From Octopus sinensis (taxonomy: Eukaryota), in contig NC_043006.1 of assembly GCF_006345805.1 (NCBI RefSeq), forward strand, positions 186,001 to 250,000: a stretch of 64,000 bases of DNA. Reading direction: 5' to 3'. The translations under genes and the position numbers were made by a program. Shown here in pieces: positions 1-64,000 of this stretch. How positions within the stretch are numbered: position 1 is the stretch's first letter; every line of letters starts with the position of its first letter. Below the pieces are notes generated by a model. That model made no database searches, was not told the origin of the DNA, and saw only the letters and a list, made by a program, of their open reading frames with translations.

Positions 1-1
1 C

Positions 2-258
2 ATCTACTATGATAGGAATTGTTTCTGTTTTCAGATTCCACATTCTGGTTACCTCTATTTCCAGGTCTTTGTATTTTGAGAGTTTCTCCATTTCTTTTAG
101 AGACACGTTGTCATCTGCCGGTACTGATACATCAATTAGAAAGCATTTTTTTTCTTCATGGTCTCTGACAACTATATCTGGTCTGTTTGCCTTAATTTCT
201 CTATCTGTGTGTATCGGCATATCCCAGAGTATGGTTGCTTTCTCGTTTTCTGTGACCT

Positions 259-262
<4 letters not shown>
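2..262 (-). mobile_element. Non-LTR retrotransposon fragment, restriction-like endonuclease (RLE) domain, R4/Dong-like; 5'-truncated, continues off the window start
   Basis: Manual minus-strand translation: KVTENEKATILWDMPIHTDREIKANRPDIVVRDHEEKKCFLIDVSVPADDNVSLKEMEKLSKYKDLEIEVTRMWNLKTETIPIIVD. It has the RPD..D..EK.KY pattern of RLE LINEs. Clade assignment is by motif recall. Confidence 0.85.
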
Positions 263-382
<120 letters not shown>

Positions 383-474
383 TTATCACATCCTTTACTC
401 ATTAGTCAGTCTCAGTGATTTCATATAAAAGATAGTTTTTATTAAAATATTTCTAATGTTTTCTCTTTTTATAG

Positions 475-569
475 TCAAACATTGATGCTTTTGGTTGGAG
501 TGGTGTCAAAATAGAACCTGTAGCTGGCAGTTTGTTTGAAATTGATTTTAAAAATGAATTTTATGAACA
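475..569 (+). CDS. Internal coding exon, laminin-G domain protein (exon n-3)
   Basis: Acceptor ttttctctttttatAG and donor CA|GTAAGT. The 95 bp give SNIDAFGWSGVKIEPVAGSLFEIDFKNEFYE(Q) and end in phase 2, matching the next exon. Confidence 0.75.
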
Positions 570-914
570 GTAAGTACTCACGTGTTCCATTTTGATTTAT
601 CTGAAATGCTTTCTAATTAAATATGTCATCTTGAATACCTTTTAGATCAGTTAAAATTGAGAAAAGAAAATACTATAAAGTTTTTATTTTATTTTTGTCT
701 TTTTAGAGCTATCACCATTTGACAAAATATAACCAGCATTTTCATTTTTTGAGAATTTTCAGAAAAATTTTGCGAATATGTGGGAATTCATACAATTCTT
801 CAAAAAATAAACAAAAAAATGTTTTGTGCATGATTTAAGAGAAATTTAGCTGTTATTTTTAGCATATCTCTTGACCACCTGATGCTCTCCTTTCTTTGTC
901 ACTCTGATATAATC

Positions 915-1287
915 TCTTTACTTGTTTCAGTCATTTGACTGCGGCCATGCTGGAGCACCACCTTTAGTCGAGCAAATCGACCCCATGACTTATTCTTTGT
1001 AAGCCTAGTACTTATTCTATCGGTCTCTTTTTGCCGAACCGCTAAGTGACGGGGACGTAAACACACCAGCATCGGTTGTCAAGCAATGCTAGGGGGACAA
1101 ACACATACATATATACATATATACGACGGGCTTCTTTCAGTTTCCGTCTACCAAATCCACTCACAAGGCATTGGTCGGCCCGGGGCTATAGCAGAAGACA
1201 CTTGCCCAAGATGCCACGCAGTGGGACTGAACCCGGAACCATGTGGTTGGTAAGCAAGCTACTTACCACACAGCCACTCCTGTGCCT
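915..1287 (-). mobile_element. tRNA-derived SINE, family A (full length)
   Basis: Minus strand has A-box TGGCTGTGTGG, B-box GGTTCAGTCCC, an internal (TA/TG) microsatellite and an (AGTAAA/AAGAG)-like tail; six copies in the window. Confidence 0.9.
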
Positions 1288-1501
1288 AGTTATGTTGACA
1301 TTTTTCAAAATCTTTCTCCCTATAAACACATTTAAGGGTCTATTAATGGGATTTTAGCAAAATATTTTAACTGTCCCTATTTTAAACTCTGGTTTTAAAG
1401 AAAAAGATTTGTAAAATTAAAAAAACAAAATTTCTTTTACCAATTCGAAAAATGAAAATAACATTTTTTTTCATAATCGTAAGGATTCCTAAAAAGTTAT
1501 G

Positions 1502-1606
1502 AGGCGTAGGAGTAGCTGTGTGGTAAGTAGCTTGCTTACCAACCACATGATTCTGGGTTCAATCCCACTGCATGGCACCTTGGGCAAGTGTCTTCCATTA
1601 TAGCCT
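1502..1606 (+). mobile_element. SINE family A, 5' part only
   Basis: aggcgtaggagtagctgtgtggtaag...ggttcaatccc; truncated where an RTE (ATC)n tail begins. Confidence 0.85.
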
Positions 1607-2422
1607 CATCATCATCATCATCGTCGTCGTCGTCGTTTAACGTCCATTTTCCATGCTAGCATAGATTGGATGGTTCGACCCGGGTCTGGGAGCCAGGAAG
1701 CTGCACCAGGCTCCAGTCTGATCTGGCAATGTTTCTACAGCTTGAAGCCCTTCCTAATGCCAACCACACCGTGAGTGTAGTGGGTGCTTTTTACGTGCCA
1801 TCGGCACAGGTGCCAGGGGAGGCTGGCAACAGCCATGACCAGTTGGCACTTTTCATGTGCCACTGGCACGGAGGCTAGTCAAGGTGGCGCTGGCATCGGC
1901 CACATTCAGATGGTGCTTTTTACGTGCCACTGGCACAGGTATCACAATTTCTATTTGATTTTTTGATGTTGATGTACTTGACTCAATAGGTCTCCTCAAG
2001 CACAGCAGGTCGCCCTATGATCCAAGGTAAGCACAGCAGGCTGTCCTGCGATCCAAGGTACTTTGGATGGGCTGGGGCTTCTATGTGAAGCTGGTGCAGG
2101 AAACAGCCATGAACTCCCTTCATTTGTCGGGTCTTCACAGTCACAGCATATCTCCAGAGGTCTTGGTCTTTTGTCATTGCCTCTGTGAGACCCAACGTTC
2201 GAAGGTCATGCTTGACCACCTCATCCCATGTCATCCTGGGTCTACCTCTACCCCGGATTCCTTCAACTGTTTTGGAGTACCTTCTTCACACACTCTCCTC
2301 ATCCATCCGTATTACATGACATATACCAATGCAAACGTCCTCTCTCTCACACCACATCCAATGCTTCTTATATCCAGCATTTCTCTCAGGGCACTTACAC
2401 TCTGTCATGTGTGCACACTGAC
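1607..2422 (-). mobile_element. RTE-clade LINE 3' fragment (degenerate ORF end, 3' UTR and (GAT)n tail)
   Basis: Translation TWDEVVKHDLRTLGLTEAMTKDQDLWR matches the RTE copy at 26022-26960. The 3' UTR carries 66-bp-type repeats (about 1786-1940) and a 31-bp duplication (about 2008-2060). Confidence 0.88.
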
Positions 2423-2692
2423 ATATATATATATTGTGTTTTTAACACATTTCTATGAAGAAATTCTCTGTCAAACAACCATGACACCATGATTACTAAT
2501 AGCGTAATTATGTTAATTATAATTCACAGATGGCGTTTATAAATCAATACTGTATATTTATTATATTCATATTGTGTATACCTAGTAATTTTTTTCATTT
2601 CCCCTGCAATGTACCACACAGTCAAAAGAATTGTTGAGAACTCCTGATGTAGACAATTATTCAACTTTTATTTTATTTTTATTTTAATTCAG

Positions 2693-2888
2693 GGGCACAA
2701 TTGAATTTGAGTTCCGTACTTCATCTAAGGATGCACTGTTGCTTTATATGAATCGGCGAAACGACAAATCAGAAATCATGGCAATTCAAATACTCCGTGG
2801 TTACCTCGTCTATACGATTCGATGTAGCCAAAGCCATGCAACACTGACCATTCCCAAGATACATGTTAACGATGAAAAATGGCACAAA
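2693..2888 (+). CDS. Internal coding exon, laminin-G domain (exon n-2)
   Basis: Acceptor ttttaattcAG and donor AAA|GTAAGT. Encodes GTIEFEFRTSSKDALLLYMNRRNDKSEIMAIQILRGYLVYTIRCSQSHATLTIPKIHVNDEKWHK, with the LamG FRT..LLY..vnDg.WH motifs. Confidence 0.9.
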
Positions 2889-3097
2889 GTAAGTGGTATT
2901 CTGAACTTCGCTTTTTTTTTTTTTATATTTTGAAAAAATTAACTTCACAGTTATTCTGTCCATAAATATGTGAAGGAAAAAGTGTAAAAATTGCTACTTC
3001 TGATAGTTCCCTATGTCAGGGTACCTGAGGACTCCATCCCCGCAACCCTGCCAGGATTAGGAGGTAGAGAAGATTGATAGATGGAAATATGTAAAGT

Positions 3098-3174
3098 TGG
3101 TGAGCTGGCAGAATCATTAGCATATCAGACAAAATGAGATATGTGTATGTTTATGTATATAATATGCATGTGTA

Positions 3175-3259
<85 letters not shown>

Positions 3260-3595
3260 ATATATATAATATATTAAATATATATATGTAATATATGTAT
3301 AATATATATATATTACACACATGCATATACATATATATAGATATATATATATTATATATAATATATCGATATATATATATATATATATATTATTATATAT
3401 ATATATATATATATATATCTACATATATATAACATATATGCATGTTCAAATTCCACCGAGGTCGACTTTGCCTTTCATTCTTTCGGGGTCAATAAATTAA
3501 GTACCAGTTATGCACTGTGATGTAATCAACTTAATCCCTTTGTCTGTCCTTGTTTGTCCCCTCTATGTTTAGACCCTTGTGGGTAGTAAAGAAAT
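3098..3595 (+). mobile_element. tRNA-derived SINE, family B, split by a ~310-bp AT microsatellite
   Basis: Head tggtgagctggcagaatcattagc and body gttcaaattccaccgaggtcgactttgcctttcat..ggggtcaataaa; also seen at 19921, 20153 and 27845. Confidence 0.8.
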
Positions 3596-3639
3596 ATATA
3601 TATATGCATGTGTGTATGTATATGTATATATGTATGCAT

Positions 3640-3973
3640 GGGAGGCGCAGTGGCCCAGTGGTTAGGGCAGTTGTGAGTGTTTATTGAGCGAAAACACCTA
3701 AAGCTCCACGAGGCTCCGGCAGGGGATGGTGGTGATCCCTGCTGTACTCTTTCACCACAACTTTCTCTCACTCTTACTTCCTTTTTCTGTTGTACCTGTA
3801 TTTCAAGGGGCCGGCCTTGTCACTCCTGTGTCACGCTGAATATCCCCGAGAACTACGGTCAGGGTACACGTGTTGTGGAGTGCTCAGCCACTTACACGTT
3901 AATTTCACGAGCAGCCTGTTCCGTTGGTCGGATCAACCGGAACCCTCATCGTCGTAACCGACGGAGTGCTTCC
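3640..3973 (+). mobile_element. tRNA-derived SINE, family C, with B-box region deleted
   Basis: Near-identical to 58358-58740 but lacks the ~40 bp containing ggtttcgattccc. Confidence 0.85.
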
Positions 3974-3999
3974 ATATGTATGCATATGTATATATATAT

Positions 4000-4211
4000 A
4001 CTCTTTTACTCTTTTACTTGTTTCAGTCATTTGACTGCGGCCATGCTGGAGCACCACCTTTAGTCGAGCAAATCGACCCCAGGACTTATTCTTTGTAAGC
4101 CCAGTACTTATTCTATTGGTCTGTTTTGCCGAACCACTAAGTGACGGGGACGTAAGCATACCAGCATCGGTTGTCAAGCAATGCTAGGGGGACAAACACA
4201 GACACACACAG

Positions 4212-4244
<33 letters not shown>

Positions 4245-4492
4245 CATATATACTTTGATACTTTGATACTTTGATAGGTTTCGGCCATTATTGGCCCAGG
4301 CCATGTCTAACTTAATAGCACCACCTGGTTACGACAGGCTTCTTTCAGTTTCCATCTACCAAATCCACTCACAAGGCATTGGTCGGCCCGGGTCTATAGC
4401 AGAAGACACTTGCCCAAGATGCCATGCAGTGTGACTGAACCTGGAACCATGTGATTGGTTAGCAAGCTACTTACCACACAGCCACTCCTGTG

Positions 4493-4495
<3 letters not shown>
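4000..4495 (-). mobile_element. SINE family A with ~80-bp nested insertion (about 4252-4330)
   Basis: Colinear with 915-1287 except for the insert beginning (TACTTTGA)x3. Confidence 0.88.
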
Positions 4496-4527
<32 letters not shown>

Positions 4528-4687
4528 TCATCATCATCAAACTGGGAAGCTTGATTTGGATACACCTTAGCTAAACAGGAACAACAGTGAGCCAATGAGT
4601 GACCTCTATGTGGTCACTTAACATATTAGAAATATATATATATATATTTATACCAGTGTAGAAGATATATATCATCATCATATATCA

Positions 4688-5497
4688 AACTGGGAAGCGA
4701 TCAATAATGATCTTGCACAAGTCGATTGGTCCTTCACGCACACATACACACCCACTAACATCAAAAAGTCCTGGCAGTCATTTGTAGACACCATTACGAA
4801 CATATGTGCAAAACACACCCCATTAAGATCTGCAAAACAAATCTAAGTGTCGAATCCTAGAAATAGAAAATCTCTCATCAGGAAAATGAAAGAATTAACA
4901 AAAAATCAACAAGCTGAAATACTGTCAAGCAGCAACACACCAACCTGACTGCCATCTCGTCGCTAGAGATTAAAAAACATAAACTCCAAAACAACATGAT
5001 GTCTATCATCAATAGTCAGCGAAGAGCTGAGAGGCCTGGGCCATTGAGAAGATCGAACTCAATCCCAAAGTGTTCTTTTCATTTGCAAAAAAACACAGAG
5101 TCACTGGTTCTACTGTTGGCCCTCTGATTGATGAAAATGGTACTCTTCAAGACAATGCCAAAACCATGGGAGAGATATTGCAGAAACAATATTGCTCTGT
5201 TTTCAGCAATCCTGATATGACTGATCTGGGCTGTATCAGTGATGTTACTCCCCAATACACTTTATCGGACATAACCTTTGGCGCTCCTGATGTCTTAGCA
5301 GCAATAAAGGAAATGAAGCATAATTCAGCAGTAGGTCCCGATAGGTTCCCTGCTTGTGTCCTGAAGATGTGTCAAAACCAACTTGCACCCCCTCTAGCCA
5401 ATCTGTGGCGGAACTCACTGGATGCTGGATATATACCAGAAGACCTTCTATCCCAGACTGTTGTCCCAGTTTTCAAAAAAGGAAACAAATCTCTGTT
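4688..5497 (+). mobile_element. CR1/Jockey-group LINE ORF2 fragment (linker to start of RT), degenerate
   Basis: WEAINNDLAQVDW...KHTPLRS and FFSFAKK...GPDRFPACVLK...LAPPLANLWRNSLDAGYIP...VVPVFKKGNKS are typical pre-RT LINE motifs. Confidence 0.85.
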
Positions 5498-5924
5498 AGA
5501 ATAATCTCACTAAATATATATATATATATATATATATATGCATGCTTAGGGGTATTTCTTCTGGTTCTTAATGTTCCAAGTTCAAATCTCACCAAGGTCA
5601 ACTTTGCTTTCTCATCCCTTCAGGTTCAAGAGGAGGAGGAGCTTTCATAGTGAGATTATTCTAACAGAGATCCAATGACAGTATGTAGTATACAATCTCT
5701 GTGGCATCTGCCTCATTTAAAAATTTCTCCTATCTTTTTTAGTCACTCCAATACATAATCTTATTAATCTCATCCATGGATAATTTGAAGCCTGAGTCAG
5801 CCAGCCTTTAGATCTAACTCTGTACCTGGGTAGATGAACTTTACAATAGAGCTGGTTTTTGTTTGTCTGACTTCTGTCATTGCTCTGGACTGACTCACCA
5901 TCGTCATAATCATCATCATCATCA

Positions 5925-6160
5925 TTACCATCATTATTTAATTCTATATTCCATGCTGGCATATGTTAGACAGTTCAGCAGGATCTGATGGGCAGAGGCC
6001 TGCATTCACTGTCTCTGTTTTAACAAGGTTTTCTATGTCTAGATACTCTTCCTAATGCCAACCACTTTACAGAATGTAGTCAGTGTTATTTTTGTGGCAC
6101 CAGCACTAGTGGGGTCACCATGTAACCTTGCAAAACAAGACCCCTTGACAAAGTGGTGTG
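5925..6160 (-). mobile_element. Old RTE-type 3' tail fragment
   Basis: (ATC)n then ccatgctggcat...cttcctaatgccaaccact, the same terminal module as 25200-25390. Related fragments lie at about 19440-19660, 21520-21800, 23170-23320, 23720-23990, 29150-29195 and 55215-55310. Confidence 0.65.
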
Positions 6161-6461
6161 GTCGTTGTGAGTATCTATATCAGTTGAATTGTGGATATGG
6201 CTATTTTGATTAGTTTCCAGAATTGGCTATGGAACTGATCGGGTCAACATAACCCCAAATATTGCTGAGATAAATAAAACCTATTCCAATGTTCTCATAT
6301 CTACATTATGTGTGTGTATCTCGTCACCCATTCAGTGCATCAATTTACATGCATCTACATCTATGGCTATATATATATATATATATCTTTTAGCTACACT
6401 GTCCCAAAATATGTCTTTATATTTTTTTCACATTAATTACACCATGAAATTCTATTTGCAG

Positions 6462-6617
6462 ATTCGATATTCAAGACAGAATGTGGAAGCTAAATTTGAG
6501 CTTGATGGTAAAGAATACCACAGTGAATATCAACTGAGCTGTGGAGGATTTACATCAATGGTTTTTGGCAGTGTTGGAAAAGCTGATTGGGGTCGCAAAG
6601 TGATAACATCATTGGAG
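6462..6617 (+). CDS. Internal coding exon, laminin-G domain (exon n-1)
   Basis: Acceptor ctatttgcAG, phase 0. Encodes IRYSRQNVEAKFELDGKEYHSEYQLSCGGFTSMVFGSVGKADWGRKVITSLE, continuing WHK|IR...LDG. The donor GAG|GTCAGT is slightly non-consensus. Confidence 0.8.
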
Positions 6618-6784
6618 GTCAGTCCTTTTTGTGATTCCTTTATTATTTCTTAATCAATAATGAAAGAAGGGCTGTCTGGCAATTCCTAGATGTGGGAAAG
6701 AGAAGAAGTTATCTTTAAGTCAGAGACTTGACTCAAATGCTTGCATCAGAAAGAACTCTGTTAAAGGTACCCAAAAGCAATGGA

Positions 6785-8200
6785 TTAAGACTACCACCAT
6801 CGACTAATCTTAAGTACATTAGCAAATTCAGTAATCATTCTAGGGCAATTACTAGGAACTTAGTTAAGAATATTTCATTTAGATTGTCTAAGTTTCAATG
6901 ATAAGGCCGAATTTTATAACTCTGTCTTACTTAAAGCAAGTTATACAGAGAAAGTTAGCTACATTGATTCCATTCAATCTTATTCTAACTTTACAAATGT
7001 AGATATGAAATCTAGTTGTAAAGAAATTAACAATATCAATTTTAATTAATACACCAAAACAAAATGGAGGAAGGGAGATAACCCTTATTTAATCCCCTAT
7101 TTGCATTCTAAAGGTAAATTTATGTCTTTCAAAAATAATTACACTAAAAATAAGATAACTAATAGAAAAGCCATTTGGATAATTATTCCATACAGGAGGC
7201 AAATTAAATCTAATCTTTCATTGCAGTTTTTCAAAGCTATTATTAGAAATTTTCCAAAGAATTCTAGGTATCAACTCACATACGGTTAAGATTGGTTTTT
7301 CCAACACAAAAAATCTCTTACAAATTATCTCTTCACATATCAACATTTTAAATATTAATACATTTACTAATACTAACATTAATTTAGCTAATGCCATCCA
7401 TCCCTCTAGAAATATTAATAACAAGGTTATTGTATCTGAAGTCAATTACAACAGAATCAAGTTTATGTGCAAGTAACTCTAAAATTAAAAATTCTATATA
7501 CCAGTGTAAAATTAATACTCTTAATCAAGAATATTTTTATATAGGAAGCATATCTTCCCAGTTATCTAAAATAATTTCTAATCATTACTCTACATTTAGG
7601 GATAGGAATAAACGTAACAGTACAGGGCTTGGTAAATCAATTTGGGATCTAAAAGACCACAATAAACAATTTAATTTAGAATGGTTGATTCTCTCAATCT
7701 CGATACCTAATGACAAAGGCAAGGAATTCTGTTTTTTCTAAAAATCCCCTTGTAAACACGGTTATAGAGCATGCATACCGATGTAAACATTGGCAGAAAC
7801 ACACCTTTAGTTCATATAAGTGATATCAATCATTATATATAACTTAAACAATAATTTTCTTTTTGCATTTCACATTCACTAAATACATATTTTTCCTAGT
7901 CTATACGGTTTTATTTAATATACATATAGTCATATACTTCTCATTTATTTAGTTTTTCTTTACTTTATCCCTCCTCTTTCTATAGGCTACCTCTGATGTT
8001 ATATCCTATAACGTTTTTTTGAAACAATATTTATAGCGTTCAGTTAATCACTATACATATGCATCATATTCTATTAAACTGTCTTATTGATGAGTTTTAT
8101 TTCTTCACTTCCCTGAAAAGAAGATTACATTGTTTTACACCATTTTATTCCTCTGGAATAATACCAGTGATATCTTCGAAACATGTGTCGGAAGTAAAAG
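6785..8200 (+). mobile_element. Degenerate Penelope-like element (Poseidon-type): RT thumb, GIY-YIG and pLTR
   Basis: YISKFSNHSRAITRNLVKNISFRLS; KAIWIIIPY..KIGFSNTKNLLQIISSHIN; SIYQCKIN..YIGS..NHYSTFR..NSTGLGKSIWDLK..EWLIL; hammerhead-like motif at the 3' end. Confidence 0.85.
8107..8195 (+). ncRNA. Penelope-type minimal hammerhead ribozyme, degenerate
   Basis: Stem I ACTTCC/GGAAGT, core CTGAAAA (G8A vs CUGANGA), stem II GAAGAT/ATCTTC, GAAA, near-palindromic stem III ACATGTGT (ACACGTGT with CpG decay), GTC cleavage triplet. Confidence 0.7.
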
Positions 8201-8445
8201 AATTTGAATAACATCTGTGTTAAACTCCATTTATTTATTTTTATATATTATACAAAAAATTTCACGTAAACCCGAAGTTTCTACCTTTAAAAACAAGGAG
8301 TTACAACCATTTTACTTGTGTGGCTTTTGCCTACCCTGGTAAATGGTATCTATTTTTTCCATGTTAATTATTAACAAGAGAAAATACACACATCTGTTTA
8401 TATATATAATATATATATATATATATAATATATATATATATATAT

Positions 8446-10695
8446 AAGAAAATGGTAAAGTGTGAAAAAACGACAGAAGGCTTAAATGTTAAAAAATATA
8501 TATATTTGTGTCAAAATGTCTGGAGAATATTGGAAAAAAAATTTTTTTTCCTTTCCTTAAAATGACATAATTTAAAATTTTTTAAAGAAATTACCGGTTT
8601 CGCGTGTAGCTTTTCAAATTTCTTGTGACATTATGTTTATATTGCATGGAGTTATCGTGTTTTTATTTCCAGGAGATTTCTAAATAAGGGGAGGTAGTGA
8701 GTGATTCTTCCGGTGTAGGGAGATAATCGCTTAAAAATTTTTTTCCCTTTTCCTGTTAATTTCTCTGTGTGAGTATGTTCGGATGGTTGAGTCTGGGTTT
8801 GTACTTTTCAATGAAGAATGTTCCTGTTCAGTCATTTGTGTGATGATCATTGGTAAAATGGGAAGATTAAAAATTGTGGCAGTAGTTGCTTTGCGCATTT
8901 CTCAATGTGCTCACTAAAAGGTATCATTCTATATTCTGGGAATGCAATCTGTTGTCGATGCAGTGTGCATCTACGCCTGAGTGATAGTCTCCGTGGAAAC
9001 CCACGTAGTCTTGTGGCAGCCCGAGCATTTAATAACATAAATTATGTTTTCAGAGGCACAAGTAAAGTTAGATTTGATCTTAAATTTCTGTCCCTCTTTA
9101 AAGAAGAATTCTGATCCTTCCAATAGGTTAGGACATGTTGCACAGTTCGATCTACCACATTTTTTTACTTTGCATCCGTAATTTTAGAAGACAATTTTGC
9201 CTTTGTGAGAATCTTTTTAAGTGATTTAGGCTGTTTGTAGCTTTTAATGATTTGGTGTATGTTTAGAATTTCCTTTAATTTTGGTTTTTATGAAGTATTG
9301 GTAATTCTGGGTGATGATGGTGAAGGCTTCTTTGTTTTGGGGTTGTATGTAGATATGTAAGGTAGTATTTTCGGGGAAGGTGTGTTGTTGTGTGAACTTT
9401 CTTAAAGTTTCTATGTGATTTCTGTTGCACGTCTTGGATATACTAATTAAAAAATTACCTTAAAATAGAAACAGACATTTTTTACAAAGCCACAGACGCC
9501 AAACAATACCTTCTTTTTAATTCATGCCACCCAAGACACACTAAAACAAACATCCCCTTCAACCTTGCAAGAAGATATGCACAATAGTGTCAGAACAAAA
9601 TACCAGGAACTTTAGACTGCAAGAACTCAAAAACACCCTAATTGACAGACATTACCCAGCTCAACTCATAGAGGATGGGATCAGACGTGCAACAGAAATC
9701 AACATAGAAACTTTAAGAAAAGTTCAACACAACAACACACCTTCCCCGAAAATACTACCTTACATATCTACATACAACCCCAGAAACAAAGAAGCCTTCA
9801 CCATCATCACCCAGAATTTACCAATACTTCATAAAAAACCCAAAATTAAAGGAAATTCTAAACATACACCAAATCATTAAAAGCTACAAACAGCCTAAAT
9901 CACTTAAAAAGATTCTCACAAAGGCAAAATTGTCTTCTAAAATTACGGATGCAAAAGTAAAAAAATGTGGTAGATCGAACTGTGCAACATGTCCTAACCT
10001 ATTGGAAGGATCAGAATTCTTCTTTAAAGAGGGACAGAAATTTAAGATCAAATCTAACTTTACTTGTGCCTCTGAAAACATAATTTATGTTATTAAATGC
10101 TCGGGCTGCCACCAAGACTACGTGGGTTCCACGGGACTATCACTCAGGCGTAGATGCACACTGCATCGACAACAGATTGCATTCCCAGAATATAGAATGA
10201 TACCTTTTAGTGAGCACATTGAGAAATGCGCAAAGCAACTACTGCCACAATTTTTAATCTTCCCATTTTACCAATGATCATCAACACAAATGAGACTGAA
10301 CAAGGAAACATTCTTCATTGAAAAGTACAAACCCAGACTCAACCATCCGAACATACTCACACAGAGAAATTAACAAGGAAAAGGGAAAAAAAATTTTTAA
10401 GCAATTATCTCCCTTACACCGGAAGAAATCACTCACTACCTCCCCTTATTTAGAAATCTCCTGGAAATAAAAACAACGATAACTCCATGCAATATAAACA
10501 TAACATCACAAGAAATTTGAAAAGCTACACGCGAAACCGGTAATTTCTTTAAAAAATTTTAAATTATGTCATTTTAAGGAAAGGAAAAAAAAAAAAATTT
10601 TTCCAATATTCTCCAGACATTTTGACACAAATATATATATTTTTTAACATTTAAGCTTTCTGTCGTTTTTTCACACTTTACCATTTTCTTATATA
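8446..10695 (+). mobile_element. Penelope-like element (Neptune-type) with ~1-kb inverted duplication at its 5' end
   Basis: 9460-10277 encodes DIFYKATDAKQYLLFNSCHPRHTK, KCGRSNCATC zinc knuckle and IIYVIKC..DYVGST (GIY-YIG), with frameshifts. 8446-9435 is the reverse complement of about 9684-10695. Confidence 0.92.
10510..10549 (+). ncRNA. Variant minimal hammerhead-like motif in the Neptune pLTR (mirror copy at 8585-8624, minus)
   Basis: AAGAAAT-TTGAAAA-GC(tacac)GC-GAAA-CCGG-TA-ATTTCTT: perfect 7-bp stem I and palindromic stem III ACCGGT, but the core differs from CUGANGA at two positions. Confidence 0.5.
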
Positions 10696-10731
10696 TTCAC
10701 CCACGTGCTTTACCAAACAAACTTTCTTATC

Positions 10732-10763
<32 letters not shown>

Positions 10764-10807
10764 TTCATATTTATGTATAAATCTTTTTTTTTACTTCTTT
10801 TCTTCAG

Positions 10808-10915
10808 GTTGTATACAGAACTATGCAACAGTTTAATGGATGCATAAGAAATTTAAAAGTTTCCACAGAAAATGAAATATCTCCATATTATGTCAAAGTG
10901 ACATCCTGTGTATAA
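10808..10915 (+). CDS. Terminal coding exon, laminin-G domain C-terminus
   Basis: Long polypyrimidine tract and cAG, phase 0. Encodes VVYRTMQQFNGCIRNLKVSTENEISPYYVKVTSCV*, with the LamG F.GCIRNL motif and closing Cys; TAA at 10913-10915. Confidence 0.85.
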   Translation, partial: VVYRTMQQFNGCIRNLKVSTENEISPYYVKVTSCV

Positions 10916-11106
10916 TATATTCTAGTGCAAAATCCACCCCTATTTATGTTGAAGACAGCTGGATGCTTTGAAGATATAATGAATGAATATTTGGTGAGAG
11001 GCTTCGAATCAACTTCAAACGTATTGAAATTCTGGAGATTCAAAAAACTTCACACAGAAAAAGTGTTGGGTCAAGATGAACTTTTCATTCCTACTAGAAA
11101 TATCTA

Positions 11107-11113
11107 AGTAAAT

Positions 11114-11190
<77 letters not shown>

Positions 11191-11355
11191 CATGTATGTA
11201 TGTATGCATGCATGCATGCATGTAGTATGCATATATATGTATGTATGTATATATATATATGTATGTATGTATATATATATATGCATGTATATATATATGC
11301 ATGTATGTATATATATATATATATATGTATGTATATATATATATATGTATGTATG

Positions 11356-11386
<31 letters not shown>

Positions 11387-11397
11387 ATGTATATATA
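11107..11397. repeat. (TA)/(TG)/(TATG) compound microsatellite; similar blocks at 3130-3440, 12610-12718, 13210-13650
   Basis: Directly visible; source of the Y/I/V/C/H-rich ORFs. Confidence 0.95.
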
Positions 11398-11595
11398 AAG
11401 TTAATCCAAACAAGAAACCACAAAAAACACAACAACGCGAGGATGTGGAGCATATATAGTATTATTGGATGCTCAGGAAAGAACATTTAACATTTCGAGC
11501 GGAGCTCTTTGTTGGAAACATAGGAGAAGGAAAGATCCAGAGAAGGGAAGACAGAGGAAAAAAAATCGCCAACAGTACACACGAGGTCACATTTT
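11396..11595 (-). repeat. Interspersed ~200-bp repeat (Penelope pLTR-like), inverted partner of 13651-13855
   Basis: The reverse complement aligns to 13651-13855 along its whole length. Confidence 0.85.
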
Positions 11596-11604
11596 GAATG
11601 TATG

Positions 11605-11643
<39 letters not shown>

Positions 11644-11843
11644 ATAATAATAAAAATATATATATTTATAATTTATAAGTTTAAATTATTAATTTAAATA
11701 ATTTTTTAAAATTTTAACTTTAATTTAAATATTTTAATTGGATTTTTATATTTTATATTTTATATTTTTTAATTAATTTTATTTCTATGTATTGGCTTAT
11801 GATTTTCATTGTTTGATTTGCCTAGTAGTGGTTTTATCTCTAA

Positions 11844-12235
11844 TCTTTATATATAAAAGTCAAGTTGTGTGTCTGTCTCCTACGATTTAGATTCCTAACT
11901 ACTCCCATATTTTGCGGTGCAGTTTAACCAAAACCGAATATCTTATAGTCGTGATTCATATCGAGCCCTTCTGGGTATTAGTGCGCGTCTACGATGAGTC
12001 TATGATTTTAAAAAAATTACCATTTTTTTCCATTTTAATGCATTTTTTCGCTATTATATAAGGGAAGTAACTCTCTAAAAATGTGTGCGATGAATCAACG
12101 ATTTAAAAAAAAATTTACCATCATTTTTTTTCCATTTTTAATGCATTTTTTGCTATTCTTTGGCTATAACTCTCTACAAATGCTTATATAGTTATTTCCC
12201 TTACAAACCCGAGCAATGCCGGGCGATACTGCTAG
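11844..12235 (+). mobile_element. Non-autonomous Helitron-like element
   Basis: Begins A|TC(tttatatataaaag), ends CTAG|T, with subterminal hairpin CCCG-AGCAATGC-CGGG at 12208-12223 and an internal ~95-bp duplication. Confidence 0.7.
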
Positions 12236-12322
12236 TTTAATATAATATATATTTATACTATAAAATTAGATTTAATCCTAAATCTAATTTTTTCCTGTAA
12301 GTTTGGATTTACTCCCTAATAT

Positions 12323-12363
<41 letters not shown>

Positions 12364-12689
12364 AACACACAAACACATGCATGCATGTATATATATAATG
12401 CCGTATTGTCTAGTGGGAGTCATGCCAATAAAAATTTAAATACACACACTGGTTCAACACCACTTCAGTATCCATTTAATAATAGGTAAAATATAGATGT
12501 GGTATTGAACAAGCATGTGTATTTTAATTTTTATTAGCCTAATGTCCCTCCCTAGACACTTGTTCCAACACACGAATTCACATTAAGAATCTTGCAAACC
12601 AAATACCTGTATGCATGTATGCATGTATGTATGCATGCATGCATGCATGTATGTATGTATGTATGTATGTATGTATGTATGTATGTATG

Positions 12690-12720
<31 letters not shown>

Positions 12721-13394
12721 GTTTAAAATTGACAAAAGACATGACAAGTTATCGATGTGTCATATATATTTCATTACATATGTTTCAGCATTCAGTATTA
12801 ATCAAATCGATTGCAGATGCTCTCATCAGATGGAAGATATTGAAATATAAAGCCCATGTTAATATTCACCTTATTCATTTGCTTTTAGGTGGTATTATTT
12901 TTTGTCCTATGTATGCAGGGAATATTATAATGGGTTTCATATTTTTATATCTTACATTTGATGAAATCCTCTGTAACAGAGTTCATTAGTTATTGATTAT
13001 TAAAATGAAGATAATGAAATATTTGAAATATCAATTCCTTGTTTTCGGTCTTTTGTTCATTTCAACAATTTGTGGCACTTGTTACTATGACATAACTTAA
13101 TTCCATACTAATGAATGCATTATGTGAAAATAGAAGGGGTTTGAAGCAGATGGAAATTGAACCTCAATCCCTTTTGCAACTTTCAGATTCGGTGCATCAA
13201 TAAGTCTATATGTATATGTATGTATGTGTGTATGTGCGTACGTGCATGCATGTGTGTGTGTGTGTATATTGTCACCCATTCAGTGCATCAATTTACATGT
13301 ATCTACATCTATAGCCATATATATTTCGCTCTCTAGGTTGCATGTATACACACACACACACACACATATATATATGTATATACATGTATGTATG

Positions 13395-13444
<50 letters not shown>

Positions 13445-13593
13445 TATATATACATACATATATATACATATATATATACATATACATATATATATACATA
13501 CACATACATATATATATACATATATACATATATACACATATATATATAGACATATATATTTACATATATATATATACATACATGCAAATATAT

Positions 13594-13650
<57 letters not shown>

Positions 13651-13854
13651 TGTGACCTCGTGTGTACCGTTGGCAATTTTTTTTCCTCTGTCTTCCCTTC
13701 TCTGGATCTTCCTTCTCTTGTTTCCAACGAAGAGCTCCTCGAAACGTTAAACCCTCCTTCTTTCCTTCTTTCCTGAGCATCCAATGATACTATATATGCT
13801 CCACATCCTCGCGTTGTTGTGTTTTTTGTGCTTTCTTGTTTGGATTAACTTTAC

Positions 13855-13855
<1 letters not shown>
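13651..13855 (+). repeat. Interspersed ~200-bp repeat (Penelope pLTR-like) with a hammerhead-like module at 13721-13751
   Basis: TTT-CCAACGA-aGAGC..(g)CTC-GAAA-CGT-T-AAA. Confidence 0.8.
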
Positions 13856-13912
<57 letters not shown>

Positions 13913-13928
13913 TTACATATTGAAGCAT

Positions 13929-14333
13929 TTACTCTTTTACTCTTTTACTTGTTTCAGTCATTTTGACTGTGGCCATGCTGGAGCACCGCCTTTAGTCGAG
14001 CAAATCGACCCCAGGACTTATTCTTTGTAAGCCTAGTACTTAGTCTATCAGTCTCTTTTGCCGAACCGCTAAGTGACGGGGACGTAAACACACCAGCATC
14101 GGTTGTCAAGCAATGCTAGGGGGACAAACACAGACACACAAACACACACATAAATATATATATATAATATATATATATATACGACAGGCTTCTTTCAGTT
14201 TCCGTCTACCAAATCCACTCACAAGGGATTGGTCGGCCCGGGGCTATAGCAGAAGACACTTGCCCAAGATGCCACGCAGTGGGACTGAACCCAGAACCAT
14301 GTGGTTGGTTAGCAAGCTACTTACCACACAGCC
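13929..14333 (-). mobile_element. SINE family A
   Basis: Colinear with 915-1287. Confidence 0.9.
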
Positions 14334-14448
14334 AATCAATAGATTTTGTTCCCTGAAAATTCTTCTTAGAAGTTTCCTATTCTTTACACAAATTATGAAG
14401 ATTGAAGACATTAAATTCAGAGTTATGATATGTAAAGTCACACTTTTA

Positions 14449-14484
<36 letters not shown>

Positions 14485-14696
14485 TATGAGAAATTATGGA
14501 AAAACACAAGTTGAAATCATCTGTTCCCTTTATACGTTTCACCACTGTGGTAGTTTAGAACTTCTACACTGGATGTTTAATCACAATGAAACCAAACCAC
14601 TTTACTGGAAGCAAACTGAATGATGATAATCTACATGGAGCTCCATACACAACAGTAGCAGTCATCATACATCTAATTATACACACAAAATATACG

Positions 14697-14727
<31 letters not shown>

Positions 14728-14865
14728 CGGGTCGAATGAGGAGATTCTTGTATAAATACATTTTGACATAAATTGATATTACAGAACATAGAAAATTGCA
14801 AAATGATTTATTCATTTGTATGTAACGTGATCGGAGTTTCTCCACAACATGGATTTGTTTTAAAA

Positions 14866-17855
14866 TGTGGTGTTGGTGGAGAGGACGACAGGGAAGTAGG
14901 GCTTGCAGGGGCCCAGTGGAAGACTGGAGGGCGCATGTGCGCGGGGAAGCGGAACGCACGTATGGCGATTGAGGAAGCCAGCAGTTTGAACAGAGACGAG
15001 GAAGCGACTGGACGTGTCGAGTTTTGTAAGAGACCTGATCTTCACCGAGGTAAGACCTGTTAGTATTTCTTCTCCTTCTCCTTCTGTTGTCCTCTTCATC
15101 CATCACATGACAAGCTATTTCGGCACATAAAGAAAAAAAAAAACGAACGATGAGTGCCCATATTTCGCACGAAATGATCAAACCGTTTTGCAGCAACACG
15201 GATGTAGTCGCTTGGTTGAAGAAAGTGAAGTTGGTGGTGAAGCTCCATGGTATAAGTGACCTGGCGAGCTTCATGCCACTGTACTTGGATGGTCCGGCAT
15301 TGGCGCTGTATCTAGAGATGGAGGAGACCGACCAACTCAGTGCAGAGAAAGTGGAAATCCGGTTGATGGAGGCCTTTGAGGAGGGAATGTTTGAGGCATA
15401 CGCTCGCCTGGGTAGAACAAGATGGACTGGGGAACAGGTGGACGTGTTTGCCAATGAACTTAGGAGATTGGCTAAACTGGCGGGTTATGAAGGAGAGTGA
15501 TACAGCCCACAAAGCATAAGGTCAGGCCAGTGCTTGACTTCCGAAAGCTGAATGACCATGTATCATGTCATACAGGCGGCGAGGCCACAGATGTCTGTGG
15601 AGACACCTTGCGAGAGTGGAGGCAGATGACAGGGGCCTCCACGATTGTTGATTTGAAGTCGGCATACCTACAGGTGCATGTGGCTGAGAAATTGTGGAAG
15701 TACCAGCTTGTCAGGTATAAGGGCCGGACGTACTGTCTGACCAGGTTGGGGTTCAGGCTGAATTCAGCGCCAAAGATTATGGCAACAATCCTCAAGGCCA
15801 TCCTGGGAAAGGTGGACAGAGTAAAAAGGGCCACCAATTCATACATCGATGACATTCTGGTGGATGAAACCGTAATGCCAGCAACGGAGGTCATAGGCCA
15901 CCTGAAGAGTTTTGGACTGATCGCCAAGCCACCAGAGGCAATGGAGAGAGGTGCTGCACTGGGCCTCAAGCTATGGAGAGACAAGGCCGGCACGTTGGTG
16001 TTCCGGCGAGGGAATGAGGTCCCTGAACTGGGCGCCATCATGAGTAGACGGGAACTGTTCTCTGTGTGTGGGAAGCTGGTGGGACATTACCCGATTGCAG
16101 GTTGGCTCCGGACAGCATGTAGCTTCATCAAGAGACGAGCCGAAGGAGTGAAGTGGAACGATAAGAGTGGGAGAGAAGACGATCGACATGATACAGGAAG
16201 TCTTGGTCAGAGCAGGAGCAGAGGACCCAGTGAGGGGCAGTTGGTATGTTCCCAAATCAAAGAGCGGGATTGTATGGTGTGACACCAGTAGCATCGCAAT
16301 AGGGGTTGTCTTAGAAGTGGGAGGTGTCATGGTGGAAGATGCAGCCTGGCTCAGGAAGACGGATGACTGCAATCTTATCAATGTGGCGGAGTTGGATGCC
16401 GTATTGAAGGGGATGAACCTAGCCTTGAAGTGGGGGTTGCACACCATAGAAATCAGGACTGATTCGGCCACTGTACTTGGTTTGGTGAAAGCAGTCATCA
16501 CCAATGAGCGGAGGGGGCAGACCAAAGGGGCTGCAGAGATGCTGGTAAAGCGTCGATTGGGGATACTGCGTGAACTAACCACTGAGTTCAATCTGAAGCT
16601 GAGCGTGATCTTTGTGCCTTCCGAGAAGAACAGGGCAGACGTCTTGACCAGGGTAAAGCGAGCCTGGTTGCAGGTGCCAGAGGATGCGAAGCAGGCTGTA
16701 GCTGCAGTATGCCGTCTGAGCAACTCGGAGTTGTGGAGACTGCATACCATGCATCACATGGGTGTGGACAGGACATTGTTCCTAGCCAGAAAAATTGACT
16801 CCAATGTAACAAGACAGAGCGTGCAGAGAGTGGTTAGCAGTTGTGACAGGTGCCAGTCCATCAACCCTGCTTTGGGCGTACATGAAGCGGGAAGTATTCC
16901 AGTGGACCACGACTGGAAACGACTGGCGGTGGACATAACATACTACCGGCAGGGGACATACCTCTCAATGGTTGACTGCGGACCGGGGCGATTGGCCATA
17001 TGGAGGGAGATGAAGACGGGGACCGCAGAGGAAATTGTGAAAGTATTGAATGAGATATTCCTGGAACGAGGCCCCATGGATGAACTGCTTCTGGATAATG
17101 GCACTGCATTTCGCTCGGATGTGCTGAAAGAAATGCTTGATGGGTGGAAGGTCAACCACTTCTTCAGGGAGGCATACCGGCCAAGTGGAACTGGGGTGGT
17201 GGAAAGGCATCATCGTACCATCAAGGCCATGGCAGAGAGGGGTCACATTTCACCAATCGAGGCTGTATTTTGACACAATATGTCACCCAGATCAGGACAG
17301 GCTTAGGAGTCGGTGCCACACAGGGCAATATTCAGGTACGAGTGGAGGCATCCGTGTACTGCATCAATGCGGCCCGGGGCAGTGGAAGAGCACGCCTTCG
17401 TGCAGGTCGGGGAAGAAGTTTGGGTAAAACCCCCAAATGCACGGTGTACATCACGATGGGGAAAGGGGACAATAACCTCTGTAAATTCAAAGAACAACAT
17501 CTCGGTCGATGGTATGCCACGCCACGTTTTGGATATACGGAGGATTGTCTATGCCTCAGAGGATGGGACCAGCAGCAGTGGGCAAGATGAAAACAACACC
17601 AGTACACAGGATGATGAGGCCAGCAGCAACATGCCAGGAACCAGTCCTAGGGTCGCACTGCGACCACAGAGGGAACGGCACCCTCCTCCCTGGTTGGCTG
17701 ATTATGAAACCAGTTATGGTGTGAGTTCGGGAGCGGGGAGTGAGTGAGAAAGCCGGTTCAGTGATCTGTAGATCAGGGAGGCGTGTGGTGTCGGTGGAGA
17801 GGACGACAGATAAAGGAGGGCAGAAGTAGGGCTTGCAGGGGCCCGGTGAAAGACT
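14866..17855 (+). mobile_element. Ty3/Gypsy LTR retrotransposon, internally deleted and defective
   Basis: 5' LTR TG...CA at 14866-15107; partial 3' LTR 17784-17855 preceded by purine tract agggaggcg. gag 15150-15500; RT with VRPVLDFR and YIDD; RNase H; integrase HH..C..C and D..D..E (LAVDIT, LLDNG, VERHHR). Frameshift near 16180; stops at 15498 and 17271. Confidence 0.93.
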
Positions 17856-18060
17856 TGTGTTTTAAAGTGATCTAAATTATAATCTTCCATTAAAATTTAG
17901 TGTAAAATTGTTCCAAACACCAGCTTAATTATGACAAAGTTATTTTAGTAATTTTACTAAATTATTCCTTGTTTACTAGATTTATTCAAACAAATGTCGT
18001 TTATTTCAAAAGAAATTTGGTCACAAAAGGATTAAGGTGTGCTAAACACAGGCAACATCC
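17856..18060 (+). repeat. MITE-like interspersed repeat; inverted relative at about 57060-57170
   Basis: ttccaaacaccagcttaa here versus ttaagctggtgtttggaac at about 57091. Confidence 0.55.
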
Positions 18061-19149
18061 AACAAAGTTAACATTCTTTATTTTGCATTTAATGGTTCTA
18101 TGCAGCTATACAGTGGCAGCACCTTCAGGAATTTAGTCAACTTTCTCGGTCCCAGTACATGTTAGTGCTGTTCATATTTGAGTCTTGTACTTTATTAATT
18201 CCTGTTTTCCAAACCCATCTTCTCTGTCCCAGAGAGAACTGTAAGGTTAGACTCCTCAGACACCTCCTCCATCAAATCTTATCAAATGCAACCCTCATTA
18301 CACTTTCTGGCTGGATTCCCAAGCATGGTCAATTGAAGTTATGGCTATTATCCAACCATCTTGTTCTTGGTCTATCTCTAGGTCTATTTCTTGGTCTATC
18401 TCTAGGTCCCCTGCCGGTTGGTTGGCTTAGCTTGAAGACTCCATCGTGTAATTCTTTCATGTGTCACTGTAATCAATGTCCTTAGTACCAGAGCTGTGAT
18501 CTCTCAAAATGGAGAAGTTCACTGGGAGAGACTCCCTAAAATCTGAACTATGCACCCTGTCGGGTAATGTTACTCCAGAGACCCTTCAGGGGAACCCCAT
18601 TTCAGCCACATGTATTCTCGATCATACTCTTTTAGTCATCACCAAACTTTCATAACAAGTTAAATTTTAAAATTAAAGGGACATAACTGAACACCCTGGT
18701 TTTAATCTTACGTTCTGCATGCCTCGCAACAATTGACTTTATGAAACTCTTGCACAAACTTTGTTATGCAATAAATTAGTTAATGAAGTGTCTCACCACC
18801 AATTTCTTTCGTTTATGGATTTAAGCAAATACATATCAAACTTTTAAGTTTGCAGTGTGAAGGATATCACATTATCTCCAATTGTACTTAAAAACATATT
18901 ACCCACTTGTATAAAATTTTATTCACCCTTTAGCATTTAAACTGACCATATCTGGCCCAAATATTCTTGCTGTTTCACGTTCAAATTGGTGAAATCTCGC
19001 TTCTCTTGTTGACCCTACACTTTTATTCTCAAAATAAAGAGTTGCATCATCAAAATCTCAAACCTGCAGGAAAATTCCTGATTAATCAAATTAATGTGAA
19101 TACATAAGCAATACACATCACATTTGACAAATCATGGAAACTATATATG

Positions 19150-19202
<53 letters not shown>

Positions 19203-19920
19203 GTATAGGGCATAGCAAAAAACTCCACACATTTTATAGGCTGATAAATATTTCAACAGCAAGTGCACCAGTCCAAATGTTGATGGCAACTGAAAATGAA
19301 ATGGTATAAACTTTAGGGCAGTACTACCGCCAGCCCAAGTCCACTAGCACCATACAAACAGCTATGTTGAATATAGGGAGTTTTTCTGTCACACCCTGTA
19401 TCTGCATGTGTGTGTGTGTGTGTGTGTGTGTGTCTTGACATAGTACCATAGTCATAAACAAGTGCCACCATCAAAGAAGCAGTGTCCTTCGTTTCCAACC
19501 TTCTGTGTAAGAATGTCCAGCCATGGAGAGATATTACTTTACCTGGAAATAGTTGAAGATTGGTGACAAGAAGGGGTCTGACCTTAAAATAATTTGGTCC
19601 AACAGATTCTGTCTGACCCATGCAAGCATGGGAAAGTGAATATAAAATCGATGATAATGGTTATCAACTAAAAATAATTCTATTTTCTATTTCCCAATGG
19701 TCAGTTTACTTTTAAACCAGATTTTTAGTTTTAGTCCTTCTAACAGAACAAATAATCACAAACTTGGATAAAAATTGTCTTATTTCTGTCTTTTGCAATT
19801 CTTGCTTTTTCCTGTTACCTGTTTATACGCATCACATGGTATAATAAAATCGATGCCAATAATAGGAACCAAATATTGATTTTATTAGTGTTCACTTGTA
19901 TGTTAAATGTTCAAATCCCA

Positions 19921-20300
19921 GGTGGGGAGCTGGCAGAATCATTAGCATGCCAGGCAAAACGTTTGGCAGCATTTCATCTGTCTTCACATTCTGAGTTCAA
20001 ATTCAGCCTAGGTTGACTTTGCCTTTCATCCTTTTGGGGTTGATAAAATAAGTACCAGTTGAGTACTGGGGGTCGATGTAATTGACTTACCCCTTTCCCC
20101 AAACATGGTGACCTTGTGTCAAAATTTGAAACCATTATTTACATATATATTAGGCAGCAAGCTGGCAGAACTGTTAGCAAGCTGGACAAAATGTTTGGTG
20201 GCATTTCTTCCGGCTTAATGTTTCTGAGTTCAAATTCTGTTGAGGTCAACTTTGCTATTCATCCCCAAAATATCCGACCTTTGTGCCTATAGTTGAGAGA
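19921..20300 (+). mobile_element. Two tandem SINE family B copies (19921-20140, 20153-20300)
   Basis: Both have gagctggcagaa...ctgagttcaaatt...g(g)t(t/c)(g/a)actttgc. Confidence 0.8.
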
Positions 20301-21111
20301 ACTATTTACTCAAATGTATTTTTAACAAATGAAAAAATATTTGTTGTTAAATTAATAGTTGTTCTTGATTAAAACTTTTTTAATTAATGTCAATTTATGA
20401 TCTTTTTCATATTAGAAATAATTTTATTATATCCTAACACTGACATCCATTTCTAATACCCAAATTGTTGTAAAATTAATTAATTTCAATTAAAATATTT
20501 ATAATAGTACAATTTTGTAAATAGCTTCTTTTTTAAAAAAAAAAATTCAACTTTTCACTTTAATACTACTAAATTTTTACAACTTTACAACCAAAATCAT
20601 TTTTACAACTTTATAACCAAAATCATTTTTTGAGATTGTGCTAAATTGTCTCAGCCTTAACTTTGAATACCTTTTCTAAGTCTTCCCTAAGATTATTAAA
20701 ACAAAAGACCTTTTTTTTATAATTTCATTTACCAACAACTCAATTTTCACCCTACATGGAATCAGAAAAACTTCACTTTGGCCATTTCTGTTGGTCCATC
20801 ATTGTTATTTTAATTTTGTATGATAATTCTATTTTTCCCATTATGACTATATTTCTCATCAACATCCATAACATGCCTTTATATGTAACAAAAATCTCTA
20901 TTCATTTACCAGCCTGAAAAGCTTTGTTTGGCAAAACTTCAAGTTCAGTGTTTAGAAAATAAATATTTAACTTTATAATGCTATTGAGTTCTTTATTTAC
21001 TTAATCCTTTTCTTTTTTGTTTCATACATAAAAAAAAAATTGTCTTCATGTATGTGCATATAATTGTGTGAGTATGGGTATGTATGTTTATGTGTGTGCA
21101 TGTATATGCAT

Positions 21112-21509
21112 AGGCGCAGGAGTGGCTGTGTGGTAGATAGCTTGCTTACCAGCCACATGGTTCTGGGTTCAGTCCCACTGCATGGCACCTTGGGCAAGTG
21201 TCTTCTACTATAGCCTCAAGCCGACCAAAGCCTTGAGAGTGGATTTGGTAAACGGAAACTGAAAGAAGCCCATCGTATATATGTGTATATATGTGTTTGT
21301 GTGTCTGTGTTTGTCCCCCCAACATCACTTGACAACCGATGCTGGTGTGTTTACGTCCCTGTAACTTAGCGGTTCAGCAAAAGAGACCGATAGAATAAGT
21401 ACTAGGCTTACAAAGAATAAGTCCTGGGGTCGATTTGCTTGACTAAAGGTGGTGCTCCAGCATGGCCGCAGTCAAATGACTGAAACGAGTAAAAGAGAGT
21501 AAAAAGAGA
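21112..21509 (+). mobile_element. SINE family A (full length, sense)
   Basis: aggcgcaggagtggctgtgtgg...ggttcagtccc...gaaacgagtaaaagag. Confidence 0.92.
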
Positions 21510-22249
21510 TTGTTTAACATCTGCTTTCCATGCTAGCATGGGTTAGATGGTTTCACGGGAGATATCCAGGCAGTAGACTGCAGCAGACTTCTGTGTCTGT
21601 TTTGGCATGGCTTTTTATGGTTGGATGCCCTTACCAACACCAACCGCCCTGCAGAGTGGACTGAATTTTTTTTAAGTGGCACAGGCAAAGTCAGTTTTGG
21701 CTTGGTTTTTACAGGTGGATGCCCTTCCAAATTCCAACCACTTTACAGTATAGACTGGATGCTTTTCACATGGCACCAGCACTGACAGGTTCACCAAGAA
21801 ACTTGCACGACAAAGATCCTTTGGAAGGGGGAGGGGGCATTGGCGAAGGTGGTCTTGTGTCAGATGATGAAAGGTTAGAGTGAGACAGAGAGATAGAAAC
21901 AGGTGTCTTGCTGTAGGAGGTAGAGAGAGAGAGAAAGGACAGAAAAAGGTGTGTTGTTGTAGAGGAGATGCATTGTTACCCAGCTAACGGGAAGAGCAAG
22001 AGAAAGATTTAAATTTATATTATTTAATACATATACTAATGTATATGGGGAGAGTTTACGAAAAAAAACAAAAGACGAAGAAGACAGGTGGTGTATGAAA
22101 CAAACAGATGTATTAGTATAATGCTCAGGAATAGAAAAAGTCTTTTACATTTTGAGCCTACGCTCTTCTACAGAAAGGGACACAGAAAAAAACAAGGAGA
22201 GAAAAAAATGTGTGTAGTAGCTAACGATCTATCATGGCGACTGCCAGAC

Positions 22250-22423
22250 ATGCTTTGTGTATTTTCTGATTGCTGCAATGGTGTAGCGGAGTATATAAAC
22301 TCTCATGTTGCTGGTGTTGAAACACCTTAGTCATGGACAGGTAAAGGTGTTTTAACACCCATGGCAGGAGAGTTTATATTACTCCGCTACACCATTGCAG
22401 CCACTGGAAAATACACAAAGCAT
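22250..22423. repeat. ~175-bp imperfect foldback (arms about 80 bp, 15-nt loop)
   Basis: atgctttgtgtattttc..ctgcaatggtgtagcggagtatataaactctc versus gagagtttatattactccgctacaccattgcag..gaaaatacacaaagcat. Confidence 0.9.
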
Positions 22424-22439
22424 ATACACTAGTATATGT

Positions 22440-22790
22440 ATTTAATAATATTCATGAGACTAGAGCTGTTTTTACTTCATACATAAATTTGAATTTATAA
22501 ATATATTTCAATGACTCTTTTAAGCAAAGTCCACAACTGGAGTGCTGGCCCTGATATGGGGTACCCAAATCAATTATAGCCCAGGAAAGTTTATACTGTA
22601 TTTTTCTATTAATTAGATAGTGTACGTGGATGGCTAGTGATGTGGAATTGCTATTCTCCTTATATTTAAATGAGTTTGAATGTGCATAACACCTTTGTTT
22701 AAAAATTGGTGCTAGAACCAATGTAGTAGCTACAGGAGTTATTTACCATGTTTTGAACAGTGCATCGCTATACAACATTGAATCTTCTGC
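22440..22790 (-). mobile_element. Penelope-like GIY-YIG fragment (Poseidon-type)
   Basis: VV*RCTV..YYIGSST then FKQRCYAHSNSFK..NSTSLA..WAII..PY..CGLCLKES. Confidence 0.75.
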
Positions 22791-24299
22791 ATGGGGCTTG
22801 CTGCAGGTAATCTGTCACTCTCTCCCTGTCAATTGTTCCCTTCTAGGTTCCTTTCCCTCTTACCTTCAGTCCATACTCTTACAATGTTGGATAGACCTAG
22901 CTGTCCCCTTACACAACCCACTCACTCACCTTTATACTCCTACCCTTTTTTTTTCTCAACCCTGTTGCTAATCCCTTTTCTTTCCTATGTTTGCTGTCAT
23001 ACTCCCTCATCCACTCCTCTTATCATTCCTTCACCCATCTGACTAAGATCACCACCTCCTCTCTCTTCTTTTCTCCCTCAGTTAAAGGAGTTATTTAAGG
23101 AGTTTAGACTTGTAAGCTATGAGGCAGTCATCACTAGAGTTGATGCCATTAAAGAAAGCTCCCAATAAACTTTGCTAAGTGGTTGGCACTAGGAAGGGCA
23201 TCCAGCCACAGAAACCATGCTAAAGTAGACTTTGGAGTATGACACAATCCTCAGACTCATCAGAATTTGAGTCTACAACTCAATCCAACACGGAAGTCAG
23301 GCATTAAATGATGATGGTGATGATATATATTTTTAAATGTTTTCATTTCTAAAGACGAGGTAAATGATTTGAGAAAAAGTAATCATACAACTCATTGCAC
23401 ATTTACAAAATATTATAAAACTGAAAAGTGAAATGAACTAGAGAAACATTAGTTGAAGAAAGTCAGAAAAAAATGTATTTAGCCACTGACTGGAACTCCA
23501 CCACAGTTATGTTTTCTTCTCTTAGAAGACACTCAGTCATGCACGAGTCTCATACTCTGCCACCTGAAAGTGTTGACAATTCATGTCCCATCACTGGCAT
23601 TGTAATATAGCCCTGGTAAAGACGTTTGATTATTCGGTGACCAAAGGCATAATTTACTGAGATAGGCAAGATGATTTTATGACAATGTTCTGTTAGCTTG
23701 CAGTCTTGAGATCAAGTCTACCATCATCATCATCATCATCATTATTTAATGTCCATTTTCCATGCTGGCATGGGTTGAATGGATTGACCAGAGCTGGCAA
23801 GCAGGAGAGCTACACCAGGTTCCAATTGTTTGTTTTGGTATGGTTTCTACAGCTTGATGCCCTTCCTAATGCCAACGACTTTATAGAGTGTCCTGGGTGC
23901 TTTTTACGTGGCATCAGCACAGGAGCTTTTACTTGATACCCACATGAGATCTTTTTACATAGCACCAGCACTGGGCTCTTGCAGGCCAGTTTTCTTTGGC
24001 AGAGGGATAAATTCTACAATAGAATGGCATCCTATTCAAGAGATAAATGGTTTATAACCATTTTAGTTATGCAAACTAGGATCATTTCAGCAGTGTCTGG
24101 TAACTATAGTGAATGAGAAAGAAAATAACAAAATCTAAAATAGAAAACAGAAACCATGAAATGATGAAAATGAACCTTGACAGCTTTTGAATAACTTTAT
24201 AATTACTTATCAACAAAACTTAACTTTTACGATCTTCATTTCTGAGTTCATTTTTACCAAGGAAAGGAACCAAAAGTAAGATAAACAATTATACTACAC

Positions 24300-24730
24300 C
24301 TTGGACCATAGAGTGACCCGCTGTTCTTGAGGAGACCTATTGAGTCAAGTACGTCAACACCAATATCAAAATAAAAATCAAATGTAAATTGTAGTTAAGA
24401 TACTCGTGCCGGTGACATGTAAAAAGCACCGTCCGATTGTGGCAGATGCCAGCGCCGCCTGACTGGTGTCCATGTTGGTGACACATAAAAGCACCAACTG
24501 ATCATGGCCATTTGCCAGCCTGCTCTGGCTCCTGTGCCGGTGGCACGTAAAAAACACCCACTACACTCACAGAGTGGTTGGCGTTAGGAAGGGCATCCAG
24601 CTGTAGAAATAGTGCCAGATCAGACTGGAGCCTGGTGCAGCCTCCATGGCTTACCAGACCCCTGTCGAACTGTCCAACCCATGCTAGCATGGAAAACGGA
24701 CGTTAAATGATGATGATGATGATGATGATG
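24300..24730 (+). mobile_element. RTE 3' UTR fragment with (GAT)n tail (same subfamily as 1607-2422)
   Basis: gaggagacctattgagtcaagtac..ggcgttaggaagggcatccagctgtagaaa..catgctagcatggaaaacggacgttaaatgatgat. Confidence 0.88.
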
Positions 24731-25199
24731 TCCTTGAACATCAATGTTTATATTTGATAGTGTTAGTCCATTAGTGCCCAATTAGTTTTATTTAATTTAT
24801 TACCAAAAATCTTTTTTATACAACTTCATCTGATACTAAATATATAAAAAAAAATTTATTACAATATTTGAAAGACATTCCAGTCTTGATGACTAACTAA
24901 AGATACCTCAGAAAATATACAGGTGTTGCAGAAATATGATGGGTTATCCTTCTGGTCCTAAAAGAAGGACCGTGGGCACTAATGAGTTAAGCAGAAAAGC
25001 ACACCTTATAAAAACAAAATCTTTCAACTAATTAAAAGAAAAATGAACTAAGGGAAATAACTGAAGTAGGTTAATGGTATGAATTTGTTGTGTACATCAT
25101 TCAGTATACCATCACTACTGCCACCACCTCTGCTGCCACCACCACAGCCACCACCACCTGGTTTTTGTGAAATATTTTAAACTCCATTTTAAATAATAA

Positions 25200-26962
25200 T
25201 AATCATCATCATCATCGTCGTTTAACGTCCGTTCTCCATGCTAGCATGGGTTGGACGGTTCGACCGGGGTTCTGGGAAGCCAGAAGGCTGCACCAGGCTC
25301 CAGTCTAATCTGGCAATGTTTCTACAGCTGGATGCCCTTCCTAACGCCAACCACTCCGTGAGTGTAGTGGGTGCTTTTTACGTGCCACCTGCACAGGTGC
25401 CAGGCGGGGCTGGCAACGGCCACGTTCAGATTGGTGTATTTTATGTGCCACCGGCACGGAAGCCAGTCGAGGCGGTGCTGGCATCGGCCACGAGTCGGAT
25501 AGTGCTTTTTACGTACCACCAGACCAGGGATCCTGGCTGGTTCAATTCGATTTCGATTTCGCTTGCCCCAACATGTCCTCACAAGCAAAGGGGGTTGGCA
25601 TGGGTGCCTGTCGTACGGTCGCATTGGAGAATTTTACGTGCCACGGCCACGAGTCGGATAGTGCTTTTTACATACCACCAGACCAGGGATCCTGGCTGGT
25701 TCAATTCGATTTCGATTTCGCTTGCCCCAACATGTCTTCACAAGCAAAGGGGGTTGGCATGGGTGCCTGTCGTACGGTCGCATTGGAGCATTTTACGTGC
25801 CACGGCCACGAGTCGGATAGTGCTTTTTACGTACCACCAGGCCAGGGATCCTGGCTGGTTCAATTCGGTTTCGATTTCGATTTCGCTTGCCCCAACATGT
25901 CTTCGCAAGCATGGGGGGTTGGCATGGGTGTCTGTCGTCGGATGAGGTTCTATATCGACTTCGCTTGCCTCAACCGGTCTTTGTGTCCAAGGGAGGAAAG
26001 GCATTCATAAGTGGGCTGGGCTCACTTGTCCTGCCTGGTCTTCTCACGTACAGAATATTTCCAAAGGTCTCGGTCTCTGGTCATTTCCTCAGTGAGGCCT
26101 AAAGTTCGAAGGTCGTGCTTCACCACCTCGTCCCAGGTTTTCCTGGGTCTACCTCTTCCACGGGTTCCCTCAACTGCTAGGGATTGGCACTTTCTCACAC
26201 ACCTATCTTCATCCATTCTCGCCACATGACCATACCAGCGCAATCGTCTCTCTTGCACACCACAACTGATGCTTCTTAGGTACAACATTTCTCTCAAGGT
26301 GCTAACGCTCTGTCGAGTATGTACACTGACATTACACATCCATCGGAGCATACTGGCTTCATTCCTCACGAGCTTACGCATGTCCTCAGCAGTCACGGCC
26401 CATGTTTCGCTGCCATGTAGCATGGCTGTTCGTACACACGCATCATACAGTCTGCCTTTTACTCTGAGCAAGAGGCCTTTAGTCACCAGCAGAGGTAAGA
26501 GCTCCCTAAACTTTGCCCAGGCTATTCTTATTCTAGCAGTTACACTTTCAGCGCACCCACCCCCACTACTGACTTGGTCACCTAGATAACGGAAGCTATC
26601 AACTACTTCTAGTTTTTCCCCCTGGAAAGTGACGGAAGTTGTTTTCTGCAGATTTTCGGAGGTTAATGCTCCCGAGCATCTGCCACATACAAAAACTATC
26701 TTCCCAGTTAGCCTACCTTTGACATTGCTGCACCTCTTATGTGTCCATAGCTTACACTGGGTACATCTTATAGAGTTTCTACCTACACCTTTTCTACAGA
26801 TCGAGCAGGGCCATCTTCCTGAAGATATTTGTGGATTGTCTACCTTTCTACTTATTAGTACTTTGGTTTTAGCTAGGTTGACTCTAAGGCCCCTTGATTC
26901 TAAACCCTCCTTCCACACCTGGAACTTCTCCTCCAGTTCTGATAGTGACTCAGCAATAAGAG
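25200..26962 (-). mobile_element. 5'-truncated RTE-clade LINE with open RT C-terminal ORF (26022-26960), long 3' UTR and (GAT)n tail
   Basis: (YADD)LALIAESLSELEEKFQVWK..LRVNLAKTK..C-x2-C finger..FRYLG..RLRWYGHVARM..RGRGRPRKTW; about 312 codons without a stop. Confidence 0.95.
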
Positions 26963-26972
26963 CAATAAGAGC

Positions 26973-26974
<2 letters not shown>

Positions 26975-27016
<42 letters not shown>

Positions 27017-27400
27017 AATTATTGTATACAGAGCTCAGGTGCACCACAACTTGTCAAAAGTGTGTATAAAGCCTATGCAGTAATGTACAAATGTCTGGAA
27101 AGCGCACAGTGCATGAGTCAGATACATGCTTGTGTGTGTATGGAGGGGAGAAAATCAGGTGTAGTGTTGGCGAATCTCAGGAAGCATGGAAGTTTTGAAG
27201 GATGCAGTGCTCCAACAACTAACAACTGATACCGGCAGTTTGTTCCATGCTTCAGCAACTCTCAGCGTGAAAAAATGTTTCCGAAAGTCATGGGAGCTGT
27301 GCTGTTTTCTGACTTTGTAAATATGTCCACAGGTGTTAGACGGGTGGAGTTTGAAAGGTGCTCAGAGTTATTGTTTGTAAGATGGTTAATAATTTTTCGT
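26975..27400 (-). mobile_element. CR1-type LINE 3' end with (ATT)n tail
   Basis: FKLHPSNTCGHIYKVRKQHSSHDFRKHFFTLRVAEAWNKLPVSVVSCRSTASFKTSMLPEIRQHYT*. Confidence 0.88.
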
Positions 27401-27439
27401 TCCGATATCTAAGTTGCTGACTACTTCAGTTGTCCAGTC

Positions 27440-27688
27440 TAATAACAATAATGAAATTATTGTATACAGTGCTCAGGTGCACCACAACTTGTCAGAAAGT
27501 GCATATAAAGTACATGCAGTAATGTACAAATGTCTGGGAAGTGAACAGTGTATGAGTCAGATACATGCTTGTGTGTGTATGGAGGGGAGAAAATCAGGTG
27601 TAGTGTTGGCGAATCTCAGGAAGCATGGAAGTTTTGAAGGATGCAGTACTCCGACAACTAACAACTGATGCCGGCAGTTTGTTCCATT
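27440..27688 (-). mobile_element. Second CR1-type 3' end, same family, directly adjacent
   Basis: Near-identical to 27005-27250. Confidence 0.88.
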
Positions 27689-27844
27689 TCATTATTTAAA
27701 ACATTTATCACTGAACAAATTGAAAAGTAAAAAAAATAATGATTTCACATGAAATTCTCCACTTAATTGAAGGGAACAATGTTTTTAGTTAGTTTAACAG
27801 GGAGTTAAATGGATGACACAATATGGGTATTTTGTTCCTGGCTA

Positions 27845-28060
27845 AGGCAGTGAGCTGGGAGAATCATTAGCAGACCAGGTGAAATGCTTAGCAGCATTTT
27901 GTCCATTTCTGAGTTCAAATTCCATCAAGGTTGACTTTGCCTCTCATTTTTTTGGGAGGTTGATAAAATAAGTACCAGTTGAAGACTGGGGTCGATGTAA
28001 ACAACTTACCCCAACCCCAGAAATTGCTGGCTTTGTGTCGAAATTTGAAACCAACATTTT
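27845..28060 (+). mobile_element. SINE family B
   Basis: ggcagtgagctgggagaatcattagc..ctgagttcaaattcc..gactttgcc. Confidence 0.8.
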
Positions 28061-28879
28061 ATGCACGACTTATTGCTCATTGTTTCTGAACAGTATTTCA
28101 GTATTTTGAAAAAAAAAAAAAAAGATATCAATTTATATTTTTAAAAAATTATGAGAAATCTGAGGTATATCTACAACTATTTGAAAACAAATGGCACAAG
28201 GCTACAGATTAGAATTTAGAAAATAGTCATTTAAATCCATTCCAGGGCTTAACTGATAATTATTTTATCAACCTCAGAAGGATGAAAAATAAACTGACTT
28301 TAACAGAATTTGAACTCAAAACATACCATACATCTTTGTCAAAATCAAATCCAAGTTAATAATGGTTGTATTTTTGTAAAAATAATTTATTAAATTTTAA
28401 ATTAATTAATTTCTTTTTTTTTTCTTGTTTTTGGTGAAGTAAAAAAACATTTTTTTTTTCACGATTATTACAATAACAATGTTTTTAAAGCTGAAAAAAA
28501 TCCAGAATATGAAATTAATAAAACTTCATATCAGCACTTATCTTTCAAAAATGGATACGGATTGCTATATTTTGTTTAATTAAAATCATATGTATTCAAA
28601 TTTCCTAGCTAGAAATCACTGTGTATATAATTTTATACATTGTGTATGTGACAACATTGGGTGTAAGTGTGTGTGTGTGTGTGTGTGGGTACACATAGCT
28701 ATAACTAGTTGACTGTGCATTAATAATTAATTAAAACACAATTCCTTAGAATATAATATTAAATAATAACATTCAACAATCTCCTAATTATAATGTCCCA
28801 GCAAACTGGTAGTTAACAAAGTGTAACTTCAGGAATAAATATAAAAAAACCTTTGGGTTTTTTTCCAGACATAAACTAT

Positions 28880-29054
28880 TTAAGATGGAAACAACACTTT
28901 TGAAGGATTCAAGATGTTGTTGGGATCTAATGCTTTTTTCATTTCCTTCATCACCTGAATGGTGTTCTCATCAAGTTCTTGAGTCAATAACTTCCGTTTA
29001 CCAAGACCAATTCCATGCTCTCCAGTGCATGTGCCATTGAGTTCCAAAGCTCTC
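28880..29054 (-). CDS. LDHD: Terminal coding exon, probable mitochondrial D-lactate dehydrogenase (FAD-linked oxidase C-terminus)
   Basis: Acceptor ttattgtttcctAG, phase 2. Encodes RALELNGTCTGEHGIGLGKRKLL..MKKALDPNNILNPSKVLFPS*; the GTCTGEHGIGxGK and LDP..lNPgKV motifs are LDHD-type. Confidence 0.92.
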
Positions 29055-29353
29055 CTAGGAAACAATAAAATAACATCACAAAATAATTTTGGTTATGCTT
29101 AACACAATTGCATTTTAACATAATAATATTCATATATAGCATCACAACCCATGCCAGCATGGAAAGCAGATGTTAAACGACGATGATGATGATGAGCACA
29201 ACAACATTCCATTGTGATGCCATACACACAAACACAGTATCTTAGCATTTCACTATGACACCACACACACACACATACACACATACACACACACAAACTT
29301 TTTTTTTTTAATTTTCAGAAACTTTTTACAAATTCATGTTTTACACAAGGGAA

Positions 29354-29760
29354 TACTCTTACTCTTTACTTGTTTCAGTCATTTGACTGTGGCCATGCTG
29401 GAGCACCACCTTCAGTTGAGCAAGTCGACCCCAGGATTTATTCTTTGTAAGCCTAGTACATATTCTATCGGTCTCTTTTGCCGAACCACTAAGTTACGGG
29501 GACATACACACACTAGCATCAGTTGTCAAGTGATGTTGGGGGGACAAACACAGACACACTAACATATACATACACACACATACATACATATATATATACA
29601 TATAGGACGGGCTTCTTTCAGTTTCCGTCTACCAAATCCACTCACAAGGCTTTGGTCGGCCTGAGGCTATAGTAGAAGACACTTGCCCAAAGTGCCATGC
29701 AGTGGGACTGAACCCAGAACCATGTGGTTGATAAGTAAGCTACTTACCACACAGCCACTC
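29354..29760 (-). mobile_element. SINE family A
   Basis: Colinear with the other copies. Confidence 0.9.
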
Positions 29761-30088
29761 CAATGCCTACTATGGAAAAATGTTTTTGAAATTTTCTTTT
29801 AAAAAATCAGTTTAAAATACGGAGTCTGAATTTTTGGTTTAAATTCCAACAATAGACCATTATATGTGTTCAAGAGCAGAAAGATATTCAAAAACCACCA
29901 ATAATTGAGTGACAAACAAACAAGGATGGTATGAGGTGGTTGTGAGATGTGCTAAAAATCACCCTTCTTTCCATAATTGTATTAATTCCCATGTGTAGAA
30001 CACAAATTCACAAAACTTAACTGAAAATTCAAAAAAATTAAAAAAAGCTATGAGGCAGGTTACATGGAGCGAATAAAGCAGAATTTCA

Positions 30089-33000
30089 CCCACACAGTAC
30101 CTTAACATAGTACCATCTTACCATATACACAAACATATTGTCCACACATTACCTTAACATTGTACCATAGTACCATATACACAAACATTTTGTCCACACA
30201 GTAACTTAACATTGTACCATAGTACCATACACACAAACATTTTGTCCACACAGTACCTTAACATTGTACTATGGTACCATATACACAAACATTTTGTCCA
30301 TACAGTACCTTAACATTGTACTATGGTACCATATACACAAACATTTTGTCCATACAGTACCTTAACATTGTACTATGGTACCATATACACAAACATTTTG
30401 TCCATACAGTACCTTAACATTGTACTATGGCACCATATACACAAACATTTTGTCCGCACAGTACCTTACCATAGTACCATATACACAAACATTTTGCCAA
30501 CGCAGTACATTAACATTGTACAATAGTACCATATTCACAAACATTTTGTCCATACAATACCTTAACATTGTACTATGGTACCATATACACAAACATTTTG
30601 TCCATACGGTACCTTAACATTGTACTATGGCACCATATGCACAAAAATTTTGTCCACACAGTACCTTAACATTATACCATAGTACCATATACACAAACAT
30701 TTTGTCCATATGGTACCTTAACATTGTACTATGGTACCATATACACAAACATTTTGTCCATACGGTACCTTAACATTGTACTATGGTACCATATACACAA
30801 ACATTTTGTCCACACAGTACCTTAACATTATACCATAGTACCATATGCACAAACATTTTGTCCATACAGTACCTTAACATTATACCATAATACCATATAC
30901 ACAAACATTTAGCCCACACAGTACCTTAACATTATACCATAGTACCATATACACAAACATTTTGTCCATATGGTACCTTAACATTGTACTATGGTACCAT
31001 ATACACAAACATTTTGTCCATACGGTACCTTAACATTGTACTATGGTACAATATACAAAAACATTTTGTCCACACAGTACCTTAACATTGTACCATAGTA
31101 CCATATACACAAACATTTTGCCCACACAGTACCTTAACATTGTACTGTGGTACCATATACACAAATATTTTGTCCATACAGTACCTTAACATTGTACTAT
31201 GGTACCATATACACAAACATTTTGTCCACACAGTACCTTAACATTGTACCATAGTACCATATACACAAACATTTTGCCCACACAGTACATTAACATTATA
31301 CCATAGTACCATATACACAAACATTTTGTCCATATGGTACCTTAACATTGTACTATGGTACCATATACACAAACATTTTGTCCATACGGTACCTTAACAT
31401 TGTACTATGGTACCATATACACAAACATTTTGTCCATACAGTACCTTAACATTGTACTATGGTACCATATACACAAACATTTTGTCCACACAGTACCTTA
31501 ACATTGTATTATGGTATCAAATACACAAATATTTTGTCCATATGGTACCTTAACATTGTACCATAGTACCATATACACAAACATTTTATCCATACAGTAC
31601 CTTAACATTGTACCATAGTACCATATACACAAATATTTTGTCCATACAGTACCTTAACATTGTACCATGGTACCATATACACAAACATTTTGTCCATACA
31701 GTACCTTAACATTGTACCATAGTACATTATACACAAACATTTTGTCCACACAGTACCTTGACATTGTACTATGGTACCATATACACAAACGTTTCGCCCA
31801 TACAGTACCTTAACATTGTACTATGGTACCATATACACAAACATTTTGTCCATACAGTACCTTAACATTGTACCATAGACCCATATACACAAACATTTTG
31901 TCCACACAGTACCTTACCATGGTACCATGTACACAAACATTTTGTCAATACGGTACCTTAACATTGTACTATGGTACCATATACACAAGTATTTTGTCCA
32001 ACCAGTACTTTAACATTGTACTATGGTACCATATACACAAACATTTTGTCCACACAGTACCTTACCATAGAACCATATACGCAAACATTTTGCCCACACA
32101 GTACATTAACATTGTACGATGGTACAATATACACAAACATTTTATCCATACAGTACCTTAACATCGTACTATGGTACCATATACACAAACATTTTCACCA
32201 CACCGTACCTTACCATTGTACCAGAGTACCATATACACAAACATTTTGCCCACACAGTACCTTAACATTATACCATAATACCATATACACAACATTTTGT
32301 CCATATGGTACCTTAACATTGTACTATGGTACAAATACACAAACATTTTGTCCATACGGTATCTTAACATTGTACTATGGTATCATATACACATACATTT
32401 TGTCCATACGGTACCTTAACATTGTACCATGGTACCATATACACAAACATTTTGTCCATACGGTACCTTAACATTGTACCATAGTACCATATACACAAAC
32501 ATTTTGTCCACACAGTACCTTAACATTGTACTATGGTACAAATTACACAAACATTTTGTCCATACAGTACCTTAACATTGTATTATGGTACCATATACAC
32601 AAACATTTTGTCCACACAGTACCTTAACATTGTACCATAGTACCATATACACAAACATTTTGCCCACACAGTACCTTATCATTGTACCATAGTACCATAT
32701 ACACAAAATTTTATCCATACAGTACCTTAACATTGTACCATAGTACCATATACACAAACATTTTGTCCATACAGTACCTTAAAATTGTACCATGGTACCA
32801 TATACAAACATTTTGTCCATACAGTACCTTAACATTGTACCATAGTACCATATCCACAAAAATTTTGTCCACACAGTACCTTAACATTGTACTATGGTAC
32901 CATATACACAAACATTTTCTCCATACAGTACCTTAACATTGTACTATGGTACAAATTACACAAACATTTTGTCCATACAGTACCTTAACATTGTATTATG

Positions 33001-36000
33001 GTACCATATACACGAACATTTTGTCCACACAGTACCTTAACATTGTACCATAGTACCATATACACAAACATTTTGCCACACAGTACCTTATCATTGTACC
33101 ATAGTACCATATACACAACATTTTATCCATACAGTACCTTAACATTGTACCATAGTACCATATACACAAACATTTTGTCCACAAAGTACCTTAACATTGT
33201 ACATGGTACCATATACAAACATTTTGTTCATACAGTACCTTAACATTGTACTATGGTACCATATACACAAACATTTTGTCCACACAGTACCTTAACATTG
33301 TACTTATGGTACTATATACACAAACATTTTGTCCATACAGTAATTAACATTGTACTATGGTACCATATACACAAATATTTTGTCCATATGGTACCTTAAC
33401 ATTGTACTATGGTACCATATACACAAACATTTTGTCCATACGGTACCTTAACATTGTACTATGGTACCATATACACAACATTTTATCCATACAGTACCTT
33501 ACATTGTACTATGGTACCATATACACAAACATTTTGTCCACACAGTACCTTAACATTGTATTATGGTATCAAATACACAAATATTTTGTCCATATGGTAC
33601 CTTAACATTGTACCATAGTACCATATACACAAACATTTTGTCCATACAGTACCTTAACATTGTACCATAGTACCATATACACAAATATTTTGTCCATACA
33701 GTACCTTAACATTGTACCATGGTACCATATACACAAACATTTTGTCCATACAGTACCTAACATTGTACCATAGTACATTATACACAAACATTTTGTCCAC
33801 ACAGTACCTTGACATTGTACTATGGTACCATATACACAAACGTTTCGCCCATACAGTACCTTAACATTGTACTATGGTACCATATACACAAACATTTTGT
33901 CCATACAGTACCTTAACATTGTACCATAGACCCATATACACAACATTTTGTCCACACAGTACCTTACCATGGTACCATGTACACAAACATTTTGTCAATA
34001 CGGTACCTTAACATTGTACTATGGTACCATATACACAAGTATTTTGTCCAACCAGTACTTTAACATTGTACTATGGTACCATATACACAAACATTTTGTC
34101 CACACAGTACCTTACCATAGAACCATATACGCAAACATTTTGCCCACACAGTACATTAACATTGTACGATGGTACAATATACACAAACATTTTATCCATA
34201 CAGTACCTTAACATCGTACTATGGTACCATATACACAAACATTTTCACCACACCGTACCTTACCATTGTACCAGAGTACCATATACACAAACATTTTGCC
34301 CACACAGTACCTTAACATTATACCATAATACCATATACACAAACATTTTGTCCATATGGTACCTTAACATTGTACTATGGTACCATATACACAAACATTT
34401 TGTCCATACGGTATCTTAACATTGTACTATGGTATCATATACACATACATTTTGTCCATACGGTACCTTAACATTGTACCATGGTACCATATACACAAAC
34501 ATTTTGTCCATACGGTACCTTAACATTGTACCATAGTACCATATACACAAACATTTTGTCCACACAGTACCTTAACATTGTACTATGGTACAAATTACAC
34601 AAACATTTTGTCCATACAGTACCTTAACATTGTATTATGGTACCATATACACGAACATTTTGTCCACACAGTACCTTAACATTGTACCATAGTACCATAT
34701 ACACAAACATTTTGCCCACACAGTACCTTATCATTGTACCATAGTACCATATACACAAACATTTTATCCATACAGTACCTTAACATTGTACCATAGTACC
34801 ATATACACAAACATTTTGTCCATACAGTACCTTAAAATTGTACCATGGTACCATATACAAACATTTTGTCCATACAGTACCTTAACATTGTACCATAGTA
34901 CCATATCCACAAAAATTTTGTCCACACAGTACCTTAACATTGTACTATGGTACCATATACACAAACATTTTCTCCATACAGTACCTTAACATTGTACTAT
35001 GGTACAAATTACACAAACATTTTGTCCATACAGTACCTTAACATTGTATTATGGTACCATATACACGAACATTTTGTCCACACAGTACCTTAACATTGTA
35101 CCATAGTACCATATACACAAACATTTTGCCCACACAGTACCTTATCATTGTACCATAGTACCATATACACAAACATTTTATCCATACAGTACCTTAACAT
35201 TGTACCATAGTACCATATACACAAACATTTTGTCCACAAAGTACCTTAACATTGTACATTGGTACCATATACAAACATTTTGTTCATACAGTACCTTAAC
35301 ATTGTACTATGGTACCATATACACAAACATTTTGTCCACACAGTACCTTAACATTGTACTTATGGTACTATATACACAAACATTTTGTCCATACAGTAAT
35401 TAACATTGTACTATGGTACCATATACACAAATATTTTGTCCATACGGTACCTTAACATTGTACTATGGTACCATATACACAAATATTTTGCCCACACATT
35501 ACCTTACCATAGCACCATATACACAAACATTTTGCTCACACAGTACCTTCACATTGTACTAAGGTACCATACACACAAAAATTTTATCCATATAGTACCT
35601 TAACATTGTACTATGGAACCATATATGCAAACATTTTCTCCACACCGTACCTTAACATTGTACCTTAGTACCATATACACAAACATTTTGCCCACAGTAC
35701 CTTAACATTATACCATGGTACCATATACACAAACATTTTGTCCATACAGTACCTTAACATTGTACTACGGTACCATATACACAAACATTTTGTCCACACA
35801 GTACCTTAACATTGTACTTATGGTACTATATACACAAACATTTTGTCCATACAGTACCTTAACATTGTACTATGGTACCATATACACAAATATTTTGTCC
35901 ACACAGTACCTTACCATAGCACCATATACACAAACATTTTGCTCACACAGTACCTTCACGTTGTACTATGGTACCATACACACAAAAATTTTATCTAGAC

Positions 36001-39000
36001 AGTACCTTAACATTGTACTATGGTACCATATATGCAAACATTTTCTCCACACCGTACCTTAACATTGTACCTTAGTACCATATACACAACATTTTGCCCA
36101 CAGTACCTTAACATTGTACCTTAGAACCATATACACAAAAATTTTGCCCACACAGTACGTTAACATTATACCATAAGACCATATACACAAACATTTTGTC
36201 CATACAGTACCTTAACATTGTACTATGGTACCATATACACAAACATTTTGTCCACACAGTACCTTAACATTGTACTTATGGTACTATATACACAAACATT
36301 TTGTCCATACAGTACCTTAACATTGTACTATGGTACCATATACACAAATGTTTTGTCCATACGGTACCTTAACATTGTACTATGGTACCATATACACAAA
36401 TATTTTGTCCACACAGTACCTTACCATAGCACCATATACACAAACATTTTGCTCACATAGTACCTTCACATTGTACTATGGTACCACACACACAAAAATT
36501 TTATCCATACAGTACCTTAACATTGTACTATGGTACCATATATGCAAACATTTTCTCCACACCGTACCTTAACATTGTACCTTAGTTCCATATACACAAA
36601 CATTTTGCCCACACAGTACCTTAACATTATACCATAAGACCATATACACAAACATTTTGTCCAAATGGTACCTTAACATTGTACTATGGTACCATGTACA
36701 CAAACATTTTGTCCATACGGTACCTTAACATTGTACTATGGTATCATATACACATACATTTAGTCAATACAGCACATTAACATCGTACCATGGTACCATA
36801 TACACAAACATTTTGTCCATACGGTACCTTAACATAGTACCATATACACAAACATTTTGTCCACACAGTACCTTAACATTGTACTATGATACACATTACA
36901 CAAACATTTTGTCCATACAGTACCTTAAAATTGTACCATGGTACCATATACAAACATTTTGTCCATACAGTACCTTAACATTGTACCATGGTACCATATA
37001 CAGAAACATTTTGTCCACACATTACCTTAACATTGTACTATGGTACCATATACACAAACATTTACTCTATAGAGTACCTTAACATTGTACTATGGTACCA
37101 TATACACAAACATTTTGTCCAAACAGTACCTAAACATAGTACCATATACACAAATATTTTGTCCACACAGTACCTTTACAGTGTATCTTGGTACCATATA
37201 CACAAACATTTTGTCCAAACAGTACCTTAACATAGTACCATATGAACAAACATTTTGTCCACACAGTACCTTAACATTGTACTATGGTACCATATACACA
37301 AACATTTTGTCCAAACAGTACCTTAACATAGTACCATATACACAAACATTTTGTTCACACAGTACCTTAACATTGTACCTTGGTACCATATACACAAACA
37401 TTTTGTTCATACAGTACCTTAACATTGTACCATAGTACCATTTAAACAAACATTTTGTCCACACAGTACCTAAAAATTGTACTATGGTACCATATACACA
37501 AACATTTTGTCCACACAGTACCTTAACATTGTACTTGTGGTACTATATACACAAACATTTTGTGCATACAGTACCTTAACATTGTACTATGGTACCATAT
37601 ACACAAATATTTTGTCCATACGGTACCTTAACATTGTACTATGGTACCATATACACAAATATTTTGTCCACACAGTACCTTAACATTGTACTTTGGTACC
37701 ATATACACAAACATTTTGTCCATACGGTACCTTAACATTGTACTATGGTACCATATATACACAAATATTTTGCCCACACAGTACCTTAACATTGTACTAT
37801 AGTACCATATACACAAACATTTTGTCCATACGGTACCTTAACATTGTACGATGGTACCATATACACAAACATTTTGTCCACACAGTAGCTTACCATAGCA
37901 CCATATACACAAACATTTTGCCCACACAGTACCTTAACATTGTACTATGGTACCATATATGCAAACATTTTCTCCACACCGTACCTTAACATTGTACCTT
38001 AGTTCCATATACACAAACATTTTGCCCCCAACAGTACCTTAACATTATACCATAAGACCATATACACAAACATTTTGTCCATATGGTACCTTAACATTGT
38101 ACTATGGTACCATATACACAAACATTTTCTCCATACGGTACCTATACATTGTACTATGGTATCATATACACATACATTTAGTCAATACAGCACATTAACA
38201 TCGTACCATGGTACCATATACACAAACATTTTCTCCACACCGTACCTTAACATAGTACCATATACACAAACATTTTGCCCACACAGTACCTTAACATTAT
38301 ACCATAATACCATATACACAAACATTTTGTCCATATGGTACTTTAACATTGTACTATGGTACCATATACACAAACATTTTGTCCATACGGTACCTTAACA
38401 TTGTACTATGGTATCATATACACATACACTTTGTCCATACAGCACATTCACATCGTACCATGGTACCATATACTCAAACATTTTGTCCATACGGTACCTT
38501 AACATAGTACCATAGTACCATATACACAAACATTTTCTCCACACTGTACCTTAACATTGTACTATGGTACACATTACACAAACATTTTGTCCATACAGTA
38601 CCGTAAAATTGTACCATGGTACCATATACAAACATTTTGTCCATACAGTACCTTAACATTGTACCATAGTACCATATACACAAACATTTTGTCCACACAG
38701 TACCTTAACATTGTACTATGGTACCATATACACAAACATTTTGTCCATACAGTACCTTAACACTGTACTATGGTACCATATACACAAACATTTTGTCCAA
38801 ACAGTACCTAAACATAGTACCGTATACACAAACATTTTGTCTACACAGTACCTTAACATTGTACCTTGGTACCATATACACAAACATTTTGTCCATACAG
38901 TACATTAACATTGTACCATAGTACCATATGAACAAACATTTTGTCCACACAGTACCTTAACGTTGTACTATGGTACCATATACACAAACATTTTGTCCAC

Positions 39001-42000
39001 ACAGTACCTTAACATTGTAATTATGGTACTATATACACAAACATTTTGTCCATACAGTACCTTAACATAGTACGATAGTCCCATATACACAACCATTTTG
39101 TCCACACAGTACCTTAACATTGTACCATGGTACCATATACACAAATATTTTGTCCACACAGTACCTTAACATTGTACTTTGGTACCATATACACAAACAT
39201 TTTGTCCATACGGTACCTTAACATTGTACTATGGTACCATATACACAAATATTTTGTCCATACAGTACATTAACATTGTACTATGGTACCATATACAAAG
39301 AAATTTTGTCCATACAGTACCTTAACATTGTACCATGGTACCATATACACAAAAATTTTGTCCATACGTTACCTTAACATTGTACTATGGTACCATATAC
39401 ACAAATATTTTGTCCACACAGTACCTTAACATTGTACTTTGGTACCATATACAGAAACATTTTGTCCATAAGGTACCTTAACATTGTACTATGGTACCAT
39501 ATACACAAACATTTTGTCTGCACAGTACCTTAACATTGTACCATAGTACCATATACACAAACATTTTGCCCACACAGTACCTTAACATTGTACCATAGTA
39601 CCATATTCACAACCATTTTGTCCATACAGTACCTAAACATTGTACCATGGTACCATATACACAAACATTTTGTCCATACAGTACCTTGACATAGTACCAT
39701 ATACAAAAACATTTTGTCCACACAGTACCTTAACATTGTACTATGGTACCATATAAACAAACATTTTGTCCATACCGTACCTTAACATTGTACTATAGTA
39801 TCATATACACAAACATTTTGTCCATATGGTACCTTAACATTATACGATGTTACCATATACACAAATATTTTGTCCATACAGTACCTTAACATAGTACCAT
39901 ATACACAAACATTTTGTCCACACAGTACCTTAACATTGTACTATGGAACCATATACACAAACATTTTGTCCACACAGTACCTTAACATTGTAGCATGGTA
40001 CCATATACACAAACATTTTGTCCATTCGGAACCTTAACATTGCATCATAGTACCATATACACAAACATTTTGTCCATACAGTACCTTAACAGTGTACCAT
40101 GGTACCATATACACAAACATTTTTTTCCATACAGTACCTTAACATTGTACCATAGTACCATATACACAAACATTTGCTTCATACAGTACCTTAACATTGT
40201 ACCGTAGTACCATTTAAACAAACATTTTGTCCACACAGTACCTTAAAATTGTACTATGGTACCATATACACAAACATTTTCTCCACACAGTACCTTAACA
40301 TTGTACTTGTGGTACTATATACACAAACATTTTGTGCATACAGTACCTTAACATTGTACTATGGTACCATATACACAAACATTTTGTCCATACAGTACCT
40401 TAACATTGTACTTATGGTACCATATACACAAACATTTTGTCTATACGGGACCTCAACATTGTACCATGGTACCATATACACAAATATTTTGTCAACACAG
40501 TACCTTAACATTGTACTTTGGTACCATGTACACAAACATTTTGTCCATACGGTACCTTAACATTGTACTATGGTACCATATACACAAAGATTTTGCCCAC
40601 ACAGTACCTTAACATTGTTCTATGGTACCATATACACAAACATTTTGTCCATACGGTACCTTAACATTGTACTATGGTACCATATACACAAATATTTTGT
40701 CCATACAGTACATTAACATTGTACTATGGTACCATATACACAAACATTTTGTCCATACAGTACCTTAACGTTGTACTATGGTATCATATACACAAACATT
40801 TTGTCCATACAGTACCTTAACATTATAAACATTACATAGTACCATATACACATATATTTTGTCCACACAGTACCCTAACATTGTACCATGGTACCATATA
40901 CACAAACATTTTGTCCATACAGTACCTTAACATTGTACCATGGTACCATATACACAAACATTTTGTCCATACAGTACCTTAACATTGTACTATGGTACCA
41001 TATACACAAACATTTTGTCCATACAGTACCTTAACATTGTATTATGGTACCATATACACAAACATTTTGGCCATACGGTATCTTAACATTATACTATGGT
41101 ACCATATACACAAATATTTTGTCCATACAGTACCTTAACATTGTACTATGGTATCATATACACAAACATTTTGTCCATACAGTACCTTAACATTGTACTA
41201 TGGTACCATATACACAAACATTTTGTCCACACAGTACCTTAACATTGTACCATGGTACCATATACACAAACATTTTGTCCATACGGTACTTTAACATTGT
41301 ACTATGGTACCATATACAGAAATATTTTGTCCCCACAGTACCTTAACATTATACTTTGGTACCATATACACAAACATTTTGTCCATACGGTACCTTAACA
41401 TTGTACTATGGTACCATATACACAAACATTTTGTCCATACCGTACCTTAACATTGTACTATGGTATCATATACACAAACATTTTGTCCATACGGTACCAT
41501 ATACACAAACATTCTGTCCATACAGTACCTGAACATAGTACCATATGCACAAACATCTTGTCCACACAGTACCTTAACATTATACTATGGTACCATATAC
41601 ACAAACATTTTGTCCATGCAGTACCTTAACATTGTACTATGGTACCATATACACAAACATTTTGTCCATACAGTACCTTAACATTGTACTATGGTACCAT
41701 ATACAAACATTTTGTACATACGGTACCTTAACATTGTACCATGGTACCATATACGCAAACATTTTGTCCATACGGTACCTTAACATTGTACCATAGTACC
41801 ATATACACAAATATTTTGTCCATACAGTACCTTAACATTGAACCATGGTACCATATACACAAATATTTTGTCCATACAGTACCTTAACATTGTATGTACC
41901 ATAGTACCAACATATTTTGTCCACACAGTACCTTAACATTGTACTATGGTACCATATACACAAACATTTTGTCCATACAGTACCTTAACATTGTACTTAT

Positions 42001-45000
42001 GGTACCATATACACAAACATTTTGTCCATACAGTACCTCAACATTGTACTATGGTACCATATACACAAACATTTTGTCCACACAGTACCTTAACATTGTA
42101 CGATAGTACCATATACACAAACATTTTGTCTATACGGGACCTCAACATTGTACCATGGTACCATATACACAAATATTTTGTCAACACAGTACCTTAACAT
42201 TGTACTTTGGTACCATGTACACAAACATTTTCTCCATACGGTACCTTAACATTGTACTATGGTACCATATACACAAAGATTTTGCCCACACAGTACCTTA
42301 ACATTGTTCTATGGTACCATATACACAAACATTTTGTCCATACGGTACCTTAACATTGTACTATGGTACCATATACACAAACATTTTGTCCATACAGTAC
42401 CTTAACATTGTACTATAGTACCATATACGCAAACATTTTGTCCATACAGTACCTTAACATTGTACCATAGTAGCATATACACAAACATTTTGCCCTAACA
42501 GTACCTTCACATTGTACCATAGTAACATATACACAAACATTTTGTCCAAACAGTACCTTAACATTGTACCATGGTATCATATACACAAACATTTTATCCA
42601 TATGGTACCTTAACATTGTACTATGGTACCATATACACAAACATTTTGTCCATACGGTACCGTACAATATACACAAACATTTTGTCCATACGGTACCTTA
42701 ACATGATACCATTTACACAAACATTTTCTCCATACGGAACCTTAACATTGTACTATGGTACCATATACACAAACATTTTGTCCATACAGTACCTTAACAT
42801 TGTACCATAGTACCATATACACATACAATTTGCCCACACAGTACCTTAACATTGTACTATGGTACCATATACACATACATTTTGTCCATACGGTACCTTA
42901 ACATTGTACTATGGTACCATATACAAAAACATTTTGCCCACACAGTACCTTAACATTATACCATAGTACCATATACACGAACATTTTGCCCACACAGTAC
43001 CTTAACATTGTACCATAGTACCATATACACAAACATTTTGTCCATACGGTACCTTAACATTGTAGTATGGTACCATATACACAAACATTTTGTCCATACG
43101 GTACCTTAACATTGTACTATGGTACCATATACACAAACATTTTGTCCATACAGTACCTTAACATTGTACCATAGTACCATATACACAAACATTTTGTCCA
43201 TACAGTACCTTAACATTGTACCATAGTACCATATGCACAAACATTTAATCCATACAGTACCTTAACATTGTAACATAGTACCATATACGCAAACATTTTT
43301 GTCCGTACAAGACCTTAACATTAGACCATGGTACCATATACACAAACATTTTGTCCATATAGTACCTTACCATAGTACAATATACAAAAACATTTTGTCC
43401 ACACAGTACCTTAACATTGTACTATGGTGCCATATACAAAAACATTTTGTTCATACAGTACCTTAACGTTGTACTATGGTAACATATACACAAACATTTT
43501 GTCCATACAGGACCTTTACATTACAAACATTACATAGTACCATATACACATACATTTTGTCCACACAGTACCCTAACATTGTACCATGGTACCATATACA
43601 CAAACATTTTGTCCATACAGTACCTTAACATTGTACTATGGTACCATATACACAAACATTTTGTCCGCACAGTACCTCAACATTGTACTATGGTACCATA
43701 TACACAAACATTTTGTCCACACAGTACCTTAACATTGTACGATAGTACCATATACACAAAAATTTTGTCTATACGGGACGTCAACATTGTACCATGGTAC
43801 CATATACACAAAAATTTTGTCAACACAGTACCTTAACATTGTACTTTGGTACCATGTACACAAACATTTTGTCCATACGGTACCTTAACATTGTACTATG
43901 GTACCATATACACAAAGATTTTGCCCACACAGTACCTTAACATTGTTCTATGGTACCATATACACAAACATTTTGTCCATACGGTACCTTAACATTGTAC
44001 TATGGTACCATATACACAAATATTTTGTCCATACAGTACATTAACATTGTACTATGGTACCATATACACAAACATTTTGTCCATACAGTACCTTAACATT
44101 GTACTATAGTACCATATACACAAACATTTTGTCCATACAGTACCTTAACATTGTACCATAGTAGCATATACACAAACATTTTGCCCTGACAGTACCTTCA
44201 CATTGTACCATAGTAACATATACACAAACATTTTGTCCAAACAGTACCTTAACATTGTACCATGGTACCATATACACAAACATTTTATCCATATGGTACC
44301 TTAACATTGTACTATGGTACCATATACACAAACATTTTGTCCATACGGTACCGTACCATGGTACCATATACACAAACATTTTGTCCATACGGTACCTTAA
44401 CATGGTACCATTTACACAAACATTTTGTCCATACGGAACCTTAACATTGTACTATGGTACCATATACACAAACATTTTGTCCATACAGTACCTTAACATT
44501 GTACCATAGTACCATTTACACATACATTTTGCCCACACAGTACCTTAACATTGTACTATGGTACCATATACACATACATTTTGTCCATACGGTACCTTAA
44601 CATTGTACTATGGTACCATATACAAAAACATTTTGCCCACACAGTACCTTAACATTATACCATAGTACCATATACACGAACATTTTGCCCACACAGTACC
44701 TTAACATTGTACCATAGTACCATATACACAAACATTTTGTCCATACGGTACCTTAACATTGTAGTATGGTACCATATACACAAACATTTTGTCCATACGG
44801 TACATTAACATTGTACTATGGTACCATATACACAAACATTTTGTCCATACAGTACCTTAACATTGTACCATAGTACCATATACACAAACATTTTGTCCAT
44901 ACACTACCTTAACATTGTACCATAGTACCATATGCACAAACATTTAATCCATACAGTACCTTAACATTGTAACATAGTACCATATACACAAACATTTTGT

Positions 45001-48000
45001 CCATACAGTACCTTAACATTGTACCATGGTACCATATACACAAACATTTTGTCCATACAGTACCTTAACATTGTACTATGGTACCATATACACAAACATT
45101 TTGTCCATACAGTACCTTAACATTGTACTATGGTACCATATACACAAACATTTTGGCCATACAGTATCTTAACATTATACTATGGTACCATATACACAAA
45201 TATTTTGTCCATACAGTACCTTAACATTGTACTATGGTATCATATACACAAACATTTTGTCCATACAGTACCTTAACATTGTACTATGGTACCATATACA
45301 CAAACATTTTGTCCACACAGTACCTTAACATTGTACCATGGTACCATATACACAAACATTTTGTCCATACGGTACCTTAACATTGTACTATGGTACCATA
45401 TACAGAAATATTTTGTCCACACAGTACCTTAACATTATACTATGGTACCATATACACAAACATTTTGTCCATACGGTACCTTAACATTGTACTATGGTAC
45501 CATATACACAAATTTTGTCCATACCGTACCTTAACATTGTACTATGGTATCATATACACAAACATTTTGTCCATACGGTACCATATACACAAACATTCTG
45601 TCCATACAGTACCTGAACATAGTACCATATGCACAAACATCTTGTCCACACAGTACCTTAACATTATACTATGGTACCATATACACAAACATTTTATCCA
45701 TGCAGTACCTTAACATTGTACTATGGTACCATATACACAAACATTTTGTCCATACAGTACCTTAACATTGTACTATGGTACCATATACAAACATTTTGTA
45801 CATACGGTACCTTAACATTGTACTATGGTACCATATACACAAACATTTTGTCCCCACAGTACCTTAACATTGTACCATGGTACCATATACGCAAACATTT
45901 TGTCCATACGGTACCTTAACATTGTACCATAGTACCATATACACAAACATTTTGTCCATACAGTACCTTAACATTGAACCATGGTACCATATACACAAAT
46001 ATTTTGTCCATACAGTACCTTAACATTGTACTATGGTACCATATACACAAACATTTTGTCCATACAGGACCTTAACATTATAAACATTACATAGTACCAT
46101 ATACACATATATTTTGTCCACACAGTACCCTAACATTGTACCATGGTACCATATACACAAACATTTTGTCCATACAGTACCTTAACATTGTACCATGGTA
46201 CCATATACACAAACATTTTGTCCATACAGTACCTTAACATTGTACTATGGTACCATATACACAAACATTTTGTCCATACAGTACCTTAACATTGTATTAT
46301 GGTACCATATACACAAACATTTTGGCCATACGGTATCTTAACATTATACTATGGTACCATATACACAAATATTTTGTCCATACAGTACCTTAACATTGTA
46401 CTATGGTATCATATACACAAACATTTTGTCCATACAGTACCTTAACATTGTACTATGGTACCATATACACAAACATTTTGTCCACACAGTACCTTAACAT
46501 TGTACCATGGTACCATATACACAAACATTTTGTCCATACGGTACTTTAACATTGTACTATGGTACCATATACAGAAATATTTTGTCCACACAGTACCTTA
46601 ACATTATACTTTGGTACCATATACACAAACATTTTGTCCATACGGTACCTTAACATTGTACTATGGTACCATATACACAAACATTTTGTCCATACCGTAC
46701 CTTAACATTGTACTATGGTATCATATACACAAACATTTTGTCCATACGGTACCATATACACAAACATTCTGTCCATACAGTACCTGAACATAGTACCATA
46801 TGCACAAACATCTTGTCCACACAGTACCTTAACATTATACTATGGTACCATATACACAAACATTTTGTCCATGCAGTACCTTAACATTGTACTATGGTAC
46901 CATATACACAAACATTTTGTCCATACAGTACCTTAACATTGTACTATTGTACCATATACACACATTTTGTACATACGGTACCTTAACATTGTACCATGGT
47001 ACCATATACGCAAACATTTTGTCCATACGGTACCTTAACATTGTACCATAGTACCATATACACAAATATTTTGTCCATACTGTACCTTAACATTGAACCA
47101 TGGTACCATATACACAAATATTTTGTCCATACAGTACCTTAACATTGTACCATAGTACCATATGAACAAATATTTTGTCCACACAGTACCTTAACATTGT
47201 ACTATGGTACCATATACACAAACATTTTGTCCATACAGTACCTTCACATTGTACTTATGGTACCATATACACAAACATTTTGTCCATACAGTACCTCAAC
47301 ATTGTACTATGGTACCATATACACAAACATTTTGTCCACACAGTACCTTAACATTGTACGATAGTACCATATACACAAACATTTTGTCTATACGGGACCT
47401 CAACATTGTACCATGGTACCATATACACAATATTTGTCAACACAGTACCTTAACATTGTACTTTGGTACCATGTACACAAACATTTTCTCCATACGGTAC
47501 CTTAACATTGTACTATGGTACCATATACACAATTTTGCCCACAGTACCTTAACATTGTTCTATGGTACCATATACACAAACATTTTGTCCATACAGTACC
47601 TTAACATTGTACTATGGTACCATATACACAAACATTTTGTCCATACAGTACCTTAACATTGTACTATAGTACCATATACGCAAACATTTTGTCCATACAG
47701 TACCTTAACATTGTACCATAGTAGCATATACACAAACATTTTGCCCTAACAGTACCTTCACATTGTACCATTGTAACATATACACAAACATTTTGTCCAA
47801 ACAGTACCTTAACATTGTACCATGGTATCATATACACAAACATTTTATCCATATGGTACCTTAACATTGTACTATGGTACCATATACACAAACATTTTGT
47901 CCATACGGTACCGTACCATGGTACCATATACACAACATTTTGTCCATACGGTACCTTAACATGGTACCATTTACACAAACATTTTGTCCATACGGAACCT

Positions 48001-51000
48001 TAACATTGTACTATGGTACCATATACACAAACATTTTGTCCATACAGTACCTAAACATTGTACCATAGTACCATTTACACATACATTTTGCCCACACAGT
48101 ACCTTAACATTGTACTATGGTACCATATACACATACATTTTGTCCATACGGTACCTTAACATTGTACTATGGTACCATATACAAAAACATTTTGCCCACA
48201 CAGTACCTTAACATTATACCATAGTACCATATACACGAACATTTGCCCACACAGTACCTTAACATTGTACCATAGTACCATATACACAAACATTTTGTCC
48301 ATACGGTACCTTAACATTGTAGTATGGTACCATATACACAAACATTTTGTCCATACGGTACATTAACATTGTACTATGGTACCATATACACAAACATTTT
48401 GTCCATACAGTACCTTAACATTGTACCATAGTACCATATACACAAACATTTTGTCCATACACTACCTTAACATTGTACCATAGTACCATATGCACAAACA
48501 TTTAATCCATACAGTACCTTAACATTGTAACATAGTACCATATACACAAACATTTTGTCCATACAGTACCTTAACATTGTACCATGGTACCATATACACA
48601 AACATTTTGTCCATACAGTACCTTAACATTGTAGTATGGTACCATATACACAAACATTTTGGCCATACAGTATCTTAACATTATACTATGGTACCATATA
48701 CACAATATTTTGTCCATACAGTACCTTAACAAATGTACTATGGTACATATACACAAACATTTTGTCCATACAGTACCTTAACATTGTACTATGGTACCAT
48801 ATACACAAACATTTTGTCCACACAGTACCTTAACATTGTACCATGGTACCATATACACAAACATTTTGTCCATACGGTACCTTAACATTGTACTATGGTA
48901 CCATATACAGAAATATTTTCTCCACACAGTACCTTAACATTATACTTTGGTACCATATACACAAACATTTTGTCCATACGGTACCTTAACATTGTACTAT
49001 GGTACCATATACACAAATATTTTGTCCATACCGTACCTTAACATTGTACTATGGTATCATATACACAAACATTTTGTCCATACGGTACCATATACACAAA
49101 CATTCTGTCCATACAGTACCTGAACATAGTACCATATGCACAAACATCTTGTCCACACAGTACCTTAACATTATACTAGGTACCATATACACAACTTTTG
49201 TCCATGCAGTACCTTAACATTGTACTATGGTACCATATACACAAACATTTTGTCCATACAGTACCTTAACATTGTACTATGGTACCATATACAAACATTT
49301 TGTACATACGGTACCTTAACATTGTACTATGGTACCATATACACAAACATTTTGTCCCCACAGTACCTTAACATTGTACCATGGTACCATATACGCAAAC
49401 ATTTTGTCCATACGGTACCTTAACATTGTACCATAGTACCATATACACAAACATTTTGTCCATACAGTACCTTAACATTGAACCATGGTACCATATACAC
49501 AAATATTTTGTCCATACAGTACCCTAACATTGTACCATAGTACCATATGAACAAATATTTTGTCCACACAGTACCTTAACATTGTACCATGGTACCATAT
49601 ACACAAACATTTTGTCCATACAGTACCTTAACATTGTACTTATGGTACCATATACACAAACATTTTGTCCATACAGTACCTCAACATTGTACTATGGTAC
49701 CATATACACAAACATTTTGTCCACACAGTACCTTAACATTGTACGATAGTACCATATACACAAACATTTTGTCTATACGGGACGTCAACATTGTACCATG
49801 GTACCATATACACAAATATTTTGTCAACACAGTACCTTAACATTGTACTTTGGTACCATGTACACAAACATTTTGTCCATACGGTACCTTAACATTGTAC
49901 TATGGTACCATATACACAAACATTTTGTCCATACAGTACCTTAACATTGTACTATGGTACCATATACACAAACATTTTGTTCATACAGTACCTTAACATT
50001 GTACTATGGTACCATATACACAAACATTTTGTCCATACAGTACCTTGACATTATACTATGGTACCATATACACAAATATTTTGTCCATACAGTACCTTAA
50101 CATTGTACTATGGTACCATATACACAAACATTTTGTCCATACAGTACCTTAACATTGTACTATGGTACCATATACACAAAAATTTTGTCCATACGGTACC
50201 TTAACATTGTACTATGGTACCATATACACAAACATTTTGTCCATACAGTACCTTAACATTGTACTATGGTACCATATACACAAACATTTTGTCCACACAG
50301 TACCTTAACATTGTACTATGGTACCATATACACAAACATTTTGTCCATACGGTACCTTAACATTGTACTATGGTACCATATACACAAACATTTTGTCCAT
50401 ACAGTACCTTAACATTGTACTATGGTACCATATACACAAACATTTTTTCCATACGGTACCTTAACATTGTACTATCGTACCATATACAAACATTTTGTTC
50501 ATACGGTACCTCAACATTGTACTATGGTACCATATACACAAACATTTTGTCCATACAGTACCTTAACATTGTACCATGGTACCATATACACAAACATTTT
50601 GTCCATACAGTACCTTAACATTGTACTAAGGTAACATATACACAAACATTTTGTCCATACAGGACCTTAACATTGTACTATGGTACCATATACACAAACA
50701 TTTTGTCCATACAGTACCTTAACATTGTACTATGGTACCATATACACAAACATTTTGTCCATACAGGTACCTTAACATTATACCATGGTACCATATACAC
50801 AAACATTTTGTCCATACAGTACCTTAACTTTGTACTATGGTACCATATACACAAACATTTTGTCCATACGGTACCTTAACATTGTACTATGGTACCATAT
50901 ACACAAACATTTTGTCCATACAGTACCTTAACATGGTACCATATACATAACAAACATTTTGCCCACACAGTACCTTAACATTGTACTATGGTACCATACA

Positions 51001-54000
51001 CAAATATTTTGTCCATACAGTACCTTAACATTCTACTATGGTACCATATACACAAACATATTGTCCATACCGTACCTTAACATTGTACTATGGTACCATA
51101 TACACAAACATTTTGTCCATACAGTACCTTAACATTGTACTATGGTACCATATACACAAACATTTTGTCCATACAGTACCTTAACACATGGTACCATATA
51201 CACAAACATTTTGTCCATACAGTACCTTAACATTGTACTATGGTACCATATACACAAACATTTTGTCCATACAGTACCTTAACATTGTACTATGGTACCA
51301 TATACACAAACATTTTGTGCATACAGTACCTTAACATGGTACTATGGTACCATATACACAAACATTTTGTCCATACAGGACGTTAACATTACAAACATTA
51401 CATAGTACCATATACACATACATTTTGTCCACACAGTACCCTAACATTGTACCATGGTACCATATACACAAACATTTTGTCCATACAGTACCTTAACATT
51501 GTACTATGGTACCATATACACAACCATTTTGTCCATACAGTACCTTAACATTGTACTATGGTACCATATACACAAACATTTTGTCCATACAGTACCTTAA
51601 CATTGTACTATGGTACCATATACACAAACATTTTGTCCATACAGTACCTTAACATTATACTATGGTACCATATACACAAATATTTTGTCCATACAGTACC
51701 TTAACATTGTACTATGGTACCATATACACAAACATTTTGTCCATACAGTACCTTAACATTGTACTATGGTACCATATACACAAACATGTTGTCCATACGG
51801 TACCTTAACATTGTACTATGGTACCATATACACAAACATTTTGTCCATACAGTACCTCAACATTGTACTATGGTACCATATACACAAACATTTTGTCCAC
51901 ACAGTACCTTAACATTGTACTATGGTACCTTATACACAAACATTTTGTCCATACGGTACCTTAACATAGTACTATGGTACCATATGCACAAACATTTTGT
52001 CCATACAGTACCTTAACATTGTACTATGGTACCATATACCAAACATTTTCCATACGGTACCTTAACATTGTACTATCGTACCATATACAAACATTTTGTT
52101 CATACGGTACCTCAACATTGTACTATGGTACCATATACACAAACATTTTGTCCATAGAGTACCTTAACATTATGCCATGGTACCATATACACAAACATTT
52201 TGTCCATACAGTACTTTAACATTGTACGAAGGTAACATATACACAAACATTTTGTCCATACAGGACCTTAACATTGTACTATGGTACCATATACACAAAC
52301 ATTTTGTCCATACAGTACCTTAACATTGTACTATGGTACCATATACACAAACATTTTGTCCATACGGTACCTTAACATTATACCATGGTACCATATACAC
52401 AAACATTTTGTCCATACAGTACCTTAACATGGTACCATATACATAAACATTTTGCCCACACAGTACCTTAACATTGTACTATGGTACCATATACACAAAT
52501 ATTTTGTCCATACAGTACCTTAACATTCTACTATGGTACCATATACACAAACATATTGTCCATACCGTACCTTAACATTGTACTATGGTACCATATACAC
52601 AAACATTTTGTCCATACAGTACCTTAACATTGTACTATGGTACCATATACACAAACATTTTATCCATACAGTACCTTAACATGGTACCATATACACAAAC
52701 ATTTTGTCCATACAGTACCTTAACATTGTACTATGGTACCATATACACAAACATTTTGTCCATACAGTACCTTAACATTGTACTATGGTACCATATACAC
52801 AAACATTTTGTCCATACAGTACCTTAACATTGTACTATGGTACCATATACACAAACATTTTGTGCATACAGTACCTTAGCATGGTACTATGGTACCATAT
52901 ACACAAACATTTTGTCCATACAGGACGTTAACATTACAAACATTACATAGTACCATATACACATACATTTTGTCCACACAGTACCCTAACATTGTACCAT
53001 GGTACCATATACACAAACATTTTGTCCATACAGTACCTTAACATTGTACTATGGTACCATATACACAACCATTTTGTCCATACAGTACCTTAACATTGTA
53101 CTATGGTACCATATACACAAACATTTTGTCCATACAGTACCTTAACATTGTACTATGGTACCATATACACAAACATTTTGTCCATACAGTACCTTAACAT
53201 TATACTATGGTACCATATACACAAATATTTTGTCCATACAGTACCTTAACATTGTACTATGGTACCATATACACAAACATTTTGTCCATACAGTACCTTA
53301 ACATTGTACTATGGTACCATATACACAAACATGTTGTCCATACGGTACCTTAACATTGTACTATGGTACCATATACACAAACATTTTGTCCATACAGTAC
53401 CTCAACATTGTACTATGGTACCATATACACAAACATTTTGTCCACACAGTACCTTAACATTGTACTATGGTACCATATACACAAACATTTTGTCCATACG
53501 GTACCTTAACATAGTACTATGGTACCATATACACAAACATTTTGTCCATACAGTACCTTAACATTGTACTATGGTACCATATACCCAAACATTTTGTCCA
53601 TACGGTACCTTAACATTGTACTATCGTACCATATACAAACATTTTGTTCATACGGTACCTCAACATTGTACTATGGTACCATATACACAAACATTTTGTC
53701 CATAGAGTACCTTAACATTATGCCATGGTACCATATACACAAACATTTTGTCCATACAGTACTTTAACATTGTACGAAGGTAACATATACACAAACATTT
53801 TGTCCATACAGGACCTTAACATTGTACTATGGTACCATATACACAAACATTTTGTCCATACAGTACCTTAACATTGTACTATGGTACCATATACACAAAC
53901 ATTTTGTCCATACGGTACCTTAACATTATACCATGGTACCATATACACAAACATTTTGTCCATACAGTACCTTGACTTTGTACTATGGTACCATATACAC

Positions 54001-54885
54001 AAACATTTTGTCCATACGGTACCTTAACATTGTACTATGGTACCATATACACAAACATTTTGTCCATACAGTACCTTAACATGGTACCATATACATAAAC
54101 ATTTTGCCCACACAGTACCTTAACATTGTACTATGGTACCATATACACAAACATTTTGTCCATACAGTACCTTAACATTCTACTATGGTACCATATACAC
54201 AAACATATTGTCCATACAGTACCTTAACATTGTACTATGGTACCATATACACAAACATTTTGTCCATACAGTACCTTAACATTGTACTATGGTACCATAT
54301 ACACAAACATTTTATCCATACAGTACCTTAACATGGTACCATATACACAAACATTTTGTCCATACAGTACCTTAACATTGTACTATGGTACCATATACAC
54401 AAACATTTTGCCACACAGTACCTTAACATTGTACTATGGTACCATATACACAAACATTTTGTCCATACAGTACCTTAACATTGTACTATGGTACCATATA
54501 CACAAACATTTTGTCCATACAGTACCTTAACATTGTACTATGGTACCATATACACAAACATTTTGTGCATACAGTACCTTAGCATGGTACTATGTTACCA
54601 TATACACAAACATTTTGTCCATACAGTACCTTAACATTGTACTATGGTACCATATACACAAACATTTTGTCCATACAGTACCTTAACATTGTACCATAGT
54701 ACCATATACACAAACATTTTGTCCATACAGTACCTTAACATGGTACCATAGTACCATATACACAAACATTTTGTCCATACAGTACCTTAACATTGTAATA
54801 TGGTACCATATACACAAACATTTTGTTCTTAGAGTACCTTAACATTGTACCATGGTACCATATACACAAACACAGAGCCTTAACA
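30089..54885. repeat. ~24.8-kb tandem satellite, 52-bp monomer (roughly 480 units), intronic in LDHD
   Basis: Consensus ccatatacacaaacattttgtccatacagtaccttaacattgtactatggta, with recurrent 44-bp and 31-bp deletion monomers. Confidence 0.98.
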
Positions 54886-55826
54886 TTCCACTGTGGGAAA
54901 CTTAGCACAATTATGCAACCAAGTTTTCCTCAAATCACAAAAAAAAAGAAGAATAGATCAGAAAGTATGTACAAAATGTAGGAAAATTAGAGAAGATATC
55001 AGGAACATTAGGCTCCATAGTAGGAAGCTGGATTTTTATGTTAGATATGGGATGGAATTGAGAAGGCTAGCAGATAAGGGAGATGTTTAGAGTGGAGGAT
55101 AGCAGAGGTGGAGGAGAGCAATGGCTGAAGGCAGAGGCAGGAAGTTACGAGTTGAGAGGGTGGGTAAGGATAATGAGGAAAAGAAGCAGTTCTGAGAGTC
55201 GATCAGATGTAATCATCATCATCATCATCATCATATAACCTCCAGTTTTCATGCTGGCATGGGTTGAACAGTTCGACTGGGGTCTGGGAAGCCTGAAGGC
55301 TGCACCAGTCTTCAATTTTATTGAATAAATTTACTCTTTGATATTTTCAGATATTTTTATGTAATTTTGGTAAATATATCTGTTAAAATGAGATGTCAGG
55401 GTTATTTTCAATTCTTGTGTAATTTAGATTACAGTTTATTCACCACACCCTGTATATGTATATATATATATAGAATATATATATATATATATTCTCTCTA
55501 TATATATATTAATATATGATGATGATGATGATGATATAGTTAGCTTATTTAATATATATTAATAATATAGTTAGCTTATTTAATGAGTTTGTCTATATTT
55601 GAACCATTTCTTATTTTGATTATATTATTAATAGCTTGTACTAGCATTGTGTATATTAATAAATTTTAAAGTATTGTATAATTTAAGTATTGTTATTAGT
55701 TTTCACTTAATGTATATTTAGTATCTTTTATATATATATATATATTTTAAAGAATATACTTATATTTTAAAATACTTTTTTTGTATATATTTATTAATTA
55801 ATTTTTTTATTATTCTAGCTTATTTT

Positions 55827-55930
55827 TAACCTGATGAGTGGCTATATTTATATCGAAGTAATTTTACTACTACTATTAATTTTTTTACTATAATCATTTC
55901 TTAAATATAGCCACGAAACACGTGTTGTTA
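55827..55930 (+). ncRNA. Type I minimal hammerhead ribozyme (Penelope pLTR-type)
   Basis: Stem I TAAC/GTTA, core CTGATGA, perfect 13-bp stem II GTGGCTATATTTA/TAAATATAGCCAC, GAAA, palindromic stem III ACACGTGT, cleavage triplet GTT. Confidence 0.8.
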
Positions 55931-56361
55931 TTCTACCAATTATATACGTTTTTATTATTATTTTGCAATTTACTTAATCATCGGTATATTATTGTTATTT
56001 TATTTTTAATATTTCTATTATATGTAATTTTCTAGATGGTGTAATTTAATTGTTCATTTTGAATTGATTAAAGGTGTTTTCTTTCTAATTTTTATATATA
56101 TATATATATACATAGAGAGAGTGAGAGAGAGAGACACACACACACACTGTATATTTGTAAGTATGTCTAGCATTTCTTTACGCATTGCCTTCTACCAAAC
56201 TGAGTGTGTACCCTCATCCTGCACCTCTCTCTCTACCCCTCTCTCTATGTGATGTAAAGTGTGACTGGAAGAATAAACCAGCCAACATATTACATTGGCT
56301 ATAAAAAAAATGACTATACGGTAGTTCTTAGTGAATATCACTCAATGTATTGAATACTCAC

Positions 56362-56473
56362 TTATTTACTTTATTGGCAAGTTCGTTTACCATTCTGAAT
56401 TCGTTTTGATCATTGGGGTCAAAAGTAAGCGCAATATGGAAATTTCCATCACCAACATGACCAACAATAAAAC
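56362..56473 (-). CDS. LDHD: LDHD penultimate exon, alternative B (112 bp)
   Basis: Acceptor ccctttctAG and donor AA|GTGAGT, phase 1 to 2. Encodes (G)[36 protein letters not shown](K) and joins in frame to 29054. Confidence 0.9.
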
Positions 56474-56512
56474 CTAGAAAGGGAAAAAAATTAATGTACA
56501 AGTTGCACTCAC

Positions 56513-56624
56513 TTGCCCATTCGCTCAGCTAAATTATTAACCAATTTCTTCTCCTCGGCATCGTCTGGCATGACTGGGAAAAATACGTGGAAATTACCAT
56601 CTCCAACGTGACCGACAATTGGAC
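56513..56624 (-). CDS. LDHD: LDHD penultimate exon, alternative A (112 bp)
   Basis: Acceptor ttctttttccaAG and donor AA|GTGAGT, phase 1 to 2. Encodes (G)[36 protein letters not shown](K). Confidence 0.92.
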
Positions 56625-57693
56625 CTTGGAAAAAGAAATTTAAGAATAAGTGACAGATCAAAGTGATTGATTAACTGATGGAATACATGCATACACACAC
56701 ACACACACACAGAAATAGATTCATGAAAAGAATTTAGTAAAAATAACTGTCATTATAAAGTTGGGGCATAGAACAGAAACTAATTAAAAAAATGTTTGAT
56801 GAAGAATTTTAATTGAGATCATTTTAAAAACCTTTTGTTATTATATTTCGTTTTTGGATTTGGTTTGCAAGATTCTTTATAGGAATAATGGACAGAGTCA
56901 AAACTATTGAAAAGGTTGCAAAGACACAACGAAAATTTTAGGACAATAAAAATAAGAAAAAAGTGGAAATTTTACCGGTGAGTTTGTTAAATTATAAGGC
57001 ACAAAAAGAAAATGACTCTCCCCAGACACAACAGAACTTTTGTTATTAGATATCGGTTGAAATTTGTTTCAATTAATTTTGAAAATAATTATTTTAAGCT
57101 GGTGTTTGGAACATAAATTAACCTGAAATCTTGATGGTAGATTTTGATTTGAATTAATTAAAAACAGGTAGTTTTTTTTTAAATCTTTTTTTAACATTAA
57201 TAAAACTTTTTTTTTACTAACAGATAATTACATATATAACACGTTTGTCTATGATACATATATATAACACAAAACCACATTAAACTACAAATACAAAACT
57301 GAAGAAAACACAAATATGAGTGAAGAAAGAAAGAAAAAGAGAAAAAACCTTAATTCAACACCAAGTGCCTCAACTGGTTGCACAGCACAAGGTTCGATGG
57401 AACCTACTTAAGCAAACCAACACACTCATAGCATTACCAGGTGCGATGGTGAAGCTAAGGCATTGGTATGGCCAAGCACTCTCATAGGCATTACCTGACA
57501 CCTCAGCCAGGTGAGCCACCAACAACGACCAGGTAGTTTGTATCATAGAACCAGGAGTAGTCTCAGGTGAGTTAGTGTCAGAAAAGGATTTTTTTTAAAT
57601 CACAAAATAAAATACAGTTCTATATTTAAGGGATGAGGAATTATGTACATTATTTACATTTGACGGACATTTGTCCTCATCTTGTTAGTTGTT

Positions 57694-57739
57694 AACACAA
57701 CGTTTCGGCTGATATACTCTCCAGCCTTCTTCAGGTGTC
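57694..57739 (-). ncRNA. Minimal hammerhead ribozyme, left arm (core intact)
   Basis: Minus strand reads GACAC-CTGAAGA-a-GGCTG(gagagtatat)CAGCC-GAAA-CGT-T-GTGTT, with palindromic stem III ACGT. Confidence 0.72.
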
Positions 57740-58001
57740 TTGGCTAAATTTTGAACCTGGGTTCTCAGTCCAAAGGTATTTTTCGATGATGATGATGTTC
57801 TTGTTGTTATTATTATTATTATCATAATTATTGTTATTGTTGTTGTTGTTATTGTTCAGGTCACTGCTTGGAATCAAACTCGGAATCTTGGGGTTAGTAG
57901 CCCGTGGGCATATGGCATAGTCGTTAAGAGCACAGGCTACTAATCCCAAGATTCCGAGTTCAATTCCAAGCAGTGACCTGAAAAATAACAACGACAACAA
58001 C

Positions 58002-58048
<47 letters not shown>

Positions 58049-58130
58049 TGATGATAATAATCGAAATAATAATAATAATAACATCGAAAAATACCTTAGG
58101 AACGAGAACCCAGGTTTGAAATTTCCCCAA

Positions 58131-58176
58131 GACACCTGAAGAAGGCTGGAGGATATATCAGCCGAAATGTTGTGTT
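58131..58176 (+). ncRNA. Minimal hammerhead ribozyme, right arm (ACGT>ATGT in stem III)
   Basis: GACAC-CTGAAGA-a-GGCTG..CAGCC-GAAA-TGT-T-GTGTT. Confidence 0.65.
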
Positions 58177-58357
58177 AACAACAAACAAGATGAGGACAAA
58201 TATTTGTTGAATGTAAATAATGTACAAAATAAGATATGAAATAATTCTAGTAATGAGAGTATAGTCATCCAATAACTCATCCAGGACACCATGGAAGATA
58301 TGACTGGGATAAAAAATAGAAAAAAATATGACACAATGGAATGGTTAATGCAAATAA

Positions 58358-58740
58358 GTGGAGGTGCAATGGCCCAGTGGTTAGGACAGCGGACTCGCGG
58401 TTGTAGGATCGCGGTTTCGATTCCCAGACCGGGCGTTGTGAGTGTTTATTGAGTGAAAACACATAAAGATCCACGAGGCTCCGGCAGGGATGGTGGTGAT
58501 CCCTGCTGTACTCTTTCACCACAACTTTCTCTCACTCTTACTTCCTGTTTCTGTTGTACCTGTATTTCAAAGGGCCGGCCTTGTCACTCTCTGTGTCATG
58601 CTGAATATCCCCGAGAACTACTGTAAGGGTACACGTGTCTGTGGAGTGCTCAGCCACTTACACGTTAATTTCACGAGCAGGCTGTTCCATTGATCGGATC
58701 AACCGGAACCCTCATTGTCGTAACCGATGGAGTGCTTCCT
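58358..58740 (+). mobile_element. tRNA-derived SINE, family C (full length)
   Basis: A-box TGGCCCAGTGG, B-box GGTTTCGATTCCC; body matches 3640-3973. Confidence 0.9.
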
Positions 58741-58936
58741 CTACTGCAAACCTATCAGATCAGAACTAAGAACTGTAAACTAATGATGGAGTCATTAATA
58801 GTGTTTTTACTGCTAACAGGAATGACATGAGCCAATGTATAGGAACCAGTTTATATTTGGGAGAACCAAGCCAGTGGACAGTTGTTGTTTTTTCATGGAC
58901 GTATGCAGTGCTGGTGATAGAATATAAACCAGCAAC

Positions 58937-59007
58937 CCTAACACCAACCACTCCAAGAGTGTAGTGGGTGCTTTTACATGCCACCAGCACGAGGGCATTG
59001 GCCACAC
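58937..59007 (-). mobile_element. RTE 3' UTR segment seeding the 66-bp satellite
   Basis: cctaacaccaaccactccaagagtgtagtgggtgcttttacatgccacc matches 25340-25390 and about 1753-1800. Confidence 0.85.
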
Positions 59008-62000
59008 TCAAATGATGCTTTTTACATGCCACCTGCACAGGGGCCAGTCCAGCGGCACTGGCAATGACCATGCTCGAATGGTGCTTTTTACATGCCACTG
59101 GCACAGGAGCCAGTCAGGCAGTATTGGCACTGATCACGCTTGAATGGTGCTTTTTACGTGCCACTGGCACAGGAGCCAGTCAGGCAGTATTGGCACTGAT
59201 CACGCTTGAATGGTGCTTTTTACGTGCCACTGGCACAGGAGCCAGTCAGGCAGTATTGGCACTGATCACGCTTGAATGGTGCTTTTTATGTGCCACTGGC
59301 CCAGGAGCCAGTCAGGCAGTATTGGCACTGATCACGCTTGAATGGTGCTTTTTATGTGCCACTGGCACAGGAGCCAGTCAGGCAGTATTGGCACTGATCA
59401 CGCTTGAATGGTGCTTTTTACGTGCCACTGGCACAGGAGCCAGTCAGGCAGTATTGGCACTGATCACGCTTGAATGGTGCTTTTTACGTGCCACTGGCAC
59501 AGGAGCCAGTCAGGCAGTATTGGCACTGATCACGCTTGAATGGTGCTTTTTATGTGCCACCTGCACAGGGGCCAGTCAGGCAGTATTGGCACTGATCACG
59601 CTTGAATGGTGCTTTTTACGTGCCACTGGCACAGGAGCCAGTCAGGCAGTATTGGCACTGATCACGCTTGAATGGTGCTTTTTACGTGCCACTGGCACAG
59701 GAGCCAGTCAGGCAGTATTGGCACTGATCACGCTTGAATGGTGCTTTTTATGTGCCACTGGCACAGGAGCCAGTCAGGCAGTATTGGCACTGATCACGCT
59801 TGAATGGTGCTTTTTATGTGCCACTGCACAGGGGCCAGTCAGGCAGTATTGGCACTGATCACGCTTGAATGGTGCTTTTACGTGCCACTGGCACAGGAGC
59901 CAGTCAGGCAGTATTGGCACTGATCACGCTTGAATGGTGCTTTTTACGTGCCACTGGCACAGGAGCCAGTCAGGCAGTATTGGCACTGATCACGCTTGAA
60001 TGGTGCTTTTTATGTGCCACCTGCACAGGGGCCAGTCAGGCAGTATTGGCACTGATCACGCTTGAATGGTGCTTTTTACGTGCCACTGGCACAGGAGCCA
60101 GTCAGGCAGTATTGGCACTGATCACGCTTGAATGGTGCTTTTTACGTGCCACTGGCACAGGAGCCAGTCAGGCAGTATTGGCACTGATCACGCTTGAATG
60201 GTGCTTTTTATGTGCCACTGGCACAGGAGCCAGTCAGGCAGTATTGGCACTGATCACGCTTGAATGGTGCTTTTTATGTGCCACCTGCACAGGGGCCAGT
60301 CAGGCAGTATTGGCACTGATCACGCTTGAATGGTGCTTTTTACGTGCCACTGGCACAGGAGCCAGTCAGGCAGTATTGGCACTGATCACGCTTGAATGGT
60401 GCTTTTTACGTGCCACTGGCACAGGAGCCAGTCAGGCAGTATTGGCACTGATCACGCTTGAATGGTGCTTTTTACGTGCCACTGGCACAGGAGCCAGTCA
60501 GGCAGTATTGGCACTGATCACGCTTGAATGGTGCTTTTTATGTGCCACTGGCACAGGAGCCAGTCAGGCAGTATTGGCACTGATCACGCTTGAATGGTGC
60601 TTTTTATGTGCCACCTGCACAGGGGCCAGTCAGGCAGTATTGGCACTGATCACGCTTGAATGGTGCTTTTACGTGCCACTGGCACAGGAGCCAGTCAGGC
60701 AGTATTGGCACTGATCACGCTTGAATGGTGCTTTTTACGTGCCACTGGCACAGGAGCCAGTCAGGCAGTATTGGCACTGATCACGCTTGAATGGTGCTTT
60801 TTACGTGCCACTGGCACAGGAGCCAGTCAGGCAGTATTGGCACTGATCACGCTTGAATGGTGCTTTTTATGTGCCACCTGCACAGGGGCCAGTCAGGCAG
60901 TATTGGCACTGATCACGCTTGAATGGTGCTTTTTACGTGCCACTGGCACAGGAGCCAGTCAGGCAGTATTGGCACTGATCACGCTTGAATGGTGCTTTTT
61001 ACGTGCCACTGGCACAGGAGCCAGTCAGGCAGTATTGGCACTGATCACGCTTGAATGGTGCTTTTTACGTGCCACTGGCACAGGAGCCAGTCAGGCAGTA
61101 TTGGCACTGATCACGCTTGAATGGTGCTTTTATGTGCCACTGGCACAGGAGCCAGTCAGGCAGTATTGGCACTGATCACGCTTGAATGGTGCTTTTTATG
61201 TGCCACCTGCACAGGGGCCAGTCAGGCAGTATTGGCACTGATCACGCTTGAATGGTGCTTTTTACGTGCCACTGGCACAGGAGCCAGTCAGGCAGTATTG
61301 GCACTGATCACGCTTGAATGGTGCTTTTTATGTGCCACTGGCACAGGAGCCAGTCAGGCAGTATTGGCACTGATCACGCTTGAATGGTGCTTTTTATGTG
61401 CCACTGGCACAGGAGCCAGTCAGGCAGTATTGGCACTGATCACGCTTGAATGGTGCTTTTTATGTGCCACCTGCACAGGGGCCAGTCAGGCAGTATTGGC
61501 ACTGATCACGCTTGAATGGTGCTTTTTACGTGCCACTGGCACAGGAGCCAGTCAGGCAGTATTGGCACTGATCACGCTTGAATGGTGCTTTTTATGTGCC
61601 ACCTGCACAGGGGCCAGTCAGGCAGTATTGGCACTGATCACGCTTGAATGGTGCTTTTTACGTGCCACTGGCACAGGAGCCAGTCAGGCAGTATTGGCAC
61701 TGATCACGCTTGAATGGTGCTTTTTATGTGCCACTGGCACAGGAGCCAGTCAGGCAGTATTGGCACTGATCACGCTTGAATGGTGCTTTTTATGTGCCAC
61801 CTGCACAGGGGCCAGTCAGGCAGTATTGGCACTGATCACGCTTGAATGGTGCTTTTTACGTGCCACTGGCACAGGAGCCAGTCAGGCAGTATTGGCACTG
61901 ATCACGCTTGAATGGTGCTTTTTATGTGCCACCTGGCACAGGGGCCAGTCAGGCAGTATTGGCACTGATCACGCTTGAATGGTGCTTTTTACGTGCCACT

Positions 62001-64000
62001 GGCACAGGAGCCAGTCAGGCAGTATTGGCACTGATCACGCTTGAATGGTGCTTTTTACGTGCCACTGGCACAGGAGCCAGTCAGGCAGTATTGGCACTGA
62101 TCACGCTTGAATGTTGCTTTTTATGTGCCACCTGCACAGGGCCAGTCAGGCAGTATTGGCACTGATCACGCTTGAATGGTGCTTTTTACGTGCCACTGGC
62201 ACAGGAGCCAGTCAGGCAGTATTGGCACTGATCACGCTTGAATGGTGCTTTTTACGTGCCACTGGCACAGGAGCCAGTCAGGCAGTATTGGCACTGATCA
62301 CGCTTGAATGGTGCTTTTTACGTGCCACTGGCACAGGAGCCAGTCAGGCAGTATTGGCACTGATCACGCTTGAATGGTGCTTTTTACGTGCCACTGGCAC
62401 AGGAGCCAGTCAGGCAGTATTGGCACTGATCACGCTTGAATGGTGCTTTTTATGTGCCACTGGCACAGGAGCCAGTCAGGCAGTATTGGCACTGATCACG
62501 CTTGAATGGTGCTTTTTATGTGCCACTGGCACAGGAGCCAGTCAGGCAGTATTGGCACTGATCACGCTTGAATGGTGCTTTTTATGTGCCACTGGCACAG
62601 GAGCCAGTCAGGCAGTATTGGCACTGATCACGCTTGAATGGTGCTTTTTATGTGCCACTGGCACAGGAGCCAGTCAGGCAGTATTGGCACTGATCACGCT
62701 TGAATGGTGCTTTTTACGTGCCACTGGCACAGGAGCCAGTCAGGCAGTATTGGCACTGATCACGCTTGAATGGTGCTTTTTATGTGCCACTGGCACAGGA
62801 GCCAGTCAGGCAGTATTGGCACTGATCACGCTTGAATGGTGCTTTTTACGTGCCACTGGCACAGGAGCCAGTCAGGCAGTATTGGCACTGATCACGCTTG
62901 AATGGTGCTTTTTATGTGCCACTGGCACAGGAGCCAGTCAGGCAGTATTGGCACTGATCACGCTTGAATGGTGCTTTTTACGTGCCACTGGCACAGGGGC
63001 CAGTCCAGCGGCACTGGCAATGACCATGCTTGAATGGTGCTTTTTATGTGCCACTGGCACAGGAGCCAGTCAGGCAGTATTGGCACTGATCACGCTTGAA
63101 TGGTGCTTTTTACGTGCCACTGGCACAGGAGCCAGTCAGGCAGTATTGGCACTGATCACGCTTGAATGGTGCTTTTTATGTGCCACTGGCACAGGAGCCA
63201 GTCAGGCAGTATTGGCACTGATCACGCTTGAATGGTGCTTTTTACGTGCCACTGGCACAGGAGCCAGTCAGGCAGTATTGGCACTGATCACGCTTGAATG
63301 GTGCTTTTTATGTGCCACTGGCACAGGAGCCAGTCAGGCAGGCAGTATTGGCACTGATCACGCTTGAATGGTGCTTTTTACGTGCCACTGGCACAGGAGC
63401 CAGTCAGGCAGTATTGGCACTGATCACGCTTGAATGGTGCTTTTTATGTGCCACTGGCACAGGAGCCAGTCAGGCAGTATTGGCACTGATCACGCTTGAA
63501 TGGTGCTTTTACGTGCCACTGGCACAGGAGCCAGTCAGGCAGTATTGGCACTGATCACGCTTGAATGGTGCTTTTTACGTGCCACTGGCACAGGAGCCAG
63601 TCAGGCAGTATTGGCACTGATCACGCTTGAATGGTGCTTTTTATGTGCCACTGGCACAGGAGCCAGTCAGGCAGTATTGGCACTGATCACGCTTGAATGG
63701 TGCTTTTTATGTGCCACTGGCACAGGAGCCAGTCAGGCAGTATTGGCACTGATCACGCTTGAATGGTGCTTTTTACGTGCCACTGGCACAGGAGCCAGTC
63801 AGGCAGTATTGGCACTGATCACGCTTGAATGGTGCTTTTTACGTGCCACTGGCACAGGAGCCAGTCAGGCAGTATTGGCACTGATCACGCTTGAATGGTG
63901 CTTTTTACGTGCCACTGGCACAGGAGCCAGTCCAGCGGGACTGGCAATGACCACGCTTGAATGGTGCTTTTTACGTGCCACTGGCACAGGAGCCAGTCAG
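59008..64000. repeat. >=5-kb tandem satellite, 66-bp monomer (about 75 units, runs off the window), intronic in LDHD
   Basis: Consensus cttgaatggtgctttttacgtgccactggcacaggagccagtcaggcagtattggcactgatcacg; highly homogeneous. Confidence 0.98.

What the first reader, a model, noticed from the sequence alone, without database searches (positions are those of the whole stretch)
56362..56624. Tandem duplicated active-site exons in LDHD separated by a 39-nt intron: sterically enforced mutually exclusive splicing
Seen: two 112-bp exons with identical phases (1 to 2) and canonical AG/GTGAGT sites, each splicing in frame to the last exon (29054). Both encode [11 protein letters not shown]. Across these 11 codons they differ at 5 synonymous and 0 non-synonymous sites, then diverge right after the second His ([24 protein letters not shown] vs IALTFDPNDQNEFRMVNELANKVN). 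The spacer is 39 nt with a branch-like CATTAAT only ~20 nt from the upstream donor. Including both exons shifts the frame (112 is not a multiple of 3), and read-through hits AAG-TGA. Established: in LDHD/D2HGDH the two His of GHxGDGNxH bind the catalytic metal, and a short donor-to-branch distance is the classic mechanism enforcing exclusivity (alpha-tropomyosin type). Inference: one gene makes two D-2-hydroxyacid dehydrogenases with different substrate-pocket linings, possibly tissue- or hypoxia-regulated. I know of no description of this in molluscs but could not search.
Basis: partly seen in the sequence, partly recalled or inferred. Interest (0 to 1): 0.85.

Follow-up and report, generated by a model that had tools for sequence, protein, structure and literature searches.

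The report
Alternative active-site exons in octopus LDHD
The octopus gene for mitochondrial D-lactate dehydrogenase carries two interchangeable copies of the exon that builds part of the catalytic site, set too close together to be spliced to each other; the pair is real, is already annotated as two isoforms, and is shared with oysters, mussels and limpets, so it is old but apparently undescribed in papers.

Summary
On the minus strand lie two homologous 112-nt exons: A at 56513-56624 and B at 56362-56473. They share the same phase and have AG/GTGAGT splice sites, and a 39-nt spacer separates them. Each joins in frame to the last exon at 29054.

The window is Octopus sinensis chromosome CM016868.1. 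RefSeq already lists both products: isoform X1 (XP_029641646.1) uses exon A and isoform X2 (XP_029641647.1) uses exon B.

The pair is not specific to octopus. The same A-then-B layout occurs in O. bimaculoides, Argonauta, oysters, mussels, clams, scallops and two gastropods. Spacers measure 20-46 nt in seven of eight genomes examined and 366 nt in Dreissena. Every other intron of these genes is at least about 190 nt.

A chiton, the snail Physella and an annelid have only an A-like copy. All B exons group together in a tree, which points to one ancient duplication.

The swapped segment keeps both metal-binding histidines. It changes the residue two positions after the second histidine, which corresponds to mouse Ile407, one of four residues lining the hydrophobic substrate pocket. 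That residue is Phe in A, and Leu (Ala in O. sinensis) in B.

Steric exclusion and different substrate preference are well-supported inferences, not shown here. I found no paper describing this. It is a new member of a known kind and of moderate interest.

The parts
56513..56624 (-). Exon A of LDHD, the upstream alternative. It is 112 nt, phase 1 to 2, and encodes (G)[36 protein letters not shown](K). RefSeq isoform X1 uses it.
   Evidence: The peptide is identical to residues of P0490 / XP_029641646.1. tblastn gives E about 1e-8 to 1e-9.
56474..56512 (-). The 39-nt spacer between the exon A donor and the exon B acceptor. It packs a GTGAGT donor, a branch-like CATTAAT, a pyrimidine tract and TAG into one short stretch.
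   Evidence: About 80% of its positions are invariant across O. sinensis, O. bimaculoides and Argonauta, which is as conserved as the coding sequence. Its length is 39/39/38 nt in the three octopods.
56490..56496 (-). Candidate branch site CATTAAT (UUAAU fits yUnAy). Its branch A is 21 nt from the exon A donor and 17-18 nt from the exon B acceptor.
   Evidence: Read directly from the sequence. The ATTAA core is kept in all three octopods. The branch point has not been mapped experimentally.
56362..56473 (-). Exon B of LDHD, the downstream alternative. It is 112 nt, phase 1 to 2, and encodes (G)[36 protein letters not shown](K). RefSeq isoform X2 uses it.
   Evidence: The peptide is identical to P0371 / XP_029641647.1. 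Orthologous B exons occur in 7 other mollusc loci.
28880..29054 (-). Coding part of the last exon, shared by both isoforms: [23 protein letters not shown]...SKVLFPS, with stop codon TAA at 28880-28882. It holds the Glu-His pair (TGEHG) that aligns to mouse Glu442/His443.
29055..56361 (-). Last intron, 27.3 kb. About 24.8 kb of it (30090-54872) is a tandem array of a 52-bp unit. The same intron is about 3.4 kb in O. bimaculoides and about 1.4 kb in Argonauta.
56625..64000 (-). 3' part of the intron upstream of exon A. The whole intron is about 14.6 kb, and the previous exon (..[31 protein letters not shown]) lies outside the window. It contains a 66-bp satellite from 59011 to the window end.
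   Evidence: L002 upstream exon at 39345-39437, exon A at 54036.

Best explanation
This is a genuine pair of mutually exclusive exons in the Octopus sinensis gene for mitochondrial FAD-dependent D-lactate (D-2-hydroxyacid) dehydrogenase, LDHD. It arose by one tandem duplication of the penultimate coding exon, early in mollusc evolution.

Each mRNA takes either exon A or exon B. Three things exclude other outcomes:

- The 39-nt spacer is shorter than any workable intron. The only branch-like site is about 21 nt from the exon A donor, so A cannot be spliced to B. Factors bound at the A donor probably occlude the B branch site and pyrimidine tract (inferred).
- Including both exons, or neither, shifts the frame because 112 is not a multiple of 3. 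This creates an early stop more than 50 nt before the last junction, so such mRNAs should be removed by nonsense-mediated decay (inferred).
- Retaining the spacer stops translation at once.

Both products keep the two Mn2+-binding histidines. They differ in the strand that follows the second histidine, including the position equal to mouse Ile407 in the hydrophobic substrate subsite. That residue is Phe in A. In B it is Leu in most species and Ala in O. sinensis.

The most likely consequence is two isozymes with different preference among D-2-hydroxyacids. A would be the main form and B a regulated minor form (inferred, not shown).
For: - Sequence anatomy and the four splice outcomes are.
- The window is 100% identical to O. 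sinensis CM016868.1.
- Both isoforms are RefSeq models: X1 uses A (P0490) and X2 uses B (P0371).
- Genomic loci show the same A-then-B layout with canonical sites. Spacers are 39 nt in O. sinensis, 39 in O. bimaculoides, 38 in Argonauta, 26 in Saccostrea, 20 in Mytilus, 44 in Gigantopelta, 46 in Patella and 366 in Dreissena.
- All A exons are 112 nt and the B exons are 112 or 115 nt.
- Every other intron in these genes is at least about 190 nt, and at least about 500 nt in octopods.
- A/B isoform pairs are annotated in Magallana, Crassostrea virginica, Ostrea, Saccostrea, Mercenaria, Mya, Argopecten, Mytilus species, Dreissena and Gigantopelta.
- In a neighbour-joining tree all B exons form one split and all mollusc A exons another, with bootstrap 0.49 and 0.47. 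Within-species A+B pairs appear in at most 3 of 500 replicates (Patella only, 0.006); 0 of 500 for the other species.
- Selection is purifying among octopods: dN/dS is 0.13-0.19 for A and 0.39-0.47 for B. Synonymous sites between A and B are saturated, with pS 0.57-0.92.
- The spacer is about 80% invariant across octopods, while the flanking introns are not conserved between Octopus and Argonauta.
- Mouse LDHD binds Mn2+ through His398, His405 and Glu442. Its subsite B consists of Val101, Trp351, Ser365 and Ile407 (PMC10589216). Both window forms align without gaps to the mouse chain.
- A human survey treats a donor-to-branch distance below 50 bp as steric interference. It found that 60% of such exon clusters have lengths not divisible by 3 (PMC5740500).
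Against: - No read-level evidence was obtainable here. Support for B use rests on annotation models whose RNA-seq backing I could not inspect.
- Every assembled transcript contig I could see was A-type. These came from the Logan cephalopod-like clusters P0372 and P0408, the oyster cluster P0384 and Mytilus P0520. B is therefore at best a minor or restricted form.
- Dreissena keeps the pair with a 366-nt spacer, so steric hindrance is not required for the system to persist.
- B evolves faster than A.
- O. sinensis B has Ala where other B exons have Leu.
- A chiton, Physella and probably other heterobranch snails do without B.
- Bootstrap support for a single origin is only moderate, because the alignment has 37 columns.
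- No enzyme data exist for either form.
Confidence: 0.78

Rival explanations
1. Exclusivity is enforced mainly by the reading frame and nonsense-mediated decay, perhaps with regulatory proteins. On this view the short spacer is only a leftover of how the duplication happened and has no mechanistic role.
For: The exons are 112 or 115 nt in every species, never a multiple of 3. Double inclusion gives an early stop. Dreissena keeps both annotated isoforms with a 366-nt spacer. In humans, 60% of such exon clusters rely on frame incompatibility and only 9% show potential steric interference (PMC5740500).
Against: Seven of eight genomes, spanning more than 500 million years, keep the spacer at 20-46 nt. 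All other introns of the same genes are 190 nt to 27 kb and vary freely; the neighbouring intron ranges from 1.4 to 27 kb among octopods. A neutral leftover would be expected to drift in length. The octopod spacer is as conserved as coding sequence. Spacers of 20 and 26 nt cannot physically be spliced out.
Confidence: 0.15
2. Exon B is a little-used or decaying duplicate with no distinct function. The X2-type isoforms would then be splicing noise or annotation by homology.
For: Every assembled transcript contig examined is A-type. B has a higher dN/dS than A. B is absent from the chiton, Physella and annelid loci. O. bimaculoides and Patella have B in the genome but no annotated B isoform.
Against: B keeps an open frame, both splice sites, compatible length and the complete GHVGDGN(F/I)H motif in all eight loci from three classes. 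Its dN/dS is below 0.5. B exons from different classes resemble each other more than their own A partner. An unused exon would not survive this long.
Confidence: 0.05
3. The two forms differ in something other than substrate preference. Candidates are metal affinity, catalytic rate, stability at different temperature or pH, or contact with the electron acceptor.
For: The swap also changes the residue before the first-His strand (Pro in A, Phe/Tyr/Leu/Gly in B). It also changes the Pro after the second-His strand and the whole following helix. Only one of the four pocket residues is in this exon. Mouse LDHD is a monomer, so an effect on oligomer contacts is unlikely.
Against: The most consistent A/B difference sits at and around the position equal to Ile407. 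The mouse structure paper names this residue in the hydrophobic subsite and contrasts it with Asn443 of D2HGDH as a basis of specificity.
Confidence: 0.25

Closest known systems
Alpha-tropomyosin (TPM1) exons 2/3, the classic steric-hindrance mutually exclusive pair
   Same: Two adjacent homologous exons. The donor of the first lies too close to the branch point of the second for a spliceosome to assemble between them. This point comes from my own knowledge; the criterion of less than 50 bp is cited in PMC5740500.
   Different: In tropomyosin the intron is longer and the branch point sits unusually far upstream of its acceptor. Here the entire spacer (20-46 nt) is below working intron size, so donor, branch site and acceptor signals are packed together or overlap.
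coq-2 exons 6a/6e (PMC7434440)
   Same: Same-length mutually exclusive exons that remodel the catalytic core of a mitochondrial metabolic enzyme and switch its substrate. The pair is present in molluscs and linked to life with little oxygen.
   Different: A different gene. The coq-2 pair is also found in annelids and helminths and has genetic proof of function. The LDHD pair was seen only in molluscs here (the annelid Ridgeia has one copy) and has no functional data.
OGDH exons 4a/4b (PMC7969005)
   Same: A mutually exclusive pair in a mitochondrial dehydrogenase. Exclusivity is tied to branch points near the upstream donor and to a restricted intron length (abstract).
   Different: A vertebrate gene and a regulatory (calcium-sensing) segment rather than substrate-pocket residues. 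I read only the abstract.
Vertebrate, echinoderm, hemichordate and nematode LDHD
   Same: Same enzyme and same exon content. The GHVGDGNFH motif is invariant, and the mouse structure is solved (8jdc and related entries).
   Different: All sequences seen from these groups carry a single version of this segment. Their genomes were not examined for silent copies.

Membership tests
Mutually exclusive exon pair from tandem exon duplication | Adjacent exons are homologous to each other | tested here: met
   A and B share 60 of 112 nt and 52.6% of amino acids. Both match the same LDHD segment of other animals at E about 1e-8 to 1e-9.
Mutually exclusive exon pair from tandem exon duplication | Same phase and compatible length, with canonical splice sites on both exons | tested here: met
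   Both exons are 112 nt and run from phase 1 to 2, with AG acceptors and GTGAGT donors.
Mutually exclusive exon pair from tandem exon duplication | Either exon alone gives the full reading frame; both together or neither break it | tested here: met
   In-silico splice products.
Mutually exclusive exon pair from tandem exon duplication | Independent gene models exist with exactly one of the two exons | tested here: met
   XP_029641646.1 uses A and XP_029641647.1 uses B in O. sinensis. Equivalent pairs are annotated in more than 10 other molluscs.
Mutually exclusive exon pair from tandem exon duplication | Junction reads for upstream-A, upstream-B, A-last and B-last, with A-B junctions absent or rare | not testable with these tools
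   No read data were available. All assembled transcript contigs seen are A-type.
Mutually exclusive exon pair from tandem exon duplication | Both exons are conserved in related species | tested here: met
   Eight genomic loci from cephalopods, bivalves and gastropods. dN/dS is below 0.5 for both exons.
Steric-hindrance type of mutual exclusion | The distance from the upstream donor to the downstream branch point is below the working minimum (under about 50 nt) | tested here: met
   The whole spacer is 39 nt here and 20-46 nt in six other species. The criterion comes from PMC5740500.
Steric-hindrance type of mutual exclusion | The branch point is mapped, and lengthening the spacer releases A-B splicing | not testable with these tools
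   This needs lariat mapping and minigene experiments.
LDHD (FAD-dependent D-2-hydroxyacid dehydrogenase, VAO/PCMH family) | FAD_binding_4 plus FAD-oxidase_C domain architecture | tested here: met
   P0371 matches PF01565 at 4.6e-36 and PF02913 at 5.9e-70.
LDHD (FAD-dependent D-2-hydroxyacid dehydrogenase, VAO/PCMH family) | Metal ligands equal to mouse His398, His405 and Glu442, and substrate-contacting His443 | tested here: met
   Both forms align without gaps to mouse LDHD chain 8jdc, at E 2e-30 and 6e-28. Both histidines are present in A and in B, and EH is present in the last exon.
LDHD (FAD-dependent D-2-hydroxyacid dehydrogenase, VAO/PCMH family) | Enzyme activity on D-lactate or other D-2-hydroxyacids | not testable with these tools
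   No biochemical data for any mollusc LDHD were found.

The most novel reading that the evidence does not exclude
Conchiferan molluscs have kept an isozyme switch inside one LDHD gene since about the Cambrian. Exon A places Phe in the substrate pocket and exon B places Leu or Ala, which would make the pocket larger. Under this reading the choice is regulated by tissue or oxygen supply and tunes mitochondrial oxidation of D-lactate against bulkier D-2-hydroxyacids. That would fit animals whose anaerobic glycolysis ends in D-lactate (PMC2570690). It would be a second case, beside coq-2, of an exon swap that rewires mollusc mitochondrial metabolism. With spacers of only 20-26 nt in mussels and oysters, the donor of one exon and the acceptor signals of the next would physically overlap.
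Probability: 0.3. Interest if true: 0.65.

Novelty: new member of a known kind. Interest (0 to 1): 0.45.

Why it matters
Mutually exclusive exons that survive hundreds of millions of years nearly always mark a functional choice. Here the choice sits in the catalytic pocket of an enzyme whose substrate range was defined only in 2023 and only in mouse.

Many molluscs make D-lactate as a main anaerobic end product, so two versions of the enzyme that oxidises it could matter for recovery from low oxygen.

The comparative series of spacers (20, 26, 38, 39, 39, 44, 46 and 366 nt) is a ready-made natural experiment. It can show how short a gap enforces exclusive splicing.

In practical terms, annotation of O. 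bimaculoides, O. vulgaris and Patella misses the B isoform.

Tried and rejected
1. Two protein searches with the 94-residue A-last and B-last peptides listed only proteins of at most 164 residues. They therefore hid all full-length cephalopod LDHDs. I solved this with a chimeric 340-residue profile made of a nematode N-terminal part plus the window's C-terminus in both forms.
2. The best hit of the representative-library search was P0197, with two matched stretches. It looked like a model containing both exons but is a bird-like chimeric model and is irrelevant.
3. I looked for B-type transcripts among Logan assemblies through cluster listings. All listed contigs are A-type. This neither proves nor excludes B expression, because only 15 members per cluster are shown.
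4. The Argopecten look-up returned a transcript contig rather than genomic DNA (L011), so no spacer length is available for scallops.
5. I searched the chiton, Physella and Ridgeia loci for a degenerate second copy with tblastn, a motif scan and a profile of B exons. None was found.
6. Separate paralogous genes are rejected. The exons lie 20-46 nt apart and share all flanking exons.
7. Recent duplication or gene conversion is rejected. Synonymous sites between A and B are saturated, and B exons group across species.
8. Literature searches for LDHD with mutually exclusive splicing, cephalopods, oysters and exon duplication found no description.
9. Structure prediction was not run. The tool returns no coordinates, so it could not add to the gapless alignment with the solved mouse structure.

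Full report
**What is in the window**

The gene lies on the minus strand.
- Exon A is 56513-56624 and exon B is 56362-56473. Each is 112 nt, and each starts with two bases that complete a codon and ends with two bases of the next.
- The acceptors are CCAAG|GT for A and TTTCTAG|GT for B. Both donors are GTGAGT.
- The exons are separated by 39 nt (56474-56512): GTGAGTGCAACTTGTACATTAATTTTTTTCCCTTTCTAG.
- The encoded peptides share [11 protein letters not shown]. In that stretch there are 5 synonymous and 0 non-synonymous differences. After it the peptides diverge: [24 protein letters not shown] in A and IALTFDPNDQNEFRMVNELANKVN in B.
- The last exon begins at 29054 and the stop codon is at 28880-28882.
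- I built the five possible products in silico. A-last and B-last are open to the natural stop. A+B stops after eight wrong residues. Spacer retention stops at once at AAG-TGA. Skipping both exons shifts the frame.
- tblastn with LDHD fragments from a snail, a fish and a bird finds these three exons and nothing else in the 64 kb. There are no further hidden copies, and the preceding exon lies outside the window.

**Where the window comes from and what is already annotated**

Short peptide queries returned only short database proteins. I therefore built a 340-residue profile from a nematode LDHD N-terminal part plus the window's C-terminus in both forms.
- The second-best hit, P0371, is Octopus sinensis LDHD isoform X2 (XP_029641647.1). 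Its C-terminus is identical to window exon B plus the last exon.
- Its cluster partner P0490 is isoform X1 (XP_029641646.1), which carries exon A.
- The genomic locus of this gene (L002, chromosome CM016868.1) is 100% identical to window 26880-64000.
- The gene spans about 80 kb. The intron before exon A is about 14.6 kb and the one after exon B is 27.3 kb.

The two isoforms are therefore existing RefSeq models. I could not see the read support behind them.

**The pair is old and widespread in molluscs**

Isoform pairs that differ in exactly this segment are annotated in many species. They include Saccostrea (two species), Magallana gigas and M. angulata, Crassostrea virginica, Ostrea edulis, Mytilus (five species), Dreissena, Mya, Mercenaria, Argopecten and the vent snail Gigantopelta.

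I fetched genomic DNA for eight species and located both exons and their splice sites.
- The order is always A then B.
- A is always 112 nt. B is 112 or 115 nt, never a multiple of three.
- Spacers are as follows:

| Species | Spacer (nt) |
|---|---|
| O. sinensis | 39 |
| O. bimaculoides | 39 |
| Argonauta hians | 38 |
| Saccostrea cucullata | 26 |
| Mytilus galloprovincialis | 20 |
| Gigantopelta aegis | 44 |
| Patella caerulea | 46 |
| Dreissena polymorpha | 366 |

- O. bimaculoides and Patella have an intact B exon that their annotations miss.
- As an internal control, I estimated all other intron lengths in the same genes. None is below about 190 nt, and none is below about 500 nt in octopods.
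- A chiton (Liolophura), the snail Physella and the annelid Ridgeia each have a single exon. It is A-like in the two molluscs. tblastn, a motif scan and a profile of B exons found no second copy.

**One duplication or many?**

I built a neighbour-joining tree of the 37-residue segment from 26 mollusc exons and 9 outgroups.
- All B exons fall on one side of a split and all mollusc A exons, including the single copies, fall on another.
- Bootstrap support is 0.49 and 0.47, which is moderate for so few columns.
- The A and B exons of one species paired in at most 3 of 500 replicates (Patella only, 0.006), and never for the other eleven species.
- In the variable 25 residues, B exons are 35% identical to each other, 28% identical to their own A partner and 23% identical to A exons of other species.
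- Synonymous sites between A and B are saturated, with pS 0.57-0.92.

The simplest reading is a single duplication before cephalopods, gastropods and bivalves separated, with later losses in some lineages. Whether it predates chitons is open.

**Selection**

Among the three octopods, dN/dS is 0.13-0.19 for A and 0.39-0.47 for B. Both exons are constrained, B less so.

The 39-nt spacer is about 80% invariant across the three octopods. The introns a few bases beyond the exons are not alignable between Octopus and Argonauta. That fits a stretch which must hold a donor, a branch site, a pyrimidine tract and an acceptor.

**How exclusivity most likely works**

These facts are shown:
- the spacer length;
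- the position of the only branch-like motif (CATTAAT, 56490-56496), 21 nt from the A donor;
- the frame consequences of each splice outcome.

The rest is inferred from established knowledge. A spliceosome cannot assemble across so short a donor-to-branch distance. A human survey uses less than 50 bp as the criterion (PMC5740500), and alpha-tropomyosin exons 2/3 are the classic case (my own knowledge).
- With 20 and 26 nt in mussel and oyster, the A donor and the B pyrimidine tract almost touch. Binding at one should exclude binding at the other.
- The branch used for B may lie in or before exon A in those species.
- The frame shift with an early stop more than 50 nt upstream of the last junction would send any A+B product to nonsense-mediated decay, which acts as a second safeguard.
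- Dreissena, with 366 nt, shows that this second safeguard (or other regulators) can carry the system alone.

**What the swap changes in the protein**

- Both window forms align without gaps to the solved mouse LDHD chain (8jdc and related entries) at E 2e-30 and 6e-28.
- In the mouse enzyme Mn2+ is held by His398, His405 and Glu442. The hydrophobic subsite that accommodates the variable part of the substrate consists of Val101, Trp351, Ser365 and Ile407 (PMC10589216).
- Counting from the alignment, the residue two after the second histidine is Ile407. It is Phe in every mollusc A exon (HVF), Leu in nearly all B exons (HxL) and Ala in O. sinensis B (HIA).
- The same paper contrasts this subsite with Asn443 of D2HGDH, which by my recollection of its metal ligands is the equivalent position.
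- B also replaces the Pro before the first-histidine strand and the Pro that follows FF in A.
- Mouse LDHD is a monomer, so an effect on subunit contacts is unlikely.

A bulkier Phe against Leu or Ala in a four-residue pocket makes a shift in preference among D-2-hydroxyacids the most likely effect. No enzyme data exist to confirm it.

**Which form is the main one?**

Every assembled transcript contig I could inspect is A-type. These include two cephalopod-like Logan clusters, many oyster contigs and a Mytilus contig. The listings are capped, so this indicates only that A dominates.

**Context**

Several molluscs, including an octopus, oysters, mussels, limpets and a chiton, were reported to have only D-specific lactate dehydrogenase activity (PMC2570690). 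Oxidation of D-lactate may therefore be a larger task in these animals than in mammals.

The closest published parallel is coq-2. There, same-length mutually exclusive exons remodel the enzyme core and switch quinone synthesis in helminths, annelids and molluscs (PMC7434440).

I found no paper on this LDHD pair.

**Verdict**

It is a new, well-conserved member of a known class.

Noticed in passing
window 30090-54872: A 24.8-kb tandem array of a 52-bp unit (about 480 copies, 82-91% matches) fills most of the last LDHD intron. The same intron is about 3.4 kb in O. bimaculoides and about 1.4 kb in Argonauta, so the array is a recent expansion.
   Followed up: partly
window 59011-64000: A 66-bp satellite with at least 75 copies and 96% matches runs to the window end, inside the intron upstream of exon A.
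   Followed up: no
window 15497-17273 (+): Overlapping open frames with reverse-transcriptase, RNase H and integrase matches. This is a retrotransposon pol remnant downstream of LDHD. Another retroelement-like frame with a weak PHD-finger match lies at 26022-27047 (-).
   Followed up: partly
window about 1146, 14219, 21253, 29627: A dispersed repeat whose translation reads ..QGIGRPGAIAEDTCPRCHAVGL.. occurs at least four times, on both strands. It is probably a short interspersed element.
   Followed up: no
L004 1-1700, L006 1-712, L008 1-656, L010 1-871, L011 116-532: A ribosomal protein L14e gene sits head-to-head immediately upstream of LDHD in oyster, chiton, limpet, mussel and scallop. This neighbourhood is conserved across mollusc classes. 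In Argopecten a single transcript contig carries both genes.
   Followed up: no
L012 22342-22453; L008 8692-8803: O. bimaculoides and Patella caerulea have an intact exon B with canonical splice sites, but their annotations list only the A form.
   Followed up: yes
L009 23597-23962: Dreissena polymorpha is the only species examined whose A-B spacer has grown, to 366 nt. Two near-identical X1 proteins are listed for this species, which suggests a recent gene or haplotype duplicate.
   Followed up: no
P0197 (representative library): A 275-residue bird-like LDHD model contains the C-terminal segment twice. It is probably a mis-assembled or mis-predicted gene and is not an exon pair like the one studied here.
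   Followed up: partly
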